A stretch of DNA of 64,000 nucleotides from Candidatus Latescibacterota bacterium. Its GTDB lineage: Bacteria > Latescibacterota > UBA2968 > UBA8231. This document shows positions 1 to 64,000 of this stretch, piece after piece (position 1 is the first letter of the stretch; the number at the start of each line of letters is the position of its first letter). Under the pieces are notes generated by a model. The model did no database searches. It saw only the letters and a program-made list of their open reading frames with translations, and was not told the DNA's origin. The translations under genes and the position numbers were made by a program. The stretch lies in contig JADZBP010000098.1 in the NCBI GenBank assembly GCA_020852055.1, forward strand, positions 1,262 to 65,261, in the 5' to 3' direction.

Positions 1-102
1 TTGGAGGGGAGAGGGGGGTGCTGCAAGCGGGCTGCTCGCTGGAGAACAGGGTGCTCGCCAGTGAGCAGCCCGCTCACCGGCGAGCAGGGTTCAGGGTGCG
101 GC

Positions 103-1588
<1,486 letters not shown>

Positions 1589-1596
<8 letters not shown>

Positions 1597-4500
1597 GGGG
1601 GATACTCTCCAGGATACGCATCATCTTCTCGAGGTCGTAGCGCTGGACCAGGTCGCGCAACACGGCGGCCAACTGCTGGCCCTCCGGTCCGAGGGCTTCC
1701 ACCTGATCCAGGTAAGCTTTGATTTCGGTGACACTGTGCAACTCCACCGCTTCCCTGAGCCGGCCATAGAGCGGGGCGGGCAGGACGGGTTGGGTGGTTC
1801 CGGGCGCGGGGGAATCCGCCTCCCCCGGCGGGGGTCGGGCATGTTCGTACGCCACCCCCAGCACCTGGGCCAGGCAGGCATAGATCCGCTCGGTGCGGAA
1901 GGGTTTGTCGATAAAATCGTCGAAGCCGGCACTCAAATAATAAAGCCGCTCGTGTTCCATCACCGAGGCCGAGACCGCCACCACCGGCAGCAGGGGATGC
2001 TCCTGGCGCAGCCCGTTGAGCACCTCCACCCCGTCCATGCCCGGCATCCGGATATCGGTGAACACCAGGTCGGGGCGTTGGGCCCGCGCCAGCGTCAGCG
2101 CCTGTTCGCCGCCCTCGGCCAGGGCCACCTGCGCGCCGATGCCCGTCAGCAACCGGGCCAGGATGTCGCGGTTGGTGGCCTCGTCGTCGACGATCAACAC
2201 CCGCACCTCCCGGCTTGGGGTCAGGCGCACCACATCCCGATAGTGTTCCTCCGGCAGCAGGTTGCCGACCTGCCCCTGGGCCGGGGGCAACACCAGGGTG
2301 AAGGAGAAACAGGCGCCTTGCCCGGGGGCCGATACCACCGCGATCTGGCCGCCCATAAGTTCCACGTGGCGCCGGGCGATGGCCAGGCCCAGGCCGGTGC
2401 CGCCCTTGTGGGATTCCGGGGTAGCCTGGTGGAAGGGTTCGAAGATCGCCGCCTGTTGCTCGGGCGCAATACCCGGCCCGGTGTCCCGCACCGCAAAGCG
2501 GAAGGTGTGGTCCGCGGCGCGCACCTCCAGGGCCACCGCGCCTGTTTCGGTGAACTTCACCGCGTTCCCCAACAGATTGATCAGCACCTGGCGCAGCTTG
2601 CTCTCGTCGCCGCGCACCCACCAGCCCTCGCCCTCCAGTTCCACCCGCCATTCCAGGCCCTTCTGCTGGCAGCGCAGTTGGAAGAGGGTGGATAGGCCCT
2701 GGGTCAGTTGGCGCAGGTCGAAGTCGGCGGCCCGCACCTCCTCGCGGCCGGCCTCGATCTTGGACAGATCCAGCACCTCGTTGATCAGCCCCAGCAGGTG
2801 GTCGCCGCTGGTGTGAATGGTCTCCACGGCCCGCCGCTGATCCGACGAGAGGGTGGGCTGGTCGCGCAGGATCTGGGCATAGCCGAGGATGGCGTTCATC
2901 GGGGTGCGGATCTCGTGCGACATATTGGCCAGGAAGACGCTTTTGGCCCGGTTGGCCGCCTCGGCGGCCTCGCGGCCGCGGCGCTCCTCGTCGAGCAGTT
3001 GCTCGCGCAGCAACTGGGCCTCGCGGCGCTGTTGGTAGTAGCGGCTGCTGGAAAAAGCCGCCACCAGCACCAGGCCGCCCAGCAATCCGCCCAGCGGGAA
3101 GGCGATCCACGGGTTGAGGTACCAGGGGGGGATCACCTGCAGCGAGAGGGTGGCCGGCTCCGAGTAGTTGAGATCCTGGTCGATGGCCTGCACCTCAAAG
3201 GTGTAGGTGCCCGGCTCTTCGGGAATCCATTCCATCTGGTTGCTGGTGGAGGCCGGCCCCCAGGTCTCTCCCAGCTCGCGTATGCGGTAGCGGTACTGGC
3301 GTTTGGCCGCCGGGGTCTTGAAGTCGATGGCGCGGAAGTAGAGGGTGGCCCGCGCCCCGGTGTTCAGGGCCGGCACCTGCTCCAGGGTGGTGTGCAGCTG
3401 GTCGGCCTGCACCCCGGTGATGCGCACGTGGGGCGGGGTGTGATCGGGCTGGTACCGGGCGATGCCGCGGTCCGTGCCCAGCCACAGGGCCCCGTCGGTG
3501 TCCATGGCCAGGGCCCGGACGTGGTCGCTGGGCAGGCCGTTGCGCACGTCCAGCGAGGTCCAGGTCTGGCCGTCGAAACAGGAGACCCCGCCGCCGCGGG
3601 TGGCGACAAAGAGCCGCCCCCCCCCATCGGCGATGGCCTCGATGCGGCCGTAGGTGAGGCCGTTGTGGGTGGTGAAGGAGGTCCAGACTCCCTGCATCAG
3701 GCGGGTGAGCCCGGCCTGGGTGCCGAACCACAGGGCCCCGTCCGGGGTCTGGTGGATGACGTAGACCTGGTCGGAGACCAGGCCTTCGGCCATGGTGAAG
3801 TGCTGCATGGCGCGGCCATCCCAGCGGAATACCCCCTGCCGGAGGCTGCCGAACCACATGGCCCCTTCCTGATCCTGGAGCAGGCTGGTGATCTCGTTGT
3901 TGTCCAGGGACTGGAAGGGGCTGAATTGCGCCCCATCCCAGCGGAACACCCCGCTGGCAGTGGCCAGCCAGGCCAGACCCTGGCGGTCGAAGAGCAGGTC
4001 GTTGATCATGTTGGCGCCCTGTTTCCAACTGTCCCCCAGGGAGAACTGGCGCCAGCCTTTCTGCTCCTGCTGCCACAACCCGTAGCCGAGGGAAACGAAG
4101 TGGAAGCGCCCGGCCGGGTCGGTGCGCAGGGCGGGCAGGCCAACGCCGATGAGGGCCTTGTCCACCTCGATCAGCGCGAAGCCGTCGGGGTTGCGGCGCC
4201 AGAGACCGGCGCGGGAGGTGCCCACCCACAGGCCCTGCGCGCTGTCGGCCCGCAGGCTGAGGACGGCATTGGCCGGCAGGCCGTCGGCCTGGTAGTAGGA
4301 GGCCACGGTTTCGGGATGGTAGGCGCAGATGCCCTTGTCTTCGGTGGCGAACCACAGGGTGCCATCGCTGGTCTGGAAGGCGCAGCGCAGTTCGTCGGCG
4401 CTCAGGCCGTCACTCACCGTGAAGTTGACGAAGCGGCGGCCGTCCCAGCGCGACAGGCCGCGGCGGGTGGCGAACCACAGGTTGCCGGCCCGGTCCTGGT

Positions 4501-6445
4501 GGATGCCCCGGACCCGCTCGTGGATCAGGCCCTGCTGGGTGGTGAGCTGGGCGAAGCGCTGGCCGTCGTAGAAGTAGAGCCCCTTTTCGCTGCCGAACCA
4601 CAACCTGCCCTCGCGGTCCCGGAACACGGTGTTGACGTAGGCCGAGCTCATGCCCTGCTGGTCGGTGAAGGTGGTGAAGCTCTGGCCGTCCCAGCGGGAG
4701 ACACCGCTTTCGGTGCCGACCCAGAGGCGATGCTGGCGGTCCTCTGCCAGCGAGGTGACCCGGTCGGAGGCCAGCCCCTGCTGCCCGGTGAAGGTGGTGA
4801 AATTCTGGCCATCCCAGCGGGAGACGCCGGCCTCGGTGCCGAACCAGAGGGTGCCCTGGTGGTCTTCCAGCAGGGAGGTGACCCGGTCGGAGGCCAGGCC
4901 CTGGGCGGTGGTGAAGGTGGTGAAGTTTTTGCCGTCCCAGCGGGAGACACCGGCTTCGGTGCCGAACCAGAGGTTGCCCTGGTGGTCCTCTAGCAGGGAG
5001 GTGACCCGGTTGGAGGCCAGGCCCTGGGCAGTGGTGAGACTGGCGAAACGCTCGCCGTCGTAGGACCACACCCCCTGGCCCAGGCTGGCCATCCACAGCA
5101 GGCCATCCCGGGTCTGGCACATGCCTTCGATGCTTTCGGCGATCAGGCCGTCCACCGGGGTGTAGGACCGCCACTGGCCTTTCTTGAAGGGGGGAAGGCG
5201 GAAATCGAGATGTTCCAGGGTCCTGCCAGTCTCGACCAGGTAACGCGCCCCGATGCCATCGGCCCCGGCGCCGCAATAGAGGTCGCGATCCGGGGTCTGG
5301 ACGCGCACCCGATACCATCCGGGCCGCAGGTTGGCAAAGTAGTACCTGCCCTGCTCCCCGCTGAGCACCGAGGCGATTACCTTGCCCTCCGGGGTGAGGG
5401 CCTGGACCACCACCCCCATCAGCGGGGTGTCGTCGAGGGCACGCACCGACCCGGCGATACGGATGGCCTGCTGCAGCACCAGGTCCTGCCGGCGGCGTTC
5501 GCCCTCGGCCAACTGCACCCCCATCTGCCAGACCCCCTGGGTGCCCAGGGTGGCGCTCAGGTCGTAGCGGCCGGGGGTGAAGAGGGCGATCTGGTAGGCC
5601 CCGTTCCCGCCCGAGGTGGCGGCCAGTGGGGGGCCCGCACCTCTGGCCGGTTCGAGCAGCACCGTCACAAAGCGCACCGGGGCGCCGGTCTCGTCGTGCA
5701 ACAGGCCCTGTAGCAGGGCCGGCCGCGGCGCCGGGGCCGCTCCCGGAAAGGGCGCCGCCAGGCAGCGGGCGCCGCCCATCAGTTGCCCGTGGTGGGCGCT
5801 GGGGGATCGGTCGCGGGCGTCGCCTTCGTCGAAGTTCCACCACCCCACCAGACCAGGTTCGCCCCCGTCGAGAGGGCGATACATGCCGGCGCGGATCTGC
5901 TCCTGGGTGCGGACCTGGCTCCACACGCGCACCTCGTCGAGCTGGCCGTGGAAATCGGCGTTCTCCTTCCAGGTGGACCGGCCCAGGAAGTTGTCGCCGT
6001 TGCTGCCGATGGCGGCAAAGCTGCCCTCGTAGTCATTCCAGGCCACCAGTTCGCCATTCAGGTAGAGTTTCATGCCGCCCGGCCCGGAGACGGCGGCCAG
6101 ATGACACCACTGGCCCAGGGGCAGGTCGGTGGTGACGCCGACGATATGGGCCTGATGCGCCTGGTCGTAGAGGAAGAACTGGAGGATGGGTTCGCTGCCG
6201 AAGTGATTGAGCCCCAGCGCCCGCCATTCCTGGTTCGAACCGAAGGCGATCCACTGCGAGAAGAGCCCCCAGTCTTCCCACTTGACCCAGGCCTCCACCG
6301 TGGCGGCCTCCAGGTTGGTGAAGAGGTTGGCGGGCAGTTGCACATAGTCGCCCTGGCGGCCCAACTCCAGCACCCGGTTTTCGGCCGGAGCCGGTGAGCA
6401 GACCAGCAGGGAGGCGCAGAGGGCGAGCAGGAGCAGGATCGGCAT
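1589..6445 (-). CDS. giant hybrid sensor histidine kinase (signal peptide, LamG-like lectin domain, CarboxypepD_reg-like sandwiches, two-component-regulator beta-propeller repeats/Y_Y_Y, TM, HisKA, HATPase, REC)
   Basis: The 1726-aa ORF is trimmed to Met109 (cat at 6443-6445), giving a signal-peptide-like N-terminus MPILLLLALCASLLVCSPAPA. Many blades match LWFGT..G..RWDG. There is one TM helix (WIAFPLGGLLGGLVLVAAF), an H-box (MSHEIRTPMNAILGY), a G-box (GGTGLGLAIARRHVELMGG) and a C-terminal receiver (VLIVDDEATNRDIL...DIRMPGMDG). Confidence 0.9.
4640..5040 (-). repeat. three tandem, near-identical 123-bp (41-aa) propeller-blade repeats inside the kinase gene
   Basis: The string ggtgaaggtggtgaa recurs at 4664, 4787 and 4910, exactly 123 bp apart. 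The protein copies are TTAQGLAS[ND]RVTSLLEDHQG[NT]LWFGTEAGVSRWDG[KQ]NFTTF. Confidence 0.85.
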
Positions 6446-6765
6446 CGGGCGGGTAAGGGCAAAGGAGCGGTGTGAGGCAGGAAGATAGCGCGGTATACCC
6501 ACCACTACAACTATGGTAGGGCGATCCGCGGCAGCAGGGAAATCAGCACCAGACGCAAAGGCTGTACCAACAGGGCGGGAACCGGCAGGGATTGAGAGAG
6601 GACAGGGGGTTAGCTGATTGGGGGAATCCGACGTAGAGGGAGGGCTGCCGGTTATCTGCTCGCCGGCGAGCGGGGAGTGCTCGTTGGCGAGCAGGCAGAA
6701 GGGCCAGATGTCCGGAGGGGGAGCCAGGTGTGGTGATCCGGGGGAACTCGCACTGGTCTCGCGCC

Positions 6766-8295
6766 TCAACTCCGGCGGTCGAGGGAACGGTACTGGATGG
6801 CCTCGGCCAGGTGCTGGGCCTGGATATCATCCACCCCTTCGAGGTCGGCGATGGTGCGGGCCACCTTGAGGATGCGGTCGTGGGCGCGGGCCGAGAGCCC
6901 GAGGCGGTTGCTGGCGGCGCGCAGCAATTCCTCGCCTTTGCCGGTCAGGGTGCAGCAGGCGCGCAACTGGCGGGGGCGCAGTTGGGCGTTGCAGCAGAAG
7001 CCGGGTTGCTGGGCAAAGCGGGCGCGCTGGCGCTGGCGGGCCGCCTCGACCCGCTGGCGGATCTGGGCCGAGGGTTCGCCGTTCTGCCTGGAGGAGACCT
7101 CGCGATAGGAGAGGGCCGGCACCTCCACGTGCAGGTCCAACCGGTCGAGCAGGGGCCCGGAGAGGCGGGCGCGGTAGCGGTGGATGAGGGCGGGGGAGCA
7201 GGTGCAAGGGTGGCGGCTGTCGCCCAGGAAACCGCAGGGGCAGGGGTTCATGGCGGCCACCAGCATGAAGCGGGCCGGGTAGGTGAGGGAGAAGGCGGCG
7301 CGGGCGATGGTGACCGTGTGGTCTTCGAGGGGCTGGCGCAGGGCTTCGAGTACTGGCCGCTTGAAATCGGGCAACTCGTCGAGGAAGAGCACCCCGTGGT
7401 GGGCCAGGGAGATCTCGCCGGGCCGGGGGTCGGCCCCGCCGCCGATCAGGCCGGCATCCGAGATCGTATGATGCGGGGCGCGGAAGGGGCGGGTGGTGAC
7501 CAGGGGCTGGTCGGCGGGCAAGAGGCCGGCGGCCGAATAGATCTGGGTGGCGTTGAGGGCTTCCTCCGGGGAGAGGGCCGGCAGGATGGAGGGCAGGCGG
7601 CGGGCTAGCAGGGTCTTGCCCGAACCGGGTGGGCCACTGAGCAACAGGCTGTGGCCCCCGGCGGCGGCTACCTCCAGGGCGCGTTTGGCATGTGCCTGGC
7701 CGCAGACCTCGGCCAGGTCGGCTTCGTGCTGGGCGCCCTGGTCGAGGAGGGCTTCCAGGTTGGCGGTGAAGGGTGGCTGCCGGCAGTCGCCTTCGAGGAT
7801 ATCGACGGCCTGGGCCAGGGTGGTCACCCCGTAGATCAGGGGGCCGGCGGCCAGGGCCGCCTCGCCGGCGTTGGCCTGCGGCACGATCAGGCCGTACACG
7901 CGGCGGGTGTGTAAGCCCAGCGCGGCAGAGAGCACCCCGTGCACCGGGCGCAGGGCCCCGTCGAGGGAGAGTTCACCCACCAGGGCGAAGTCGGCCAGGC
8001 GCGAGGCGCGGATCTGCCCCGAGGCAACGAGGATACCCACGGCGATGGGCAGGTCGAAGGCCGAGCCTTCCTTGCGGATATCGGCGGGAGCCAGGTTGAC
8101 GGTGACGCGGCGGCGGGGCCACTCGTACCCGGCGTTGCGCAGGGCGGCCATCACCCGTTCCTTGCTCTCGCGCACCGCGCTGTCGGGCAGCCCGACCACG
8201 GTGAAGGAGGGCAATTGCCGGTCGGTATCCACCTCCACATGCACCAGGTACGCGTCGATTCCCAGGGTCGCGGCGCTGAGCACTACTGCGGGCAT
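6766..8295 (-). CDS. comM: YifB/ComM family Mg-chelatase-like AAA+ ATPase
   Basis: 509 aa. The N-terminus is typical of the family ([23 protein letters not shown]...[18 protein letters not shown]). Walker A is GPPGSGKT, with CPCG and a C-terminal Mg-chelatase domain ([17 protein letters not shown]). Confidence 0.92.
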
Positions 8296-8510
8296 AGCAA
8301 GCCTTCATCGGTCAGGGTTGCTGGGGCACACGCAAGAGTGATGCCAGTTGTCTTTCTCTGGAAACCCGGCCCGTCAAAGAAGTGCATGTTACCATCAGCC
8401 TACATGACCGTGAATCCAATGCCCCACCCTTCTGCTTGACAGCCATCGGCGAATGTGTCTTTGTTGCAGGTACCGCGCATTTTCTCCACCCCATTCCCCC
8501 GGAAAACACC

Positions 8511-9689
8511 ATGGCGACCATCAAACGCGTCGAGATCACCGAGTTCTCCTTCGAGGTGCACAATATCGGGCTGGAGCAGGCGGCGGCCGGGGTGGGCAAT
8601 ATGGCCTATGTCAAAGGCGGCACCTTTGGCGCCCGCCGCTTTGCCGTGCGTATCCACAGCGACGACGGGGCCAGCGGTGAATACGTCACCCACTGGGTGG
8701 GCACCCCCGCCTCGCTGGCCCAGGTCACCATGCTCGCCCCCCTGCTGGTGGGCCGCAACCCCGACCACCGCGAGCAGATCTACGACGACCTCAAACGCGA
8801 GTTGCGCGCCTACGACCACATGGGGCATGGCCCGCTCGACATCGCCCTGTGGGATCTGGCGGGCAAGCGGCACGGGGCTTCGGTGACCGCGCTGCTGGGC
8901 GGTTTCCGCCAGCGCCTGCCGGCCTACGCCAGCACCTACCACGGCCAGCAGAGCAAGGGCGGTCTCGATTCCCCCGAGGCCTTTGCCGACTTCGCCTTTG
9001 CCTGCCGCGAGGCGGGTTTTGCCGGCTTCAAGATCCACGGCTGGAACGACGGCAATATCGAGCGGGAGGTGAAGAACGTGCTGGGGGTGCGCAAGCGGGT
9101 GGGCGACGCCTGGAAGCTGATGGTCGATCCGGCCTGCCAGCTGCGCACCTGGAACGACGCGCTGCTCCTGGGCCGGGCCTGTGACGAGGCGGGTTATTTC
9201 TGGTACGAGGACCCTTACCGCGACGCGGCGGTTTCGGCGATCGGGCACCAGCGGCTGCGCGAGAAGCTGGCCACCCCGCTGCTGATCAGCGAACACGTGC
9301 GCGGCCTGGAGCAGAAAGCCAGCTTCCTGCTCCAGGGGGGATGCGACATGATCCACGCCGACCCGGAGTACGACATGGGCATCACCGGGGTGATGAAGAT
9401 CGCCCACTTCTGCGAGGCCCTGGGCCTGGACCTGCAGCTACACGCCTGCGGGCCGGCCCACCGCGCCTGTATGTCGGCCATCCGCAACACTCACCTCTAC
9501 GAGCTGGCGCTGATGGGCCCGGACATGCCCAATATCGTGCCGCCGGTCTACACCTGCGGTTATTCCGACCAGCCCGGCGATCTGGGCGAGGACGGCTGCG
9601 TGCCGGTGCCGCAGGGGCCGGGTCTGGGCGTCAGCTACGACTGGGACTTCATCGCCGCGCACCAGACCAGCCAGCGGGTCTTTGGCTGA
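8511..9689 (+). CDS. enolase-superfamily enzyme (mandelate racemase / muconate lactonizing enzyme family; probable acid-sugar dehydratase)
   Basis: The ORF is trimmed to the ATG at 8511 (MATIKRVEITEF). MR/MLE hallmarks are DIALWDLAGKRHG, FKIHGW, KLMVDPAC and YEDP. Confidence 0.85.
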   Translation: MATIKRVEITEFSFEVHNIGLEQAAAGVGNMAYVKGGTFGARRFAVRIHSDDGASGEYVTHWVGTPASLAQVTMLAPLLVGRNPDHREQIYDDLKRELRAYDHMGHGPLDIALWDLAGKRHGASVTALLGGFRQRLPAYASTYHGQQSKGGLDSPEAFADFAFACREAGFAGFKIHGWNDGNIEREVKNVLGVRKRVGDAWKLMVDPACQLRTWNDALLLGRACDEAGYFWYEDPYRDAAVSAIGHQRLREKLATPLLISEHVRGLEQKASFLLQGGCDMIHADPEYDMGITGVMKIAHFCEALGLDLQLHACGPAHRACMSAIRNTHLYELALMGPDMPNIVPPVYTCGYSDQPGDLGEDGCVPVPQGPGLGVSYDWDFIAAHQTSQRVFG

Positions 9690-9691
9690 AA

Positions 9692-11539
9692 CTATTTCGC
9701 CCGGCCGCTGCGCAGGGGATTGGCGGGTGAGTAGGGTGCGGAGGGGGCGTGGCGCACCTTGAGCCAGGAGATGTAGGGTGAGCCGCCCTCGCCGGCGCTG
9801 GCAAAGTCGCAGAGCCGCAGCTTGCGGCCGTCGGCGGTGGGGTATTCGGCCAGCACCATGGTCGGCAGTTCGGGCTTGCCGGCCAGCAGCCGGCCCTTCA
9901 GGCCGCGGGCGTCGAGTTCGGGCAGGTCCTCCGGGTCCATCTCGTTGAGTCGGCGGTCGTAGGTGAGCAGAATGGGGCCGCGGTACACCGAGGTGTGGCC
10001 GGTGCACTCCTGCTCGCCGGCCCAGTAGTGCAGCGACATATCCAGGTCCAACTCGATTTTATCCCCCCGCTTCCATTTGCGGTCCAGTTTGAGGTAGGCC
10101 CCCGCTTGCACCCCGCCCAGGGCCTCGCCGTTGAGCCGGACCTTGGTCTTGGCCGACCAATAGGGGATACGCAGGTGCAGGGCGAACTGAGCGGCTTTGT
10201 CCGGGGTGACGCGCAACGCGATCTGCCCGCTGCGCGGGTACTCGGTCTCCTGGGTCAGGCGCAGGGCCCCGCCCGGCAGTTTGGCCTCCAGGGTCGAGGG
10301 CCCGTACCAGTTGAGGAAGAGCCCCTCCTCCCCCTGCATCAGGGCCCATTCGCCGATCAGCCCCAGGCCGCGCGGGCCGTTGACGCTGCAGCAGTTCAGC
10401 TCGGGGCTGCCCTCGCGGGCCTGGAAGACGATGTCGTGGGCGCTGGCCTTGCGCACCCCGTCCATGGGGGTGTTGTAGGTGACCCAGCGGCCGGTGTGGG
10501 AGTGCAGACCGACGATGGAGTTGAGGGTGGACAGTTCCAGCTCGTCGGCCACCACCGGGTTGCCGGTGAGGCGCAGCATCTCGACACTCATCGCCGCCCA
10601 GGCGATGGTGCAACAGGTCTCGATGGCACCCGGATGGTAGGGATTGCCCTGGGCCTGCTCGCCCGAGGAGAAACCGCCGTTGTTGTGGCGGTCCAGCTTG
10701 GCGATGCTCCACCAGTGCTGCTCAAAGGCCTGCCGGCAATCCTCCCGGCCGGTGAGCCAGTACAGCTCGGCCAGGCCCATGATGGGGTGCAGGCTTTCCC
10801 AGCGCGGTTTGGGGGTCTGGAAGAACTCGCGGCCCGCCAGGGCGCTGTGCAGGTAGTCCCCGGCCAGAAAGCTGCCGTCGGGGGCGAGGGCGGCGAATTC
10901 GTCCAGAATCTGCAGGGCCATATCGAGATGTTGCTGGCTATGCGTGTGGCGGTAGAGCAGACACAGGGAGTGGATCAGGGCCAGGTTCATCTCGGTGCTG
11001 CCGGTGTCCACCAGGCGCGGGGTCTTGGCGCCCAGGAACTTGTCGCAGACCAGGTCACCCATGCGCCGGGCGCCGGCCAGGGCCTTGCGATCCCCGCTGT
11101 CTTCGTGCCACAGGAGCAAGCCCAGCATGACGTGGTAGTGGCCCCAGGCATCCCAGGTGAGGCCCTCCTGGCCCATGACGTTGGGAGCGGTCCCGGTCAG
11201 CCGGCTGGTTTTGGGCCAGGGGCCCAGGTACCCGTCGGTATCCTGCAGCGGGATCAGGCGCTGCACAAAGGTGGCGATGGCCTCGCGCAGGGCGGGGTCC
11301 CCGGTCAGGCGCAGGATCTGCACGGCGCTGGTCAGGTACTTGCCGGCAAACTCCCCGGCCCAGGGCACCAGGTTGCGCTGCGGCAGGCGGTCACGGTCGC
11401 GAAAGATCTCGAGCATGGCTGGGTTGGCGTGCGGCGCCGGCCGGAGCCACTGCTCGGTGACGCCCTGCAGGTAGCAGGCCAGGTGGCCGCCAAAGGTGTA
11501 ACTGGTCTGGGGGATGCGCTGGTGGCGGGGGGCGGGCAT
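9692..11539 (-). CDS. DUF1680 / GH127-like glycoside hydrolase (beta-L-arabinofuranosidase family)
   Basis: The ORF is trimmed to MPAPRHQRIP (cat at 11537-11539). It has (alpha/alpha)6-barrel-type sequence with a Cys-rich IETCCTIAW motif and a later NCCSVNGPRG, as in GH127 Zn/Cys sites. It converges on the enolase gene with a 2-nt gap. Confidence 0.6.
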   Translation of the reverse strand: MPAPRHQRIPQTSYTFGGHLACYLQGVTEQWLRPAPHANPAMLEIFRDRDRLPQRNLVPWAGEFAGKYLTSAVQILRLTGDPALREAIATFVQRLIPLQDTDGYLGPWPKTSRLTGTAPNVMGQEGLTWDAWGHYHVMLGLLLWHEDSGDRKALAGARRMGDLVCDKFLGAKTPRLVDTGSTEMNLALIHSLCLLYRHTHSQQHLDMALQILDEFAALAPDGSFLAGDYLHSALAGREFFQTPKPRWESLHPIMGLAELYWLTGREDCRQAFEQHWWSIAKLDRHNNGGFSSGEQAQGNPYHPGAIETCCTIAWAAMSVEMLRLTGNPVVADELELSTLNSIVGLHSHTGRWVTYNTPMDGVRKASAHDIVFQAREGSPELNCCSVNGPRGLGLIGEWALMQGEEGLFLNWYGPSTLEAKLPGGALRLTQETEYPRSGQIALRVTPDKAAQFALHLRIPYWSAKTKVRLNGEALGGVQAGAYLKLDRKWKRGDKIELDLDMSLHYWAGEQECTGHTSVYRGPILLTYDRRLNEMDPEDLPELDARGLKGRLLAGKPELPTMVLAEYPTADGRKLRLCDFASAGEGGSPYISWLKVRHAPSAPYSPANPLRSGRAK

Positions 11540-11709
11540 GGGGTTCCTCCGGGCGAAAAGGGGCGGGTCTCCGCGATCTTTGGGGGAATATATAGCGCAA
11601 GAATCCACCCTGGAGCAAGCACCCGGTCCGAGGCTTGTAAAAATCAAGGCATCGCCTTATTTTTTAATAATCTAGTGTTTTATAGGATCAAAGGTGGGGA
11701 GGCGTCCAT

Positions 11710-12357
11710 TTGTCAGACAGTGTCCTGACCCTGATTGCCGAATCCGGGCCCGTCGGCAAAGGGGTGATGTTGTTGCTCCTGGGCTTTTCAGTGGCCTCGT
11801 GGGCGATCATGGGGCAGAAATACGCCGATTTCAAGCGGATCGGGGAGGAATCGGCGGCCTTTTTGAAGCTGTTCCACTCCGGGGCCGCCGCCGCCGAACT
11901 CTACCGGCAGGCCAAGACCATGAAGGGCACGCCGGTCTGCGGCCTGTTCATCGCCAGTTACGACCTGATGTACCGGGGAAGAGGCTGGGGGGGAACGCGC
12001 GAGGATCTCTGGAAAGCCGTGGGTGGGGTGGCCGGTGACCTCTTGGGGCAGACCGAAAAGAACCTCGCCTTCCTGGCAACGGTGGGCAATGTGAGCCCCT
12101 TTGTCGGTCTCTTCGGCACCGTGTGGGGCATCATGGACTCCTTCCGCAGCATTGGCCTGCAGCGCTCGGCCAACCTGGCGGTGGTGGCCCCCGGTATCGC
12201 CGAGGCCCTGATCGCCACGGCCGCCGGCCTGGTGGCCGCCATCCCGGCGGTGATCGCTTACAACCATTTCCTGGGCCGCGTCGAGGCCACCCGGCGGGAG
12301 ATGGAGCGTTTTGCCGGTGAGATGATGGGTATGCTCCAGGGTGAGAGCCGGACATGA
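11710..12357 (+). CDS. tolQ: MotA/TolQ/ExbB proton-channel protein (TolQ)
   Basis: 215 aa with a TTG start preceded by GGGGAGG. It has three TM helices and the motif [11 protein letters not shown]...[15 protein letters not shown]. It is the first gene of a tol-pal cluster. Confidence 0.9.
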
Positions 12358-12782
12358 GTTTCGGCGGAGGGCGCGGGGGCCGGCGGGCCATGTCCGATAT
12401 CAACGTCACCCCGCTGGTGGACGTGATGCTGGTGCTGCTGATCATCTTCATGATCACCGCCCCGGCCCTGCTCCAGCAGGTGGAGGTGAACCTCCCCAAA
12501 TCGACGGTGGGCCAGGCCGAAGGCAAAGAGGGATTGACGATTACCGTCAAAACCGCTGACGAGATCTTTATCGATAAAGAAAAGGTGAGCTTCAAGGACT
12601 TCGATGCGAAGTTCGCCGCCGCCCGGGTGCGCCTGGGCGACCGGGGGGTGGTGTTTTTGCAGGGTGACGAGCAGGTGCCCTACGGCCGGGTGATGGAAGT
12701 GGCGGATCGGATCAAGGGGGCCGGCGTGGACCAACTCGGGTTGGTGGTGGAGGGGGTACCGGAAAAAAGCAAAGGGCGGTGA
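12354..12782 (+). CDS. tolR: ExbD/TolR biopolymer transport protein
   Basis: 142 aa with [22 protein letters not shown]. Its start overlaps the tolQ stop by 4 nt. Confidence 0.9.
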
Positions 12783-12789
12783 AGCGCGG

Positions 12790-13455
12790 ATGAAAAAATC
12801 GGTGCTGATTTCGCTCATCGGGCATCTGCTGGCCCTGGCCAGTTTTGCCATTGGTTTCAGCCGCACCGGGCCGCCCCCTCCCCTGCCCAGCAAGGCCCGC
12901 ATGGTCAGTCTGGTCAACGCTCCGGGTGAAAAACAGCGCAGCCGCAAGACCAAGGGCGAGGCCAAACCCTCGCAGGCGGCGCCCAAGACCGAGACCGTCA
13001 AGACCAAACAGCGCACCGGCCAGAAGGTGGAGAAGGCTCCCTCCACCGAGGCCATGTCGCCCAAGGGCACCAAGAAACCCGCCAAGACCGCCAAGCAGCA
13101 GCCCAAGGCCGAGGTGCCCAAGGGGAACAGCAGCAAGAATCAGGTCGCCGAGGGGCTGTCGCTGGACAATGTGGATTTTGATGACGAGGCCTATCTAACA
13201 GCCATGGTCGACCTCATCAAAGAAGAGTGGCGCCAGCCGGTGGTGGGCCCCCATTCGGGGGTGTTGAAAACGACTATATTCTTTACTATCCTAAAAGACG
13301 GGTCCATCGACGAGCGGCGGGTCTGGGAGTCCTCCGGGGACAATAGCTTCGACCGCTCGGCGCTCAGCGCCGTCTATAGTGTGCAGTTGCCAGTTTTACC
13401 GGAAGGGTTCAAGGGCGATCAGCTTGGGGTGTATCTGGATTTTACGGAAAACTAG
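12790..13455 (+). CDS. TolA/TonB-like energy-transducer (TM anchor, Lys/Pro-rich linker, TonB_C-type domain)
   Basis: 221 aa. It has an N-terminal TM helix, a KPAKTAKQQPKAEVPK low-complexity linker and a C-terminal TonB/TolA fold (IFFTILKDGSI...SGDNSFDRSALSAV). It sits between tolR and tolB. Confidence 0.8.
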   Translation: MKKSVLISLIGHLLALASFAIGFSRTGPPPPLPSKARMVSLVNAPGEKQRSRKTKGEAKPSQAAPKTETVKTKQRTGQKVEKAPSTEAMSPKGTKKPAKTAKQQPKAEVPKGNSSKNQVAEGLSLDNVDFDDEAYLTAMVDLIKEEWRQPVVGPHSGVLKTTIFFTILKDGSIDERRVWESSGDNSFDRSALSAVYSVQLPVLPEGFKGDQLGVYLDFTEN

Positions 13456-13465
13456 TCGGGTGGCG

Positions 13466-14782
13466 ATGTTTTGTCTGGCGCTGGTTGCCGGGGCTCAGGC
13501 CCAGCAGCCGGCTGCGCCGGCAGCTGCACCCGCTGACACCCAGGGTCTGCCCTCGGTGGTCCATCTCAGCATCAAAGGCAGCGGCCGCTTGCTGCCTTTG
13601 GCGATGCTCGACTTCACCCGCGAGGGCGGCGACGCCGAGCTGGAGCAGCGCACCAAGATGGTGGGCACCTTTCTGGGCGACGACCTGCGCAACTGCGGCC
13701 GCTTCGAGGTGTTGCGCGATTCGCTGCAGGTCGACAGCACCGGTTTCGGCCCGGTATTGGATCGCTGGTCCTCGGCCGGGGCGCGGGCCCTGTTGCGCGG
13801 GGCCATGCGCCAGCGCGAGGGACGCACGGAACTCTTCGCCACCCTCTACCGGCTGCCTGACCAGCGGGTGCTGATCGCCAAGGGTTATCCCGTCGATCAG
13901 GGACAGGCCCTGGAGGCGGCCCACCGGCTGAGCAACGACATTGTCTACGCCCTGACCGGGCAGCAGGGCATCGCTTTCACCCAGATCGCCTTTGTCTCCA
14001 AGCGGCAGGGCGACAAAGAGATCTACCGGATGGGGTACGACGGATACGATCCGCGGCCGGTGACTAACGACCGGGCCATCAACTATTCGCCCGACTGGTC
14101 GCCCGACGGGCGGCAGATCGTGTACTCGTCGATGCGCAACAATGGTTGGCAGCTCTTTATCGCCGACCTGGTGGCCGGGGTGAAAACCCCTATACGCACG
14201 CCCTCGTCCTCGAACACGGCGCCGACCTGGTCGCCCGATGGCCGGCGGGTTCTATTTGCGATGAGCGGTGAGGTCAGCACGGATCTCTATACGGTTACGG
14301 TGCCGGGGTGGCAGTTGCAGCGGCTCACCGACCATCCCGAGGCCGACTCCGAGCCGGCCTGGTCGCCCGATGGCCGGCAGGTCGCCTTCACCTCCGACCG
14401 CGCCGGGTTGCAGCAGGTCTATCTGATGAACGCCGACGGCTCGGACGTGCGGCGGCTGACCTGGGAGCCCGACGCGTGTGAGGGCTCTCCGGCCTGGTCG
14501 CCCGACGGCAAACGCCTGGCCTTCGTGCGCCGGGGGTTCGACGGGTTCGATGTGCACGTGATGGAGTTGGAGGGCGGCTCCCCGGTGCGCCTGACCTCGG
14601 GGGGCAGCAACGAGGCCCCCGCCTGGTCCCCGGACGGATTGCAACTGGCCTTCAGTTCCAACCGCACCGGCAATTCCGAGATTTATGCCATGGGCTGGGA
14701 CGGCAGCAACCTGCGCCGTCTGACCTACGGAGGAGAAAACGAGATGCCCGCCTGGTCTCCCATTTCAGTCGGCAACCGTTAG
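13466..14782 (+). CDS. tolB: Tol-Pal system beta-propeller protein TolB
   Basis: The start is trimmed to the ATG at 13466, giving signal peptide MFCLALVAGAQA (an in-frame GTG at 13460 is also possible). The repeated motif is P.WSPDG..[ILV][AV]F.S.R.G in at least 5 copies. Confidence 0.92.
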   Translation: MFCLALVAGAQAQQPAAPAAAPADTQGLPSVVHLSIKGSGRLLPLAMLDFTREGGDAELEQRTKMVGTFLGDDLRNCGRFEVLRDSLQVDSTGFGPVLDRWSSAGARALLRGAMRQREGRTELFATLYRLPDQRVLIAKGYPVDQGQALEAAHRLSNDIVYALTGQQGIAFTQIAFVSKRQGDKEIYRMGYDGYDPRPVTNDRAINYSPDWSPDGRQIVYSSMRNNGWQLFIADLVAGVKTPIRTPSSSNTAPTWSPDGRRVLFAMSGEVSTDLYTVTVPGWQLQRLTDHPEADSEPAWSPDGRQVAFTSDRAGLQQVYLMNADGSDVRRLTWEPDACEGSPAWSPDGKRLAFVRRGFDGFDVHVMELEGGSPVRLTSGGSNEAPAWSPDGLQLAFSSNRTGNSEIYAMGWDGSNLRRLTYGGENEMPAWSPISVGNR

Positions 14783-14881
14783 ACTCGCGCATCTTTGCAC
14801 AAGGAGGTCATATCGTCTATGAGAGCGCAGCAATTTTCCACGCAGTACCTTTTTCCTATCCCCTCAAAGAAAGGACGTACT

Positions 14882-15499
14882 ATGCGTACATCCACCCGTT
14901 TCACCAAGTTGTTCCTGGTCTGCAGCATCGCTGCTGCCAGTGTCGTGGCCTATGGCTGCGGTGGTAAGCCGATGCAGCAGGCGATGCAGGGCGAGATGGA
15001 CAAGGCCAAGGCCGATGCCGAAGCCAAGGCCAAGGCCGAAGCCGAGCGGATGAAGGCCGAAGCCGAAGCCAAGGCCCGCAAGGCCAAGGAAGACATGGAA
15101 GCCAAGCTGAAGGGTGATGCCGATGCCGAGGCCCGCATGAAGGCCGAAGCTGCCGCCCGCGCTGCCCGCACCTACGAGACCACCTATTTCGATTACGACA
15201 AGTCCAATATCCGCGACGACCAGAAGGCGGGGCTCACCCAGAACGCCGACAAGCTGAAGGGCAATGCGGATATCAAGGCGACGGTCGAGGGTCATTGCGA
15301 CGAGCGCGGCACCGCCGAGTACAATATCGCCCTGGGCCAGAAGCGCGCCGAGAGCGCCAAGTCCTTCCTGGTCAAGGCTGGCGTCGCCGCCGACCGTCTC
15401 AAGACCGTCAGCCTGGGCAAGGAACGTCCCGCCGACGCCGGCCACACCGAGGCTGCCTGGGCCAAGAACCGGCGCGTCGAGATCGTCGCGGCTCCTTAA
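14882..15499 (+). CDS. pal: peptidoglycan-associated lipoprotein Pal (OmpA family)
   Basis: It starts at the ATG at 14882 and has a lipobox (VVAYGCGG). A Lys/Ala/Glu-rich linker is followed by an OmpA_C domain (VEGHCDERGTAEYNIALGQKRAESAK...NRRVEIV). Confidence 0.92.
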   Translation: MRTSTRFTKLFLVCSIAAASVVAYGCGGKPMQQAMQGEMDKAKADAEAKAKAEAERMKAEAEAKARKAKEDMEAKLKGDADAEARMKAEAAARAARTYETTYFDYDKSNIRDDQKAGLTQNADKLKGNADIKATVEGHCDERGTAEYNIALGQKRAESAKSFLVKAGVAADRLKTVSLGKERPADAGHTEAAWAKNRRVEIVAAP

Positions 15500-15507
15500 G
15501 ACCTCCG

Positions 15508-16296
15508 ATGCGTTTCAGCCTCCTGCTCCTGGGGTTGGCCTGTCTGGGCGCAACGGGTTGCGCCCAGCAGGTCACCCTCAAAAAAATGCGCCTGGAAAAC
15601 CAGGAGATGGCCAGGCAGATAACCGCCCTGGACAGCCTCCTGCGCGTCCGCGAGGTCGAAGGTGAGCGGCGGTGGATCGAAGGGTCCACCGACAACGACG
15701 ACCTCAAGCGGCAGGTGCAGCAGGTGCAGGATCGGCTCGACAACGTCGCCAGGCGGCTAGCCGACCTGGCCAAGGATCTGGAGTCCCTTCGTTTATCCAG
15801 CGGCAGCAAGGGGCGCCCCTCCGCGGGGCGCCCCCCTGTCGCCGCCCCTGATACCGCCAAATCCCCGCAACAGGCGCTGCTCCTGGCCGACCCTCAGGAG
15901 TTGTACAACCTGGCCTACAAGGACATGGAGGCCGGCAACTACGCCCTGGCCATTGCCGAGTTCTCCCAGGTCCTCGACAATTTTCCGCAAAGCCAGTTGA
16001 GCGACAACGCCTGCTACTGGCTGGGCGAGTGTTATTACGCGCAGAAGGATTTCCCCAAAGCCGCCGAGATGTTTCAGCGCTTGTTGAAAGAGTACCCTCA
16101 GGGCGAGAAGGTGCCCGGCGCCCTGCTCAAGCTGGGATATTCCCTGGCCGAACAGAAGGACCAGGTCAAGGCCGCTGCCGCCCCGCTGCGCGAGGTGATC
16201 GAGAAATTTCCTGACGCGCCAGAAGCCAAACTGGCCAAAGAAAAACTCAAGGCCCTCGGCCCACCCGGCAAACCGGCGGCGGGCAAGCGCCGGTGA
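15508..16296 (+). CDS. cpoB: Tol-Pal system protein YbgF/CpoB (coiled coil + TPR)
   Basis: It starts at the ATG at 15508 with a lipoprotein-type signal (LACLGATGCAQ). A coiled coil is followed by the YbgF TPR block (YNLAYKDMEAGNYALAIAEFSQVLDNFPQSQLSDNACYWLGECYY). Confidence 0.88.
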   Translation: MRFSLLLLGLACLGATGCAQQVTLKKMRLENQEMARQITALDSLLRVREVEGERRWIEGSTDNDDLKRQVQQVQDRLDNVARRLADLAKDLESLRLSSGSKGRPSAGRPPVAAPDTAKSPQQALLLADPQELYNLAYKDMEAGNYALAIAEFSQVLDNFPQSQLSDNACYWLGECYYAQKDFPKAAEMFQRLLKEYPQGEKVPGALLKLGYSLAEQKDQVKAAAAPLREVIEKFPDAPEAKLAKEKLKALGPPGKPAAGKRR

Positions 16297-16907
16297 GCGA
16301 GGCCGGCGGGAGGGAGTTCATCCTGCGGGCGCGCAAAGCCCCCACCTCTCCCGTGTTCTCCCTGGACGACCTGGCCCGGGCCGGCCATCTGGAAATCGTG
16401 GCCCACTGCGTGGCCAATGCCCTGTTCATTTCCGGGCAGATCCGGCCCGCCATCGCGGTTCATCTCGTCCTCGAAGGGGCTCCGGCCCCGCCCCGGACCA
16501 TCCGGCTGGAGAGCGATACCCTCTGTTCCCTGGGTGGCTTCGACGAGCGCTCCATCTGCCAACTGGTGCAGCAGGCGCTGAAGGTCGGCCGCGACCTGAA
16601 ACTGGGCGAGGAACTGCGGGTGGACAGCGGGGTCTACATCGCCAAACGGAGTTTTGAACAGCTGGTCCGCGAGAAAAGCACCGCCGCGCCGCTGTACTAC
16701 CTGCAGCCGCGGGGAGAGGATATACGCGCCGTGGAGTTTTCGCTGCCAGCGGCCTTTGTGTTCTCCGACCACCTGTCCATGCCCAAGAAAACCGACAAGT
16801 ACCTGGCCCGTCTGGGCGCCCGCCCGCTCTCGGTGGGACCCCGGCGGCTCTTTGCCTCGCAGTGTATCGTGCTGGTCCACAATGAGCTGGACCGGCAGCG
16901 GCGGTGA
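16293..16907 (+). CDS. TrmY-like SPOUT methyltransferase (DUF358 / tRNA pseudouridine-N1 methyltransferase family)
   Basis: 204 aa with a GTG start overlapping the cpoB stop (GTGA). By eye it is collinear with my recollection of archaeal TrmY (quoted from memory, not aligned). The matching blocks are REFILRA..., FSLDDL..AG.L, CV.NALFIS..IR, FVFSDH and LSVGPRRLFASQCIVLVHNELDR. Confidence 0.7.
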   Translation: MSEAGGREFILRARKAPTSPVFSLDDLARAGHLEIVAHCVANALFISGQIRPAIAVHLVLEGAPAPPRTIRLESDTLCSLGGFDERSICQLVQQALKVGRDLKLGEELRVDSGVYIAKRSFEQLVREKSTAAPLYYLQPRGEDIRAVEFSLPAAFVFSDHLSMPKKTDKYLARLGARPLSVGPRRLFASQCIVLVHNELDRQRR

Positions 16908-16929
16908 ACTCCCCATCCGGAGGCGCTCC

Positions 16930-17226
16930 ATGCTGGGCAATCTCTCCATCATCAGTTCGGGATTGGCGCTGAGCCAGCAGCGGCTGGAGGCGTCGGCACA
17001 CAATACCGCCAACCTCAATACCCGGCCTTCGGCTGCCCTGCGCGTCGAAGCAGGCGAAGGGGCCCAGGGGGGAGTCGAGGGGACGGTGGTCGCCGGCGAG
17101 GGGCCGTCCAGTCCGGTGGTCGAGAGTGTGGAGCAGATCGCGGTCACCTACCAGGTCGTCGCCCTGAAAAAAGCACTGCAGACCCAGTCGGAGATGGTGG
17201 GCCGGTTGTTGGATCTGGAAGCCTGA
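16930..17226 (+). CDS. 98-aa flagellar-rod-like mini-protein (FlgB/FlgC-type N- and C-terminal helices only)
   Basis: The ATG at 16930 is preceded by GGAGG. The N-terminus LSIISSGLALSQQRLEASAHNTANLNT matches the rod-protein signature (..ANxxT). The C-terminus VEQIAVTYQVVALKKALQTQSEMVGRLLDL resembles the rod/hook C-terminal helix. There is no central domain. Confidence 0.55.
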   Translation: MLGNLSIISSGLALSQQRLEASAHNTANLNTRPSAALRVEAGEGAQGGVEGTVVAGEGPSSPVVESVEQIAVTYQVVALKKALQTQSEMVGRLLDLEA

Positions 17227-17238
17227 GACCCGGGAGCC

Positions 17239-18000
17239 ATGTTCAAAGGCAGGCGTTTCACCCTGTTGTTCATCCCCGAAGAGGGGGACCGGACCCTGGA
17301 ATACAAGCTGTCCCGGGGCGCCTTGTGGTTCTGGCTCTCGCTGGCCGGGGTGGTCGTGGTGCTGGTGCTGACCGGGCTGCGCTCCACCGCGGAGATGTAC
17401 CGCCTCGAAAAGAAGGTGGCGCGCCTCGAAAAGGAGAAGGAGTCCCTGGGCGAGCAGATGGACCAAATCGCCGAACTCGAGCAGGTGCTCCTGCGCCTCC
17501 AGCGCAGCAACCGGCAGTTACACATCATCCTGGGCGAGGGCAACGCGTTGGAGGCAGCTTCCCTGCCCGACGTCGAGCATACCGGGGTCGATCAGTACGT
17601 CTCCTCCCTCGACCGGCTGCGCTGGGGCCGGCTGCGTTCGTTGCCCAGCCTGTGGCCGGTGAGCGGGGTGGTGAAGCGCCCCTTCAGCCCCGACTTCCAG
17701 GCAGTGCTGATCGCCGCCCCGCCCCAGAGCCTGGTGCGGGCCAGCGCCGCCGGCCTGGTGGTGAAGGCCACCTTCGACGAGCGCCTGGGGCACCTGGTGG
17801 TGCTGGACCACGGCAACGGGCTGACCAGTGAATACGGCTACAATCAGATGCTGCTGGTCAAACAGGGGCAGCAGATCCAGAAGGGCCAACCCCTGGCTCT
17901 GTCGGGCCGTTCCGGTGCGGCCGAAAGCCCGGGGCTGTATTATGCCGTGATCGAAAACGGCCGCCGCCGCGATCCCCAACGCTATCGGTTGTGGCTGTGA
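17239..18000 (+). CDS. membrane-anchored coiled-coil protein with degenerate LytM (M23) domain (EnvC/NlpD-like, predicted non-catalytic)
   Basis: 253 aa with a TM helix (ALWFWLSLAGVVVVLVLTGL) and a coiled coil. The M23 fold is recognisable (HLVVLDHGNGLTSEYGYN...GQPLALSGRSG). The Zn ligands are missing: the HxxxD region reads FQAVLIAAP, and HLHFE reads GLYYAVIE. Confidence 0.8.
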   Translation: MFKGRRFTLLFIPEEGDRTLEYKLSRGALWFWLSLAGVVVVLVLTGLRSTAEMYRLEKKVARLEKEKESLGEQMDQIAELEQVLLRLQRSNRQLHIILGEGNALEAASLPDVEHTGVDQYVSSLDRLRWGRLRSLPSLWPVSGVVKRPFSPDFQAVLIAAPPQSLVRASAAGLVVKATFDERLGHLVVLDHGNGLTSEYGYNQMLLVKQGQQIQKGQPLALSGRSGAAESPGLYYAVIENGRRRDPQRYRLWL

Positions 18001-18353
18001 GCGCGGGACGCGAACCCAGGGAGAGCGGCACCGGTCACACGGTGATCGGCCGGGGCACGGTGCTGGAAGGGGTGCTCAAGATGGAGCACAGCCTGCGCAT
18101 CGAGGGGGTGGTGAAGGGCGAGTTGGTCGCCGCCAATTCCCTGGTGGTCAGCGCTCAAGGAGAGTTGGAGGCCGGCCTCATCGAGGTGGGGGAGGCGGTG
18201 ATCAGCGGCAGGGTGGTGGGCAAACTGCGGGCGCGGGTGCGGGTTTATGTATCGGCCGGGGCCGTATTCCACGGCAGCGTGGAGACGCCCCAACTGGTCA
18301 TCGAGGAAGGGGCGGTGTTTGTGCAGTCGCTCCCCACCGGCAAGGGCGGCTGA
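17991..18353 (+). CDS. bactofilin (DUF583 polymer-forming cytoskeletal protein)
   Basis: 120 aa with a GTG start that overlaps the LytM-gene stop. It shows the typical beta-helical repeat (IGRGTVLEGVLKMEHSLRIEGVVKGELVAANSLVVSAQGELEAGLIEVGEAVISGRVVGKL...VETPQLVIEEGAVF). Confidence 0.88.
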   Translation: MAVSAGREPRESGTGHTVIGRGTVLEGVLKMEHSLRIEGVVKGELVAANSLVVSAQGELEAGLIEVGEAVISGRVVGKLRARVRVYVSAGAVFHGSVETPQLVIEEGAVFVQSLPTGKGG

Positions 18354-18381
18354 ATCCCGAAAGCCGGCAAGCGAAAAAAAG

Positions 18382-18412
18382 AGGCGCGTGGCCCTTTGCG
18401 GACCACGCGCCT
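18382..18412. terminator. bidirectional intrinsic terminator between convergent bactofilin and groEL genes
   Basis: The stem aggcgcgtgg / ccacgcgcct is a perfect 10 bp. It is preceded by AAAAAAA and followed by TTTATT. Confidence 0.85.
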
Positions 18413-18442
18413 TTATTCGTTTACCGGGTCTGGTTCAGGGCA

Positions 18443-20080
<1,638 letters not shown>

Positions 20081-20112
20081 CTAAAGTGTTGATTACTTGT
20101 TGCTTATTTAAA

Positions 20113-20139
20113 TTAGCACTCTCAGAGGGGGAGTGCTCA
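20113..20139 (-). promoter_or_regulatory. CIRCE operator (HrcA binding site) in the groEL leader
   Basis: TTAGCACTC-tcagagggg-GAGTGCTCA compares with the consensus TTAGCACTC-N9-GAGTGCTAA, with one mismatch. It lies about 45 nt upstream of the groEL ATG. Confidence 0.9.
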
Positions 20140-20160
20140 AAATTTCCGATTCAAGTTTTA

Positions 20161-20189
20161 AATATAGCATGGCACACCAAAAGACACAA
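20161..20189 (-). promoter_or_regulatory. candidate sigma70 promoter for groEL (TTGTGT-17-TATATT on minus strand)
   Basis: The reverse complement reads TTGTGTcttttggtgtgccatgcTATATT, just upstream of CIRCE. Confidence 0.45.
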
Positions 20190-20197
20190 GGGATAAG

Positions 20198-20902
20198 ATG
20201 GATCAGCGGTGGGTTTGCTGGGCGGGTCGGGTGGGGTATCGCCAGGCCTGGGCCTGGCAGCAGGAACTGCGGGAAGGCCGCCGGCTGGGCCGGTTGCCGG
20301 ACCTGCTCCTGCTGGTCGAACACCCCCCCACCTACACCTGCGGCCGGGCCACCCGGCCCGAACACCTGCCCGCTGGTCCGGGGGCAGGCATCGAGGTGGT
20401 GCCCGTGGAAAGAGGGGGGAGCATAACCTATCACGGGCCGGGCCAATTGGTGGGGTATCCCATCCTGGCCCTGGCTCCCCCCGAGCAGGATCTGCACCGC
20501 TACGTGCGCCGGCTCGAGGAGGTGCTGATCCGCCTGCTGGCCGGCTACGGGCTAAAGGGCCGGGCCCGCCCGGGGTTGACCGGGGTTTGGGTGGGAGAGG
20601 AGAAGGTCGCCGCTATCGGCGTACACGTGCGGCGGTGGATCACCATACACGGCTTCGCCCTCAATGTAAATCCGGAACTGGCCCCTTTCCGGGCCATCCA
20701 GCCCTGTGGACTGGACAGCCGGGTGGTCACTTCGCTGGCGGCCCTGCTGTCCCGGCCTCCGGCCCTGGAAGAGGTAGCCAGTCAGGCTGGACGGTGTTTC
20801 GCCGAGGTGTTCGGGGGAACCTGGGAGCAGGTGTCGCCTGCGGGGCTCGGCGAGCGGGTGCCGCTGCCGGTCCCGTTTGCCAGCGGGGGGCAAAGTTTCT
20901 AA
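20198..20902 (+). CDS. lipB: octanoyltransferase LipB (lipoyl(octanoyl) transferase)
   Basis: 234 aa with LLLVEHPPTYTCGR, ERGGSITYHGPGQLVGYPIL, KVAAIGVHVRRWITIHGFALNV and QPCGL. Confidence 0.93.
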   Translation: MDQRWVCWAGRVGYRQAWAWQQELREGRRLGRLPDLLLLVEHPPTYTCGRATRPEHLPAGPGAGIEVVPVERGGSITYHGPGQLVGYPILALAPPEQDLHRYVRRLEEVLIRLLAGYGLKGRARPGLTGVWVGEEKVAAIGVHVRRWITIHGFALNVNPELAPFRAIQPCGLDSRVVTSLAALLSRPPALEEVASQAGRCFAEVFGGTWEQVSPAGLGERVPLPVPFASGGQSF

Positions 20903-20942
20903 GTTTTACCACCTCGTTAGCTAAACGACCGAGGAGGATCAA

Positions 20943-22196
<1,254 letters not shown>

Positions 22197-22223
22197 GCAG
22201 TTGAACCGCCAGAGCTGAAACCA

Positions 22224-22269
22224 GGCTCCAGAGCGCCCGACGACCGGGAGCTCTGGAGCTTTTTCTTTT
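22224..22269 (+). terminator. intrinsic terminator after icd
   Basis: The stem ggctccagagc / gctctggagct is followed by TTTTTCTTTT. It covers the upstream ATG of the 22268 ORF, which supports the 22280 start for moaC. Confidence 0.85.
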
Positions 22270-22279
22270 GGAGGATCAC

Positions 22280-22762
22280 ATGGCCAAGAAACTGACCCAC
22301 CTCGACGCCCAAGGCCGGCTGCGCATGGTGGACGTGGGGGCTAAAAAACCGAGCCAGCGGCTGGCGCGGGTGCGGGGTGAGATCGTCATGAAGCCGGAGA
22401 CGGTGCAACTGATCGCGGCCAACAAGGTGGCCAAGGGCAATGTGCTGGAGGCGGCCCGGCTGGCCGGGATCATGGCGGCCAAACGCACCGGCGAGCTGAT
22501 CCCGCTCTGCCATACCCTCAACCTGACGGCTGTCGATATCGAGTTTGCGGTGGGCGAAGACCGGGTCCAGGTGGAGGTCCAGGCCCGCATCGCCGACCGC
22601 ACCGGGGTGGAGATGGAGGCCCTGGTGGGGGCCAGCGTCGCCCTGCTGACCATCTACGACATGTGCAAGGCCGTGGACCGGAGCATGGTGATTTCGCAGG
22701 TGCGGCTGGTGGAAAAGCGGGGCGGGAAGAGCGGGACTTACCTGCGGAACGAGGGCAGCTAG
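22280..22762 (+). CDS. moaC: cyclic pyranopterin monophosphate synthase MoaC
   Basis: MAKKLTHLD..GRLRMVDVG.K......A...G with KGNVLEAARLAGIMAAKRT.ELIPLCH and TGVEMEALVGASVALLTIYDMCKA. The RBS is GGAGGA. Confidence 0.95.
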   Translation: MAKKLTHLDAQGRLRMVDVGAKKPSQRLARVRGEIVMKPETVQLIAANKVAKGNVLEAARLAGIMAAKRTGELIPLCHTLNLTAVDIEFAVGEDRVQVEVQARIADRTGVEMEALVGASVALLTIYDMCKAVDRSMVISQVRLVEKRGGKSGTYLRNEGS

Positions 22763-23733
22763 GGCTTCTTTTTCTTGCCCGCCGGCTTGGCGGCGGCGGT
22801 GTCGGGCGGGGCGGGTACCTTGTCGACGAGCAGGATCTCGACCCGGCGGTTCTGGCGCCGGCCGGTCTCGCTGGCGTTGGCGGCCAGCGGGCGGGTGTCG
22901 CCGTAACCCCGGGTGTACATACGCGCCTTGGGGAGATGGTAGTACTCGTGCAGGTAGGTTTTGATGCGTTCGGCCCGCTGCAGCGAGAGGGCCATGGCCT
23001 GGCCTTTCTTGCCGCCGCTGTCGCTGTGGCCCTCGATGAGCACCGGGGCCTCGGGGAAGGCGCTGATGAAGCTGGCCATGTGGGCCAGCCGGTCTTCGAG
23101 GGCCTGGGAGATCAGAGGGGTCTCGCCTTCGAAGTGGACCGTCTCCAGGGTCACCAGTTTGGGCTGCAGTTCACAACTGCGGTCGAGGGGGTAGGGCTGG
23201 CGGGGGTCGAGCACGTTTTCGAGTTTGATCAGCCGCACCCAGGAGGTGTCGTGGCCGATGCTGTCCACCTGGACCAGGCCGATCACCAGGCCGCCGTTGA
23301 CCGCCGAGAAGATGCTGCCCGCCTGCACCCCGTCGCGGCTGCCGAGATTGGCCTTGGAGCGGCCGCGGCTGATGGCCACCTGGCGCTCGGTGGCTGAGGC
23401 GGGCACATAGGGCTGGACGATGCGGTAGCGGTTGACCGGGCGTTTGGGTGGGATGGTGTCGGGTTCGGCCTCGGCGCGGGCCCGGGATCTGGGTAGGGGG
23501 ACGAGCGCCGAGTCGGCCGGGGCCTTGGCGGTGTTGGCGGCGGTGCTGTCCTTGGCGAGATGGCCGCGCGTTTTGGCTGCCCGGGGGGAGCCGGCGTGGG
23601 TGGTGTCGGCGGGGGCCCCGTGCTCCTGCGGGTGGGGTGTGGCGGCCAGCAGCAGCAACCACCCCAGCAGCAGTGCCCATCCCTTGCAGATGCCCGGCCA
23701 TCGCGGGTGCCGGGTGCCGGGCGCCGGGGTCAT
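22759..23733 (-). CDS. OmpA-family (OmpA_C peptidoglycan-binding) envelope protein
   Basis: 324 aa with a signal/TM segment (WALLLGWLLLLAA). The C-terminal OmpA_C domain reads IEGHSDSGGKK..AMALSLQRAERIKTYL...GYGDTRPLA...RRQNRRVEILL. Its stop overlaps the moaC stop (CTAG). Confidence 0.85.
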   Translation of the reverse strand: MTPAPGTRHPRWPGICKGWALLLGWLLLLAATPHPQEHGAPADTTHAGSPRAAKTRGHLAKDSTAANTAKAPADSALVPLPRSRARAEAEPDTIPPKRPVNRYRIVQPYVPASATERQVAISRGRSKANLGSRDGVQAGSIFSAVNGGLVIGLVQVDSIGHDTSWVRLIKLENVLDPRQPYPLDRSCELQPKLVTLETVHFEGETPLISQALEDRLAHMASFISAFPEAPVLIEGHSDSGGKKGQAMALSLQRAERIKTYLHEYYHLPKARMYTRGYGDTRPLAANASETGRRQNRRVEILLVDKVPAPPDTAAAKPAGKKKKP

Positions 23734-23740
23734 GGGCGGC

Positions 23741-24655
23741 TCAGGAGTTGGCGGCCAGGTGGAGTAGCACCGCTTTCTGGCTGTGCAGGCGGTTCTGGGC
23801 CTGGGCCATGATGATGGAACGCGGGTCGTCGAGCAGCGCGCCGTCGATTTCGTAGCCCCGGTGGGCCGGCAGGCAGTGCATGATGCGCAGGTCGCGTCCG
23901 GCCAGCAACTGGTGGTTGAGCTGGTAGGGCATGTAGAGCTGGAGCCGGCGATCCTTCTCGGCGGCGAAGGCCGGGTCCAGGAAGTACTCCATGTCGATCC
24001 AGGTGTCGGTGTAGATCACGTCGCACTGGTCGAGGGCGGCCCGCAGGTCTGTGGTGGTGGCGTAGAGCCCTGCCTGACGTCCGGCGGCGCACAACTCGGC
24101 GTCGGCGGCGGCCGGCTCGGGTTCGGGGGTGGCCACGGTGACCTTCATGCCGACCTTGAGGCCGGCGGCGATCAGGGAGTTGCAGACGTTGTTGTGCGCC
24201 CCCACGTAGGTGAGGCGCACCCCTTCCAACCGGCCCAGGGATTCGTGGATGGTCTGCAGGTCGGCGAGGATCTGCATGGGGTGGTAGCGGTCGCAGCAGC
24301 CATTCATCACCGGCACCCGCGAAGCCTCGGCGGCGCGGCGTACATCACTATTTTTGAGAAAGCGGACGACGATGAAGTCGACGTACTCGGCCAGCACCCG
24401 GATCTCGTCGGCCAGGTCGGCCAGTCCGAAGTTGGTGCTGCGCCAGTCGAGGTAGAGGGGGCGGCCGCCCAGTTGGGCGATGCCGATCTCGCCGGCGCAG
24501 CGGGTGCGGGTCGAGGTCTTCTGGAAGAGCAGGGCCAGGGTCCGGCCAGCCAGGGTCTGGGTGTTCTGGCCGGGGTTTTTCCTGAGGGCGCTGCCGGTGG
24601 CCACCACCTCGTGAATCTGGGCGGCGGACCAATCTTTGAGTGTGACCAGATGCAC
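23741..24655 (-). CDS. ornithine-carbamoyltransferase-family transcarbamylase with non-canonical second-substrate motif
   Basis: I take the GTG start at 24655 behind GAGGAGG; the longer 351-aa ORF overlaps the upstream gene. It has the carbamoyl-phosphate motif STRTR, HPMQ and HCLPAHRGYEI. The OTC D.W.SMG loop reads YTDTWIDMEYF. Confidence 0.75.
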   Translation of the reverse strand: MHLVTLKDWSAAQIHEVVATGSALRKNPGQNTQTLAGRTLALLFQKTSTRTRCAGEIGIAQLGGRPLYLDWRSTNFGLADLADEIRVLAEYVDFIVVRFLKNSDVRRAAEASRVPVMNGCCDRYHPMQILADLQTIHESLGRLEGVRLTYVGAHNNVCNSLIAAGLKVGMKVTVATPEPEPAAADAELCAAGRQAGLYATTTDLRAALDQCDVIYTDTWIDMEYFLDPAFAAEKDRRLQLYMPYQLNHQLLAGRDLRIMHCLPAHRGYEIDGALLDDPRSIIMAQAQNRLHSQKAVLLHLAANS

Positions 24656-24668
24656 CTGGGGAACCTCC

Positions 24669-25649
24669 TCAGAGGTGTTTTTCGATTTCGGCCAGTAACT
24701 GGGCGCGCACCTGCGCGGCATCACCCTCGAGGCGGCAGCCGGCAGCGCGGGTGTGGCCGCCACCGCCGAAAACGGCGGCGATTTCGCGCACGTCAACGTG
24801 TTCGCGCGACCGCAGACTGACGCGATACTGCTTGGGGGTCTGCTCCTTGAGGGCCACCGACACCTCCACGCTCTGCACCATCAAGCCGTAATTGACCACG
24901 TCGATATGGTCCATGCCGCCGTCGAGGTCCGCATGGCTGAGGTGGACGACGGCCACCTGGTCGGCGCAGTACAACTGAAGCGACTCGAGGGCCCGGCCCA
25001 GCAGCTTGAGCACCGGCAGGCTCTGGTTGTTGAAGAGCCGGTCGGCAATAAAGTCGAGACGGGCGCCGGCGCGCACCAACTGGGCGCCCACCTCGAGGGT
25101 GGTGGGGGTGGTCAGTGCGTAGCGGAAGCCGCCGGTATCGAAGAGGATGCCCATGTAGATCTGCTCGGCCACCGCCGGGGTGAACTGAAAGCCCAGAGCC
25201 ACGCCCAGATGGTAGACCAACTCGCTGGAGGAACTCGACTGCGGGGTGGTCAGATTGACGTGGCCGAAGGGCAGGCTGTCCTGGTGATGGTCGAGAACCA
25301 GGACCTTGGTGCCTTCGTCGATGTGCTCTTCGATCTTGCCGATGCGGGTCAGGGAGGGGCAGTCCAGCACGATCAGGCGCTCGGCCTTGGTGGCGGGCGG
25401 CTGCGAACCGGCGGTCTCGATATCTTCCCATCCTTCGAGAAAGCTGTATTGGGAATTGGGCGGATCGGGCAGGATCACCTCGGCCTTTTTGCCGAGGCTG
25501 CGGAGGATGGCCTGCAGCGCCAGACAGCCGGCGACGCCGTCGCCGTCGCAGTTGACGTGTGAGGTGAGCACGAAACGGGTCCCAGTGCGCACGAAGGCGA
25601 GGGCGTCCGGGAGTTCGGGCAGATCGATGGAAGGACTCGTCGCGTGCAT
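24669..25649 (-). CDS. DHH/DHHA1 phosphoesterase (NrnA-like oligoribonuclease / pAp phosphatase)
   Basis: 326 aa with SHVNCDGDGVAG, VLDHHQD and C-terminal GGGHTRAAGC. Confidence 0.88.
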   Translation of the reverse strand: MHATSPSIDLPELPDALAFVRTGTRFVLTSHVNCDGDGVAGCLALQAILRSLGKKAEVILPDPPNSQYSFLEGWEDIETAGSQPPATKAERLIVLDCPSLTRIGKIEEHIDEGTKVLVLDHHQDSLPFGHVNLTTPQSSSSSELVYHLGVALGFQFTPAVAEQIYMGILFDTGGFRYALTTPTTLEVGAQLVRAGARLDFIADRLFNNQSLPVLKLLGRALESLQLYCADQVAVVHLSHADLDGGMDHIDVVNYGLMVQSVEVSVALKEQTPKQYRVSLRSREHVDVREIAAVFGGGGHTRAAGCRLEGDAAQVRAQLLAEIEKHL

Positions 25650-25678
25650 TGGGTCCTGTCTACAGGGTGGCGCCAGCT

Positions 25679-26440
25679 TCAGCGGGGCCGCTGGAGAACA
25701 AAGTGGATGCGCTCCGATCTCTCGGAGCCGCGCGCAAAGGTGAAGCCGTCGAAGCTCCCCCGCAACTCAAAGGGACTGGCTTCGATCCGGGCAATGACTT
25801 CATCCACAGGGTAGATGCGCTGCACGTGGCACTCCTCCAATTCCGTCTCCTGACCGTCGAAACGGATATGGAAGCGGTTGAACTGCAACCCTTGCTCGCG
25901 GTCGTAATAGCTGTGGCGCCGATAGCCAAAGCCTGGCCCCCGCTCCTCATCGCGCACGTCGCGAAAGTGGCGGAGGGAGTTTTTCTCGGTACATACATCA
26001 AAAATAAAGAAATTCCCCGGCAATAGTATACTGCATGTTTCGGCCAGGGCGAGGTCCAGGTCGGCGGGAGAAAGAAGGTAATTAAAACTGTCGTAGAGGC
26101 ACAGGGCGGTGTCGAAGGGGCCCAGGCCGCTCAGTTGGCGCAGGTCGCGGTGAAAAAGCGGAATCTCCACCCGGGCCCGGGCCAGCCGCTGGCGGGCCAC
26201 CTCGAGCATGGCCGCCGAGCCGTCGGCCCCGCTCACCTGCAGCCCCATGCGGTGCAATTCGAAGAGGGTGCTGCCGGTGCCGCAGGCCAGGTCCACACAC
26301 TGCCGGGGGGGGTGGTCGAAGCGGGTGAAGAGGGCGCAGACATGAGCGGCCCAGTCGGCGTAATCCACATGGCGCATGACGTAGTCGTAGATGGTCGCCA
26401 GGCCTTCGTAGGGCTGGTATTCGGCGGGGTTGGCGGTCAA
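25679..26440 (-). CDS. class I SAM-dependent methyltransferase
   Basis: 253 aa with motif I VDLACGTGS, and post-I/II GADGSAAML and LCLYDSFNYL. Confidence 0.85.
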   Translation of the reverse strand: MTANPAEYQPYEGLATIYDYVMRHVDYADWAAHVCALFTRFDHPPRQCVDLACGTGSTLFELHRMGLQVSGADGSAAMLEVARQRLARARVEIPLFHRDLRQLSGLGPFDTALCLYDSFNYLLSPADLDLALAETCSILLPGNFFIFDVCTEKNSLRHFRDVRDEERGPGFGYRRHSYYDREQGLQFNRFHIRFDGQETELEECHVQRIYPVDEVIARIEASPFELRGSFDGFTFARGSERSERIHFVLQRPR

Positions 26441-26742
26441 TAGTGCGGTTCCTCGTCAAAACCGAAGGCCTGCTCGACGGGAGACCGGCTTTCGGTGCGG
26501 ATGACCCGGAAGTACCGCGGACGATCTCGTTTGGACACCGGATGCTGGGGGACGGCGATGATCTCGGCCTCCAGTTCGCTGTCGGGCAGAGACAGGCGCA
26601 GCACCTCGCCGGCCCGGACCTCGCGGCTGGCCTTGGCCGGCTGCCCGGCCACCCAGACCTGCCCGGCATCGCAGGCCTGGCGGGCGGCGCTGCGCTGGCG
26701 GAAGAGACCGGTGTTTTTCAGGTACAGGTCGAGGCGGGACAT
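26437..26742 (-). CDS. S4-domain RNA-binding protein (Hsp15/YlmH-like)
   Basis: The ORF is trimmed to MSRLDLYLKNTGLFRQRSAARQACDAGQVWVAGQPAKASREVRAGEV (S4 fold). It overlaps the methyltransferase start by 4 nt. Confidence 0.75.
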   Translation of the reverse strand: MSRLDLYLKNTGLFRQRSAARQACDAGQVWVAGQPAKASREVRAGEVLRLSLPDSELEAEIIAVPQHPVSKRDRPRYFRVIRTESRSPVEQAFGFDEEPHY

Positions 26743-26749
26743 GGCCGGG

Positions 26750-28048
26750 TTAGGGCGCGGGGGCGGGCGGCAGCAGCGCGGGCTGGTGGAGAAACTCGGG
26801 GGCAAGGCGCTGCTCGATGTGGATCTGCTGCTTGTAGTCCTCGATGAGGCGGCGCATGGCCGCTTCGAGGCGCGCCTCCCGCACCAGGTTCTCGATGGTC
26901 GCCTGGTCGTCGTTGATCTTGAGCAGGTGGCCGCTGTCTTCGAGGAAGAAGGGGTCGGAGATCTCCCCCAGCTTGAGGTGATTCAGGTGGGGCTGGAGGA
27001 AGGAGGGCAGCTGATCGCTGGGCAGGATCTGCCACAAGCCGCCGCGCTGGGCCGAGGAGAGGTCTTCGGAGTATTCCCTGGCCAGCTGGGCAAAATCCTC
27101 GCCGCCGCTGGCGCGCTGGCGCAGCTCCTCGAGCTGGGTGGCGGTGCGTTCGCGGTCCTGCTGGTCCATGGGGGCGCGGGCCAGGATGTGGCTGGCGCAG
27201 ACCTCTTCCTCGCGTTTTTCGCGCAACTGGATGAGGTGGTACCCGTAGGGGGTGAGCACCGGCTCGCTGATCTGGCCGGGTTTGAGCTGGCGGGCGGCTT
27301 CCTCGAATTCGGCGACCAGCTGGCCGCTCTTGAAGCAGCCCAGGTCGCCCCCATTGGCAGCGGTGCCCGGATCCTCGGAGTAGCGGCGGGCCAGATCGGC
27401 AAAGGCCTCGCCGGCCTGCAGCTTCTGGTTGACCTCCTCGATCTTGGTCCGGGCGCCGGCCAGCACCTCGGGGGCGGGTTTCACCTTGATGCTGATCTTG
27501 CTGAGCGAGAGGCGCGGGGGCAGCGAATCGCGGTAGGTCTGCCGGTAGGTCTCGACGTCCTTGCGGCCCACATAGAGGCGCATGGCCAGTTGGCTGCGCA
27601 GCTGATCGGCCAGCAGGTTGTGGCGGATATCCTTGCGGTAGCGGGTCTTGAGCTGGCGCTCGCTGAGGCCGGCCTGCTCGAGCATGTTGTTGAACTCGGT
27701 GGTCGTCATGCCCGACTTGATTTCCTGGAGGCGCTGGCCGAGCAGGGCCTCGACCTGGCTCTCGTCGATTTGCAGGCTGTCCTTCTGGGCCTTGAGCACC
27801 AGCACGTTTTCGTCCACCATCGTCTCCAGCGCCCGTTGGCGCAGGCGGGCCAATTCCTCGGGCTTGGGCTGCTGGCGATAGCCGCGCTCCTGCAATTCCT
27901 GCAACACGCGGAAATTGACTTCGGACCAGAGGATGACCTGGTTGTCGACCACGGCGACGATGCGGTCGAGCAGTTCGGGGGCGGCTCCGGCGGGCAACAC
28001 CGCGCCGAGTCCCAGGATCAGGGCGAAACAGCAGAGGGAATCGCGCAT
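26750..28048 (-). CDS. surA: periplasmic chaperone/peptidyl-prolyl isomerase SurA (SurA_N + two parvulin domains)
   Basis: 432 aa with a signal peptide. The SurA_N domain reads LDRIVAVVDNQVILWSEV. The two parvulin domains read GGDLGCFKSGQLVAEFEEAA...YGYHLIQL and GGLWQILPSDQLPSF. Confidence 0.85.
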   Translation of the reverse strand: MRDSLCCFALILGLGAVLPAGAAPELLDRIVAVVDNQVILWSEVNFRVLQELQERGYRQQPKPEELARLRQRALETMVDENVLVLKAQKDSLQIDESQVEALLGQRLQEIKSGMTTTEFNNMLEQAGLSERQLKTRYRKDIRHNLLADQLRSQLAMRLYVGRKDVETYRQTYRDSLPPRLSLSKISIKVKPAPEVLAGARTKIEEVNQKLQAGEAFADLARRYSEDPGTAANGGDLGCFKSGQLVAEFEEAARQLKPGQISEPVLTPYGYHLIQLREKREEEVCASHILARAPMDQQDRERTATQLEELRQRASGGEDFAQLAREYSEDLSSAQRGGLWQILPSDQLPSFLQPHLNHLKLGEISDPFFLEDSGHLLKINDDQATIENLVREARLEAAMRRLIEDYKQQIHIEQRLAPEFLHQPALLPPAPAP

Positions 28049-28052
28049 GTGT

Positions 28053-28886
28053 TTAATGGGTTTTTGAGGCTCCCAGTTGGCGTTCGTCTATGGTCCAGTT
28101 CCTGGAACTCTTGAGCTTGCCGATCAGTTCCGCCAACCGCTGATGGTAGTCCTGGCGGACCAGGGCGTCGACGATCTGCGGGCGGACCTGGTCCAGTTCC
28201 TTGATGGTGCCGGCTTCCTGGCGGTCGAGCACCTGGACGAGATGGTAGCCGTACTGGGTCTGGATGGGCTCGGAAAGGGTTTTGAAGGGCAGGCCGCGGC
28301 AGGCTTCCCACAGGGTGGGGTTGTCGTCGGCAGAGAAATACCCCAGGTCCCCCCCCCGGCCCTTGGTTTCCTGGTCGAGGGAGTGCAGGCGGGCCAACTC
28401 CTCGAAGGAGGCGCCGCTGCGCAGGGCTTGGCGTTTGGCCACCGCGTCGTCCTCGGTGGCCAGCAGGATATGCAGGGCGCGGATCTCGGGTTTGCTGCGG
28501 CGGAATTCCTCGCGGTTTTCGGCGTAGTACTGCTGGATGGTCGCCTCGCTGACCTGGGTATCCTGGCCCTCGAATTCGGCGCTGAGCAGGGCGGCCACCA
28601 GCAGGTCGCGGCGGGCCTGCTCCAGCAACTGCTGGGTGCGGGGCTGCTGATCCAGTTTGCGGCTGAGGGCCTCCTGGTAGAGCAACTGCTCCTCGACCCA
28701 GTGCTCGACAAACTGCGCCTTCTCGGCGGTCCCCTGCCCCAGGCCTAGTTCGGCGGGCAGGAGATTGTCCAGGTCGGCGGCGGTCAGCACCGCCTCCTCG
28801 ACGCGCGCCACTACTCCGTCTTCAGTGGAGCTGGAGGAACAGGCGGCCAGGAGCCCGGCGCAGCACCACAGGAGTAGTCTCAGCAT
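28053..28886 (-). CDS. parvulin-type peptidyl-prolyl isomerase lipoprotein (PrsA/PpiC family)
   Basis: The ORF is trimmed to MLRLLLWCCAGLLAACSSS (lipobox). The parvulin core reads RALHILLA...GGDLGYFSADDNPTLWEA...TQYGYHLVQV. Confidence 0.85.
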   Translation of the reverse strand: MLRLLLWCCAGLLAACSSSSTEDGVVARVEEAVLTAADLDNLLPAELGLGQGTAEKAQFVEHWVEEQLLYQEALSRKLDQQPRTQQLLEQARRDLLVAALLSAEFEGQDTQVSEATIQQYYAENREEFRRSKPEIRALHILLATEDDAVAKRQALRSGASFEELARLHSLDQETKGRGGDLGYFSADDNPTLWEACRGLPFKTLSEPIQTQYGYHLVQVLDRQEAGTIKELDQVRPQIVDALVRQDYHQRLAELIGKLKSSRNWTIDERQLGASKTH

Positions 28887-28974
28887 CGCTTCAATCCAAT
28901 AAAAAACCCTTCTGGCATCGCGCGGCCGCGCTGCGCCAGAGGGGCCTTCGTGCGAACATTTAAAGATAGACTGC

Positions 28975-31900
28975 TCAGAGGACCTCCTGCAAGATATTTT
29001 TGGCCCCTTCCAACCGCTCCTGCTCGTCGCTGCCACTCACCTGGGCCTCGATGGTGAACTGCTCGCCGAGGTTGAATTCGAGCTGGGCCGGGCTTTTCTC
29101 GACCAGGCGCTGGATATCGGTGCGGGCGGGCTGGAACTCGGGGGGCCAGACCAGGCGCAGGCGCGAGCGCTCCAGCTGGACCAGGGCCACACCCAGTTGG
29201 CGGGCCATCACCTTGATCTCCATCAGGTGCAGGAGCGAGCGGGTGGGGAAGGGCATACGGCCGAAGCGGTCCTCCAACTCCTCCTGGATGGAGAGCAGGT
29301 CGACCAGCCGGCGGGCCCCGGCCAGGCGCTGGTAGAAGGACATCTTCTGGTCGGCGTCGGGCACGTAGTCCTCGGGGATATAGGCGGTGGCGGCGATCTT
29401 GATCTCCGGCTCCACCGCCGACTCGATTGCCTCCCCCTTGAGCTCGTGCATGGCCTCTTCGAGCAGGCGGCAGTACAGGTCGAAACCCACGGCGGTGATG
29501 AAGCCGTGCTGCTGGGCCCCCACCAGATTGCCGGCGCCGCGGATCTCCATGTCGCGCATGGCGATGTTGAAGCCCGAGCCTAGGTCGGCGAACTCCTCGA
29601 TGGCCCGCAGGCGCAGCAGGCTCTTGCGGTTGAACTTCTTGCCTTTGGGCACCAGCAGGTAGGCAAAGGCCCGGTCTTTGGAGCGCCCTACCCGGCCGCG
29701 GATCTGGTAGAGCTGGCTCAGCCCCAGGGCGTCGGCGCGGTTGACGAGGATGGTGTTCACCGAGGGGATGTCGATGCCCGACTCGATGATCATGGTGCAG
29801 ACCAGGCAGTCGTATTTCTTGTCGAGGAAGTCGTGCATGATTTGTTCCAACTGCCGGGGCCCCATCTGGCCGTGGGCCACCCCGAAGCGCACCTGGGGCA
29901 GCAACTCCTGCAGGTACTCGACCAGGCTGTGGATGGACTTGACCCGGTTGTGCACAAAGTAGACCTGGCCGTGGCGCTCCACCTCGCGCAGCACGGCGGC
30001 GGCGATGCGCTGCTCGTCGAAGGGCAGGATCTCGGTGTGGATGGGCAGCCGGTCCTGGGGCGGGGTGTTGATCACCGACATGTCGCGCGAGCCCATCAGC
30101 GCCATGTGCAGGGTGCGCGGAATGGGGGTGGCGGTGAGGGTGAGCACATCGACCTGGCGCTTGAGCTGTTTGAGTTTCTCTTTGTGTTTGACGCCGAAGC
30201 GCTGCTCCTCGTCGACGACCAGCAGCCCCAGATCGCGGAACTTGACATCCTGAGAGAGCAGGCGGTGGGTGCCGATGAGGATGTCGATCTTGCCCTGGCG
30301 CAGCCGGTCGAGCACTTCCTTCTGCTGCTGGGCGGTGCGGAAGCGGCTGAGCACCTCCACCGTCACCGAGGAGTGGGCCATACGCTCGCTGAAGGTCTGG
30401 TAGTGCTGCTGGGCCAGGATGGTGGTGGGCACCAGCACCGCCACCTGCTTGTGGTCGGCCACCGCCTTGAAGGCGGCGCGCACCGCCACCTCGGTCTTGC
30501 CGTAGCCCACGTCGCCGCAGACCAGCCGGTCCATGGGATGGGGGGCCTCCATGTCCTGGCGGACCTCCTCCATGGTGCGCAGCTGGTCCGGGGTCTCCTG
30601 GAAAGGGAAGGAGGCCTCCAGCTCTCGGTGCAGGGTGGTGTCGGCGGAGAAGGCGAAACCGGGCAGGGCCTTGCGCTCGGCGTAGAGCTGGATCAGTTCG
30701 CCGGCCATCTTGAAGATCTCTTCGCGGGTCCGCTCCTTGAGCTTCTCCCAGGCGTTGCTGCCCAGCTTGTTGAGGATGGGAGCCTGGCCCTCGTCGCTGG
30801 AGTACTTGCGCAGACGGTCGAGCTGCTCGACGGGCACGAAGAGTTTGTCGGCCCCCTGGTAGGAGACGGTCAGGCAGTCGTGGGGCCGGCCGCCGATGTC
30901 GAGGCGTTTGATGCCCAGGTAGCGGCCGATGCCGTGGTCGACGTGCACCACGAAGTCGCCCCGCTGCAGGGTGCTGGAACTGGTGATGGGGGCGGCGGCC
31001 TTGAAGCGGCGGTAGCGGTAGCGGCGTTTCTGGCGGCTGAAGACCTCGTGGTCGTTGAAGAGCGCCAACTGGGCCGCCGGGTAGACAAAACCCTGGCGCA
31101 GGGTGCCCAGCTCGAAGACGACCCCGTCGGCCCACTCGGCAAAGATCTCCTGCAGGCGGCCGCGCTGGCCCTGGGTCTCGCACATCAGGTGGAGGGTATA
31201 ACCCTCCTGCTCGAGGCGGGTGACCTCGGGGCGCAGCAGGCTCAACTCGCCCTGGAAACTGCGGCAGGACTGGGCCCCGAAACGCAGCGCCTGCTCGCCG
31301 CGGCCCAGGGGGGCGGGCAGCAGCCGGGCGCTGCTTTCCAGGCGCTGCTCCAGCCACTCGGTCTGGTGCACCAACAGGGAGGGGGGCATCAGCTGGTCGC
31401 GGGCGGCGTGCCGCTCGTATTCCTTAAGCGAGGGGGCCAGGGCCTTGGCGACGGAATCCCCGAGTTCCTCGGGCGCCGGACAGAAGACCAGCGGGTCCTT
31501 GAGGTAGGCGAAGAGCCCTTCACCCGGGCCGTAGAGCACCCCCATCCAGGTCTCGATGCCCTCGAGGGAGGCGCCCAGTTCCAGCCGGTCGCGCAACTCG
31601 CTCAGCCCGATCTGGGCCTGGGATTCGGCATCGCGCAGCCGCTGCAGGTAGTCGCCGTAGAAGAGGCTGCCCAGCATCACCTCGCCGGCCGGCAGCAGTA
31701 CGGCTTCGGGGCAGGGGTGCAGCGAGCGCTGGGTGGTGAGGTCGAAGTGGCGGATGGATTCGAGGCGGTCGCCGAAGAAGTCGAGGCGATAGGGGTGCTC
31801 GACCCCCACAGGATAGATGTCGAGGATGCCGCCGCGCACGCTGAACTGGCCCACCCCGTCGACAGTGGGCACCCGCTCGAAGCCGGCATCGATCAGGTGG

Positions 31901-32382
31901 GCAACCACTGGATCGAGTTCCCGGTCCTGGCCGCTTTGCAGCCGCAAGGTGCCCAGTTCGAGGGCGTAGGGGGGAATGAGCGGCGCCACCAGGGCCGGGG
32001 CCGGAGCGACGACGATGGTCGGTTTGCCGGCCAGCAGGCGGGCGGCGGTTTCGAGGCGCAGGCCGGTGATCTCAGGGGTGGGCGAGCGCTGGTCGTAGAG
32101 GCCCACATCCCAGGCGGGGAAGTAGCGCACCACCTCGTCGCCGGCGATGGTCTGTAGATCATCGCGCCATTGCTCGGCCTGGTCCTCGTCGGCGGCCACC
32201 AGCAGCAGGGGGCGGCCCAGGCTGCGGTGTACGTGGACCAGCAGGAAGGCGCCCAGGGTATCGGGCAGCCCCTGCAAGAGGATTTCGCGGTCGCCGGCCT
32301 GCAGACGGCTGACCACCTCGCGAAAAGCGGGGGTCAGCGCGGTCTGGCGGGCAATATGGTCGAGGGACTGGGCGGAGGTCAT
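28975..32382 (-). CDS. mfd: transcription-repair coupling factor Mfd
   Basis: 1135 aa. It has a UvrB-homology N-terminus and a CarD/RNAP-interaction domain (GDFVVHVDHGIGRY). The superfamily-2 helicase motifs are CGDVGYGKTEVA, DEEQRFG and TATPIPRT, followed by a TRCF C-terminal domain. Confidence 0.97.
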   Translation of the reverse strand: MTSAQSLDHIARQTALTPAFREVVSRLQAGDREILLQGLPDTLGAFLLVHVHRSLGRPLLLVAADEDQAEQWRDDLQTIAGDEVVRYFPAWDVGLYDQRSPTPEITGLRLETAARLLAGKPTIVVAPAPALVAPLIPPYALELGTLRLQSGQDRELDPVVAHLIDAGFERVPTVDGVGQFSVRGGILDIYPVGVEHPYRLDFFGDRLESIRHFDLTTQRSLHPCPEAVLLPAGEVMLGSLFYGDYLQRLRDAESQAQIGLSELRDRLELGASLEGIETWMGVLYGPGEGLFAYLKDPLVFCPAPEELGDSVAKALAPSLKEYERHAARDQLMPPSLLVHQTEWLEQRLESSARLLPAPLGRGEQALRFGAQSCRSFQGELSLLRPEVTRLEQEGYTLHLMCETQGQRGRLQEIFAEWADGVVFELGTLRQGFVYPAAQLALFNDHEVFSRQKRRYRYRRFKAAAPITSSSTLQRGDFVVHVDHGIGRYLGIKRLDIGGRPHDCLTVSYQGADKLFVPVEQLDRLRKYSSDEGQAPILNKLGSNAWEKLKERTREEIFKMAGELIQLYAERKALPGFAFSADTTLHRELEASFPFQETPDQLRTMEEVRQDMEAPHPMDRLVCGDVGYGKTEVAVRAAFKAVADHKQVAVLVPTTILAQQHYQTFSERMAHSSVTVEVLSRFRTAQQQKEVLDRLRQGKIDILIGTHRLLSQDVKFRDLGLLVVDEEQRFGVKHKEKLKQLKRQVDVLTLTATPIPRTLHMALMGSRDMSVINTPPQDRLPIHTEILPFDEQRIAAAVLREVERHGQVYFVHNRVKSIHSLVEYLQELLPQVRFGVAHGQMGPRQLEQIMHDFLDKKYDCLVCTMIIESGIDIPSVNTILVNRADALGLSQLYQIRGRVGRSKDRAFAYLLVPKGKKFNRKSLLRLRAIEEFADLGSGFNIAMRDMEIRGAGNLVGAQQHGFITAVGFDLYCRLLEEAMHELKGEAIESAVEPEIKIAATAYIPEDYVPDADQKMSFYQRLAGARRLVDLLSIQEELEDRFGRMPFPTRSLLHLMEIKVMARQLGVALVQLERSRLRLVWPPEFQPARTDIQRLVEKSPAQLEFNLGEQFTIEAQVSGSDEQERLEGAKNILQEVL

Positions 32383-32487
32383 GGGCGCGGGTGAGAGAGG
32401 CCGCCCCGGCCATGGACCATAGACAGCAGCGGGCGGTGGCAGTAAAATAAAGGCCGGCTCAGCACAGTGTCAAACAAGGGATGGATC

Positions 32488-33075
32488 ATGAGTGTACGCA
32501 GTCATTTTTTCGCCTACCTGTCGCGAATGAAGTTCATCCAGCGCTGGGGCCTGATGCGCAACACCTGCCCCGAGAATATCCAGGAGCACAGCCTGCAGGT
32601 GGCGCTGGTCGCCCACTGCCTGGCCCTGGTCCGCAACCAGGTGCTGGGCGGGGCGGTGGACGCCCAGCGGGTGATGGCCCTGGCCCTCTTCCACGAGGTG
32701 GGCGAGGTGATCACCGGCGACCTGGCCAGCCCGATCAAGTATTTCAACCCCGAGATCAAGACCGCCTACGGCCGCATCGAGGAGGTGGCCAACCAGCGGC
32801 TGCTGGGCATGGTGCCGGCCCCGCTGCGCGAGCAGTACCGCACGCTGCTTTTTCCGGAAGCGGCCGACGCCGAGTGCCTGCGGCTGGTCAAGGCCGCCGA
32901 CAAGCTGTGCGCCTATCTCAAGTGTCTGGAGGAGTTGAAGGCCGGCAACCAGGAGTTCTCGCAGGCCAGGATGGCCATCGAGCGCGACCTGGAGCGGCTG
33001 GCAGTGCCGGAAGTGGCGTATTTCATGGAGCAGTTCGCCCCGAGTTTCTCGTTGACCCTGGACGAACTCAATTAG
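32488..33075 (+). CDS. yfbR: HD-domain 5'-deoxynucleotidase YfbR
   Basis: By eye and from memory it is near-collinear with E. coli YfbR. Matching blocks are SHFFAYLSRMKFIQRWGLMRN, ENIQEHSLQVALVAH, EVITGDLASPIKYFN and CAYLKCLEELKAGNQEF. Confidence 0.93.
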   Translation: MSVRSHFFAYLSRMKFIQRWGLMRNTCPENIQEHSLQVALVAHCLALVRNQVLGGAVDAQRVMALALFHEVGEVITGDLASPIKYFNPEIKTAYGRIEEVANQRLLGMVPAPLREQYRTLLFPEAADAECLRLVKAADKLCAYLKCLEELKAGNQEFSQARMAIERDLERLAVPEVAYFMEQFAPSFSLTLDELN

Positions 33076-33124
33076 CGGCTTGCCGCCGCATGGTCGCGGC
33101 GCCAAAACCAAAGGAGCAAAACCG

Positions 33125-34156
33125 ATGACTCGCCAGATTGTCAGTCCCGAGCAACTCGATATGCAGAGCCCCGGCCGCCGCGACTACTGGGTCGCCCTGG
33201 GGCATACCAGCATCTGGGGCAGCCACCTCATTCCCCTGACGGTGATCGTGGGGCCGCAGGCCAAAGCCGGCGAGGGCCTGGTGGCCTTCGGCGGCAACCA
33301 CGGCAACGAATACGAGGGGCCGGTGGCGATCAAACACCTGCTGCGGGAGATCCGCACCGAAGACGTGCTGGGGCGCATCGTCCTGGTGCCGGTGCTCAAC
33401 GTGGCGGCCTTCCGCGTCGGCACCCGCGAGAGCACCGGGGACGACGGCTTCAACCTCAACCGCCTCTTTGTCGAGGGGGCCGGCACCACCCCGGCGATGG
33501 CCGGCATCACCCACCGCATCGTCGCCTTCATCCGCCAGGCGATCTGGCCCCATGTAGACATCTCCATCGACCTGCACTCGGGGGGCGAGGTGGCGCGTTT
33601 CACCCACTGGGCCGTGTGGTACTGCCAGGACGACCCCGCAGCGGACGCCCGCGGCGAGCAGATGGCGCGCTGGTTCGGCACGCAAGTGGTCATGGGATCG
33701 CGGGTCGGGTCGCCGGGGGGCACCTCAGCGGGCCTGTTCCAGGACGCCGTCAACCGCGGCAAGCTCGCCATCGCCACCGAGCTGGGTCACGGCTCCGCCG
33801 TCGACGTGCGCGGCGTGCGCTTCGCCCGCCAGGGCGTGCTGGCCGCCGCCATCCACAATAGCCACCTGCGCGGCACCATCGAGCCCATCGGGCACCACGC
33901 CGACGGCACCCAGTGCCTGGTGCGCGGGGCTGCCTCGGTGACGGCGCCCTACCCGGGGCACTACGAGCCGCTGGTGGACTGCGGCGAGCAGGTGGGCAAG
34001 GGCCAGACCGTGGGGCTGCTCCACGATTTCTACCGGCTCGACGAAGAGCCTTTCGCAGTCACCGCCGACGCGGCCGGCATCGTCGTGGCCCAGGCCTGGG
34101 GCGCCCGGGTGGAACAGGGCCAGCAGATCATGATGATCGGCGAGATAATCGGCTAG
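33125..34156 (+). CDS. succinylglutamate desuccinylase/aspartoacylase (AstE/AspA, M14-like) family deacylase
   Basis: The ATG at 33125 sits behind AAAGGAG. Zn-site-like motifs are GGNHGNEYEG and IDLHSGG. The overall length of about 343 aa is typical of DoeB/AstE-like proteins. Confidence 0.7.
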   Translation: MTRQIVSPEQLDMQSPGRRDYWVALGHTSIWGSHLIPLTVIVGPQAKAGEGLVAFGGNHGNEYEGPVAIKHLLREIRTEDVLGRIVLVPVLNVAAFRVGTRESTGDDGFNLNRLFVEGAGTTPAMAGITHRIVAFIRQAIWPHVDISIDLHSGGEVARFTHWAVWYCQDDPAADARGEQMARWFGTQVVMGSRVGSPGGTSAGLFQDAVNRGKLAIATELGHGSAVDVRGVRFARQGVLAAAIHNSHLRGTIEPIGHHADGTQCLVRGAASVTAPYPGHYEPLVDCGEQVGKGQTVGLLHDFYRLDEEPFAVTADAAGIVVAQAWGARVEQGQQIMMIGEIIG

Positions 34157-34162
34157 GAACCT

Positions 34163-34203
34163 GCCGCCCCCCTTGCACGGCGGCTAGCTGCAAGGGGGGC
34201 GGC
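34163..34203. terminator. strong bidirectional hairpin between convergent genes
   Basis: The perfect 15-bp stem gccgccccccttgca / tgcaaggggggcggc has an 11-nt loop. Confidence 0.75.
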
Positions 34204-34252
34204 AAGGTTTCAGGCGCGGGCCTGGTCCCAAAAGAGACTTTTCAGCCAGGCC

Positions 34253-35395
34253 CTAGCCCCGGAGTTTGGCGGCGGCGATTTCACCCACGGCGGCGATCAG
34301 CGCGTCGAGTTCCTCCTGGGTGGTGAAGAAGGAGACCGAAACCCGGACCCCGCTGAACTTCAGGCCGGTGGGGCGGGTGATGATCTTGCGGGCGCGCAGT
34401 TCGGTGGAGATATGCGGCCCCTCGACGCCTTCGACGCGGAAGGTGACGACGCCGGTGCACATCCCCGGGTCCTGCGGGTTTTCGATGACCAGCCCGGGCA
34501 CGGCCTTTTCCAGGTCGCGCCGGAGTTTGGTCGCCAGTCCGTTCACCTGCGCCTCGATCTGGGGGATGCCCAACTGCTGGAGGTAGTTGGTCGCTGCCGC
34601 GCTGGCATGGTAGTAGGCCGGGGGGACGGCGGCGAACTCGAAGCGGCGCGCCCCCGAGGAGCCGAAGTAGTTGGCGCTCGAGGGCACGACGCGCAGCCGG
34701 TCCTGCCACGATTTCTCCACATAGAGCGCCCCGGCGGTGTAGGGGCCGTACATCCATTTATAGACCAGCAGGCTGTAGAAGTCGGCGCCCAACTGGGACA
34801 CGTCTACCGGGAACTGCCCCAGGGACTGGGCCCCGTCGTAGAGTACGGGCACCCCGTGTTGGTGGGCCAGTTCGACGATGGCCCGCGCCGGCAGGCGGGT
34901 GCCGGTGTCGGTGGTGACGTGGCTGAGGGCCAGCAGCCGGGTCCTGGGGGTGATCAGGGCCTCCAGGCGCTGCAGGATCTGGGCCTCGCTGCCGCCGATG
35001 GGCAGGTAGTGGAGCTTCACCCCGTTGGCGGCGATGAGGCGCTCGGCGGGGATCTTGACCGCCGGATGCTCTTCGTCGGTGAGGATGAGTTCGTCGCCGG
35101 CCTGCCAATCGATGCCGTTGAACACCGTGGTGGTGCCGTCGGCCACCCCGTGGGTCAGACAGAGGTCGACGGCTTCGACGCCGCAGAAGGCGGCCAGGTG
35201 CTGCCGCGCCGCTTCCAGGCGCTCGGCGTAGCGCTGGTAGTCCATGATCAGCGGCGGGCCGTGCTGGCCGATAGCCTGGAATTCGCCCACCAGGCTATCG
35301 GTGACCACCCCCAGGCTGGGGGCGATGCCGCCGGTATTGAGGTAGATACATTCGCGGGTCACGGGCAGCTGGGCGCGGATTGCAGCGATATCCAT
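34253..35395 (-). CDS. class V aminotransferase-fold PLP-dependent enzyme (cysteine desulfurase / epimerase-like)
   Basis: The ORF is trimmed to MDIAAIRAQLPVTRECIYLNTGGIAPS, with RBS AGGAGA. ALSHVTTDTGTRLP and the YSLLVYKWMYGP region are consistent with the PLP-Lys segment. Confidence 0.8.
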   Translation of the reverse strand: MDIAAIRAQLPVTRECIYLNTGGIAPSLGVVTDSLVGEFQAIGQHGPPLIMDYQRYAERLEAARQHLAAFCGVEAVDLCLTHGVADGTTTVFNGIDWQAGDELILTDEEHPAVKIPAERLIAANGVKLHYLPIGGSEAQILQRLEALITPRTRLLALSHVTTDTGTRLPARAIVELAHQHGVPVLYDGAQSLGQFPVDVSQLGADFYSLLVYKWMYGPYTAGALYVEKSWQDRLRVVPSSANYFGSSGARRFEFAAVPPAYYHASAAATNYLQQLGIPQIEAQVNGLATKLRRDLEKAVPGLVIENPQDPGMCTGVVTFRVEGVEGPHISTELRARKIITRPTGLKFSGVRVSVSFFTTQEELDALIAAVGEIAAAKLRG

Positions 35396-35414
35396 AAGGT
35401 CTCCTGTGGGCCTC

Positions 35415-36344
35415 TCAGCCCTGCAGTAGTTCGGGGTAGTTGCGGCGGCACCATTGCCGCAGGGCCTCCACGTCTTCGCGGGTGGCCGAAGGATAGGGAT
35501 TGCGGTTGCGCAGGCCGGCCTGCAACAGATTGCCGGCCTGGACACCGGCCCGCTCGGCGGCGGTGTCGGCGCAGCCGCGCGCGTTGAGTTGCAGGGCGAG
35601 GAAGCGCTGCAGGGCGGCCAGCCGCGGTGCGGCCTGCTCCAGGGCCGGCCAGTCCTGTTCCTGCAGGCGTGCCCACAGCCCTAACACCAGGCGCGGGGCC
35701 CAGCCCATCAGCGAGCTGCAACTGCCCCGCACCCCGCGAGGTCCCAGCTGCGCCCACCACTGTTCCCCGGCAAAGACATTGACGAATTCGCCCAGGGCCC
35801 GGCACCCTTCGGGCTCCAGCCCCACCGTGCCGGTGGTGGCGCAGACCATCAGATAATTGGGCACGGTCTCCTTGATGGCGTGGTGCTGGTACACGGTGAG
35901 CACCTTTTTGGCCCGCAGGGTGTCGCAGATGGCCAGGGCCATGGAACCGGCGGCCTGCCCCACTTCCTTGAAGAAAGAGACCACCTGTTCCTCGCCCACC
36001 TCGGCCCAGTAGGGCAGGGCGACCATCGCCGCATCGGCGCCCACCCCGGCGGCGAACTCGGCCCGGCGCAGCGCCCCCAGGGTGTAGGTGGAGGTGCAAT
36101 CGACCATAGCCGGTTTGCCCTGGCTGTGGGCGGCCTCGACCAGGGCGCGGGTCAGCAGCTGGAACTCGTCGAACTCCACTGCATAGGCCTCGCCTGTAGG
36201 GCCGCCGGTGTACACGCCGGGAGCGCCGGCCTGGCAGCAACGGGCCACGTCGGCCCGGAAGCGCTCTTCATCCACGCCGTCCTCGTCGGTCCAGGCCAGG
36301 GGCACGGCGGCCCAGGGGCCGGTGAAGGTGGCGCGCCTCAGCAT
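35415..36344 (-). CDS. dihydrodipicolinate synthase / N-acetylneuraminate lyase (DapA-like) family aldolase
   Basis: 309 aa with GVYTGGPTGEAYAVEFDEF and AMVALPYW. A candidate Schiff-base Lys lies in HHAIKET. Confidence 0.7.
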   Translation of the reverse strand: MLRRATFTGPWAAVPLAWTDEDGVDEERFRADVARCCQAGAPGVYTGGPTGEAYAVEFDEFQLLTRALVEAAHSQGKPAMVDCTSTYTLGALRRAEFAAGVGADAAMVALPYWAEVGEEQVVSFFKEVGQAAGSMALAICDTLRAKKVLTVYQHHAIKETVPNYLMVCATTGTVGLEPEGCRALGEFVNVFAGEQWWAQLGPRGVRGSCSSLMGWAPRLVLGLWARLQEQDWPALEQAAPRLAALQRFLALQLNARGCADTAAERAGVQAGNLLQAGLRNRNPYPSATREDVEALRQWCRRNYPELLQG

Positions 36345-36430
36345 GGCTTGCTGGTCGGTCGGGGGAGGTGCATCGTATATTCCATGCCTTAGAAAGTAAC
36401 GACAACCAGCGGGAGAGAAATAGGGGCCTC

Positions 36431-37399
36431 ATGCAAAAAAAGGGATTGGGCCGTTCCGGGGTGGAAGTGGGCATCGTCGGACTGGGGGCCGCCTTCATCG
36501 GAGTGCCCCGGGCCGAACTGGCCCCCAGGATTTACGGCGGCCAGCCGCAGCACATGGATCTGGAGCTGGGGGTACAGGCGGTACACGCGGCCCTGGAAGC
36601 CGGCGGGACCCTGATCGACACCGCGCCCCTGTACGGGGATTTCCGCAGCGAGGAACTGATCGGCCGCGCCCTGCGCGAGCGGCCCGACCTGGCGGCCGGC
36701 TGCACTGTGACCACCAAGGTGGGGCGGATCTACGCCGGCTACGATTTCTCCTACGACGCGGTGATGCGCAGCGTGGAGGCGAGCCAGCGGCGCCTGGGCC
36801 TGGAACGCTTCGCGGTGCTCTATATCCACGACCCCATGGGTTGGCCCATGGCGCAGATCCTGGGTCCGGATCGGGCGCTGGGTGCCCTGCGCCGGCTGCA
36901 GGCGCAGGGGGTCGTCAAGGCGGTGGGCATCGCCGCCAACGAGCCGGACACCAACGCGCCCTATATCGAGACCGGGGAGTTCGATGCGGCCGTGGTGCCC
37001 GAGGCGTGGAGCCTGCTCAACCAGAAGGGCCTGGAGCGCATCCTGCCGGCGGCGGTGCGCCACAACGTGGGGTTGGTGGTGGCCACCCCCCTGGAGCGGG
37101 GCCTGCTGGCCACCGGGCCGCAGCCGGGCACCGATTATCTGGCCCGGCGTTTCAGTGCGCGGCTGCTCGACCGGGTATCGCAGATCCAGGCGCTGTGCCG
37201 CGAGCACCACATTCCTCTGGCCGCCGCGGCCCTGCAGTGGTGCACCCGCCATCCGCAGGTGGCGGCCACCATCCCCGGGGCCCGCACCGCCGAGGAGGCC
37301 CGCGACAACACCCTGGCCGGGCAGGTGCTCATCCCCGAGGCCTTCTGGCAGGAGCTGGAGCCGCTGGTGCAGCACTGGGAGAGCGGGGTGGATCGGTGA
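36431..37399 (+). CDS. aldo/keto reductase
   Basis: The ATG at 36431 starts MQKKGLGRSGVEVGIVGLGAAF. Other AKR blocks are IDTAPLYGDFRSEELIG, VLYIHDP and GIAANEP. Confidence 0.88.
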   Translation: MQKKGLGRSGVEVGIVGLGAAFIGVPRAELAPRIYGGQPQHMDLELGVQAVHAALEAGGTLIDTAPLYGDFRSEELIGRALRERPDLAAGCTVTTKVGRIYAGYDFSYDAVMRSVEASQRRLGLERFAVLYIHDPMGWPMAQILGPDRALGALRRLQAQGVVKAVGIAANEPDTNAPYIETGEFDAAVVPEAWSLLNQKGLERILPAAVRHNVGLVVATPLERGLLATGPQPGTDYLARRFSARLLDRVSQIQALCREHHIPLAAAALQWCTRHPQVAATIPGARTAEEARDNTLAGQVLIPEAFWQELEPLVQHWESGVDR

Positions 37400-39999
37400 G
37401 GCTGCGGTGGGGGGCGCTGCTGCTGCTCCCATCGCTCCTGTGGGCGGCGGGGGATGACCTGCGCCTGGGGCGGGAGGTGGTGCCGATTGAAGAGCGGATC
37501 GAACTGCGCCTCGACCCCGCAGATACCACGTATACCGGCGCCGTGGCCATTGCCCTGCGCGCCGAGCAGTCCACCCGCAGCTTCCGCTTTCACGCCGAGG
37601 ACCTGTCCATCACCAGGCTGGAACTGCGGGAGGGGGAGGTGCAGGTGCCACTGCAATGGCACCTGGGCCAGACCGGGCTGGTGGAGGTCCGCGCCGAGGC
37701 CGCGCTCTCGCCCGCGCGCCAGTACCAACTCCGCATCGACTTCGCCAACAACTACGATACCCGGGCCCTGGGCCTGTACAAGGTGGAAACCGGAGGCCAG
37801 GCCTATCTGTTCACCCAGTTCGAGGCCTGGTACGCGCGCCAGGCCTTTCCCTGCTGGGATGAGCCCGGTTTCAAGATTCCCTACCAGCTGGTCCTCTGCG
37901 TGCCGGCAGACCTGAGGGCGGTGGCCAACACCCCGGTCGAGGGGGAGCGGATGGTCGCCGGTTGGCGGGAATTGACCTTCAAAAAGACGCCGCCCCTGCC
38001 TTCCTACTTGCTGGCGCTGGCGGTGGGGCCGCTGGAGGAGGTTCCCATCCCCGGCCTCTCAGTGCCCGGACAGGTGGTCACCACGGCGGGCAACACTCGC
38101 CTGGCCGCCGAAGTCCTGCGCCTAACCCCGCCGGTCCTGCAGGCCCTGGAGGCCTATTTCGGCTCGGCGTACCCGTACGAGAAACTGGACCTGATCGGGG
38201 TGCCCGAGTTCCTGGCCGGGGCCATGGAGAACCCCGGCGCGGTGACCTTCAGGGACGAGATCCTCCTGCTCGACCCGCAGGCCACTAGCCCGGCCCAGCG
38301 GCAGCGGCTGGGCATCATCCTCACCCACGAACTGGCCCATATGTGGTTTGGCGACCTGGTTACCATGGCCTGGTGGGACGATCTGTGGCTGAATGAGTCT
38401 TTTGCCGATTGGCTGGCGTACAAGCTGGCCGACGGGCTTTTCTCCGAGTACGGCATCGGCGTCACCGAGCTACAGGAGGTGCAGTGGGCCATGCGGGAGG
38501 ACGCCCAACTGGCGGTGCGGGCCATCCGGCAGCCGGTCGGCCCCGCCGACAACCCCGGTCAGCTCTTCGACGATCTGGCCTACGAGAAGGGTCGGGCGGT
38601 GCTGGGCATGTTCGAGCATTGGATGGGGCCCGAGCCCTTCCGCCGCGGGGTGATCGCCTATCTGCAGGCCCACGCCCAGGGCAACGCAGTGGCCGGGGAC
38701 CTGTGGGCCGTCCTGTCGCGGGAGGCCGGCCGGGAATTGGGCCCGGCCATGTCCACCTTTCTCGATCAGCCCGGCATCCCCCTGGTCAGCGCCGAGTTGC
38801 TGCCCGGCCACCGGGTGCGGCTCCGCCAGCAGCGCTACCTCAGGCCCGGGGCCTGGGCGCCGGCGGCGCAGTGGCAGATCCCCGTGGTCCTCAAAGACCC
38901 GGATGGCGACTCGCTGCGCACCCAGCAGTTGCTGTTCAGCCAGTCCACCCAGCTCTGCACCCTGGCGACCTCGGCGCAGCCGGCCTGGGTCCATGCCAAT
39001 GCCGGGGAAAGGGGGTACTACCGCTGGCAGGTGCCCCCGGCGATGCTGGCCGAGCTGGCCGGGCATGCCCAGGCCCTGTTGACTCCCCGCGAGCGGGTGG
39101 GGTTGATCGACCATCTGGCTGCCCTGCTGGACGGAGGCCAGCTCGACGCCCGGACCTACCTCCAGGCCCTGGAGGGTTTTGCCGGTGATCCCCAGCCCGA
39201 GGTGCTGCTGGCGTTGATCGGTGCCGTGGCGGCCGTCGGGGAGAATTTTGCCGCCGAAACCGCTGGCCGAGAAACCGCCTATGCCCGCTACGTGCGGAAG
39301 ATGCTGGCCCCGGCGCTCGCCCGTTACGGCCTGGTCCGGGATCCGGCGGAGGCCGAGACCGTCTCGCTCTTGCGGCCCAAGCTGATCGAATCCCTGGGCA
39401 TCCGAGGCAGAGATCCCCAGGTGGGTGCCTTTGCGGATTCCCTGGCCCTGGCCTATGGCCGCGATCCGGCCGCCGTCGATCCGGCCCTGGCCGGGGCGGC
39501 GCTGCGGGTGGCGGCCTTTCGGGGCGACCGGGCGGGGTTTGCGCAGTTGAGGATGAGGTTCGAGGCAGCGGCCTTGCCCGTTGAGCGCGCCCAGTACCTC
39601 GATGCCCTGGGCCGCTTCGCCGACCCGCAGGCGGTGGAGGCGGTGCTGGAGTACGTATTGAGCGGTCCGCTCCGGCCCCAGGAGTACCTGGAGGTTCCCT
39701 TCACCCTGGCCGAGAAGGTCCCGTCGAACCGCGACCGGGTCTTTGCCTGGATGCAGGCGCACTATGCGACCCTCGCCGCCCGCATCCCGCCCGAGGACGC
39801 GGCGTACCTGCCCTGGCTGGCCGACGGGGCGTCGCCGGCGCGCCTCGAGGCGGCGCAGCGCTTCTTTGCCGATCCGGCCCATGCCCCGGCAGGCACGGAA
39901 AAGGAGTTGGAAAAGATGACTGAACTGGTGCACCAGCGCCTGCAATTGCGGGAGCGCGAAGGTCGGGCGGTGAGCGCCTATCTGGAGGGATTGAGATGA
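37396..39999 (+). CDS. secreted M1-family aminopeptidase (aminopeptidase N-like)
   Basis: The GTG start overlaps the AKR stop (GTGA). The signal peptide is LRWGALLLLPSLLWAAG. It has GAMENPG and the zincin motif HELAHMWFGDLVTMAWWDDLWLNESFA. The listed 1052-aa ORF has a spurious N-terminal extension across the AKR gene. Confidence 0.9.
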   Translation: MRLRWGALLLLPSLLWAAGDDLRLGREVVPIEERIELRLDPADTTYTGAVAIALRAEQSTRSFRFHAEDLSITRLELREGEVQVPLQWHLGQTGLVEVRAEAALSPARQYQLRIDFANNYDTRALGLYKVETGGQAYLFTQFEAWYARQAFPCWDEPGFKIPYQLVLCVPADLRAVANTPVEGERMVAGWRELTFKKTPPLPSYLLALAVGPLEEVPIPGLSVPGQVVTTAGNTRLAAEVLRLTPPVLQALEAYFGSAYPYEKLDLIGVPEFLAGAMENPGAVTFRDEILLLDPQATSPAQRQRLGIILTHELAHMWFGDLVTMAWWDDLWLNESFADWLAYKLADGLFSEYGIGVTELQEVQWAMREDAQLAVRAIRQPVGPADNPGQLFDDLAYEKGRAVLGMFEHWMGPEPFRRGVIAYLQAHAQGNAVAGDLWAVLSREAGRELGPAMSTFLDQPGIPLVSAELLPGHRVRLRQQRYLRPGAWAPAAQWQIPVVLKDPDGDSLRTQQLLFSQSTQLCTLATSAQPAWVHANAGERGYYRWQVPPAMLAELAGHAQALLTPRERVGLIDHLAALLDGGQLDARTYLQALEGFAGDPQPEVLLALIGAVAAVGENFAAETAGRETAYARYVRKMLAPALARYGLVRDPAEAETVSLLRPKLIESLGIRGRDPQVGAFADSLALAYGRDPAAVDPALAGAALRVAAFRGDRAGFAQLRMRFEAAALPVERAQYLDALGRFADPQAVEAVLEYVLSGPLRPQEYLEVPFTLAEKVPSNRDRVFAWMQAHYATLAARIPPEDAAYLPWLADGASPARLEAAQRFFADPAHAPAGTEKELEKMTELVHQRLQLREREGRAVSAYLEGLR

Positions 40000-41120
40000 T
40001 CGTCGATTCCCATGTCTACTGCTTCGAACCGGCCGATTCCCCGGCCGGCCATGCCAGCGCCGCCGAACACCTGCGCTGGTTGCAGGCGGCCCACGCCGGC
40101 CATCATCAGCCGGCCTGGCGAATCCGCGACCGGGCGCCGGCCTCCTCGCGTCCCCTCGACCCGGAGGGTCGCCACGACCTGGCCCACCTCCCCGAGGTGC
40201 AATTCCGCGCCGACCGGCAACGGGGCCGGGTGGTGTGGACCGCGGTGGGCGAGGACTATACCAAACAGTTCTATCCGCCCAACCTGCGCGACCTGGAATA
40301 CACCCCCCACAGCCTGATCGGGGAGATGGACTACGCCGGGGTGGACGTGGCCCTGCTGCACACCGACCCCATGCTGGGGCGCGACAGCGCCTTCCTGGGC
40401 GAATGTGTGCGCCTCTATCCGGAGCGCCTGCGCTCCATGGCCCCGGTGGACGAATGGCGCATCCGCACCCAGACCGAGGCGGTGATCGAGGAGTTGCGCA
40501 CCGCCCTCGAGGTGCACGGCCTGCACGCCATCAAATTCATCCCGCCCCTGGCCTACCTCGACCGCCCGGCCCCCTGGGACGACGGGTTTTACCGGCCCTT
40601 CTGGGAGGCGGCCCTCTCCTTTGGCGTGCCGGTCTTCTTCACCCTGGGCAGCGGACCCGAAGATCTGTCGGGGCGGGAGCGCTCGCCGGCCGAGCAGCGG
40701 CAAGGCTATCTCGACGAGCTGGCCATCCTGAAACGCTGGATGGAGCGCTACCCGCAGGCCGTGTGCAGCCTGACCCACGGGTTCCCCTGGCGGGCCTTTC
40801 TGGAGGGGGACCGCATCGAACTGCCCGAAGCCATCTGGGAGGCCTTCGCCCATCCCAACCTCCATCTGGAGGTGTGTTTCCCGGTGCGGCTGGGGGATCT
40901 CTTCGACTACCCTTATCGCGAGGTGTGGCCCACCCTGGCCGAGCTGGTGGAGCGCCTCGGGGCCCAGCGCCTGTTGTGGGGCACGGACATGCCCTTCCAG
41001 AACCGCTTCTGCACCTACCGCCAGTCGCGGGCCTGGATCGAGAAATACTGTGATTTCCTCCGCCCCGAGCAGCTCGCCGCAATCATGGGCGGCACCGCTG
41101 CCCGTCTGCTGGGCCTTTGA
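39996..41120 (+). CDS. amidohydrolase_2 (PF04909-like, ACMSD/TIM-barrel metal hydrolase) family protein
   Basis: Its ATG overlaps the M1 stop (ATGA). Motifs are MIVDSHVY, HAIKF and LLWGTDMPF. Confidence 0.75.
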   Translation: MIVDSHVYCFEPADSPAGHASAAEHLRWLQAAHAGHHQPAWRIRDRAPASSRPLDPEGRHDLAHLPEVQFRADRQRGRVVWTAVGEDYTKQFYPPNLRDLEYTPHSLIGEMDYAGVDVALLHTDPMLGRDSAFLGECVRLYPERLRSMAPVDEWRIRTQTEAVIEELRTALEVHGLHAIKFIPPLAYLDRPAPWDDGFYRPFWEAALSFGVPVFFTLGSGPEDLSGRERSPAEQRQGYLDELAILKRWMERYPQAVCSLTHGFPWRAFLEGDRIELPEAIWEAFAHPNLHLEVCFPVRLGDLFDYPYREVWPTLAELVERLGAQRLLWGTDMPFQNRFCTYRQSRAWIEKYCDFLRPEQLAAIMGGTAARLLGL

Positions 41121-41134
41121 AAGGAGCAATGCCG

Positions 41135-41950
41135 ATGTCTGCAATCGAGATCGCTGCCATCGATGTACACGCCCACTACGGGGTGTACGATCGCCGGGAA
41201 ACCACCTCCCTGGAGAATCAGTTCATGACCGGGGACCCGGCAGTGGTGGTGGCGCGGGCGCGGCAGGCCCGCACGGCCCTGACCATCGTCTCGCCGCTCC
41301 TGGGGCTCTTCCCGCGCGGCGGGGCCGACGCGGTGGCCGGCAACGAGGAGGCCGCCGCCCTGGTGCCCCGCTTCCCCGAACTGCGCTGGTGGGTCGTCGT
41401 GCATCCCCTGCAGCCGCAGACCTACGAGCAGGCCCGCCGACTCCTGGCCACCCCGCAGTGTGTGGGCCTCAAGATCCATCCCGAGGAACACCAGTACCCC
41501 ATCGCCGACCACGGCAGCGCGCTCTTCGCCTTTGCCGCCGAACAGGAGGCGGTGATCATGGCCCACAGCGGCGACCCGCTCAGCGCCCCGGCGGCGTACC
41601 TGCCTTTCGCCGATGCCTTTCCGGCGGTGAAGGTGATCCTGGCCCACCTGGGCAATGGCGGGGCCGCCGGCAATCGCCCGGACTTACAGGTTAAGGCCAT
41701 CCAGGCCAGCCGGCACGGCAACGTGTATACCGATACCTCCAGCGCCCGCAGCCTGATGCCCGGCCTCATCGAATGGGCCGCCGGCCAGGTGGGGGCCGAC
41801 AAATTGCTCTACGGCACCGATACCCCGCTCTACTTCGCCCCTTCCCAGCGGGCCCGCATCGATGCCGCCGAATTGAGCGATGCCGACAAGCAGCTCATCC
41901 TGCGCGACAACGCCCGGCGTCTGCTGGGCGATAAGGTCGCCTCTGCCTGA
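41135..41950 (+). CDS. amidohydrolase_2 family protein (second copy)
   Basis: The RBS AAAGGAG is followed by ATG at 41135 (41129 is also possible). Motifs are IDVHAHYG, KIHPEEH, ILAHLGNG and LLYGTDTPLY. Confidence 0.75.
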   Translation: MSAIEIAAIDVHAHYGVYDRRETTSLENQFMTGDPAVVVARARQARTALTIVSPLLGLFPRGGADAVAGNEEAAALVPRFPELRWWVVVHPLQPQTYEQARRLLATPQCVGLKIHPEEHQYPIADHGSALFAFAAEQEAVIMAHSGDPLSAPAAYLPFADAFPAVKVILAHLGNGGAAGNRPDLQVKAIQASRHGNVYTDTSSARSLMPGLIEWAAGQVGADKLLYGTDTPLYFAPSQRARIDAAELSDADKQLILRDNARRLLGDKVASA

Positions 41951-41963
41951 AAAGGAGCCCCCC

Positions 41964-43055
41964 GTGCGCAAAATCGAAGACATCGTCATCTACGAGGACG
42001 AGCAGTTCTACGCCGCCTTTCCCTCGGTGGTCTCGCGGCCGGACGGGGAGTTGCTGGTGGTCTTCAGGAGGGCTCCCGAGCGCCGCCGTTTCGGCGCGCC
42101 TGGCTGCACCCACGCCGATCCCAACAGCTACCTGGTGCTGGTGCGCTCGCGCGACCTGGGCCAGAGCTGGTCAACCGAGCCGGAGCTGATCTACGCCCAT
42201 CCCTTTGGCGGCTCGCAGGACCCCTGCCTTATCGACCTGGACGACGGCACCCTGCTGGTGGCCAGCTACGCCTGGATGCTCTTGCCCGAGGAGGGGGTGG
42301 GCCAGGCCGAAGCCCATTCGCTGCACCAGGTCTTTGGCTGGAAGTTCACCTTCCTGGGCGGTTATCTGATGCGCTCCTACGACGCCGGCCATAGCTGGGA
42401 GGGGCCCATCCTGCCCCCGCAGCTGGAGGACCAGGCCACCTGTTATCCGGGGTTGCCGGTGCCGGCGATGAACCGGGGCGCCCTGCTGCAGGGCAGCGAC
42501 GGGCTGGTCTACTGGGCGGTGGCCACTGCACCCCGAGACAAACCCGGGCAGACGGCCCTGGACCTGCTGGTCTCCTCCACCTGGGGCGAGACCTGGGAGC
42601 ACCGGGGCCGCATCGCCGCCGACGACCGGGTGGTGTTCAACGAGACCTCGCTGATCGAAACCGTCGGGGGGGATCTGGTGGCCCTGGTGCGCACCGCCGG
42701 GTACCAGGACCACGGGGTGGTGGTGCGCTCGACCGACCGGGGGCAGAGCTGGGAACCCTGGAAGGATATGGGGGTCATCGGCCATCCCTATCAGGCCCTG
42801 CGTCTGGACGACGGCTGTTTCCTGCTGGTCTACGGGTACCGCCACGAGCCGTACGGCATCCGCGCCCGCCTGCTCGACCCTGGCTGCCGCGATTTCACCG
42901 GGCCCGAGCTGGTGCTGCGCGACGACGGGGGCAGCGGCGACCTGGGTTATCCCTGGGCCTGCCAGTTGGCCGATGGGCGGGTGCTGGTGACCTATTACTT
43001 CAACCGCGGCGATGGGACCCGCCATATCGCCGGCACCTTCCTCGAGGTGGACTGA
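41964..43055 (+). CDS. BNR-repeat (sialidase-fold, exo-alpha-sialidase-like) protein, no signal peptide
   Basis: The GTG at 41964 lies 6 nt after AAAGGAG. There are four Asp-box-like motifs (SRDLGQSW, SYDAGHSW, SSTWGETW, STDRGQSW). The N-terminus VRKIEDIVIYEDEQFYAAFP is not signal-like. Confidence 0.75.
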   Translation: MRKIEDIVIYEDEQFYAAFPSVVSRPDGELLVVFRRAPERRRFGAPGCTHADPNSYLVLVRSRDLGQSWSTEPELIYAHPFGGSQDPCLIDLDDGTLLVASYAWMLLPEEGVGQAEAHSLHQVFGWKFTFLGGYLMRSYDAGHSWEGPILPPQLEDQATCYPGLPVPAMNRGALLQGSDGLVYWAVATAPRDKPGQTALDLLVSSTWGETWEHRGRIAADDRVVFNETSLIETVGGDLVALVRTAGYQDHGVVVRSTDRGQSWEPWKDMGVIGHPYQALRLDDGCFLLVYGYRHEPYGIRARLLDPGCRDFTGPELVLRDDGGSGDLGYPWACQLADGRVLVTYYFNRGDGTRHIAGTFLEVD

Positions 43056-43065
43056 GGTCCGCGTT

Positions 43066-45312
43066 ATGACTGCCAAACACGCTACCCCCATTCCTCCTCA
43101 GGTGGAGGTCCGCCAGCATCTGGGCCGGCCCCAGGTCTTCATCGACGGCCAGCCCCGCGCCCTGGCCGGTTTCAACACCTTTGGCAAGGAGGCCTTCGAC
43201 CGCTCGATGGGTCTGGCCTACCCCCACAAGATGGAGGTGTACTTCATCCAGCCCGAGATGCCGGGGGCCTGGCCGGAGACCCGTTTCTGGATGGGCGACC
43301 AGATCGACGAGGACCCGCCGATGCCGGCCGGCAACTTCGACCTGGATGCCCAGGCCGAACACGTGCTGCAGGGCGACCCGGATGCGTACCTCTTCGTGCG
43401 CTTCACCATCTGGCCCCCGCCCACATGGACCGCCCTGCACCCGCAAGAGGCCTTTGTCACCGAGACCGGGGTGCCGTTGACCCACGCCTCCCTGGCCTCG
43501 GACCTCTTCTTCGATACGGCGGCCCGTTTCACTGCGGCCCTGGTCCGCTTCTGTGAGTCCCGGCCCTGGGCCTGCCGGGTCATTGGGTACGCCAACTTCC
43601 ACGTGTGCGAGGGCACCCATCCACCGGTGATGGCCGGCTGGCTCTACGACCACGGCCCGCTGATGACCCGGCGCTGGCGCGATTTCCTGCGGGCCAAGTA
43701 CGGCACCGAGGAGGCACTGCGCGAGGCGTACGGCGATGCGGCCCTCACCTTCGCGACGGCGCTGGTTCCCCGCGACCGCTTGCGCGGCCCCCTGCCCGAG
43801 GTGGCGCAGCAGCTCTACTGGCAGGACCGCAAGGAGAACCAGCCCCTGCGCGACTACCTCGAACTGACCCGGGAGCTGTGGCATTTGCGCTTCCGCCAGC
43901 AGGGGGCGGCGATGCAGGCGGCGGCGCCGCGCCGGGTGCTCTGCCTGCACGACGCCCTCAAGCAGGTGATGCTGGGCTGGAGCAACTACGGCTTCTTCAA
44001 CTATCCCGGCGGGGGCCAGGGGGTGTCGTGGAGCCCGGCCTACGTGGACATGGTCGCCGCCTCGGGGCATCTGGGGGTGGCCCCGCTCTTCGACGCGCCC
44101 GGCTGCGACGGGCTGATCACCCCGCACGACTACCAGGCGCGGGGCATCGGCGGGGTGTACGAGACTGAGGGCATCGCCGACTCGGCGGTGCTGCGCGGCA
44201 AGCTGCTCTACGGCGAGATGGACACCCGAACCTGGGTGCGCACCCCCAACGAGATCGGCCTGGCCCGCGACGAGCGCGAGTACGCGGCCAATACCTGGCG
44301 CAACCTGGCCACTGGCTTCACCCGCGGCTATCACTCCTACTGGATGGAGTTCGGGGCCGGCTGGTTCGACCCGGAGGGCATCCGCCAGGTGATCCGCCGG
44401 CAGGTGGAGGTGATCAAGGAGTCGGTGCACTGGCAACACGAGACGGTGCCGGGCATCGCCATGATCCTCGACGACCAGGCGGTGCTGGAGACCAGCGGGG
44501 CGGGCAACTATTTCAACGAAGCCATCATGTGGGAGTGGAAGATGGGGCTGGCCCGCTGCGGGGTGCCCCACAACATCTACCTCTTTGAGGATCTGGAACT
44601 CGACAATTTTCCGCAGCACCGGGTCTACTATTTCCCCAACCTCTTCCGGGTGGACGAGGCCCGGCTGGAGCTGCTGCGCCGCAAGGTCTTCCGCGACGGG
44701 GCCCTGGTGGTCTGGGGGCCGGGTTCGGGTATCTCCGACGGGGAGCAGATCGGGACCGAGTCGGCCAGCCGGCTCACCAGCTTCGAGTTCGAAATGATCC
44801 GCGCCAATGCCCAGCGGCGGGTGCTGATCTCCAACTTCGACCACGCCATCACCCGCAGCCTGGAGCCGGACCTGGTGCTGGGCGGGCCGCTGCCCTACGG
44901 GCCGGTGCTGCTGCCCAGGGACTGCCTGGAGCTGGGCCTGGCCTGGGCCAAGGGTGGGTACAACCACATCGGGCTGGGCCTGAAGGAATTCGGCAAGGGC
45001 GCGGGCAGGGACCGGGGGCCGGAGGATTGGGCCGGGGTGTTCTCCACGGTGGTGAACCTGCCGGCCAATCTGTGGCGGAACCTGGCCCGCTACGCCGGGG
45101 CGCACGTGTACTGCGAGACCAACGACGTGCTGCTGGCCAACAATAGTGTGGTGGCGCTGCACTCCCTCAAATCGGGGGAGAAGCGGCTCTCCCTGCCGGG
45201 GGGGTGCCGGGTCCGCGACCTGATCTCGGGCAGCGAGTATTCACCGGCTACCGAGGAGATCCGCTTCACCCTCCAGGCCCCCGAGACCCGGGTCTTCCTG
45301 TTGGAACGATGA
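43066..45312 (+). CDS. 748-aa distant GH42-like glycoside hydrolase candidate (TIM barrel + GATase-like middle domain + beta-sandwich)
   Basis: The ORF is trimmed to the ATG at 43066. WRDFLRAKYGTEEALREAYG and HRVYYFPNLFRVDEARLELLRRKVFRDGALVVWGPG resemble the GH42 barrel end and trimerisation-domain patterns. The functional call is weak. Confidence 0.4.
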   Translation: MTAKHATPIPPQVEVRQHLGRPQVFIDGQPRALAGFNTFGKEAFDRSMGLAYPHKMEVYFIQPEMPGAWPETRFWMGDQIDEDPPMPAGNFDLDAQAEHVLQGDPDAYLFVRFTIWPPPTWTALHPQEAFVTETGVPLTHASLASDLFFDTAARFTAALVRFCESRPWACRVIGYANFHVCEGTHPPVMAGWLYDHGPLMTRRWRDFLRAKYGTEEALREAYGDAALTFATALVPRDRLRGPLPEVAQQLYWQDRKENQPLRDYLELTRELWHLRFRQQGAAMQAAAPRRVLCLHDALKQVMLGWSNYGFFNYPGGGQGVSWSPAYVDMVAASGHLGVAPLFDAPGCDGLITPHDYQARGIGGVYETEGIADSAVLRGKLLYGEMDTRTWVRTPNEIGLARDEREYAANTWRNLATGFTRGYHSYWMEFGAGWFDPEGIRQVIRRQVEVIKESVHWQHETVPGIAMILDDQAVLETSGAGNYFNEAIMWEWKMGLARCGVPHNIYLFEDLELDNFPQHRVYYFPNLFRVDEARLELLRRKVFRDGALVVWGPGSGISDGEQIGTESASRLTSFEFEMIRANAQRRVLISNFDHAITRSLEPDLVLGGPLPYGPVLLPRDCLELGLAWAKGGYNHIGLGLKEFGKGAGRDRGPEDWAGVFSTVVNLPANLWRNLARYAGAHVYCETNDVLLANNSVVALHSLKSGEKRLSLPGGCRVRDLISGSEYSPATEEIRFTLQAPETRVFLLER

Positions 45313-45331
45313 GTGCGATGAAGGAGGAACG

Positions 45332-46333
45332 ATGAACCGACCGCCGGAGCAATTCATCCTGGTCCGAGAGGAACGCCTGCTGGAATTCGTGCAGGCCTGC
45401 TTCGAGAAGGTGGGGCTGGAGGCGGAACACGCCGGACTGATCAGCCGGCTGCTGGTCAATGCCGATCTGCGCGGGGTGCGTTCCCACGGCTCGCGCAACA
45501 CCCACGGGTATTGTTCGGCCTTTGCCCAGGGTCAGCTCAACCCCCGGCCTCAGATCCGCCTGGCCCACGAGAACCCCACCACCGCCGTGATCGACGGGGA
45601 TGGCACCCTGGGGTACCTGCCCATGGTGCGCGCCGCCGAGGAGGCGGTGGCTCGGGCCAAACAGTTCGGCCTGGGCATGGGACTGGTGCGCTGCATCGGC
45701 CACTACGGCTCGGCCGGCCACTACACCCGCATCTGCCTCGAACAAAATTGCATTGGCCTTTCGGTGCAGGGCTGGCGCGGCGAGGGCAACGCCCATGGCC
45801 GCGAGACCAAACCCTCGGTGGCCTTCAGCGGCAACCCACCCATCTGTTTTGCCATGCCCGCCGGCGAGGAACCCGCCGTGGTGCTGGACACCGGCACCAA
45901 TATCTTCGGGGCGTACAATTATCCCGAGTTCGCCGATCTGCAGACCCGGGTGCCGGCGGCCTTCTTCAAGAGCATCGGCTACATCGCTGTGGCCACCCTG
46001 GTGGGCGGGGCTCTGACCGGGTACACCCTGCCGCGCGGCGACGAGGTGGAGGCCCGCTGGGGCGCGGCGCGTATGGGCGGCATGGTGCTGGCCATCGATG
46101 TGGCCGCTGCTGTCGATCCGGGGGTCTTTGCCGCCGAGGCCGATCGTTATATACGCGATATCCGCGAGACCCACGCGCCCCTGGCCGGCACCGACCGGGC
46201 CCTGCTGCCGGGGGCGGTGGAGGAGGAGTTGATGGCCAGGTACCGGCGCGAGGGTATCCACTTTGGCGAACCCGAGCAGGAGTCGATCCGGGCAGCGCAC
46301 CAGCAGTTCGGCGCGCCCCTGCCCTGGGACTGA
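45332..46333 (+). CDS. Ldh_2 family (malate/L-lactate/ureidoglycolate-type) NAD(P)H-dependent oxidoreductase
   Basis: 333 aa with LVNADLRGVRSHGS and GHYGSAGHY. The length and order are typical of PF02615. Confidence 0.8.
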   Translation: MNRPPEQFILVREERLLEFVQACFEKVGLEAEHAGLISRLLVNADLRGVRSHGSRNTHGYCSAFAQGQLNPRPQIRLAHENPTTAVIDGDGTLGYLPMVRAAEEAVARAKQFGLGMGLVRCIGHYGSAGHYTRICLEQNCIGLSVQGWRGEGNAHGRETKPSVAFSGNPPICFAMPAGEEPAVVLDTGTNIFGAYNYPEFADLQTRVPAAFFKSIGYIAVATLVGGALTGYTLPRGDEVEARWGAARMGGMVLAIDVAAAVDPGVFAAEADRYIRDIRETHAPLAGTDRALLPGAVEEELMARYRREGIHFGEPEQESIRAAHQQFGAPLPWD

Positions 46334-46344
46334 AAGGCATATCG

Positions 46345-47793
46345 ATGAAGGATCTGGCTTATTCCCTAGGATGCTTGCGGGACTTGGACTGGCTGGCCGC
46401 TTCGGACCTGGAAGGCAAGTGTGTGATGGATTCCAGCCTCAACCAGCGCATGGGGCCGCGCGACTGCAACTTCTTCCTGCGCGACGAGCGCGAAGGGGAC
46501 AAACTCTGGCATGTGCTGGTCGACTACGAGGGGCCGGGGTGCCTCACCCGTTTCTGGACCGCCGGGGACTTCGACGGCGAGTTGGAGTTCTACTTCGACG
46601 GGGCCAGGGAGCCGGCCATCCGCACCACCCTGAGGGCGTTTTTCAGCGGCGGGCTTTTCCCCTTCGTCAAACCCGTGGTGATGGACTGCGCCGATTCGAG
46701 CCAGGGCCGGGTCTCCTATCTGCCCATACCCTTTGCCAAGGGCTGCAAGGTGCGCGCCTGTAGCGGAACCGGCAGCTTCTACTGGCAGATCAACGCCCTG
46801 CGTTACCCCCATGGGGTGGAGGTGCAGACCCTGCCATCCCAGTGGAGTGCGGCCCAGCGCCAGGCCCTGGAGCAGGTGTGCAACCGTTGGGGCCGGGATC
46901 ACGGTTTTCCCGGCGGAGAGGGGGCCAGGCTGGTGCGGGTCGAAGTGCCCCGGCGCAGCGAGGTGGTGGTGTTCGAGTCGGAGGGGGAGGGTTGTATCGA
47001 TCAACTCGATTTCGACCTGGGCAGTGAACCCGAGGCCCTTTCCTCCCTGGCCCTGCAGATCTGCTGGGACGGCGAGGCGGCCCCGGCCGTGGCCGTGCCC
47101 CTGAGCCACTTCTTCTGTCAGGGCGCCAAACGCCGCGATTTCTCCTCCCTGCTCTTGCGGCGCCAGGGCGGGCGGCTGAGCGCCGCCTTCCCGATGCCCT
47201 ACGCCAAAGGGGCGCGGGTGAAGCTGGTCAACTCCTCCACCGCCGACCTGGGCCTGACGGTCGGCATCGCTCACCGGGCCGCCCCCTGCACCACGGAGCT
47301 GCGTTTCCACTGCCGGTACCAGCGCGAACACTTCACCTACGGCACCCTGTACCAGGTGCTCAAACTGGAGGGTCGGGGGCGTTTCGTGGGTCTCAACCAG
47401 GTGACCCAGCAGGTGGGGGCCGCGGTGCACGGCTGTTTCAACCAGGAAGGCAATGAATACATATATGTAGACGGGGAGCAGGACCCCTCCTGGCTGGGCA
47501 CGGGCACCGAGGACTATTTCAATTGCGCCTATTTCTACTTGCTGGGAGAGGTGGATACCCCTACCCACGGGTGTCTCGACCAGTCCTATAGCGACACCGG
47601 CCTGGAAGAGCGGGGGCGGGTCTCGGCCTACCGGCTGCATCTGCTCGACGCAGTGCCCTTCCATCGGTCCTTCCTGCTGCTCCAGGAGGCCGGTTGTCCC
47701 AAAAAAGGGGCCCTCGCCGGGCTCAACGGCCGGGAGCAACTGGTCTATCAGTGGACCTGCTATTGGTACCAGGGAATGGTTGACCAGTCCTGA
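46345..47793 (+). CDS. DUF2961 / GH172-family protein
   Basis: The ATG at 46345 starts MKDLAYSLGCL. Motifs are GPGCLTRFWTAG, EFYFDG, YLPIPFAKG and GTGTEDYFNCAYF, as in DUF2961. The listed 760-aa ORF is an artefactual upstream extension. Confidence 0.7.
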   Translation: MKDLAYSLGCLRDLDWLAASDLEGKCVMDSSLNQRMGPRDCNFFLRDEREGDKLWHVLVDYEGPGCLTRFWTAGDFDGELEFYFDGAREPAIRTTLRAFFSGGLFPFVKPVVMDCADSSQGRVSYLPIPFAKGCKVRACSGTGSFYWQINALRYPHGVEVQTLPSQWSAAQRQALEQVCNRWGRDHGFPGGEGARLVRVEVPRRSEVVVFESEGEGCIDQLDFDLGSEPEALSSLALQICWDGEAAPAVAVPLSHFFCQGAKRRDFSSLLLRRQGGRLSAAFPMPYAKGARVKLVNSSTADLGLTVGIAHRAAPCTTELRFHCRYQREHFTYGTLYQVLKLEGRGRFVGLNQVTQQVGAAVHGCFNQEGNEYIYVDGEQDPSWLGTGTEDYFNCAYFYLLGEVDTPTHGCLDQSYSDTGLEERGRVSAYRLHLLDAVPFHRSFLLLQEAGCPKKGALAGLNGREQLVYQWTCYWYQGMVDQS

Positions 47794-47850
47794 GGACCGG
47801 ATATCTTTAACTAGTAGAGCGCATCACCTAGGAGAAAGGACGAGATCGAG

Positions 47851-48150
47851 ATGCAGCCCATCATCAGCGTGAGGAATCCGGCCCACATTTCCGATCGCAC
47901 CAAGGAACACATCGAAAAGACCTGTACCAAGCTGGGGCATTTCTACGACCGTATCATCGATTGCGAGGTGGTGATCGAGAAGCAGAAGCTGGGCACCTCA
48001 GTCGAGTTCATCGTCAAGGTGCCGCAGCAGACCCTGGTGGCCTCTGCTTCCACGGAGGACGAGAATCTCTTCAAGGCGGTGGACGAGGCGTACGAGCGGG
48101 TGGAGGTACAGCTCAAAAAATACCGCGACAAACAGGTGGAACACCGCTAA
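47851..48150 (+). CDS. hpf: ribosome hibernation-promoting factor (short HPF/RaiA, sigma54-modulation protein family)
   Basis: 99 aa: MQPIISVRN.HISDRTKEHIEKTCTKLGHFYDRIIDCEVVIE...NLFKAVDEAYERVEVQLKKYRDK. Confidence 0.9.
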   Translation: MQPIISVRNPAHISDRTKEHIEKTCTKLGHFYDRIIDCEVVIEKQKLGTSVEFIVKVPQQTLVASASTEDENLFKAVDEAYERVEVQLKKYRDKQVEHR

Positions 48151-48185
48151 GAGGGATTGGCAGTAGGGTATACGGTAGGTTGTGG

Positions 48186-48221
48186 GCCACTGCCCCTGGG
48201 AGGGGTGGTGGCTTTTTTTTT
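48186..48221 (+). terminator. intrinsic terminator after hpf
   Basis: The 12-bp stem gccactgcccct / aggggtggtggc (two G-U pairs) has a 3-nt loop and is followed by T9. Confidence 0.85.
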
Positions 48222-48326
48222 GGCTTTGCGTTGATCCCCGCTAGGCACTGTAGTATTATAAACTTCATACCCGGCGGGAAGGGTTTTTCCCGCCACCGAC
48301 AACCTCAACGAGAAACTTAGGCACAG

Positions 48327-49490
48327 ATGATCATCGGAATTCCCAAAGAGACGAGTCCGGGTGAGCGACGTGTGGCCCTGGTGCCCGAGGGTGTCGCCTC
48401 ACTGCGCAAGAAGGGGGTGGAGGTGCTGGTGGAGGCTGGGGCCGGCGAGGGCAGCGGCCTGCCCGACGCCGAGTACACCAAAAAGGAGGCCAGCGTGGTG
48501 GCCAGCCGGGCCGAGATCTTCGCCCGGGCGGACGTCATCATGCAGGTGCGCACCCCCGGCGCCAACCCCGAAACCGGGGAGGCCGACCTAAAAATGCTGC
48601 GCTCCGGCCAGATCCTCATCGGCCTGGCCGAGCCGCTGATCGCCCTCGAAACAGCGAAGGCGGTGGCGGCCGCCGGGGTGACGAGTTTTGCCCTGGAGTT
48701 GATGCCGCGCATCACCCGCGCCCAGAGCATGGACGTGCTCTCCTCGATGGCCAATATCGCCGGGTACAAAGGCGTGTTGATGGCGGCCAACGAGTTGCCG
48801 CGCATCTTCCCCATGATGATGACCGCCGCTGGCACCCTCAAGCCGGCCAAGGTGCTGGTGATCGGGGTCGGGGTGGCCGGGTTGCAGGCCATCGCCACCG
48901 CCCGGCGCCTGGGTGCTGTGGTGCAGGGCTACGATGTGCGCCCGGTGGTCAAGGAGCAGGTGGAGAGCCTGGGGGCCAAGTTTGTGGACCTGGGGTTGGA
49001 GACGGCCCAGGCCCAGGACGCGGGCGGGTACGCCAAGGAGCAGAGCCAGGATTTCTACCGCCGGCAGCAGGAAGCCCTGGGCAAGGTGGTGGCCGCCAAC
49101 GACGTGGTCATCACCACCGCCCTGGTGCCCGGCAAGCGGGCGCCGGTGCTGGTCAGCGCCGAGATGGTGAAGCTGATGGCGCCCGGGTCCATCGTCGTCG
49201 ATCTGGCCGCCGAAAGGGGCGGCAACTGCGAACTCACCCAGCCGGGCGAGACCGCGGTGGTCGGCGGGGTGAGGATCATGGGCCCGCTCAATCTGCTGTC
49301 CACAGTTCCCAACCATGCCAGCCAGCTCTACTCCCACAACATTACGACCTTCTTCACTCACCTGATCCGGTCGGGGGAGATTTCCTACGACCTGGAAGAC
49401 GAGATCACCCAGCAGACCCTGGTGACCCGCGAGGGCCAGGTGGTCCACGGGCGGGTGAAAGAGCTCATGGCGCCGAAAGCCTCGGCTTAA
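48327..49490 (+). CDS. pntA: NAD(P) transhydrogenase subunit alpha part 1 (dI domain)
   Basis: 387 aa: MIIGIPKETSPGERRVALVPE, with the Rossmann motif VIGVGVAGLQAIATARRLGA and the alanine-dehydrogenase/PNT fold. Confidence 0.95.
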   Translation: MIIGIPKETSPGERRVALVPEGVASLRKKGVEVLVEAGAGEGSGLPDAEYTKKEASVVASRAEIFARADVIMQVRTPGANPETGEADLKMLRSGQILIGLAEPLIALETAKAVAAAGVTSFALELMPRITRAQSMDVLSSMANIAGYKGVLMAANELPRIFPMMMTAAGTLKPAKVLVIGVGVAGLQAIATARRLGAVVQGYDVRPVVKEQVESLGAKFVDLGLETAQAQDAGGYAKEQSQDFYRRQQEALGKVVAANDVVITTALVPGKRAPVLVSAEMVKLMAPGSIVVDLAAERGGNCELTQPGETAVVGGVRIMGPLNLLSTVPNHASQLYSHNITTFFTHLIRSGEISYDLEDEITQQTLVTREGQVVHGRVKELMAPKASA

Positions 49491-49510
49491 AGTTCAGGAG
49501 ATCATCCACG

Positions 49511-49927
49511 ATGCGACAGGTGCGCTGCAAAGCACACGCGGTTTTGGCCACCGCTGCCCTCTGGGGCCTGGCAGTGGTCCGCGCCGCCGGCGCCGAAACT
49601 CATGCTGCCGGCGGGCATACCCCGCCGTCGGGCGACTACTGGTCCCTGCTTTTTGTCTTTGTCCTCTCCACCTTCATCGGCATCGGGGTGGTGGCTCGGG
49701 TCTCGCGACTCCTGCATACGCCGCTGATGTCCCTCACCAACGCGATCTCTGCCATCGCCATCGTCGGTTCCATCCTGGTCACCGGCTCCGACTATCCCGA
49801 AGAGATCCGCATCATGGGCGCGGTGGCGCTCTTCGCCTCGACCACCAATATCGTCAGCGGTTTTCTGATCACTGACCGCATGCTCAAAATGTTCAAGCAG
49901 GCGCCGCGCGGGGAGGGCAAGAAATGA
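49511..49927 (+). CDS. NAD(P) transhydrogenase subunit alpha part 2 (membrane dII-alpha), with about 40-aa N-terminal extension
   Basis: The core reads LFVFVLSTFIGIGVVARVSRLLHTPLMSLTNAISAIAIVG. The only ATG in frame gives an extra hydrophobic N-terminal segment. Confidence 0.85.
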   Translation: MRQVRCKAHAVLATAALWGLAVVRAAGAETHAAGGHTPPSGDYWSLLFVFVLSTFIGIGVVARVSRLLHTPLMSLTNAISAIAIVGSILVTGSDYPEEIRIMGAVALFASTTNIVSGFLITDRMLKMFKQAPRGEGKK

Positions 49928-51330
49928 TCCACAATCTGGTCCAACTTGCCTACGTAGCGGCCTCGATCCTGTTCATTTTCTCGCTGCACTGGATGAACGA
50001 CCCCAAGACCGCCCGCCACGGCGTGATCTCCGGGGTCATCGCCATGATACTGGCCATCATCGCCACCTGGATCCAGCCCGAGGTCGTGCACCACGGCTGG
50101 ATCGTGATCGCCCTGGCTGCGGGGGTGGTGGTCGGGGTGCCGCTGTCGCGGGTGCCGCTCACCGCTGTGCCCCAGCGGACGGCCGTCTCCCACGCCTTTG
50201 GCGGCCTGGCCGCCGGCCTGGTGGGCACCGCCAAATACTACCTGTGGGTAGGCGAAGGCCCCGAGCAACTCACGGCCTTTCGCATGGGCGCCATCGTTAT
50301 GGAAATCATCCTCGGCTACCTCACCTTCACCGGCAGTATCCTGGCTGCCGGCAAGTTGCAGGGGGTGAGCTGGATTCCCCAGCGGCCGGTTACCTACCCG
50401 CTGCAAAACCTGATCAATATCGCCCTGCTGGGCGCGGCGGTGGCCATGGGCGCCTACCTGGTCTCGGACCCGACCGGCCCGATGTCTGCCACCTTCTTCC
50501 CCGCCATCATCGGCCTGGCGCTGCTCTTCGGCATCCTGCTGATCATCCCCATCGGCGGGGCCGATATGCCCACGGTGATCTCCATCCTCAATTCCTATGC
50601 CGGCCTGTCGGCGGTGGCGATGGGCTTCGTGCTGGACAACAAACTGCTGATCATCGCCGGGGCGCTCGACGGCTCCAGCGGTCTGATCCTGTCGGTCATC
50701 ATGTGCCGGGCGATGAACCGCTCCTTCACCAACGTGCTCTTCGGCGCCTTTGGCCAGGTGCAGGTTGCCGAGGCCGGCAGCGACGACCGGGTCTACAAGG
50801 CCGAGACCATCGAGGGGGCGGCCCAGGTGTTGGAGCAGGCCAGCCTGGTGGTGATCATCCCCGGGTACGGCATGGCCGTGGCCCAGGCCCAGCACCGCGT
50901 GCACGAACTCTACGAGCAGCTCACCAAGCGGGGTATCACGGTGAAATTCGCCATCCACCCGGTGGCCGGCCGGATGCCCGGGCACATGAACGTGCTGCTG
51001 GCCGAGGCCGACGTGCCCTACAGCGACCTGGTGGAGATGGACGAGATCAACCCGGATATGCCCCAGTGCGACGTGGCCCTGGTTATCGGCGCCAACGACG
51101 TGGTGAATCCGGCGGCCCGCTCGATGAAAGGCAGCCCGATCTACGGCATGCCCATCATCGAGGCCGACAAGGCCAAGACGGTCTTCGCCATCAAACGCAG
51201 CAAGAACCCCGGCTTCGCCGGCATCGACAACGACCTGTACTTCCAGGACAACACCTTCATGCTCTTCGGCGACGCCAAAGCAGTGGTCGGCGAGCTGGTC
51301 AAACAGCTCGCGGGCGGCGGCGGCCACTGA
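49924..51330 (+). CDS. pntB: NAD(P) transhydrogenase subunit beta
   Basis: 468 aa with a multi-TM N-terminus. The dIII domain reads IIPGYGMAVAQAQH...FAIHPVAGRMPGHMNVLLAEA...GANDVVNP. Its start overlaps the previous stop by 4 nt. Confidence 0.96.
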   Translation: MIHNLVQLAYVAASILFIFSLHWMNDPKTARHGVISGVIAMILAIIATWIQPEVVHHGWIVIALAAGVVVGVPLSRVPLTAVPQRTAVSHAFGGLAAGLVGTAKYYLWVGEGPEQLTAFRMGAIVMEIILGYLTFTGSILAAGKLQGVSWIPQRPVTYPLQNLINIALLGAAVAMGAYLVSDPTGPMSATFFPAIIGLALLFGILLIIPIGGADMPTVISILNSYAGLSAVAMGFVLDNKLLIIAGALDGSSGLILSVIMCRAMNRSFTNVLFGAFGQVQVAEAGSDDRVYKAETIEGAAQVLEQASLVVIIPGYGMAVAQAQHRVHELYEQLTKRGITVKFAIHPVAGRMPGHMNVLLAEADVPYSDLVEMDEINPDMPQCDVALVIGANDVVNPAARSMKGSPIYGMPIIEADKAKTVFAIKRSKNPGFAGIDNDLYFQDNTFMLFGDAKAVVGELVKQLAGGGGH

Positions 51331-51393
51331 GCCTGGACCTGGCCGGCGGCCTGGTTGGCTGCGGGCCGGCATTCGATTAGATTCTAGCCTTGA

Positions 51394-51423
51394 GGGGGGC
51401 GTACTATCCGTGCGCCCCCTTTT
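51394..51423 (+). terminator. intrinsic terminator after pntB
   Basis: The stem ggggggcg / cgccccc has an 11-nt loop and is followed by TTTT. Confidence 0.7.
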
Positions 51424-51467
51424 GTACATGGGTTTCGGGGGGCGATCTACCACCAGGGAGGTCGGCC

Positions 51468-52841
51468 ATGTTGAGGCACCGCCGCAGCACCGCGTTCCAG
51501 GACACGCTGGTCATGGTGATGGCCGGAGGCCGGGGCGAGCGGCTCTACCCGCTCACCCGCGACCGCACCAAGGGGGCCGTGCCTTTTGGCGGCCAGTACC
51601 GGCTCATCGATTTCACCCTCTCCAACTGCGTCAACTCGGACCTGTGCCGGATCTGCGTCCTGCCGCAGTACAAGTCCGCCTCCCTGGAGCGCCATCTGCG
51701 CCTGGGCTGGTCCTTCCTGCGGCCCGAGCGCAACGAGGGCATCGAGGTGCTGCCGCCCCAGCAGCGGGTGGATGAGCACTGGTACCGGGGCACCGCCGAC
51801 GCGGTCTACCAGAACATCTATACCCTGCGCCAGTACGCGCCCGCCCAGACCCTGATCCTCTCCTCCGACCACCTCTACCGCATGGATTACCGCCTGCTGC
51901 TGGAGCACCACCTGCAGGCCGGCGCCGAGCTGACCATCGCCTGTATGAGCGCCGACCTGGGCGAGGCCCGGCGTTTCGGGGTGATCCAGGCCGCTCCCGA
52001 CGGGCAGGTGGTGGGTTTCGAGGAGAAACCGGCCCATCCCAAACCCATGCTCGGTTGCCCCGGGCGGGCCCTGGTGTCGATGGGCATCTACGTCTTCGAC
52101 ACCCAGGTGCTGATCGATCTGCTCGAGGAGGATGCGGCCCAGGTCCAGTCCTCGCGCGATTTTGGCCGCGACATCATCCCGCGTATGGTGCGGGAGCACC
52201 GGCGGGTGCAGGCCTGCGACGTGGCCGCCACCCAGGGGGAAGGCGGATTTTACTGGCGGGATATCGGCCTGGTGGACGCGTACTGGGAGGCCAGCATGGA
52301 TCTGCTGGGCGAGCGCCCGGCCTTTTCCCTGTACCAGCCCGACTGGCCACTCTATACCTGGCAACAGGCCCTGCCCCCCGCCCGCCTCGTCCAGACCGGA
52401 CAGAGCACCGAGGTGGCCGATTCGTTGGTGTGTCCCGGGGTAGTGATCGAGGGGGCGCGGGTGCACCGGGCCATCCTCTCCCCTGGCGTGGAGATCGGCT
52501 ACCGCGCCGAGGTTTACGATTCGGTGCTGATGGACGGGGTGAAGGTGGGGCCGGGGGCGCGCCTGCACCGGGTGATCATCGACAAAGGGGTGGTGGTGCC
52601 GCCGGGGGTGGAGTTGGGCATCAATCCGGAGGCGGACCGCCAGCGCTTCACCCTCACCCCGGGCGAGGTGGTGGTCCTGGGCAAGGACACCCGCCTCGAT
52701 CGGGATGGGAGTAATCAGGAAACCCCGCTTTCCGAGGAGGCTATCGAGGCGGCCGAATCCCTGCTGCTGCCCCGGCTCTACGGCCAGCCTTTCCGGCCCG
52801 GCATCGCGTGCGGGGGGGCTTCGGACAAGATCGCCTCCTGA
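51468..52841 (+). CDS. glgC: glucose-1-phosphate adenylyltransferase
   Basis: The ATG at 51468 sits behind GGGAGG. Motifs are VMAGGRGERLYPLTRDRTKGAVPFGGQYRLIDFTLSNCVNS, YRGTADAVYQN and FEEKP, followed by a left-handed beta-helix C-terminus. Confidence 0.95.
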   Translation: MLRHRRSTAFQDTLVMVMAGGRGERLYPLTRDRTKGAVPFGGQYRLIDFTLSNCVNSDLCRICVLPQYKSASLERHLRLGWSFLRPERNEGIEVLPPQQRVDEHWYRGTADAVYQNIYTLRQYAPAQTLILSSDHLYRMDYRLLLEHHLQAGAELTIACMSADLGEARRFGVIQAAPDGQVVGFEEKPAHPKPMLGCPGRALVSMGIYVFDTQVLIDLLEEDAAQVQSSRDFGRDIIPRMVREHRRVQACDVAATQGEGGFYWRDIGLVDAYWEASMDLLGERPAFSLYQPDWPLYTWQQALPPARLVQTGQSTEVADSLVCPGVVIEGARVHRAILSPGVEIGYRAEVYDSVLMDGVKVGPGARLHRVIIDKGVVVPPGVELGINPEADRQRFTLTPGEVVVLGKDTRLDRDGSNQETPLSEEAIEAAESLLLPRLYGQPFRPGIACGGASDKIAS

Positions 52842-52862
52842 GTCAGGCCGCTCTGGTTTCTG

Positions 52863-52898
52863 CCCCCTGTCCCGCAGTCGGTACAGGGGGTTTCTCTT
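52863..52898 (+). terminator. intrinsic terminator after glgC
   Basis: The stem ccccctgt / acaggggg is followed by TTTCTCTT. Confidence 0.7.
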
Positions 52899-52905
52899 GC
52901 CCGCC

Positions 52906-52934
52906 TTGACAGGTTCCAGTCCCGGCTGTATGAT
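52906..52934 (+). promoter_or_regulatory. consensus-like sigma70 promoter of the secretin operon
   Basis: TTGACA (52906-52911), a 17-nt spacer, then TATGAT (52929-52934). Confidence 0.7.
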
Positions 52935-52972
52935 GGGGCTGTTTCGCCCCCCTCCGAGGAGTGTTTTTGCCC

Positions 52973-55369
52973 ATGAGACGTGTATTGCCCTGGCTGCTGG
53001 GGCTGTGCTCTTGCATCGCCGCTGTCCAGGCCCAGGAGTCGGTGGGCACGGTGGTTTCGCCCTCCCGCTCGCTGACCAAGACCCGGGCGCTGCTCGACGC
53101 GGCCGACCTGCGGGTGCTCCTGCCGCTGGGGTACGCGGTCCAGCCCGAAGCCCCTGGCCTGCTGGCGGGGCGGCCCGGGGTGCTGGAGGCGCGGGTCTAC
53201 ACCCGTCAGCAGGGAGTCCTCGAACTGGCCATCGCCACCGGGGCTGCCGGCGGTTACGACTTTATCCTCTATGGCGGGCGCGATCCGGCCGGCCTGGAGG
53301 AGGTGCGCCCGCGTTTCGTCGCCCTGGTCCAGGGCAGCCGCAGCGCCATGCCGGAGGCGGTGGAGGTGGGCTACCAGATGTACGGCCTGGGGCATATCGA
53401 AGCCGACCGCGCCCTGGCCCTGCTCAAGGCCCTGGGGTACAGCAGCATCGAGTTTGAGGCCAAGGCCGCCGCCCCGGAAAGCTACGAGGAGATCTTTGGC
53501 CTGGTCGCCGGCAAAGACAGCCGGCTGCCGCTGGTGGTCAAGGTGGCCAACGCCTCTAAGACCAGCCTGCTGGCCGCCGACGCCAAGGGCAAGGCCGCCG
53601 CCCCGACGATGGGGGCGACCAAAGGCATCGAGGGGGCGCCACAGTTGGGCGGTTCCCACCTGCACGGCACCACCTCCGACGAGCCGCAGGAGCGGTTGCT
53701 GATCGTCTACGACCGCAACGACCCCGAGGCCCTGGAACGCCTGATCAACCTGCTGCAGACCCAGATCGACGTGGCGGCGCAGCAGATCGTCATCGAGGCG
53801 CTGGTGATCGAGGTCAATACCAACCAGTTGCGCGACCTGGGGGTGCAGCTCAACGGTTCGCAGGGTCACGTAAAGACCAGTTTCGAGACCTCGGACAAGG
53901 GTCTGGATCTGCCCTTCACCTTCCTCTTCTCCCGCGACACCTTCTCCGACTTTCTCTCCTTCAAGGGGCGGCTGGAGGCGCTGGCCGAGAGCGGCAACGC
54001 CAAGATCCTCTCCAGCCCCTCGGTGCTGGTGATCAACGACCGCCAGGCCCGCATCCAGGTGGGGCAGCAGATCCCGGTGGTGCGCTCCACCACCACGGTC
54101 TCGACCACCACCAGTTCAGTGGAGTACTTCCCCATCGGCATCGTGCTCAACCTCCGTCCCCGCATCAACCCGGAGGGCTCGGAGGTGACGATGCAGATCG
54201 AGACCATCATCAGCTCCATCTCCCAGACCAACGCCCAGAGTGGCAGCAGTTCGCAGGTGGCCTTTGCCCCGGTGGTGGACAACCGCCAGGTGGAGACCTT
54301 TGTGCGGGTGGCCGACGGCACCCCTTTCATCATCGGCGGGTTGCTGTCCACCGACCAGCAGGGCCGCAAGGTAGGCCTGCCGCTCCTTTCAAATATCCCC
54401 TTCCTGGGCGCCCTGTTTTCGCGCCAGCATTTCGAGCAGGGACGGCGCGAGGTGATCGTGGTCATCACCCCCCACATCGTGCCCCTCGAAGACAACAGCT
54501 TCAGCTACCTGATCCCCAAGGATTCCCAGCTTTTCGACCGCTTCGACACCCAGCTCTTCCGCAACGCCTACCGGGTGCGCGACGACGAGGTGTGGGATCT
54601 CAAGTTCATCCAGGAAAGCCCGGTCTTGCAGGATTTGCTGCGGCGGGTGCGCCAGGCCTGCCAGGTAGATCTGATGCTGCGGCAGGACGAGCGGGTCAGT
54701 CCCTTGTTGGAGGGCCGCATCCCCGGGGCGGAGGTGCTGGTCCGGCGCATGCTGCGCGACATCGTCGGCAAGCTGGAGTTCGACGACGAGGTGGATCTGG
54801 ACAAGGTCTTCTTCTTTGTGCCCGCCGGCGACACCGCGCAGCAGGATACTCAGGAGGACAAGACCCTCAGCGAGGTGCTGGACCCGGTGTTCAAAAACCC
54901 CGGCCACGCGCTGCTGCTCCGTTTCGAGGCGCAGACCACGCTGCGCCCGGGGCGTCCCTTCACCTATCCGGTGGCGGCGCTGCGCGACACCCTGGTTCCC
55001 GACCAGGAGGAGGAACGGGCAAACCTGCTGCGCAGCCTCAACCCGGTGGACCCGGAGGGCCGGCCCCGGCAGTGGACCATCCTGCTGGCCGGCCCCGACG
55101 ACGTGAAGCACCTGCGCCAGGTGCTGATCCTCAAACGCCTGCTCGAACTCAACAGCCGCCTGCCCCTGACCCTGCAGGCCTTCCACCCCGGACTGCAGAT
55201 CCTCTTTCCCAGCCGCGAGGACATGCGCAGCCGCTACCATCTGGTCGACCGGGAGGTGGCCCAGCTTTTCTACGAGACGTCGCCCAACCAGTACTATCCG
55301 GCCTTCGAGCGGAATTTCAACCTGAAGCTGCGCGAGGTGGAGAAGGTGTTGGGACGGAGGGGGAATTAG
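52973..55369 (+). CDS. secretin-family outer-membrane channel protein with long uncharacterised C-terminal extension
   Basis: I take the ATG at 52973 (TTG 52967 and GTG 52961 are alternatives). The signal peptide is MRRVLPWLLGLCSCIAAVQA. The secretin N-domain reads LLIVYDRNDPEALERLINLLQTQIDVAAQQIVIEALVIEV. The secretin core reads AKILSSPSVLVINDRQARIQVGQQIPV...PVVDNRQVETFVRVADGTPFIIGGLLS...GLPLLSNIPFLGALF...VVITPHIV. About 300 further residues have no motif I recognise. Confidence 0.88.
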   Translation: MRRVLPWLLGLCSCIAAVQAQESVGTVVSPSRSLTKTRALLDAADLRVLLPLGYAVQPEAPGLLAGRPGVLEARVYTRQQGVLELAIATGAAGGYDFILYGGRDPAGLEEVRPRFVALVQGSRSAMPEAVEVGYQMYGLGHIEADRALALLKALGYSSIEFEAKAAAPESYEEIFGLVAGKDSRLPLVVKVANASKTSLLAADAKGKAAAPTMGATKGIEGAPQLGGSHLHGTTSDEPQERLLIVYDRNDPEALERLINLLQTQIDVAAQQIVIEALVIEVNTNQLRDLGVQLNGSQGHVKTSFETSDKGLDLPFTFLFSRDTFSDFLSFKGRLEALAESGNAKILSSPSVLVINDRQARIQVGQQIPVVRSTTTVSTTTSSVEYFPIGIVLNLRPRINPEGSEVTMQIETIISSISQTNAQSGSSSQVAFAPVVDNRQVETFVRVADGTPFIIGGLLSTDQQGRKVGLPLLSNIPFLGALFSRQHFEQGRREVIVVITPHIVPLEDNSFSYLIPKDSQLFDRFDTQLFRNAYRVRDDEVWDLKFIQESPVLQDLLRRVRQACQVDLMLRQDERVSPLLEGRIPGAEVLVRRMLRDIVGKLEFDDEVDLDKVFFFVPAGDTAQQDTQEDKTLSEVLDPVFKNPGHALLLRFEAQTTLRPGRPFTYPVAALRDTLVPDQEEERANLLRSLNPVDPEGRPRQWTILLAGPDDVKHLRQVLILKRLLELNSRLPLTLQAFHPGLQILFPSREDMRSRYHLVDREVAQLFYETSPNQYYPAFERNFNLKLREVEKVLGRRGN

Positions 55370-55372
55370 ACG

Positions 55373-55810
55373 ATGAATACGAGATGCCTGCTGCTGGCCG
55401 CCCTGCTGCTGGCCGGCTGCGACGAACCAGACAAGGCCGTGACCCGGGCCACTGCGGACGGCCGCTTGTCCCTGTCGCTGGAGGCCGAAAAAAACTGGCT
55501 GCACCCCGGCGAGATCCTGCCGGTGCGGGTGCGGGTGGAGAGCTTGGCCGGCCCGCTGGCGCACGGGCTGGTGGACACCCTCAAGTTCGTGGCCAACAAC
55601 GGCACCCTGGCCCCCGCACTGCTGGTGGTGGCTTTTGCCGGCACCGCCGACAGCGCCGCCGTCGGGGTGGAGCGGGTATACGAGAACTGGATCTATTTCG
55701 CCGCCTCCGCCCGGGCCACGCCGCAGAACCAGGGGGAGATCAACGCCCTCTTCCAGGACAGCCAGGCCCTGCTCAAGATCCGCATCACCCCGCCGGCCGA
55801 GTCGCTGTAA
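55373..55810 (+). CDS. small lipoprotein of unknown function (candidate secretin partner/pilotin)
   Basis: 145 aa, starting 3 nt after the secretin stop. It has a lipobox (LLLAGCDEP). I see no recognisable family. Confidence 0.7.
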   Translation: MNTRCLLLAALLLAGCDEPDKAVTRATADGRLSLSLEAEKNWLHPGEILPVRVRVESLAGPLAHGLVDTLKFVANNGTLAPALLVVAFAGTADSAAVGVERVYENWIYFAASARATPQNQGEINALFQDSQALLKIRITPPAESL

Positions 55811-56040
55811 GCCGCCCTTCTTCCACCCGGAGGAACTGACCAACCCTTCCGCATCAGCTGGCCTGCCTGCGCTTGCTCAGATACGCGTTAGTTGTGCCAG
55901 TCTGCAATCCTGTCTGGGCCGGCTGCCGAGCGGTATCCACTTCTCGTAAAAAAAGATGCCCCTCGTTTTTAATTTTCTCTCTCTCCCTGCATCTATACTA
56001 CCAGAAACGATAAGCAACCCCTGAACTGTCTGAGGCAGTA

Positions 56041-57891
56041 ATGGCTGTCCTTCCCGCAGAAGAAAGCCAGTTGGTCCTGTGGTGCCGCGAAGGCCGGGCT
56101 GAGGCTTTTGGACCGCTGGTGCGGCGCTACCAGAACGCGGCCTATGCTATTGCCTGGGGTTATGTGCGCAACCGCCAGGATGCCCAGGATCTCGTCCAGG
56201 AGGCCTTCATCGCCGCGTACTGCAAGCTGGGGCAGCTTCACCAGCCCGCCAAGTTTGGCAGTTGGCTCTACAGTATCGTGACCAGCCGCTGCAAGGAATG
56301 GCTCCGGCAGCGAAGGCGGATCTCCGGCAGTGTACACTCCCTGGAGACTGCTGATCAAGAATTGGCCCGGATTGCTCAAGTCGAGCAGGCGCGCTGCACC
56401 CTAAAAGAAGAGCTATGGGACAGCGTGGGCCGGCTTCCCGAACAATTCCGCACGGTCGTGCTGCTACACTACCTGAGTGGCTTGTCCTATGCAGAGATCA
56501 GCACCTTTCTGGAACTTCCCGTTTCGACGATTGTCGGCCGGCTGCAACAGAGCCGGATACGCCTGCGAGAAGCCCTTTTACCCGACGAATTGGAGGCCAT
56601 CGATATGAGCAAGGTGGATGTCAGCGTCCAAGTACAGGAGGCGGTGTACCAGATCGCCGTCGAGCCCGTAACACTGAGAATCCCACTGGCGAGAACACGG
56701 CGGCTGGTACTCTACTGCGGCCTGGATGTAGAGGTCGAGATCCGGCAGGCTGAAGGGGATGAGGTTCTGCTGGAGGGCACCAAGGCGGCCATCGGCGCCT
56801 CGCCGGAGGCCGCCAGGGCCAGTGCCGAAGGGATCGAGATCCTGTATGACCAGGTGGCAGATTTCGTAGAGGCTGGCCCCCACGCGGGAGAAGAATTTAC
56901 AGGGACCGACAACCAGGACAGCCGGCCTGTGGCGGGAATTGCCCCCACCGCAGACATCTGGAGCCAGTACCGACAGAATACAGGATGGCGGATCGATCGC
57001 GGTGCCGATACCATCGCGCTGTATCCCTTTATGGAGGATGTGTTGGAGGTCCTGCCGGCCCGGTTGTCTCCCGATCTGCAGCAGGTGACCCGGATTTCCG
57101 TGATTCGGAAAGTAGCAGAGGATATCATCCTACCTCGCGCAGCCTACACCCCCGAGATCCAGAAGGTGTTCAACCCCAACAACACCAGCGATGAACGAAT
57201 GCACGGGCCGGTGGGGTACCTCCACCTGACCCTTTCCATTCCCCCCGGCAGTACTCTGACCCTGGTCGGGGGCAAGAAGGTTCGCATCCACGACCTGCGC
57301 GCCTCCATCAACCTGATCTCATCGGGTGTCGAAGAATTAGCCCATCTTGAAGGAAACATCCGCTTATTAAATACCAACTTCAAAACCGCGAGCGATCTCA
57401 AGGGCAGCTTCTACCAGCGGTTCCACAGCTACTCCGGCACCAGTTGGGCTGGCTACCAAGCTAGTCGCTCAGAGACCTGGAGTTCTAAGATCGAAAAGGT
57501 CCAGGGAGAAGTGGAAATCGATGTGGGCAAGGTGGAGCTTGAGGTGGCTCACTTGAGTGGCAAGGTGTCTATCCGCAACCGCCACGGCAACACCCGCCTG
57601 TACCAGGGCCAGCTTCGACAGGAGGATCGTATCCACCTGGAGTCTTGCTCTGGGGAGATACGCCTGTTCTTACAAGAAGACCTCATCCCCCAAGCAAGTC
57701 TGATGGCCACCACCCTTTGTGGGGCAGTCAGATATGATAGCCTGCGGGATCTGGACGGCTTCAAGCAGGGAAACACGCTGCAGTTGATTGCCTTTGGAGT
57801 GCCCGCCGGGTTGTCCTGGGAGGAGTTGCACGATGCCAATTTCCATCTCAAGACCGAGAGCGGGGATATCACTATCGAAAAGACGAAGTGA
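56041..57891 (+). CDS. ECF (group IV) sigma-70 factor fused to an about 430-aa C-terminal DUF4097-like beta-helix domain, no TM segment
   Basis: Region 2 reads FGPLVRRYQNAAYAIAWGYVRNRQDAQDLVQEAFIAAY...SWLYSIVTSRCKEWLR. Region 4 reads LPEQFRTVVLLHYLSGLSYAEISTFLELPVSTIVGRLQQSRIRLREAL. The C-terminus carries repeated SG.[IV].[IL] strands (SGKVSI, SGEIRL, SGDITI), as in DUF4097/putative-adhesin domains. Confidence 0.85.
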   Translation: MAVLPAEESQLVLWCREGRAEAFGPLVRRYQNAAYAIAWGYVRNRQDAQDLVQEAFIAAYCKLGQLHQPAKFGSWLYSIVTSRCKEWLRQRRRISGSVHSLETADQELARIAQVEQARCTLKEELWDSVGRLPEQFRTVVLLHYLSGLSYAEISTFLELPVSTIVGRLQQSRIRLREALLPDELEAIDMSKVDVSVQVQEAVYQIAVEPVTLRIPLARTRRLVLYCGLDVEVEIRQAEGDEVLLEGTKAAIGASPEAARASAEGIEILYDQVADFVEAGPHAGEEFTGTDNQDSRPVAGIAPTADIWSQYRQNTGWRIDRGADTIALYPFMEDVLEVLPARLSPDLQQVTRISVIRKVAEDIILPRAAYTPEIQKVFNPNNTSDERMHGPVGYLHLTLSIPPGSTLTLVGGKKVRIHDLRASINLISSGVEELAHLEGNIRLLNTNFKTASDLKGSFYQRFHSYSGTSWAGYQASRSETWSSKIEKVQGEVEIDVGKVELEVAHLSGKVSIRNRHGNTRLYQGQLRQEDRIHLESCSGEIRLFLQEDLIPQASLMATTLCGAVRYDSLRDLDGFKQGNTLQLIAFGVPAGLSWEELHDANFHLKTESGDITIEKTK

Positions 57892-57974
57892 GTCCCTTGG
57901 AGTGTTGTAGAGTGGCTTGGGGTATGGAACAGCTGGAAACCGGGTAGACCGACAGAGGGACGAGTGTGTCCAAA

Positions 57975-58012
57975 CCCCGCCGTCGGTAGCTCGACGGGGG
58001 GGTTTCTTTTTT
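57975..58012 (+). terminator. intrinsic terminator after the ECF-fusion gene
   Basis: The stem ccccgccgtcg / cgacggggggg has one mismatch and is followed by TTTCTTTTTT. Confidence 0.8.
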
Positions 58013-58101
58013 CACTGAACCTTGGTGCAGCGGCTAGTGTCGTACAAGTAGGGGTTCCACTATGGGTTTTGTCGAGCCTCCACTTCAGCAAGGAGACGTA
58101 T

Positions 58102-60543
58102 ATGGCTAGGTGGTCTAATCGGGCGTGGTGGAGCGCGATGCTGTGGTGTATCTCTTCGGGACTGACCTCGCCCGCTCTTGCAGAGGAAGGAATGGTACCC
58201 AGGAGGACCATGTCGGCGGTGCGCGTGAATCCCACTCCTCCCAAGATCGATGGCGTGCTGGATGACGGGGTGTGGCAGTACGCACCCCGCTTCGGCGGTT
58301 TTACCCAGCGCATTCCTGACGAAGGGAAGCCGGCCACCGACTCCACCAGTGTCCAGTTCGTCTATGACGACAAAGCGCTTTACGCCGCGATCATGTGTTA
58401 CGATAAGGAACCGGGCAAGATTGCCACTCGGCTAGCTCGTAGAGATCAGTTTCCCTACAGCACTGACTGGGTTCACCTGAGTATCGACTCCAACCTCGAC
58501 CGTCAGACAGCCTATTCCTTCTTTTTAACCGCAGCCGGGGGGCTGCTGGACGGTTACTACTACAACGACGATTTGCAGGACTGGACCTGGGACGGGGTGT
58601 GGGAAGGACGCGCACACATCGGTGACCAGGGCTGGAATGCGGAGTTCAAAATCCCCTTCAGCATCCTGCGTTTCAGCCCCCAGGAAGAAAACGTCATGGG
58701 GGTCAATGTGGACCGCTTCACTACTCGCAGGAAGGAGAACGTTTTCTGGGCGTTTATCCCCGAAAAAGAGAAGGGATGGGTCTCTCGCTTTGGTGACCTG
58801 AGGGGGATCAAAGGCATTTCCCCGCCTAAGGCTCGGGAAATCCTACCCTATGCAATAGCCCGTTCTACCTTCGAGCCCAAGAACCCCTCGAACCCCAATG
58901 GCCGGGGCTCCTTCACCAACCTGGGTGTGGACATGCGTTATGGGTTGGCCTCCAACCTCTCTCTGAACGCTACCCTCAACCCAGACTTCGGGCAAGTGGA
59001 AGCAGACCCGGAAGTGCTAAACTTGTCGGTGTTCGAGACTTTCTACGAAGAACGCCGGCCATTTTTCGTGGAAGGCAATCAACTTTTCCAGACGCCTTTC
59101 CAGCTTTTTTATTCGCGGCGGATCGGCCGGCAGCCTGGGCGCATTGGCCTCCCTATAGGGTATACGGAGATCAGTAGGCCGGAATATACCAGTATCCTGG
59201 GGGCAGCCAAGCTGACGGGTAAGAGCGCGGGTAAGACCAGTTTTGGGTTGATCGAGGCGATCACTGGCGAGGAGCACGCCACCGGTCAGGCCGTGGGTCT
59301 GGGTGTGGATCGCCTCCTGGTGGAGCCCCGGACCAACTATCTGGTGGCCCGGTTACAACAAGATTTGCTCAAGGGGAACTCCAATATCGGGGTGCTGGCC
59401 ACGGCCACCAACCGCGCCCGTTCCGGGACCGCTTATGCCGGTGGAGTGGACTGGAACCTGTTTTGGCGCGAGAACACCTACCAAGTAGCCGGCCAGGTGG
59501 CTGGTAGTCGAACTGCGGATTTCGGGAAAAGCCACAGCGGGTATGCAGTACAGGCCGAACTGGGCAGGCCGGCAGGCCTAGTGCAGGGCAACCTCCGGTA
59601 CGAGGCGTTATCGCCGGGCTTCAATATCAATGACCTGGGTTTTGTTTCCCGTGTAGGCACCCAGACCCTACAGGTCTGGTTAGGTCCGAGGCAATACCAG
59701 CCCTGGGGACCCTTTCGCGAGCGGTACCTCGATGTGGACGCGAATCTAAGCTGGAATTACGACCACCTTGTATATAAGAAAGAACTGAGCATCAGTCCTT
59801 CTTTCGCGCTGAAGAACTACTGGTCCATCTGGGGTGGAATGTCTCACAAGTTCCAAACTTTGGACGACCTGGATACCCGAGGTGGGCCACCCATTGAGCA
59901 GCCTGCCAGTACCAGTACCTGGTTTGGTGTGCAAAGCGATAGACGCAAGCCCCTCGGCGGACAGTTTCGATTCAATTGGGCGCGCAATACGGAGGGCAGC
60001 ACTCGGCACTCGGTGAGCATAGAGGCCGAGGCGCGGCCTTCGACCCGGGTAGAACTGAGCCTTCAGCCAGGCTATACCTGGAATGACAACGATGCCCAAT
60101 GGGTGACGAACGTGGATGACGGCGACGACGGCACCCAGGACCACTTTGTCTACGGGGAGCTAAAGAGCCAGGTGTTTGAGGTGACAGGTCGCTGTAGTTG
60201 GGTTTTTGCCCGCGATCTGACCCTGCAGTTCTACCTACAGCCCTTCGTGGCCGTGGGAGACTATGGAAATATCAAGGAATTGGCCAGGGCCAAAAGCTAT
60301 GAGTTCACGCCCTACTCAGGCCTAACCAGCAACCCTAACTTCCGCCAGCGGTCGTTGCGCAGCAACCTGGTGTTGCGCTGGGAGTATCGGCCAGGGAGCA
60401 CCCTCTTTATGGTCTGGTCGCAGTCCCGGCAGGCCAGTGCCCAGGAGCCGGATCTGCGGCCCTATGCCAACTTGCGGAAAAGTTTTGCCGACGAGGGGAC
60501 GAATCTATTTCTGATGAAGCTGAACTACTGGATGAACATCTAA
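58102..60543 (+). CDS. CBM9-like + DUF5916-type outer-membrane protein
   Basis: The ATG at 58102 sits behind AAGGAG and gives a signal peptide (WWSAMLWCISSGLTSPALA). The N-terminal carbohydrate-binding-family-9-like pattern reads PPKIDGVLDDGVWQYAP...YDDKALYAAIMCYD...DWVHLSIDSNLDRQTAYSFF...GWNAEFKIPFSILRF. A long beta-rich C-terminus ends in an aromatic-rich terminal strand (KLNYWMNI). Confidence 0.75.
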   Translation: MARWSNRAWWSAMLWCISSGLTSPALAEEGMVPRRTMSAVRVNPTPPKIDGVLDDGVWQYAPRFGGFTQRIPDEGKPATDSTSVQFVYDDKALYAAIMCYDKEPGKIATRLARRDQFPYSTDWVHLSIDSNLDRQTAYSFFLTAAGGLLDGYYYNDDLQDWTWDGVWEGRAHIGDQGWNAEFKIPFSILRFSPQEENVMGVNVDRFTTRRKENVFWAFIPEKEKGWVSRFGDLRGIKGISPPKAREILPYAIARSTFEPKNPSNPNGRGSFTNLGVDMRYGLASNLSLNATLNPDFGQVEADPEVLNLSVFETFYEERRPFFVEGNQLFQTPFQLFYSRRIGRQPGRIGLPIGYTEISRPEYTSILGAAKLTGKSAGKTSFGLIEAITGEEHATGQAVGLGVDRLLVEPRTNYLVARLQQDLLKGNSNIGVLATATNRARSGTAYAGGVDWNLFWRENTYQVAGQVAGSRTADFGKSHSGYAVQAELGRPAGLVQGNLRYEALSPGFNINDLGFVSRVGTQTLQVWLGPRQYQPWGPFRERYLDVDANLSWNYDHLVYKKELSISPSFALKNYWSIWGGMSHKFQTLDDLDTRGGPPIEQPASTSTWFGVQSDRRKPLGGQFRFNWARNTEGSTRHSVSIEAEARPSTRVELSLQPGYTWNDNDAQWVTNVDDGDDGTQDHFVYGELKSQVFEVTGRCSWVFARDLTLQFYLQPFVAVGDYGNIKELARAKSYEFTPYSGLTSNPNFRQRSLRSNLVLRWEYRPGSTLFMVWSQSRQASAQEPDLRPYANLRKSFADEGTNLFLMKLNYWMNI

Positions 60544-60723
60544 CCCTTTTCTCTGCGGAAAGTCTATGGACACCAGTTTTCGCGCTGAGATCCGGAGATG
60601 TCTGACGGAGACCGGGAGCCTTTATGCGCTGATCCTAGTCTTGGTCGGGCTGTACTTCCTGCTCGGGAATGCACAGGTACTATTCTCCTGCAACCCGACT
60701 TTCTCTAAAAACTCAGCGTTATA

Positions 60724-61854
60724 CCAATTGCCACACTTGGTGTCATAAAATCTGAATCAGAGTTCATCGAGCGAATCACAAATCCACTGCCATCCAGCTA
60801 GCGATCTGACTTGATCTGGATTAGCCGCCAGTAGCCGTAGTTCATGCTCAACCACTGCCATCTTGGCGGTCAGCGTGCCATAGACTTTTCCTTCGACGGT
60901 CGCACGCAGATGTTCGAAGATGCGTTCTGCGGGATTCAACTCTGGGGAATGCGGCGGTTGTTCGATGCGCTTGACCTTCAGCCCGGTATAGGCCTCTCCA
61001 CGGTGGCCTCGCCCGCGATCCCAGACCAGTGTGCGTAGCCCGTGGCGTGCCCAGTTTCGGACTACCGGCGCCAACGTCACGCCTTTCAGGTTGGGGACCC
61101 AGGACCAACGTAGGGTCCCCCGCAAGGGATTGACCGTCAGCGCCAGGTACTGCCATTGATGGGTATACTCCAAATGGTTGGACAACTTTCACCCCGCGCG
61201 GTGCCCACACCCGACGCACTTGCCCGATCAGTCCCACCCGCATCTCATCCGCCCAGGCAATTCCCTGCACGGTGGTTACCCCCGCTGCTTGTAGCGCCCT
61301 GGTCAGGCCCCTTTTTTCCAGGCTCGTTGCTGGGTGCGGGAAGCCTTGGGATTACAGGATCGAGGCACCTTCTTCTTCAATTGAAGCCGTGCAAACACCC
61401 AGCGCATACCCCAATAGGTATAGGACACCCCCTCGGCGGCAGCCCAATGCACCCCATCCCAAACCGAACGGATTTCACCAGCGGCGGCTTTGGCAGTCAA
61501 GGCCGTTTCCTGGGTCGGACTCAAACGCCGGGCAGAGCAGCCATGACCGCCAACCGAATGCTTACCGACTTCTGCCAAGCCTCCTTTCCGATACCAACTT
61601 ACCCAGCGATGGAGCGTGCGGTAGCTCCGCCCCACAGTATCTGCCACTTCGCTCAACCCTTTACCCTGACGCAAAAGCATCAATGCCTGCAACCGGCTTC
61701 GTCGATGGTGGTCCCGTTCGCGACTATAATGCAGAGCTAGTTGCTTCCTACTATGCCGCCACGAGATGACCAAGGACCGTCCCATCAGTGCTGCCTCCTG
61801 AATTCTGCATACTCTCCCCGGAGCATAATTCATGACAGCAAAGATGACAATTGG
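60724..61854 (-). mobile_element. IS630-family insertion sequence (1131 bp) flanked by TA
   Basis: The imperfect terminal inverted repeats start CCAATTGCCACACTTGGTGTCAT (left, 60724 onward) and CCAATTGTCATCTTTGCTGTCAT (reverse complement of the right end, 61854 downward). TA lies immediately outside both ends (60722-23 and 61855-56). The interior encodes an IS630-type transposase. Confidence 0.85.
60757..61785 (-). pseudogene. IS630-family DDE transposase, reading frame interrupted twice
   Basis: The protein is spread over three ORFs. The N-terminal HTH ORF (61303-61833; MGRSLVISW... probably starts at 61785) comes first. A middle frame follows (...GIAWADEMRVGLIGQVRRVWAPRGVKVV). The C-terminal DDE part is last (YLALTVNPLRG...LVWDRGRGHRG...PPHSPELNPAERIF). 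The first shift coincides with A-AAA-AAG (61311-61317). The second, near 61185-61195, restores the original frame. Confidence 0.8.
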
Positions 61855-61963
61855 TACTAGCTGGTCCGTCGCTGAAATATGGCCGTATCCCTTGACGTCC
61901 TCGAAGCCCTCAAAACGGGACGCCGTAAATCAGGTAGGTGTAAACCTTAGGCCAATAGCCCAA

Positions 61964-61996
61964 AGCCGACTCTTTATGTGCAAGAGCCGGCTTTTC
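61964..61996 (+). terminator. terminator-like hairpin just right of the IS
   Basis: The stem agccgactctt / aagagccggct has one mismatch and is followed by TTTTCT. It probably served the DUF5916 transcription unit before the IS inserted. Confidence 0.5.
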
Positions 61997-62055
61997 TATG
62001 GTCTCCTCCTGAGATATATTAGCTTCTACAGCACTGCTTCTCCAAAGGAGGGGGG

Positions 62056-62256
62056 ATGTCCAGAGTCGATGAAATCAAGGCGGAGATCGAGCGTCTTCCC
62101 AACGAGGAGATTACCGAATTATTCCGCTGGCTTTCCGAGAAGGATTGGGAACATTGGGACCAGCAGATCGAAGCCGATGCACAGGCGGGGAGACTCGATT
62201 TCCTGATCCGAGAAGCACGCGATGAAAAGGCCAAGGGCAAGCTCCGGGATCTTTGA
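62056..62256 (+). CDS. small antitoxin-like protein (addiction-module component)
   Basis: 66 aa with RBS AAAGGAGGGGGG. The sequence is acidic and helical (EIKAEIERLPNEEITELFRWLSEKDWEHWDQQIEADAQAGRLDFLIREA). It overlaps the downstream toxin-like ORF. Confidence 0.65.
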   Translation: MSRVDEIKAEIERLPNEEITELFRWLSEKDWEHWDQQIEADAQAGRLDFLIREARDEKAKGKLRDL

Positions 62257-62509
62257 TGCACCGGAAACGGCCCGTTTCTGGGCTTGCCTTGCAGGACTTC
62301 CGGAAGAGATTCAGCAGGTAGCACACGAGAATTTTGCCCTGCTGAAGGCCAATCCACGCCATCCGTCACTGCAGCTTAAAAAGGTCGGCAAGTTCTGGTC
62401 AGCGAGGGCGGGCCTCCATCATCGCGCTCTGGCGGTCGAGGATGGCAGGGACTTCATCTGGGTGTGGATCGGACCTCACGACGAATACGAGCGGCTGATT
62501 AGGCAGTAG
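62222..62509 (+). CDS. ParE-like/RelE-superfamily type II toxin
   Basis: 95 aa. The pattern LP.EIQ....F.LLK.NP.HPSL..KKVG.FWS.R.G...RAL.V.....F.WVWIGPHDEYERL recalls the ParE-like toxin family (PF15781) as I remember it. The only in-frame start overlaps the antitoxin by 35 nt. Confidence 0.65.
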   Translation: MKRPRASSGIFDAPETARFWACLAGLPEEIQQVAHENFALLKANPRHPSLQLKKVGKFWSARAGLHHRALAVEDGRDFIWVWIGPHDEYERLIRQ

Positions 62510-62525
62510 ATCTGCCGAGACCGCT

Positions 62526-62550
62526 TCCGCCTGAACGGGCGGATTTTTTT
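62526..62550. terminator. hairpin + T7 between the toxin gene and the convergent regulator gene
   Basis: tccgcc-tgaacg-ggcgga is followed by TTTTTTT. Confidence 0.6.
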
Positions 62551-62558
62551 ACGCCTCC

Positions 62559-63134
62559 CTACTCCACGAAGATCGCCTCGTCGGGCCAGTCGTCCCGCAG
62601 CACCCCGTGGTGCATGTTGACCATCGGCAGATAGTTGTGCTCCCGCCGGATGGGGCCCAGCAGGCGGATGGTGCGCAACTCGACGATGGAATCCTCCCCG
62701 TGGTTCTTTTTGAGGGAAGGGATGATCTTCCCCTGCAGATTCTCGGCCACGTCGCTGTCGGACTCCCCCTCCAGCACCATCACCAGCGCGATGTGGCCGT
62801 CGGTCTCGGCCATGTAGCTGTCGCGGATCAGTTCGCTGAAAATATTAGCCACATTGGGCTCGCTGCGGATTTCCTGGACCAGCTGGCTGCGGGTGACCCC
62901 CAGTTTGAACTTGATGATGATCATGTGCTGGGTGTTGTAGCGGGCGGTGCCGTTGGTCTGCATCTCCACCGCCGCGTAATAGGAGAGGATGCCCTCCTGT
63001 TCCAGCCGGCCCCGCTTGCGGCTGACGGTGCGCACCGGAACCCCGGTCAGGGCACTGATCTTGTTGTCGGAGAAACGGGGATTGCGGATCAGGGAGCGGA
63101 CGATCTGCTGTTCCTGCTCGTCGAGCTTTCTCAT
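62559..63134 (-). CDS. Lrp/AsnC-like transcriptional regulator (HTH + ligand-binding alpha/beta domain, extended C-terminus)
   Basis: MRKLDEQEQQIVRSLIRNPRFSDNKISALTGVPVRTVSRKRGRLEQEGIL is an AsnC-type HTH, followed by a beta-alpha-beta-beta domain. An alternative GTG start lies at 63149. Confidence 0.65.
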   Translation of the reverse strand: MRKLDEQEQQIVRSLIRNPRFSDNKISALTGVPVRTVSRKRGRLEQEGILSYYAAVEMQTNGTARYNTQHMIIIKFKLGVTRSQLVQEIRSEPNVANIFSELIRDSYMAETDGHIALVMVLEGESDSDVAENLQGKIIPSLKKNHGEDSIVELRTIRLLGPIRREHNYLPMVNMHHGVLRDDWPDEAIFVE

Positions 63135-63242
63135 GGCATAAACTCTCACATGTCTCCGGTGACGATAGTAAATTTAGGCCATTTTTTAGCCTTTGGAAGG
63201 GAAAATATTGCATGACAGGGTAAATTAGTGGCAAGAAATTGA

Positions 63243-63270
63243 TTGACAAATCATCCGGTGCCTTTATATT
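63243..63270 (+). promoter_or_regulatory. strong sigma70-type promoter upstream of gltB leader
   Basis: TTGACA (63243-48), a 16-nt spacer, then TATATT (63265-70). The overlapping TATTAT gives an 18-nt spacing. Confidence 0.6.
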
Positions 63271-63406
63271 ATTCCCCACCTTGCAGTCTTGCCCTTGGGG
63301 CGCAGTCGGTCCCGGCAGCCCGCAGAGAGTGGCCCGGGGGGCCAACCCCCTGTCCTAATTCCCTCCGCAGATCCTGCAGGTACTCCAGTCACTATTGTTT
63401 GAGGCA

Positions 63407-63456
63407 GACCAGAGGTAGCGCCGCCAAGGCGCCGACCTCTGGCGGTCTTTTTATTT
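63407..63456 (+). terminator. intrinsic terminator/attenuator hairpin about 60 nt upstream of the gltB start
   Basis: ccagaggtagcgcc-gccaa-ggcgccgacctctgg forms about 13 bp with one bulge. It is followed by cggtcTTTTTATTT. Confidence 0.7.
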
Positions 63457-63517
63457 GCATACCCACGGTGCGGCAGCTGGCAGGCAGCCGGCCGGGCATC
63501 TGCAGAAAGGGCACGCC

Positions 63518-64000
63518 ATGATCAACCCAGGCTTACCCCCGGCCCAAGGCCTCTATAACCCCGACCACGAACACGAAGCCTGCGGTATCGGTTTTGTGGT
63601 CAACGTCAAGGGGGTCAAATCCCACCAGATCGTGCACCAGGCTCTCAGCGTGCTGGTCAACCTGGATCACCGCGGGGCCTGCGGTTGCGAGGACAATACC
63701 GGCGACGGGGCCGGAATCCTGTTGCAGATTCCCGACGAGTTCCTGCGCCACGCCTGCGACGGCCTGGAGATTCACCTGCCCAAGGCGGGGGAGTTCGGGG
63801 TGGGCATGGTCTACCTGCCCCACGACCGCGAGGTGCGGCGGGCCTGCGAGAAGCGTTTCGAGCAGGTGGTCCTCGACGAGGGACAGCAGGTGCTGGGATG
63901 GCGCACCGTGCCCACCGACAATATCTACCTGGGGCCCACGGCCAAGGCTTCCGAGCCCTTCGTGCGCCAGATCTTCATCGGGCGCAATCCGGCGATCACC
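63518..64000 (+). CDS. gltB: glutamate synthase large subunit, N-terminal (Ntn amidotransferase) part; runs off the window
   Basis: This ORF is not in the supplied track because it has no stop within the window. My own translation from the ATG at 63518 gives MINPGLPPAQGLYNPDHEHEACGIGFVVNVKGVKSHQIVHQALSVLVNLDHRGACGCEDNTGDGAGILLQIP. That is the canonical GltB N-terminus with the catalytic Cys. Confidence 0.9.
   Translation, partial: MINPGLPPAQGLYNPDHEHEACGIGFVVNVKGVKSHQIVHQALSVLVNLDHRGACGCEDNTGDGAGILLQIPDEFLRHACDGLEIHLPKAGEFGVGMVYLPHDREVRRACEKRFEQVVLDEGQQVLGWRTVPTDNIYLGPTAKASEPFVRQIFIGRNPAIT

Follow-up and report, generated by a model that had tools for sequence, protein, structure and literature searches.

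In Escherichia coli, the canonical Tol-Pal operon reads ybgC-tolQRA-tolB-pal-cpoB. Degenerate LytM domains preceded by a coiled coil are found in EnvC, NlpD and DipM, of which EnvC, a divisome amidase activator, is a soluble periplasmic protein held by FtsEX, its long coiled-coil hairpin docked on FtsX; in Helicobacter pylori, Csd2 is a further dead M23 protein, whose gene neighbours that of the bactofilin CcmA. Bactofilins and M23 proteins are also paired in the BacA-LmdC module of Hyphomonas neptunium and Rhodospirillum rubrum (PMC10945521), a widely conserved pair encoded by adjacent, overlapping genes. The M23 partner of the bactofilin is bitopic: a short β-hairpin in the cytoplasm is followed by a transmembrane helix, a coiled coil in the periplasm and, at the C-terminus, the M23 domain. 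The LmdC-Baf-Api system of Pseudomonas aeruginosa (bioRxiv 10.64898/2026.10.09.758143) has in addition the bitopic partner Api, and its LmdC has a Gly-Gly autoprocessing site.

The locus described here lies in a 64,000-nucleotide stretch (the window) of contig JADZBP010000098.1 of a Candidatus Latescibacterota bacterium. From tolQ to a bactofilin gene, ten genes follow one another on the same strand with overlaps or gaps of at most 99 nt (in order −4, 7, ~10, 99, 5, −4 (GTGA), 22, 12 and −10 nt), closed by one strong hairpin (Table 1). As in E. coli, tolQ, tolR, tolA, tolB, pal and cpoB are all recognizable by Pfam and NCBIfam matches and stand in this order on one strand, with Pal and CpoB scoring above their equivalog cut-offs; unlike in E. 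coli, ybgC is missing and the operon does not end at cpoB, whose stop overlaps the trmY start, but continues into four more genes (the cassette), an extension specific to the window's genus. A sequence-only reading of this DNA had described the same-strand run with gaps of 100 nt or less, its gene identities and the overlapping trmY start, and in all three it agrees with our reading frames, profile matches and genus comparison. It had gone further in proposing that the four genes form an undescribed envelope-constriction or cell-shape module grafted onto Tol-Pal.

Table 1. Genes and terminator of the locus, in window coordinates.
Feature	Position	Strand	Evidence and remarks
tolQ	11710..12357	+	PF01618 (MotA_ExbB), 2.1e-32; 4-nt overlap with tolR
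tolR	12354..12782	+	PF02472 (ExbD), 3.2e-28
tolA-like gene	12790..13455	+	PF13103 (TonB_2 C-terminal domain), 4e-10
tolB	~13466..14782	+	PD40 repeats, 4e-53; TolB_N, 5e-06; start set at the Met preceding the signal peptide, frame open from 13379
pal lipoprotein	14882..15499	+	TIGR02802, 135.6 bits (cut-off 125); lipobox AYGC in the sequence
cpoB/ybgF	15505..16296	+	TIGR02795, 116.5 bits (cut-off 90.1)
TrmY-like SPOUT methyltransferase (trmY)	16293..16907	+	PF04013, 8e-55; NF002560, 205.6 (cut-off 183)
98-aa FlgC-like mini-rod	16930..17226	+	D0 helices and β-hairpin, lacking the core domain; family profile, AF2, Foldseek
Dead LmdC-type M23 protein (lytM)	17239..18000	+	PF01551, 5.6e-21; orthologue alignment, AF2 model, PDB matches
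Bactofilin	17991..18353	+	PF04519, 1.6e-20, 73.6 bits (cut-off 27.9)
Bidirectional intrinsic terminator hairpin	18382..18412	both	Common to the operon and the convergent groEL
groEL	18443..20068	−	Conserved convergent neighbour; anchors the cassette position throughout the window's family

The first cassette gene encodes a full-length PF04013 SPOUT fold that scores above the COG1901/PF04013 equivalog cut-off and matches 2qwv (Vibrio VC_A1059, 2e-41) and MJ1640 (2e-30), as well as 2qmm and 3aia, in the PDB. Archaeal TrmY is the tRNA pseudouridine-54 N1-methyltransferase. Its substrate depends on Pus10 (PMC9508554), and in bacteria position 54 is normally m5U54 (PMC6380271); unlike archaeal TrmY, the window protein belongs to a bacterial host, in which a TrmY activity is putative.

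The last two cassette genes closely resemble the BacA-LmdC pair. They overlap by 10 nt (an alternative bactofilin GTG start at 17997 would create another GTGA overlap, with the lytM stop), and the AF2 model of the M23 protein predicts the bitopic LmdC architecture of N-terminal cytoplasmic tail, transmembrane helix, periplasmic coiled coil and C-terminal M23 domain: a helix at residues 26–97 (hydrophobic at 28–50, then coiled coil), a linker, and the M23 domain with pLDDT >90, of which PF01551 covers residues 155–246. Orthologues throughout the phylum share the N-terminal motif R.FTLLIIPEEG.RT.EFK, and the hairpin is modelled, with low pLDDT, as strands 7–11 and 20–24. The catalytic residues are where the protein departs from BacA-LmdC. 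In the orthologue alignment HxxxD reads FQAVLIAA, YxH reads YGYN and HxH reads PGLYYAV, as the sequence-only reading had recognized in calling the domain catalytically dead; judged from these residues, it should be unable to act as a DD-endopeptidase. HxxxD and HxH are missing from all eight sampled members of family f1, while the orthologues sampled in families f2, f4, f8 and f10 retain HxGxD, YGH and PHLH. New here is that the LmdC orthologue appears, by its motifs, to be dead across the whole family of the window.

The window protein also differs from P. aeruginosa LmdC, its linker lacking the Gly-Gly autoprocessing site (residues 1–150 contain no GG dipeptide), and the locus differs from LmdC-Baf-Api in having no Api-like bitopic partner, a soluble FlgC-like protein being encoded upstream instead. 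With EnvC, NlpD and DipM it shares the coiled coil and degenerate LytM domain, and EnvC gives its best matches in both NCBIfam and the PDB, in the latter with its degenerate LytM domains. An identity with EnvC was rejected: the EnvC equivalog NF008644 reaches 76.9 bits against a cut-off of 270, with the LytM domain alone aligning, and the protein, unlike soluble EnvC, is modelled as membrane-anchored with a cytoplasmic hairpin. Because its sister-family orthologues, in contrast to EnvC, NlpD and DipM, are active enzymes, the degeneracy is secondary. Two intact M23 paralogues (contigs C321 and C265) and one Amidase_3 (C325) are encoded elsewhere in the genome.

Between trmY and lytM lies the gene for the 98-residue protein, whose family profile aligns, at the N-terminus as well as the C-terminus, with PDB entries of FlgE, FlgG and FlgC (1e-11 to 1e-7); the window protein alone falls below the Pfam cut-off (13.6 against 20.7), and an orthologue scores 22.7 against a cut-off of 23. 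Its AF2 model (pLDDT 86.6) superposes in Foldseek on the Salmonella proximal-rod chain 7cg0_p with a TM-score of 0.89 at 1.8 Å, a chain which we take to be FlgC from its length of 129 residues. The model thus predicts an FlgC-like axial fold, in which N-terminal Flg_bb_rod and C-terminal Flg_bbr_C motifs form a D0 coiled coil. Salmonella FlgC (PDB 7cg0, 7bin) and the mini-rod have in common the N- and C-terminal D0 helices, the ANxxT-like motif (SAHNTAN), the C-terminal rod motif and a β-hairpin between the helices; they differ in length (134 against 98 residues), a normal FlgC candidate (167-aa frame) is encoded separately on contig C174, and in relatives the mini-rod gene stands behind a late (σ28) promoter motif, not a rod-class promoter. 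The gene lies outside the genome's flagellar clusters, which are on contigs C91 and C174, and a structural part for its product in the rod is putative. With at least 1192 clusters (50% identity), the mini-rod family spans Burkholderiales, Nitrospirota, Myxococcota/Bradymonadia and Latescibacterota; it has no curated model.

The mini-rod gene tracks flagella, not Tol-Pal, and its carriers are nearly all flagellated. Among genomes of the class, 33 carry both it and flagellar rod/hook genes, 4 the mini-rod gene only, 16 flagellar genes only and 79 neither (Fisher p = 8e-15); outside the phylum, all 11 carriers have rod/hook genes. A σ28 motif with at most two mismatches precedes the mini-rod gene at 14 of 41 loci in about 10 lineages; a second point that is new here is thus this large uncharacterized family, often found behind a σ28-type promoter motif. 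In the window's own genome the motif also stands ahead of the flagellin and FlgM-like genes. In genera g15 and g13 it sits inside the gap between trmY and the mini-rod gene, from where all three following genes, mini-rod, lytM and bactofilin, would be driven by it.

Comparison of about 170 related genomes resolves the locus into three nested layers. The outermost is the adjacency of M23 and bactofilin genes throughout the phylum: a full-length LmdC orthologue, nearly always a single full-length copy, was found in 135 of 168 phylum genomes, and, leaving the window's family aside, at least 40 genomes across the phylum have a bactofilin gene directly downstream of it. This pair is of the published BacA-LmdC type and can hardly be called undescribed. 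The second layer is confined to the window's family, in which LmdC is catalytically dead and the TrmY-like and mini-rod genes lie upstream. Sister families have these genes scattered, with megabases between trmY, the mini-rod gene and lytM-bactofilin: G059 has the mini-rod gene at 1.16 Mb, trmY at 7.01 Mb and lytM at 3.84 Mb, and G098 shows a similar picture. Independent losses of trmY, of the mini-rod gene and of the bactofilin gene have also occurred inside the window's family, so that the four genes are no obligate unit. Only in the third layer, the window's genus, does tolQRAB-pal-cpoB stand ahead of the cassette (5/5 genomes). The sequence-only reading had suggested comparing cpoB neighbourhoods in relatives, and its grafting onto Tol-Pal holds for the window's genus only: in at least 10 other genera of the same family the cassette adjoins groEL without tol-pal, following a divergent, unrelated gene (a GSDH gene in G025), and their CpoB-like matches all lie outside tol clusters. 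In the relative G042, the orthologous tol-pal cluster (47–59% identity) ends at cpoB. Because the arrangement is confined to one genus, the Tol-Pal linkage of the cassette is recent; the layout is real, but mostly a recent accident of gene order around an already known cell-wall module.

Within the genus, the junction itself is very tight. The TGA stop of cpoB overlaps the GTG start of trmY (GTGA) in all five genomes, and GGTGA is invariant while neighbouring codons vary. On the plus strand, the terminator scan from tolQ to 18353 returned only weak terminator-like sites with 5–6 bp stems, all within coding sequence, and no strong terminator 5′ of 18382, the cpoB/trmY junction included. The earlier statement that none precedes the final hairpin therefore stands, although that hairpin is neither perfect nor private to the operon: on the plus strand it has one C·A mismatch in the stem and a weaker tail (TTTATTCGTTTA), and on the minus strand it is scored as a terminator with a T7 tail and terminates groEL. 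Given this minus-strand score and a folding energy of −39 kcal/mol on either strand (z ≈ −5), it is a shared bidirectional terminator. One metatranscriptome contig (242 nt, depth 2.3, n = 1) spans 16277–16518 and thus the junction. This evidence is thin: the contig begins just 16 nt before trmY, and an internal start or DNA carry-over would explain it equally well. In another metatranscriptome a contig at 14874–15866 joins pal to cpoB and nothing covers 16447–17610, which would also fit weaker or separate expression. The Tol-Pal linkage is probably one of co-transcription, not a conserved Tol-Pal machine.

How the cassette came to follow cpoB, and to what end, can be read in several ways. That the four genes work physically with Tol-Pal/CpoB as a new constriction or cell-shape module, in which, for example, amidase activation might be positioned at the Tol-Pal/CpoB constriction site, would suit the translationally coupled fusion conserved in the genus, the action of both gene sets on the envelope, the resemblance of the dead LytM domain to EnvC and the RNA contig over the junction. 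We nevertheless regard it as improbable, and the least probable of the readings considered: the linkage is found in one genus, the far older cassette and LmdC-bactofilin pair are otherwise never beside tol-pal, the tol-pal cluster of G042 stops at cpoB, and neither TrmY nor the mini-rod protein has an envelope-constriction logic. Slightly less improbable, but still doubtful, is a chance adjacency with independent internal promoters, no co-transcription with tol-pal, and an overlap that is a by-product of genome compaction. The empty interval in the run showing pal-cpoB and the start of the junction contig so close to trmY are consistent with this, as are phylum promoters that a σ70 scan does not capture; the 4-nt overlap with zero intergenic space, the absence of a terminator between cpoB and trmY, and a junction invariant in five species amid varying codons argue against it.

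Somewhat more weight, while still unlikely, is due to a flagellum-linked wall-remodelling or basal-body accessory unit of mini-rod, dead LmdC and bactofilin, in which the bactofilin would mark the site, the dead LmdC would recruit or activate a hydrolase where the rod crosses the peptidoglycan, and the FlgC-like protein, exported via the flagellar type III system, would link to the rod. The co-occurrence with flagellar genes and the σ28 motifs, those of g15 and g13 included, point this way, and the FlgJ of this genome is short and rod-binding-only, without a hydrolase domain. The bactofilin gene beside LmdC has been lost from several of the family's non-flagellated lineages. Published work on Bacillus subtilis shows that hooks and filaments need bactofilins for their assembly, and a suppressor mutation there maps to the rod gene flhO (PMC9103452). 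Against such a unit, the LmdC-bactofilin pair is retained in non-flagellated lineages (genus g19 of family f2, G014, G019), the mini-rod gene is never beside an M23 or bactofilin gene outside the window's family, its σ28 motif is absent throughout the window's genus, and some flagellated family members (G007, G024, G145, G033) have no mini-rod gene.

On balance we favour, as probable, a composite operon assembled by stepwise accretion, not a dedicated extension of Tol-Pal. Its ancestral core would be the phylum-wide LmdC-bactofilin pair, in which, by analogy with BacA-LmdC, bactofilin polymerized at the cytoplasmic side of the membrane would bind the N-terminal β-hairpin (FTLLFIPEEGDRTLEYK) of the bitopic M23 protein, and this would determine the place on the wall at which the coiled coil and LytM domain of that protein act from the periplasm. 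The LytM domain of the window's family, having lost all zinc and catalytic residues, would no longer cut peptidoglycan, and the dead LmdC would most likely regulate another hydrolase from a fixed position or serve as its scaffold, as EnvC, NlpD and Csd2 do; the two intact M23 enzymes and the Amidase_3 could be its targets. Also in this family, the gene of a TrmY-like RNA methyltransferase of housekeeping type would have come to lie upstream of lytM-bactofilin, as would that of the FlgC-like axial miniature, in relatives part of a putative flagellar (σ28) regulon. In the window's genus alone, tolQRAB-pal-cpoB would then have been placed directly ahead. The cpoB/trmY overlap leaves no space in which the earlier promoter region of the cassette could persist; most likely, therefore, transcription from the tol-pal promoters continues through the four genes and their translation is coupled. 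Selection for joint expression with Tol-Pal, rather than accident, could be why the five species of the genus all keep the fusion.

An apparent Tol-Pal extension that dissolves on comparison with related genomes cautions against inferring function from one genome, however tightly an operon is packed there. The locus extends the BacA-LmdC paradigm to a candidate phylum and offers a natural experiment, the family-wide loss of LmdC catalysis: with the bactofilin partner and the hairpin kept, a non-enzymatic positioning or activating role is implied for proteins of this class. It also flags a large family of FlgC-like proteins of about 100 residues that tracks flagella and σ28-type promoters and, being present in cultured Acidovorax and Roseateles strains, is directly testable. 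Should the flagellar connection prove right, to which we give only a small chance, a dead LmdC adaptor positioned by bactofilin would be wired into the late flagellar (σ28) programme along with a secreted miniature axial protein of FlgC type, the three forming a cytoskeleton-guided device coupling local wall remodelling to basal-body assembly, re-wired in the window's genus to Tol-Pal expression; separately, the mini-rod family would be a new and widespread flagellar component or regulator.

Every gene that the sequence-only reading had named is borne out by the ORF list, Pfam and NCBIfam, and the ten genes from tolQ to the bactofilin gene do lie on one strand with overlaps or gaps of at most 100 nt: the widest gap, between tolB and pal, is 99 nt, and the pairs cpoB/trmY and lytM/bactofilin overlap. 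A single strong terminator had also been claimed, and this stands insofar as there is no strong earlier site on the plus strand, where the terminator scan places all terminator-like sites of the run inside coding sequences, with stems of 5–6 bp. The hairpin at 18382–18412 is, however, not the “perfect” one described: on the plus strand it has one C·A mismatch and a weaker U-tract, and on the minus strand it scores as a terminator with a T7 tail and so terminates the convergent groEL as well. Folding to about −39 kcal/mol (z about −5) on either strand, it is a bidirectional terminator common to the ten-gene run and groEL. This groEL has no groES adjoining; the same genome has another groEL on contig C80, with which it shares 72% identity.

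Coordinates of the ten-gene run, the convergent groEL and, on another contig of the same genome, flagellar genes behind a σ28 consensus
Feature	Position	Strand	Basis or match
tolQ	11710–12357	+	ORF list, Pfam, NCBIfam
tolR	12354–12782	+	ORF list, Pfam, NCBIfam
TolA-like, TonB_2 C-terminal domain	12790–13455	+	ORF list, Pfam, NCBIfam
tolB	~13466–14782	+	ORF list, Pfam, NCBIfam
pal	14882–15499	+	TIGR02802, above cut-off
cpoB	15505–16296	+	TIGR02795, above cut-off
TrmY-type SPOUT protein (trmY)	16293–16907	+	PF04013
98-aa ORF (mini-rod)	16930–17226	+	ORF list
M23 protein (lytM)	17239–18000	+	ORF list, Pfam, NCBIfam
Bactofilin	17991–18353	+	ORF list, Pfam, NCBIfam
groEL, convergent to the run	18443–20068	−	
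Three flagellin genes and FlgM-like gene behind σ28 consensus	C2: 2332, 22747, 29321, 30738	−	exact or 1 mismatch

Contig C98, from which the window comes, belongs to a MAG of 5.6 Mb that is 92% complete, and the window's close homologues carry the names Candidatus Latescibacterota or Latescibacteria MAGs. Comparison with 168 genomes of the phylum, 132 of them in the window's class (its own family and the sister families f2 to f4), reveals synteny in layers. Within the genus, a tblastn search of 18-kb loci with the window's proteins recovers the complete ten-gene arrangement plus groEL-lipB-icd from each of the other four genomes, and the GGTGA at which cpoB stop and trmY start overlap stays the same in 5/5 genomes, with codons nearby that vary. 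In the other genera of the family, the cassette formed by the last four genes is convergent to groEL without tol-pal upstream (in genome G025 a divergently oriented gene for a glucose/sorbosone dehydrogenase that ends in a T9SS sorting tail stands there instead), and its composition ranges over trmY-rod-lytM-bac, trmY-lytM-bac, trmY-lytM, rod-lytM-bac, lytM-bac and lytM alone; the groEL-lipB-icd block is its stable anchor throughout the family. In f2 to f4, mini-rod gene, trmY and lytM are all present yet dispersed, for example at 1.16, 7.01 and 3.84 Mb in G059 and similarly in G098 and G097. There, and in the wider phylum, lytM-bactofilin is the only pair kept together: a full-length LytM orthologue occurs in 135/168 genomes, almost always as one full-length copy each, and in at least 40 genomes outside the family a bactofilin gene follows about 60–300 nt downstream on the same strand. 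The proposal of an undescribed module grafted onto Tol-Pal thus survives as a fusion common to the five genomes of the genus, across which the four genes are syntenic with tol-pal; it fails beyond them, as the other genera lack the tol-pal linkage, the four genes disperse in f2 to f4 except for lytM-bactofilin, and the M23-bactofilin pair is already known as LmdC-BacA.

The genus' tol-pal-cpoB (11710–16296 in the window, compared with loci L105–L109) is orthologous to a cluster in G042, of a sister family, which is 47–59% identical and ends with cpoB. CpoB-like hits in the other genera of the family reach about 30% identity at most, and none lies within a tol cluster (L105–L109). Two histories would fit: loss or replacement of tol-pal in these genera, or its re-acquisition, perhaps by horizontal transfer, in the window's genus.

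M23-bactofilin adjacency has been reported in 226 species (Pöhl et al., PMC10945521). LmdC is a bitopic protein that combines TM helix, coiled coil and M23 domain and binds BacA through a conserved cytoplasmic β-hairpin (PMC10945521); the type has been extended to LmdC-Baf-Api of P. aeruginosa (2026 preprint, bioRxiv 10.64898/2026.10.09.758143). The window M23 protein shares the plan of hairpin, helix, linker and LytM domain: its N-terminal motif FTLLFIPEEGDRTLEYK is conserved phylum-wide in the orthologue alignment (L026, L031, L037, L088–L103 and the window) and is modelled as a β-hairpin at low confidence; behind it stand a helix (residues 26–97), a linker and a LytM domain, the last modelled with confidence. 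Judged from these features, the pair is the known LmdC-BacA module, in a catalytically dead version. The motifs H.G.D, YGH and PHLH(Y/F)E are intact in the sampled orthologues of f2, f4, f8 and f10, the last two being other families of the phylum. HxxxD and HxH are lost in 8/8 sampled members of the window's family, which also lack a 9–17-residue insert preceding the first motif, and one representative of f9 is likewise degenerate. The LytM factor had been called catalytically dead from the window alone, and the family-wide absence of both motifs upholds this; from the alignment, the change from enzyme to pseudo-enzyme is lineage-wide.

The best PDB and NCBIfam matches of the protein are the degenerate LytM domains of EnvC, but it falls far under the EnvC model cut-off and its architecture differs; this score, the architecture and the active orthologues rule it out as the organism's EnvC. 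Candidate enzymes on which a regulator might act are two intact M23 proteins (contigs C321 and C265) and one Amidase_3 (C325) of the same genome.

The 98-aa protein alone barely matches Pfam Flg_bb_rod (one orthologue falls just short of Flg_bbr_C). A profile of 27 sequences matches FlgE, FlgG and FlgC at both termini (1e-11 to 1e-7), and the AF2 model (pLDDT 86.6), composed of helix 2–27, a β-hairpin and helix 62–97, superposes on Salmonella proximal-rod chains of 129–132 residues, taken as FlgC by their length, with a TM score of 0.89 at 1.8 Å. The genome itself is flagellated, with rod and hook genes away from the window on contigs C91 and C174. In the class, 33 of the 132 genomes have both mini-rod and flagellar genes, 4 the mini-rod gene alone, 16 flagellar genes alone and 79 neither (odds ratio 41, Fisher p = 8e-15, genomes being counted without phylogenetic correction); the four exceptions are MAGs of 76–91% completeness. 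Outside the phylum, orphan copies with unrelated neighbours occur in Roseateles/Paucibacter, Acidovorax, Bradymonadia/Myxococcota and Nitrospirota, and 11/11 such carriers have rod and hook genes. What this gene encodes is a miniature axial protein of FlgC type, linked to flagella. FliE and YjfB find no support in sequence or Pfam, and a role as an Api/PA0663-like partner of LmdC was rejected: Api carries a β-sandwich domain and is bitopic in the membrane (bioRxiv 10.64898/2026.10.09.758143), and the mini-rod protein has the FlgC fold and no TM segment. The family, of proteins some 100–120 aa long, is large and uncharacterised, found in several phyla (the window gene; L070, L072, L075, L078–L086), with at least 1192 clusters at 50% identity (E ≤ 1e-10), of which the best 150 are nearly all 95–135 aa long; databases label it “flagellar basal body (rod) protein” or hypothetical.

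A σ28 pattern, TAAA-N14–16-GCCGATAA with at most 2 mismatches within 150 nt 5′ of the start codon, precedes the mini-rod gene in 14/41 loci from about 10 lineages (shuffle p ≤ 0.035 per locus; binomial p about 6e-11), the Acidovorax copy matching perfectly. Genera g15 and g13 have it within the trmY/mini-rod gap, with mini-rod gene, lytM and bactofilin gene next in line at gaps of 5–21 nt, so that all three would be under its control. A positive control comes from the genome to which the window belongs, where three flagellin genes, an FlgM-like gene and a CheV-like gene stand behind copies that are exact or have one mismatch; on this basis, the candidate phylum appears to use a late flagellar promoter of the E. 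coli type. Before the mini-rod gene of the window's genus there is no such motif (best match 5 mismatches, in a gap of only 22 nt). One in cpoB at 15596, with 2 mismatches, was set aside as chance, since about 0.8 such matches are expected in the scanned region, and a σ54 promoter was dropped, as no match 5′ of the mini-rod genes was better than 3 mismatches. Elsewhere in the window, a σ28-like motif (TAAA-N14-GCCGATAC, one mismatch) lies at about 60384 on the minus strand (C98:61645); the best ORF downstream has a low GC3 of 0.55 and is probably no gene. In L037 (G017, about 9210–9300), some six tandem copies of the 13-nt unit GCTAAAGCGGATC stand just 5′ of a CCGATAT box and the mini-rod start.

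The TrmY-like protein matches over its full length, scores beyond the NCBIfam equivalog cut-off and is nearest to the Vibrio VC_A1059 structure and archaeal MJ1640. Archaeal TrmY requires pseudouridine-54 made by Pus10 (PMC9508554). The gene occurs in 57/168 genomes, all of the window's class, at about 60% identity, and 17 of these are non-flagellated genomes of g19 (f2) that have it apart from the other cassette genes. The pattern is that of an RNA-modification gene specific to the lineage, which is in this operon by chance.

Transcripts of this organism are present in only two metatranscriptome runs, with one informative contig each. A sediment run joins pal to cpoB on one contig of 993 nt at 99.4% identity and leaves 16447–17610 uncovered; the other has a 242-nt contig with one mismatch (16277–16518), which takes in the final 20 nt of cpoB and runs 226 nt into trmY. 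Co-transcription with tol-pal, as had been proposed, thus has one contig spanning the cpoB/trmY junction in its favor, compatible with read-through but too thin as proof. The structural argument is the stronger: the lack of intergenic space, the invariant overlap and the lack of a terminator suggest that transcription would continue from tol-pal into the cassette. Independent internal promoters are improbable.

The mechanism we consider probable is an accreted operon, in which a bactofilin polymer would recruit the dead LmdC through its β-hairpin, and the periplasmic coiled coil with its degenerate LytM domain would serve a different hydrolase as a positioned scaffold or regulator. Mini-rod gene and trmY would have been added to the cassette in the family, and in the window's genus tol-pal-cpoB would have been fused upstream, now being the source of its transcription. 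Of this picture, gene identities, pattern of conservation, loss of catalysis and correlation with flagella are demonstrated, and binding, activation of a hydrolase and read-through are inferred. A flagellum-linked wall-remodelling unit is the alternative with most to recommend it, given the σ28 and flagellar correlations, the organism's own FlgJ, which has no hydrolase, and the published tie of B. subtilis bactofilins to the rod gene flhO (PMC9103452); it is nevertheless unlikely, weakened by the retention of LmdC-bactofilin in non-flagellated lineages and by mini-rod genes that are solitary elsewhere. In the non-flagellated members of the family at L088 (G143), L102 (G149), L091 (G006) and L092 (G021), lytM is directly convergent with groEL, with no bactofilin gene beside it, no trmY and no mini-rod gene, but non-flagellated G014 and G019 retain the bactofilin gene; the suggestive raw counts for joint loss of bactofilin and flagella shrink to about 3/5 lineages, and we therefore make no claim. 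Least likely of all is a true constriction module integrated with Tol-Pal, as first proposed from the gene order, a reading weakened by the confinement of the linkage to one genus.

With the accreted operon as the preferred reading, two features are worth pursuing: the dead LmdC found family-wide, and the large family of σ28-associated, FlgC-like mini proteins.

Follow-up and report, generated by a model that had tools for sequence, protein, structure and literature searches.

A secretin with an uncharacterised C-terminal domain and a partner lipoprotein in Latescibacterota, a possible outer-membrane gate coupled to inner-membrane transporters

A Secretin-Lipoprotein Gene Pair Downstream of glgC

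The DNA analysed here is a 64-kb stretch ("the window," to whose numbering all positions refer) in which glgC (PDB 5w5t, E = 3e-108) is followed by the genes for a secretin and a small lipoprotein (Table 1). These two genes are a single transcription unit. Behind the glgC stop lies a hairpin (52862-52891) followed by UUCUCUU, with an RNA folding energy of -26.1 kcal/mol (z = -2.4); a consensus scan for terminators did not pick it up, and neither L007 nor L009 conserves it. Promoter, ribosome-binding site and start were compared in four relatives (L006-L009) of 84-88% nucleotide identity. Their -35 element is invariant and the -10 element largely conserved, whereas the flanking spacer is variable, and both the AGGAG of the ribosome-binding site and the secretin ATG are conserved as well. 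Sites of the TTGACA-17-TATGAT kind number two in 5 kb, against 0.5 expected. The textbook promoter after a glgC terminator that had been described in an earlier note on this DNA, written from the letters only, is thus borne out.

The longest reading frame of the secretin (52961..55369) opens with GTG and would give 802 aa. The true start is likely the ATG at 52973; the 798-aa product is 100% identical to an NCBI protein (P0001, from a Candidatus Latescibacteria MAG) and GAGGAG lies 11 nt upstream. Beyond about 55.9 kb, the GC content drops from 0.65-0.69 to 0.55-0.59, and this low-GC island, which the earlier note had placed beside the pair, proves to be an exact 6.7-kb insertion (55812-62556) relative to L007-L009. 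The pair itself has a host-like GC3 of 0.90.

Table 1. Features of the secretin-lipoprotein locus, in window coordinates
Feature	Position	Strand	Basis
Terminator-like hairpin and U-rich tail, 3' of the glgC stop	52862..52898	+	Sequence and RNA fold
Sigma-70-like promoter, TTGACA-17-TATGAT	52906..52934	+	11/12 consensus matches
Ribosome-binding site, GAGGAG	52956..52961	+	11 nt before ATG 52973
Secretin gene, 798 aa from ATG	52973..55369	+	ORF, Pfam and NCBI match
Signal peptide, MRRVLPWLLGLCSCIAAVQA followed by QE, SPase I type	52973..53035	+	From translation; conserved in L006-L009
Family-specific N-terminal alpha/beta domain	53042..53344	+	AF2 pLDDT 77-89
Small beta-alpha-beta-alpha-beta domain	53366..53545	+	AF2 secondary structure, pLDDT 50-70
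N3-like domain directly before the core	53693..53977	+	Profile alignment to GspD N3
Secretin core, PF00263, ending ...VVITPHIV	53978..54481	+	Pfam E = 8.6e-44
C-terminal domain, 295 residues: conserved extended linker, helical subdomain, alpha/beta subdomain	54482..55366	+	
Partner lipoprotein, 145 aa, lipobox LLLAGC, beta-rich	55373..55810	+	ORF

Domain Layout of the Secretin

PF00263 is the sole Pfam domain detected in the window secretin, and its match is essentially complete (residues 340-507, profile positions 1-168 of 169, 149.5 bits vs. a cut-off of 27.5). All 35 Foldseek PDB matches with E < 0.001 to the full-length model are secretins, although the barrel has low confidence (pLDDT 62), as AF2 modelled a monomer. 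The gene thus encodes a genuine secretin with a signal peptide and a canonical core, as had been read from the sequence.

The mature protein begins with an alpha/beta domain (residues ~24-124 of the 798-aa form) for which we found no PDB sequence homology. This domain is absent from the ABC-fused relatives described below, whose alignments begin at window residue 137 at the earliest. Foldseek weakly relates the domain to Flpp3, a lipoprotein of Francisella (6pny, E = 0.16). The small beta-alpha-beta-alpha-beta domain that comes next is shared by most of the ABC-fused relatives tested, whose alignments start near residue 137; judging from its modelled secondary structure, it is possibly a ring-building module. 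In a PDB profile search, the family profile aligns to GspD N3 and core from about profile position 217, and the NCBIfam GspD model covers window residues 210-507 only; the same kind of search detected no homology to N0, N1 or N2. Of the "ring-building N-domain" proposed earlier, an N3-like domain therefore stands, while no counterpart of N0-N2 was detected.

A Distinct Family Defined by Its C-Terminal Domain

The 295 residues that follow the core returned no Pfam, NCBIfam or PDB-sequence match, and Foldseek found nothing significant (best E = 0.24 vs. PDB and 0.61 vs. BFVD) with an AF2 model of pLDDT 81 and pTM 0.81. The earlier description of this stretch as about 300 uncharacterised residues accordingly holds for both sequence and fold. 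Across 103 homologues, the C-terminal domain is as conserved as the secretin core. A profile seeded by the window protein recovered 349 cluster representatives (at 50% identity) from at least eight phyla, and in these matches the domain is always at the protein C-terminus. Among carriers of at least 600 aa, 116 of 116 have a secretin core; on this set, the domain is found only on secretins, and secretins with a ~290-residue C-terminal alpha/beta domain form a distinct family.

The pair is not private to one genome: the family is vertically inherited, with synteny conserved across several phyla and housekeeping genes (pntAB, glgC, gltBD) around its loci. Two relatives (P0150 and P0160) have an AMIN domain of the sort that typifies PilQ. 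Literature searches on secretins in Latescibacteria, Phycisphaerae or Planctomycetes, or on an ABC-secretin (PF00263+PF00664) fusion, found nothing relevant.

The Partner Lipoprotein

The lipoprotein reading frame begins 3 nt after the secretin stop. In the clade to which the window belongs (clade I), a lipoprotein gene lies directly downstream of the secretin in 86 of 89 loci (36/38 and 50/51), the exceptions being two contig ends and one IS insertion, and in relatives the junction is usually a 4-nt ATGA overlap. The lipoprotein is thus translationally coupled to the secretin throughout the clade. In Marinimicrobia loci, a lipoprotein that has the N-terminal motif of the window lipoprotein lies directly upstream of the secretin instead.

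No significant Pfam, NCBIfam or PDB-profile match was obtained for the lipoprotein, and it shows no homology to the known pilotin families (PulS/OutS, AspS, MxiM/YscW, PilF/PilW), in keeping with the earlier view of a dedicated lipoprotein of no recognisable family. Matches to TssJ and EACC1 were sub-threshold and confined to the signal and lipobox region, and these assignments were rejected. As a small lipoprotein encoded beside its secretin, the protein occupies the position of a pilotin, and by analogy such a role is plausible. Residue +2 after its lipobox cysteine is Asp, which favours inner-membrane retention in E. coli; the rule may not hold here. We also considered whether lipidated secretins and separate lipoproteins complement each other and dropped the idea, as clade-II secretins mostly have SPase I signals regardless of a lipoprotein gene.

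Genetic Context and Links to Inner-Membrane Transporters

Pfam scans of ~40 window genes revealed no pilin, no part of a type II secretion (T2SS), type IV pilus (T4P), Tad or type III secretion (T3SS) system, no phage gene and no ABC exporter, which agrees with the earlier observation that pilins, ATPases, T3SS parts and phage genes are missing from the 64 kb. Across the window and the related loci, 157 in all, we identified no prepilin and no pilMNOP or gsp genes, and a single open reading frame with a T2SS/T4P-type (PilB/GspE-type) Walker A motif. Within these loci, genes of T2SS, T4P, Tad, T3SS and phages show no genetic linkage to the family.

A different set of neighbours recurs. In 16 clade-II loci of one survey and 8 of a second, the secretin adjoins a gene for an NTT-like transporter with 12 TM segments, to which HEAT repeats on the cytoplasmic side and a cNMP-binding domain are added; the gene order is variable, and the cNMP domain may be part of the same protein or stand apart. 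Pfam TLC matches the membrane domain of 13 of 16 members, and in the PDB this domain matches an ADP/ATP carrier (9j3n, E = 1e-16). In the window's own clade, three loci (L082, L084, L087) have the order secretin, lipoprotein, NTT-like gene, with the HEAT and cNMP domains of L087 confirmed by Pfam, and in L016 the start of an NTT-like gene follows the pair before the contig ends. In L064 and L071 the secretin directly adjoins an MscS-cNMP gene, and in L063 the gene for a Popeye-like cNMP protein. An AMIN-bearing relative likewise adjoins an NTT-like/HEAT/cNMP gene and a cyclase, not pil genes. About 85 of the 89 clade-I loci, the window included, have no adjacent transporter; in the window's 64 kb, we found no adjacent or fused NTT-like/HEAT/cNMP, MscS-cNMP or ABC partner. 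The link to transporters is therefore carried by a minority of the window's clade together with other clades. No report of NTT/TLC or bCNG (MscS-cNMP) proteins working with an outer-membrane secretin was found in the literature searched.

In Phycisphaerae, a signal-peptide-like segment joins the secretin in frame to an MsbA-like ABCB exporter (as in P0202, P0217, P0221, and P0228). The fusion is present in at least 120 clusters at 90% identity, including three isolates, Poriferisphaera corsica (WP_200761202.1) and closed genomes. The window secretin aligns to these proteins from residue 137-210 to about residue 784-797 (E = 1e-84 to 1e-97). Walker A, signature and Walker B motifs are kept in 120 of 121 fusions, and the ABC half matches exporter-type models only. 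An internal AxA or lipobox signal-like segment follows the ATPase domain in 117 of the 121; in 22, a lipobox-like motif precedes the secretin half, and going by this motif those 22 may be lipidated like liposecretins. In the three Phycisphaerae loci compared, the fusion gene has unrelated neighbours and no conserved partner. Outside Phycisphaerae, ABC adjacency is not general: a rule that ABC exporters lie beside unfused secretins was abandoned, as it came down to a single strong case (L048, at a distance of 7 kb) plus some matches to the ATPase domain only.

The suggestion that the pair is a self-contained device is upheld insofar as no pilus or secretion-machine genes are nearby. Self-containment is itself unlikely, as relatives tie the secretin to inner-membrane transporters or channels, and this suggests that an inner-membrane partner and an energy source are encoded elsewhere in this genome.

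Proposed Role and Alternatives

The secretins studied so far all work for filament- or needle-based machines (T2SS, type IV pili, Tad, competence, T3SS) or in the export of filamentous phage (PMC6668835). We propose, with a probability of about one half and on the basis of sequence and gene neighbourhood, that the window secretin serves as outer-membrane gate in an envelope pathway coupled to a transporter and independent of filaments. The secretin multimer would form a gated outer-membrane pore, with the C-terminal domains, by analogy, as a periplasmic collar round the barrel at the place of GspD's short S-domain and the lipoprotein as an aid to assembly or anchoring in the manner of a pilotin. 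An inner-membrane transporter, in place of a pilus piston, would move a substrate that crosses the outer membrane by way of this pore, probably in the outward direction and controlled by cyclic nucleotides; in the window genome, the inner-membrane partner would be encoded outside the 64 kb. More tentatively, and as something we hold possible rather than probable, the whole family could be the outer-membrane part of an unrecognised class of filament-independent trans-envelope systems in which a transporter or channel replaces the pilus or needle, the window pair being the Latescibacterota version. The partner would then be an NTT-like carrier with HEAT repeats and a cNMP sensor, an MscS-cNMP channel or an ABC exporter, and in the last case exporter and secretin would be made as one precursor from which signal peptidase releases the secretin.

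Several observations count against a transporter-coupled gate. The partners are of different kinds (MFS-type carrier, channel, ABC exporter) and point to no single cargo or direction: NTT carriers usually import or exchange, PF00664 ABC proteins usually export. In stoichiometry, an ABC dimer is an awkward match for a 12-15-mer secretin ring, and some close relatives have the AMIN domain typical of PilQ. These relatives would fit an ordinary T4P, T2SS or DNA-uptake secretin whose other genes lie elsewhere, with the C-terminal domain and lipoprotein as lineage-specific assembly aids in place of PilF/TsaP or a pilotin. Secretin genes apart from their systems are known, GspD and PilQ are the closest solved relatives, and the best NCBIfam models are GspD, PilQ and MshL. 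However, all scores fall far under the equivalog cut-offs, and N0/N1/N2, the region that contacts GspC or PilP, is not detectable. The emptiness of the 157 loci (no pilMNOP, gsp or prepilin genes, one PilB/GspE-type motif), the NTT-like/HEAT/cNMP gene and cyclase beside an AMIN-bearing relative, and the fusion of the same family to ABC exporters argue in the same direction, and we regard an ordinary secretin as unlikely. We also give little credence to a pore that works inward, as an uptake gate for a large hydrophilic nutrient (nucleotides, oligonucleotides, eDNA fragments) that feeds an NTT-type importer, with the ABC proteins as exporter-fold importers. Its appeal is that the commonest partner shows homology to the NTT/TLC family, whose members import or exchange nucleotides; in addition, PilQ-type secretins admit DNA in competence and exporter-fold ABC importers exist. 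Yet MscS-type partners release solutes, PF00664 ABC proteins are overwhelmingly exporters and here matched exporter-type models only, and the neighbourhoods show no recurrent gene for a periplasmic binding protein, a nuclease or a ComEA-like protein.

That the ring is no conduit at all, and serves as a structural or signalling element (an anchor from outer membrane to peptidoglycan, or a scaffold) with cNMP neighbours that merely regulate, seems to us very unlikely. Housekeeping synteny and vertical inheritance do suggest a constitutive envelope role, and AMIN domains, present in some relatives, bind peptidoglycan. On the other hand, the full secretin core, including its gate-forming region, is strongly conserved, and in-frame fusion to ABC exporters with intact catalytic motifs is hard to explain without transport. 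Finally, the pair adjoins the 6.7-kb low-GC insertion, which might hint at a remnant of a filamentous-phage pIV-like secretin or of another mobile-element gene, but the insertion starts after the lipoprotein stop and is absent from relatives that retain the pair, GC3 is host-like and synteny is kept across phyla. The C-terminal domain has no match in phage or plasmid collections, and a phage or plasmid origin of the pair is effectively refuted.

If the transporter-coupled gate is real, it would represent a new way of crossing the outer membrane, with a secretin wired to carriers, channels or ABC exporters and apparently to cyclic-nucleotide sensing, and it would account for "orphan GspD" annotations in Latescibacterota, Gemmatimonadota, Acidobacteriota, Marinimicrobia and Planctomycetota. 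The family also brings a domain without detectable structural relatives in PDB or BFVD; its natural ABC-secretin polyprotein offers an experimental handle, and cultured Poriferisphaera strains put the idea within reach of a direct test.

Comparison With Known Systems

Among characterised secretins, GspD (PDB 6i1x, 5wln, 5zdh) is closest over N3 and core (profile E = 6.5e-26, Foldseek E = 5e-12), and the window protein likewise has an extra segment after the barrel at its C-terminus, where GspD has its S-domain. That S-domain is only tens of residues long, however, vs. the ~290-residue appendage here; the window secretin also lacks N0-N2 homology and a gsp operon nearby, and its score against the GspD model (TIGR02517) is 169.6 bits, below the equivalog cut-off of 351.35. 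With PilQ, it shares the secretin core and, through P0150 and P0160, the AMIN domain of some relatives. The PilQ model (TIGR02515) scores 132.5 bits over the core only, against a cut-off of 284.35; the window protein itself has no AMIN domain and no pil genes nearby, and PilQ has no C-terminal domain of this kind. Scores for T3SS SctC, Tad RcpA/CpaC, MSHA MshL, HofQ and phage pIV are well under their cut-offs, and no such context was found in the window.

A small lipoprotein beside, and co-translated with, its secretin recalls the pilotins and liposecretins (PulS/AspS, MxiM/YscW, PilF; HxcQ, BfpB), although the window lipoprotein has no sequence relationship to any pilotin family. Type I secretion, with its ABC exporter, adaptor and TolC, can serve as a working analogy for an ABCB exporter genetically coupled to an outer-membrane channel without a filament. 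It differs in that the channel here is a secretin and not TolC, that no membrane-fusion protein was seen and that in Phycisphaerae exporter and channel are one polypeptide. The partner proteins are themselves homologous to two known families, the NTT/TLC nucleotide transporters and the bCNG (MscS-cNMP) channels, the NTT-like partner being set apart by its extra HEAT repeats and cNMP domain.

A Secretin-Lipoprotein Gene Pair With Its Own Promoter

The secretin of this gene pair is a member of a distinct family, and the pair has its own conserved promoter. ORF, Pfam and promoter scans recovered all of the elements that the earlier note had described, namely a secretin, its long C-terminal extension, a lipoprotein and a separate promoter after the glgC terminator (see table). 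ATG 52973 is most likely the true secretin start; it yields the 798-aa protein deposited from a Candidatus Latescibacteria MAG (P0001, 100% identical) and lies 11 nt 3' of a GAGGAG that is kept, together with the ATG, in relatives. The promoter-like site (TTGACA-17-TATGAT) matches 11 of 12 consensus positions; in four relatives (84-88% nucleotide identity) the -35 element is fully conserved and the -10 almost fully, and the adjacent spacer is variable. Upstream of both the hairpin and the secretin is glgC, and the hairpin, with its U-rich tail, lies 3' of the glgC stop. GC3 is 0.90 for the secretin and 0.91 for the 145-aa ORF, as in host genes.

The secretin begins with a signal peptide of the SPase I type, which precedes a complete PF00263 core (residues 340-507, E = 8.6e-44), after which 295 residues lack any Pfam or NCBIfam match. 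As for the ring-building N-domain proposed earlier, an N3-like domain is tied to known secretin N-domains and nothing else is. The lipoprotein carries an LLLAGC lipobox and has no significant family match in Pfam or NCBIfam. The residue after its lipobox Cys is Asp (C-D-E-P), and most relatives have Ser or Gly (C-S-E-P, C-G-E-E-P). In E. coli, Asp at +2 specifies inner-membrane retention, a rule that may not hold in Latescibacterota.

Locations of features in the window and in related loci (L-numbers) from other genomes
Feature	Location	Strand	Basis or remark
Secretin ORF	52961..55369	+	ORF scan
145-aa ORF (lipoprotein)	55373..55810	+	ORF scan
Promoter-like site	52906-52934		
Hairpin	52862-52891		
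Family-specific N-terminal domain	53042-53344		secretin residues ~24-124
Lipobox and following residues	55388-55423		
Envelope genes	13379-17000, 22759-23733		TolB-like (PD40 + TolB_N), CpoB/YbgF-like TPR, OmpA-family
M23 peptidase and bactofilin genes	17239-18353		upstream of secretin
Insertion	55812-62556		comparison with L007-L009
ECF sigma factor fused to DUF4097 "toastrack" domain	56041-57891		in the insertion
DUF5916/CBM9 protein	57964-60543		in the insertion
ABC exporter-secretin fusion genes	L074:10001-14533, L075:10001-14677, L076:10001-14719		Phycisphaerae, one polypeptide each
Clade I secretin locus without lipoprotein gene	L003:12431-14623		
Aberrant lipoprotein	L002:12433-12873		contig same as L012
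AMIN-bearing secretin locus, flanking genes	L077:1-9823, 16585-18480		

Pfam scans of about 40 other genes of the window showed housekeeping functions (pntAB, glgC, GroEL, icd, mfd, SurA, TolB-like, OmpA-family) and turned up nothing belonging to a pilus, T2SS, Tad, T3SS, phage or ABC exporter, which bears out the earlier statement that pilus, secretion and phage genes are absent there. GC falls after ~55.9 kb, to 0.55-0.59 from 0.65-0.69. Three related loci (L007-L009) are colinear with the flanking DNA on either side and lack the segment in between, which marks it as an exact insertion of 6.7 kb, placed after the lipoprotein stop and before an HTH_24 regulator gene.

A C-Terminal Domain Found Only on Secretins

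The C-terminal region forms a genuine domain that is confined to secretins and for which sequence and fold searches found no relative. It is conserved as strongly as the core across 103 full-length homologues, with top-residue frequencies of 0.5-0.9 that peak at residues 501-550 (0.9) and 726-775 (0.8). Thirteen sequences gave a confident AF2 model (pLDDT 81, pTM 0.81), which places an extended, highly conserved 29-residue linker before a helical subdomain and then an alpha/beta subdomain. A PDB profile search with the domain was empty at E ≤ 10, and the best Foldseek hits had E 0.24 (TM ≤ 0.15) against the PDB and E 0.61 against BFVD.

Among 1.84 billion cluster representatives, a profile search returned 349 proteins with the domain (161 at E < 1e-30); it sits at the extreme C-terminus in full-length matches, and all 116 matches of 600 aa or more also have a secretin core. 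The domain was absent from the phage and plasmid collections searched. All NCBIfam secretin equivalogs scored far under their cut-offs, and the full-length family profile aligns to the solved secretins GspD, PilQ, pIV, RcpA, InvG and MxiD only over positions ~217-517; thus, both the N-terminal ~190 and the C-terminal ~290 residues are private to this family. The family-specific N-terminal domain was modelled confidently (pLDDT 77-89); its only fold match, to Flpp3, a Francisella lipoprotein (6pny; probability 0.94, E = 0.16), is weak and not significant.

Distribution and the Associated Lipoprotein

The family was found in Latescibacterota, Gemmatimonadota, Acidobacteriota, Marinimicrobia, Rhodothermales, Verrucomicrobia, Planctomycetota and some proteobacterial MAGs. 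Its carriers include the closed genomes OZ244235.1 and OZ252100.1 (Latescibacterota), CP066225.1 and that of Poriferisphaera corsica. Clade I, to which the window belongs (C-terminal domain score > 400 bits), has the conserved gene order citrate synthase, hibernation factor, pntAB, (glgC), secretin, lipoprotein, HTH regulator, gltBD, which argues for vertical inheritance. In two sets of clade I loci, counts that include a few duplicates of the same contig (L002/L012, L004/L018, L005/L073, L014/L086), the lipoprotein gene lies directly 3' of the secretin in 36/38 and 50/51 loci, and the two genes mostly overlap by ATGA. Of the three exceptions, two lie at contig ends and one has an IS insertion. 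In Marinimicrobia loci a lipoprotein with the same N-terminal motif is encoded directly upstream of the secretin, not downstream. No PDB sequence relative of the lipoprotein was found; its alignment suggests a beta-rich domain of ~120 residues.

The IS insertion is in L003, the one clade I locus that lacks a lipoprotein gene despite sufficient downstream sequence; an IS element (HTH_Tnp_1 + rve transposase genes) lies ~0.7 kb 3' of the secretin, with a second copy 5 kb beyond, and may have deleted the gene. In L002, the C-terminal half of the lipoprotein is dissimilar to the family and has an Arg/Pro/Cys-rich end, which suggests a frameshift or a misassembly in this long-read MAG.

Inner-Membrane Partners

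Gene neighbourhoods of 157 loci (about ±8-10 kb each) were surveyed by motif screen. A T2SS/T4P/Tad-type Walker A box occurred in one ORF (L041), no prepilin was detected, and none of the neighbour-ORF clusters common to eight or more loci matches pilus machinery. Three kinds of inner-membrane protein recur beside the secretin or fused to it: NTT-like/HEAT/cNMP proteins, cNMP channels or membrane proteins, and ABC exporters.

The NTT-like partner (900-1100 aa) combines 11-12 TM segments and HEAT repeats with a cNMP-binding domain, which is either part of the same chain or a small protein with its own gene. By its membrane domain it is a member of the TLC/NTT nucleotide-carrier family (Pfam TLC in 13 of 16 members, best E = 2e-11; PDB ADP/ATP carrier 9j3n, E = 1e-16). 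This gene adjoins the secretin, in varying order and orientation, in 16 loci of clade II, another group of the family, and in eight more. Four clade I loci carry it: L082, L084 and L087 have secretin, lipoprotein and NTT-like gene in that order on one strand, and L016 has its start, then the contig end. It also lies beside an AMIN-bearing relative (P0150), with a PilZ-GAF-PAS-cyclase gene next. Elsewhere the secretin is abutted by MscS-type channels with a cNMP domain (L064, L071), a Popeye-like cNMP membrane protein (L063) or other cNMP proteins (L040, L066, L132).

In locus L077, the AMIN-bearing secretin lies downstream of polysaccharide-synthesis genes (Wzy_C, polysaccharide deacetylase, Polysacc_synt_3 flippase-like and epimerase); the NTT-like/HEAT/cNMP gene follows it, as does a PilZ-GAF-PAS nucleotide cyclase. 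Exopolysaccharide cargo and local cNMP signalling are hinted at by this single locus.

In Phycisphaerae, an MsbA-like ABCB exporter (PF00664 + PF00005) is fused in frame to the secretin N-terminus. The fusion is complete in P0202, P0217 and P0221, and the N-terminally truncated P0228 retains the ATPase domain. At least 120 clusters (90% identity) carry it, at 37-74% identity to the protein of the cultured Poriferisphaera corsica (WP_200761202.1); Poriferisphaera sp. WC338, strain AB-hyl4 and closed genomes are also among the carriers. In three loci the ORF is uninterrupted, and no conserved neighbours were found there. The exporter (transmembrane domain + ATPase) is followed by a signal-peptide-like segment, secretin N-domains, core and C-terminal domain. 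Window secretin residues from 137-210 to ~784-797 align to the C-terminal halves of the fusions (E 1e-84 to 1e-97), which lack the family-specific N-terminal domain. Walker A, signature motif and Walker B are kept in 120/121 fusions. Directly after the ATPase domain, 117 of the 121 have the segment, which resembles a cleavable signal peptide, with a positive n-region and a hydrophobic core, then an AxA-type site (95) or a lipobox (22). From this segment we infer that the secretin half passes into the periplasm as a threaded chain and that a signal peptidase probably frees it. The fusion looks like a natural inner-membrane/outer-membrane polyprotein.

A Possible Transporter-Coupled Outer-Membrane Gate

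These proteins make up a separate secretin family, marked by a novel C-terminal domain and a dedicated lipoprotein. In the loci surveyed, the family has no genetic link to filament machines and is repeatedly linked or physically fused to inner-membrane transport proteins, most of them with cyclic-nucleotide sensor domains. The main rival explanation is that this is an ordinary secretin of a T4P, T2SS or competence machine whose other genes lie elsewhere; it is less likely in view of the missing N0-N2 region, the genomic contexts of relatives and the ABC fusions. We favour instead a ring that would serve as the outer-membrane gate of a transporter-coupled pathway, with a pilotin-like lipoprotein and, in this genome, an inner-membrane partner presumably encoded outside the 64 kb. 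Transport would probably be outward. The partner families differ in this respect: import or exchange is usual for NTT carriers, and release for ABCB exporters and MscS channels.

Literature searches found nothing on a secretin with such a C-terminal domain, on ABC-secretin fusions or on linkage of secretins to NTT or MscS proteins. The secretin architecture and its partners are new here, with a substantial chance that they are parts of a new class of system. A reference analysis of secretin-using systems (PMC6668835) names type IV filament systems, T3SS and filamentous phages, and no others. The C-terminal domains may form a periplasmic collar at the position where GspD has its short S-domain.

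Follow-up and report, generated by a model that had tools for sequence, protein, structure and literature searches.

The window analyzed here, a stretch of 64,000 nucleotides, contains a gene (56041-57891 on the forward strand, stop codon included) that raises the question whether an ECF sigma factor can be controlled by a domain of its own polypeptide instead of a separate anti-sigma factor. The initial annotation described the gene product as an ECF sigma factor continuing into a long DUF4097-like extension, and suggested both control in cis and a regulatory target, the CBM9/DUF5916 gene that follows.

Domain architecture of the fusion protein

The gene starts with ATG, is preceded by a GAGG Shine-Dalgarno sequence at 56032-56035 and encodes 616 amino acids, an extent based on the ORF listing and on the coverage of the homologs. 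The N-terminal ~180 amino acids are a canonical and selectively maintained ECF (group 4) sigma factor. Sigma-70 region 2 was identified at aa 26-93 (56116-56319, forward strand; PF04542, Sigma70_r2, E 1.4e-15) and region 4.2, the helix-turn-helix reading the -35 element, at aa 123-175 (56407-56565, forward strand; PF08281, Sigma70_r4_2, E 2.1e-10). Only a short linker separates the two, from the end of sigma2 at aa 93 to the start of sigma4 at aa 123, and no other sigma region (region 1.1, region 3) gave a Pfam match in the protein. In the full-length AlphaFold model sigma2 has a pLDDT of 85-90 and sigma4 one of just 50-67. Across the family alignment A48, D50, Q53, F72 and W75, which are typical of regions 2.2-2.4, are invariant, as are L132, P160, S162, T163, G166, R167, L168 and L175 in sigma4. 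The protein reaches 84.5 bits with the NCBIfam model TIGR02937 (sigma70-ECF), whose cut-off is 42.9, and the Foldseek matches of the core are AlgU, SigW, RpoE and SigH. The complete sigma factor with regions 2 and 4 that had been annotated at the N-terminus was thus confirmed by Pfam, TIGR02937 and Foldseek. The fusion sigma is predicted to bind core RNA polymerase and to transcribe from a cognate -35/-10 promoter, which the conserved ECF-like motif upstream of the family genes supports indirectly.

The protein has no hydrophobic segment (maximum Kyte-Doolittle mean over 19 residues 1.25), and the HxxxCxxC motif of zinc-anti-sigma (ZAS) domains is absent from all 616 residues. The annotated lack of a transmembrane (TM) helix and of a ZAS motif therefore holds, for the window protein as well as for ~37 related loci.

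Sigma4 is joined to the extension by a linker of ~25 aa (aa ~176-203; 56566-56649, forward strand) that is conserved in length and sequence. Measured over aa 176-204 it comprises 26-35 residues (median 29) across the family, with M189, D193 and V198 present at ≥90% and a mean column identity of 0.64, and its residues 187-201 are modeled with a pLDDT below 50.

Residues 204-616 (56650-57888, forward strand) form a soluble, acidic and all-β extension (median pI 5.1, net charge about -16), which was assigned by structure prediction and Foldseek. Because the model of the extension alone reaches a pLDDT of 90.9 and a pTM of 0.90, we regard it as one rigid domain. With ~415 aa this cytoplasmic domain is roughly double the solved Toastrack examples in size, and it is conserved to a similar degree as the sigma core. 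In a Foldseek search against the PDB all 13 top matches were Toastrack structures, with 4qrk as the best (E 5e-6, probability 1.00) and 4opw, 3lyc, 3pet, 3jx8, 3ljy and 4ygu among the others. Above a probability of 0.25 only DUF4097/Toastrack entries were found, and the sole non-Toastrack entry above 0.1 was 7muc_AM (0.25). The target-normalized TM-scores are 0.29-0.47 with an rmsd of 11-15 Å, for 420-444 aligned columns on targets of 167-246 aa. PF13349 (DUF4097) matches aa 491-612 with an E-value of 8.7e-4 and 19.2 bits, under its gathering score of 22.9, and reaches E<0.01 in just 3 of 13 family members, with 19.2-20.9 bits and likewise under the gathering score. A sequence profile of the extension found nothing significant among the PDB sequences, and the protein has no Pfam match to SnoaL or TPR domains. 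SG.I.[IL] strand repeats are visible at aa 488-495, 506-513, 537-544 and 607-614. The DUF4097-like character that had been proposed is supported by the Foldseek matches, together with a PF13349 signal that is real and weak. The domain, sub-threshold in Pfam and with low TM-scores, is best described as a predicted Toastrack-like β-helix.

Conservation of the fusion

Database searches for the same fusion, as recommended earlier, returned at least 56 full-length homologs with 37-92% identity and 98-100% coverage, from Latescibacterota, Gemmatimonadota, Phycisphaerae and unclassified MAGs. The fusion family spans Handelsmaniibacteriota, Latescibacterota, Gemmatimonadota and some Planctomycetota, and its architecture is uninterrupted across many assemblies and 37 genomic loci. 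An independent assembly carries a syntenic copy with 92% amino acid and 90.6% nucleotide identity and no indel in the ORF. The differences between the two copies are distributed over the codon positions as 35/21/99, across the junction, and concern 91 synonymous versus 49 non-synonymous codons. As this divergence is synonymous-biased, the fusion is under purifying selection.

A profile search with the extension against 1.84 billion representatives gave 325 matches at E≤1e-3, and those covering the whole extension were all sigma fusions. No stand-alone extension protein was found among these representatives; the candidates P0094, P0101 and P0089 were rejected as contig-end truncations or because of an in-frame sigma4 upstream. 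The possibility that separate sigma and DUF4097 genes were merged by a frameshift or by mis-assembly has to be judged as negligible, since the same architecture recurs in the homologs, including some from closed MAG chromosomes, the independent assembly keeps both the reading frame and the codon-position bias over the junction, and a separate version of the extension is absent. The gene is therefore one genuine fused gene, as annotated.

A more distant fusion clade, with 20-25% identity, has the same architecture. Two chemical features of the core family were considered as a common basis and rejected. The conserved Cys residues and GPHxG are not kept in the distant clade, so that they are no universal metal or redox site, and several distant members have basic extensions, which speaks against an acidic "DNA-mimic" extension as general mechanism. 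As neither the acidic charge nor the Cys/GPHxG residues persist in this clade, the family as a whole does not point to one chemical mechanism.

Promoter motif and gene neighborhood

An ECF-type promoter motif is located at 55966-55998 on the forward strand, ~43 nt upstream of the ATG, and was recognized by family conservation and a PWM. It consists of a -35-like TTTTTAA (55966-55972), a 17-nt spacer and the -10-like CATCTATAC (55990-55998). Of 36 family genes, in clades that share 36-50% protein identity, 24 carry the corresponding pattern TTTTTRA-N16-18-CRTCT between -53 and -94, and where a gene lacks its own motif, the motif precedes the upstream DUF2268-DUF4932-sigma operon instead. The promoter of the sigma gene is the best PWM match of the entire window (28.0 bits), and the regular expression of the motif matches twice in 64 kb, at an expectation of 0.22. 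The other regex match (28062-28090) falls between SurA and its neighbor, both encoded on the minus strand, and a further PWM match (26007-25966) has no CGTC core; both are probably due to chance. An A7-N11-T5 element upstream of the -35 was considered as a hairpin and turned out not to be stable on folding. A conserved motif in front of the gene or operon is consistent with autoregulation, and we infer that it is recognized by the fusion sigma itself and not by another sigma factor. Protein and putative promoter (55966-55998 plus the ORF) form a compact one-protein, one-promoter pair, which could be tested in a heterologous host although the native host is uncultured.

In the window the gene follows a secretin gene and a gene for a 145-aa lipoprotein, and precedes the CBM9/DUF5916 gene (DUF5916 E 3e-80). 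No anti-sigma-like gene is adjacent in the window or at ~37 related loci, in agreement with the initial annotation. Upstream of a 68%-identical homolog (L001) a HEAT-repeat gene was considered as a ZAS-HEAT anti-sigma factor and rejected, as it encodes a P-loop NTPase-HEAT protein without ZAS.

RNA folding supports the terminator that had been placed between the fusion gene and the DUF5916 gene: an intrinsic terminator with a GC-rich hairpin and U-tract lies at 57972-58012 on the forward strand (ΔG -28.1 kcal/mol, z -2.83; 0 of 200 shuffles equally stable). A simple scan for sigma-70 promoters and terminators over 55.3-58.4 kb gave no matches; it missed this hairpin because of one internal mismatch. 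The fusion gene in the window is monocistronic, and its transcription unit ends at this terminator. The DUF5916 ORF as listed begins with GTG at 57964 and would cross the terminator; its true start is almost certainly the ATG at 58102 (MARWSNRAWW..., signal peptide).

That this surface protein gene, named earlier as a plausible regulatory target, is the main target of the fusion sigma appears quite improbable. DUF5916 genes do follow the fusion gene closely in the window and its close relative L058, as well as in L012 and L038, and a generic ECF-like promoter, TGAACC-N19-CGTAC, is present at 58016-58045. However, this element is unlike the motif of the family and might equally belong to some other ECF sigma factor, the family motif is absent upstream (best PWM score 7.1 bits versus 28.0), a strong terminator lies in between, and the linkage, which had been put forward as a test, occurs in just 3 of ~37 independent lineages (window/L058, L012 and L038).

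No neighbor is conserved family-wide across the loci examined. The commonest operon partner at other family loci is a MacB_PCD/FtsX duplicated permease, which is encoded directly downstream on the same strand at 12 of 37 loci, with a gap of 17-132 nt, and directly upstream at 8 of 37, the arrangements differing between two clades. In these neighbor counts the Latescibacterota loci are not phylogenetically independent, and some adjacency is expected by chance, given how abundant MacB_PCD/FtsX permeases are in these phyla. In the window no such permease adjoins the fusion gene.

Mode of action and related systems

C-terminal extensions are the second commonest mode of ECF regulation and correlate with the absence of anti-sigma factors (PMC7826278, PMC8999054). 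An extension of more than 50 aa that is conserved in at least 56 proteins, without an anti-sigma gene at 37 loci, fits this pattern. Toastrack domains are predicted to be cytoplasmic scaffolds that couple membrane-proximal signals to transcription, and they occur in sigma/anti-sigma operons (PMC11237479). That the extension controls the sigma factor in cis is suggested by analogy only. We favor, with a probability of roughly 0.55, a single-polypeptide ECF signaling module, whose sigma factor would transcribe its own promoter and whose Toastrack-like domain would stand in for the anti-sigma factor by supplying the regulatory input. Most likely the domain would offer a docking surface for another protein, and whether this surface is occupied would decide if sigma2 and sigma4 can engage core RNA polymerase, similar to the "activation by protein interaction" of ECF42 or to the gating of kinases by the Toastrack domains of LiaF/VraT. 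The co-transcribed MacB_PCD/FtsX permease may be this partner in many relatives.

A rather speculative extension of this reading, which we consider unlikely, is that the Toastrack-like domain acts as a built-in substitute for an anti-sigma factor and docks from the cytoplasmic side on a membrane machine, for example this permease, where the activity or load of the transporter would set sequestration or release of the sigma factor. If true, a sigma factor would have "flux sensing" wired straight into it, and this would be the first mechanistic role for the Toastrack domains of sigma/anti-sigma operons.

The proposed check of contacts between the extension and sigma regions 2 and 4 did not give a confident placement: the full-length AlphaFold model (pTM 0.66, versus 0.90 for the extension alone) does not dock the extension on sigma2/sigma4 with confidence. 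As sigma4 and the linker are not confidently placed against the extension, a compact autoinhibited state like that of SigJ (ECF41) is not predicted. This leaves some room for the view that the extension is no switch and instead a constitutive component of the holoenzyme, on which folding, activity, localization or factor recruitment would depend, like the TPR domain of ECF42, which is essential for activity, with regulation being transcriptional only. The about equal conservation of sigma core and extension, the monocistronic gene with its own promoter in the window and the ECF41 and ECF42 precedents, in which activity needs part of the extension or the extension is essential (PMC8999054), are in line with it. 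However, an autoregulated ECF without any negative control would amplify itself in a runaway positive loop, and a post-translational brake exists in every well-studied ECF of this kind (PMC7826278). A rigid domain of 415 aa would also be costly to keep if its role were purely structural, and we see this view as a minor possibility. Still less probable is proteolytic activation, in which the extension would be an inhibitory pro-domain that is cut off at the conserved linker to free a ~190-aa ECF sigma factor, comparable to pro-sigma processing, BldN and IutY. Proteolysis is among the mechanisms established for extended ECFs (PMC8999054), the linker combines a conserved sequence and length with predicted flexibility (pLDDT<50), and one clade has the sigma gene in an operon, transcribed from the family promoter, with genes for metalloprotease-like DUF2268 (HExxH) and DUF4932 (HEFGH) proteins. 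But these genes are confined to that clade and absent from the window, and the known fusions regulated by proteolysis have a TM or anti-sigma domain, whereas the fusion protein has neither.

Fused-regulator ECFs are a recognized class, although work on them has covered just a few types of extension (SnoaL, TPR, Cys-rich). The fusion protein resembles the groups ECF41/56/205/294/295 (SnoaL-like) and ECF42 (TPR) in that a sigma2-sigma4 core is followed by a conserved soluble domain, without TM helix or nearby anti-sigma gene and with an autoregulation-type promoter upstream. In contrast to these, the extension is a Toastrack-like β-helix of ~415 instead of 100-200 aa, the family is found in different phyla, and a contact with the sigma2-sigma4 linker is not predicted. 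A very long soluble extension is also known from ECF57 and related planctomycetal ECFs, whose C-terminal extensions are long and variable, WD40-like and others (Pinto et al., 2020, PMC7671368). The nearest relatives of the sigma core outside the family likewise carry large C-terminal HEAT, ankyrin, BNR/Kelch propeller or DUF3108-like domains or enzymes. Unlike such a patchwork of fortuitous captures, here one extension has been kept with its sigma factor across phyla under purifying selection. ECF48/52/53 and IutY (ECF243) also unite sigma factor and regulator (here putative) in one polypeptide, but they contain a ZAS or FecR-like anti-sigma domain and TM helices and are activated by regulated proteolysis, and the window protein has neither such a domain nor a TM helix.

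In the classification and review literature that was searched (PMC7826278, PMC8999054; groups compared by description) a Toastrack/DUF4097 extension is not among the extended ECF groups, and a Gemmatimonadetes ECF group is not mentioned in the searched ECF literature. Within this literature, a Toastrack-like domain on sigma factors is not described before, as the initial annotation had supposed. The family adds a large, structurally well-predicted soluble extension that is conserved over several almost unstudied candidate phyla.

On the Toastrack side, LiaF/VraT/LiaG/YvlB of the Firmicutes envelope stress response are regulatory partners of a transcription-controlling protein, and the fusion may work like these, although they are anchored in the membrane and target a histidine kinase in trans, and the window extension is sub-threshold in Pfam. 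DUF4097 proteins had been noted to occur usually in trans beside sigma/anti-sigma pairs, which agrees with the described four-gene context of a sigma factor, a zf-HC2 anti-sigma factor with HEAT repeats, membrane-anchored Toastrack protein(s) and DUF2089 (Ravi et al., 2024, PMC11237479). In both, a sigma factor of ECF type is combined with a Toastrack or Toastrack-like domain that is predicted to face the cytoplasm. There, however, the components are separate, with a membrane-anchored Toastrack protein and a ZAS anti-sigma factor, while the window encodes one soluble polypeptide without an anti-sigma factor. Sigma factor and Toastrack-like domain in one chain are a Rosetta-stone-type fusion, and this natural joining of components that are elsewhere separate in sigma/anti-sigma/Toastrack operons offers a testable handle on the role of DUF4097/Toastrack domains in sigma signaling.

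The fusion gene and its relatives

The fusion gene (56041-57891, + strand) is an uninterrupted reading frame of 616 codons with the ribosome binding site GAGG 5 nt upstream of its ATG. As proposed in the initial annotation, its product starts with a complete ECF sigma factor: Sigma70_r2 (aa 26-93, Pfam E 1.4e-15) and Sigma70_r4_2 (aa 123-175, E 2.1e-10) are both matched, and TIGR02937, the NCBIfam model for the ECF superfamily, is passed with 84.5 bits (cut-off 42.9). Among the specific NCBIfam models it comes closest to those of SigW, SigY, RpoE and SigM type, reaching the equivalog cut-off of none. Its sequence and domain features place the protein in the ECF sigma family. In agreement with the earlier reading, the remaining ~430 residues lack both an HxxxCxxC zinc anti-sigma (ZAS) motif and any stretch with the hydrophobicity of a membrane helix (the highest 19-residue Kyte-Doolittle mean is 1.25), and none of the neighbouring window genes, coding for a secretin, a lipoprotein and a CBM9/DUF5916 protein, resembles an anti-sigma factor. 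The protein belongs to the class of ECFs with a C-terminal extension and no anti-sigma factor.

A word-indexed search retrieved 56 full-length relatives (600-672 aa, 37-92% identity, 98-100% coverage), and a scan of one genome per species yielded 37 full-length loci, several on closed chromosomes, from Latescibacterota, Gemmatimonadota, one Phycisphaerae and unclassified MAGs. In L058, an independent metagenome assembly, lipoprotein gene, fusion gene and the DUF5916 N-terminus follow in the same order. Its fusion ORF shows 90.6% DNA identity to that of the window with zero indels; the differences at codon positions 1, 2 and 3 number 35, 21 and 99, and 91 synonymous vs 49 non-synonymous codon changes are spread across sigma part, linker and extension. 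The relatives, the loci and this indel-free copy with its bias to third positions refute a merger of two genes by frameshift or mis-assembly, a possibility raised initially, and the fusion is genuine.

The extension alone was used as query in an exhaustive profile search of 1.84 billion representatives, which gave 325 matches at E<=1e-3. Among these, all whole-extension matches begin at about residue 190-205 of ~600-aa proteins, so each is a sigma fusion. Three apparent stand-alone extension proteins were rejected: two are truncated at a contig end, their frame continuing open in the 5' direction, and the third is preceded in frame by sigma4.2 sequence. Sigma part and extension are joined in the same way in a distant clade with 20-25% identity (P0123, P0126, P0138 and others), so the fusion is old. 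Five genomes (L003, L019, L021, L023, L031) carry the fusion gene in tandem duplicate. A possible multi-sigma regulatory cluster lies at L060:2157-6772, where the distant-clade fusion P0126 has a methyltransferase and a PhyR-like protein (with a receiver and a sigma-like domain) on its 5' side and another short ECF sigma on its 3' side.

Since the protein has neither a SnoaL nor a TPR extension, it is not of the ECF41/42/56 type, and lacking ZAS and TM it is not one of the TM-containing sigma/anti-sigma fusions either. Outside the family, the closest relatives of its sigma core have other large soluble domains at their C-terminus (HEAT, ankyrin, beta-propellers, enzymes), reminiscent of ECF57 and of planctomycetal ECFs with extensions (PMC7671368). 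A full-text literature search found no description of a sigma factor with a DUF4097/Toastrack fusion, consistent with the claim that this architecture is not among the described extended ECFs; the Toastrack paper speaks of 'fused or associated HTH' in generic terms only (PMC11237479). With both parts naturally in one protein, the relationship between sigma factor and Toastrack domain can be tested directly, and this is the main source of its moderate interest for specialists on ECFs and Toastrack domains.

A Toastrack-like extension

The DUF4097 resemblance noted from the sequence holds in part. PF13349 'Toastrack DUF4097' matches aa 491-612 (E 8.7e-4), but weakly, with 19.2 bits against a gathering score of 22.9. 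When AlphaFold2 was run on the full-length alignment, pLDDT was 85-90 for sigma2, mostly >90 for aa 204-616, 50-67 for sigma4 and <50 for aa 187-201, with an overall pTM of 0.66. Modelled alone, the extension reached pLDDT 90.9 and pTM 0.90, which predicts one rigid, nearly all-beta domain. Both length and sequence of the linker are conserved despite its low pLDDT.

In a Foldseek search of the PDB with the extension, all 13 top hits are Toastrack/DUF4097 'putative adhesin' structures: 4qrk is best (E 5e-6, prob 1.00), followed by 4opw, 3lyc, 3pet and 3jx8 and, lower down, 3ljy and 4ygu. The sole non-Toastrack entry with prob >0.1 is 7muc_AM (Legionella Dot/Icm T4SS; rank 14, prob 0.25). Because the alignments extend over 420-444 columns on targets of 167-246 residues, with TM-scores of just 0.29-0.47, we call the extension Toastrack-like, enlarged and highly divergent, and not a bona fide PF13349 member.

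The core-family extension is strongly acidic (median pI 5.1, charge ~-16) and the sigma part basic; the acidity is not retained in the distant clade. A secreted family of ~520-550 aa with signal peptide and coiled coil (P0163, P0176 and ~40 similar representatives) has only the beta-helix half of the extension (profile positions 198-370) in common with it, so this module is found both inside and outside the cytoplasm. Near-invariant cysteines of the core family are C61 (sigma2) and C226; C560 as well as G279, P280, H281 and G283 of a GPHxG loop (aa 279-283) are invariant (window ORF numbering), and C15 is more variable, being S or A in some members. The distant clade retains none of these residues.

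Promoter, operon partners and proposed regulation

A bipartite motif, TTTTTRA-N16-18-CRTCT(W)TA, precedes 24 of 36 family genes at a distance of 53-94 nt from the start codon and spans clades with just 36-50% protein identity. In the window it lies at 55966-55998, 5' of the fusion gene, and the regular expression gives two matches vs 0.22 expected. Family genes without their own copy have it 5' of preceding co-oriented genes (DUF2268-like, DUF4932), so the motif marks the operon start. Its CGTC-type -10 and spacing are typical of ECF promoters, which together with the family-wide conservation points to autoregulation. The sigma transcription unit ends at a terminator (57972-58012; GC-rich hairpin plus U-tract, -28.1 kcal/mol, z = -2.8), confirming the one expected before the DUF5916 gene. 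Promoter-leader remnants occur at two loci: L054:7900-8150 has a copy of promoter and leader in front of a truncated fusion gene of which a 5' part remains, and at L004:17288-17315 the same elements precede a TolC-like ORF, possibly a regulon member or a duplication scar.

Behind this conserved ECF-type promoter motif, an intact ECF core is joined by a conserved tether to a rigid, cytoplasmic Toastrack-like domain, with no anti-sigma factor. We infer that the fusion protein activates its own promoter and that the Toastrack-like domain would provide regulatory input in place of an anti-sigma factor. This general picture is supported by published analyses: among the regulatory modes of ECFs, C-terminal extensions rank second in frequency, and they are anticorrelated with anti-sigma factors (PMC7826278, PMC8999054); Toastrack domains, proposed as cytoplasmic scaffolds for membrane-proximal signalling, share operons with a sigma and a ZAS anti-sigma factor (PMC11237479).

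The initial annotation had suggested control in cis and looked to contacts of the extension with sigma regions 2 and 4. AlphaFold predicts no compact sigma-extension complex, and for this reason we prefer a mechanism that depends on a partner, similar to the 'activation by protein interaction' of ECF42, to simple cis-occlusion triggered by a ligand. In relatives the best candidate partner is a co-transcribed MacB_PCD/FtsX permease, encoded directly 3' of the fusion gene on the same strand in 12 of the 37 loci (gap often 17 nt) and directly 5' in eight, the arrangement differing between two clades. Rival explanations are a constitutive, activity-enabling extension and proteolysis of the linker. 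For the latter a hint comes from the co-transcribed metalloprotease-like genes of one clade (L019:5748-9875, L023:5687-9806, L039:6733-9860, L031:5383-9872), in which the family promoter precedes a DUF2268/GldB-like Zn-protease gene. The sigma fusion comes directly after this gene in L031 and L039, and in L019 and L023 a DUF4932 gene (HEFGH motif) stands between the two; the arrangement suggests a protease-sigma operon.

Genomic surroundings in the window

The DUF5916 gene 3' of the fusion gene, most probably starting at ATG 58102 rather than at GTG 57964 of the mechanical ORF list, had been considered a plausible regulatory target, to be checked for conserved linkage. Neither the target role nor the linkage is supported: its best upstream PWM site scores just 7.1 bits vs 28.0 at the fusion gene's own promoter, and it follows the fusion gene solely in the window/L058, L012 and L038. 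A generic ECF-type promoter-like element unlike the family motif, TGAACC-N19-CGTAC (58016-58045, +), lies between terminator and DUF5916 start, and the gene may be driven by another ECF sigma.

Upstream, the secretin (52961-55369, +; 802 aa) has its Secretin domain at the unusual position aa 340-507, and the ~295 C-terminal residues after it have no Pfam match. The lipoprotein (55373-55810, +; 145 aa, lipobox LAGC), starting 4 nt later and conserved in L058, may be a pilotin.

The window is chromosomal, and its Mfd is 90% identical to that of a Candidatus Handelsmaniibacteriota MAG and 68-70% to Latescibacterota proteins; the host is a Candidatus Handelsmaniibacteriota-like organism. Exactly at the sigma-fusion and DUF5916 genes (~56000-61833) GC is 0.57-0.60 vs ~0.66, and this segment, which may be an acquired or rearranged island, ends at minus-strand IS630-like transposase remnants in split frames (HTH ORF, 61303-61833; DDE_3 fragment, 60757-61185). 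The homologues in L001 and L002 adjoin toxin-antitoxin clusters.
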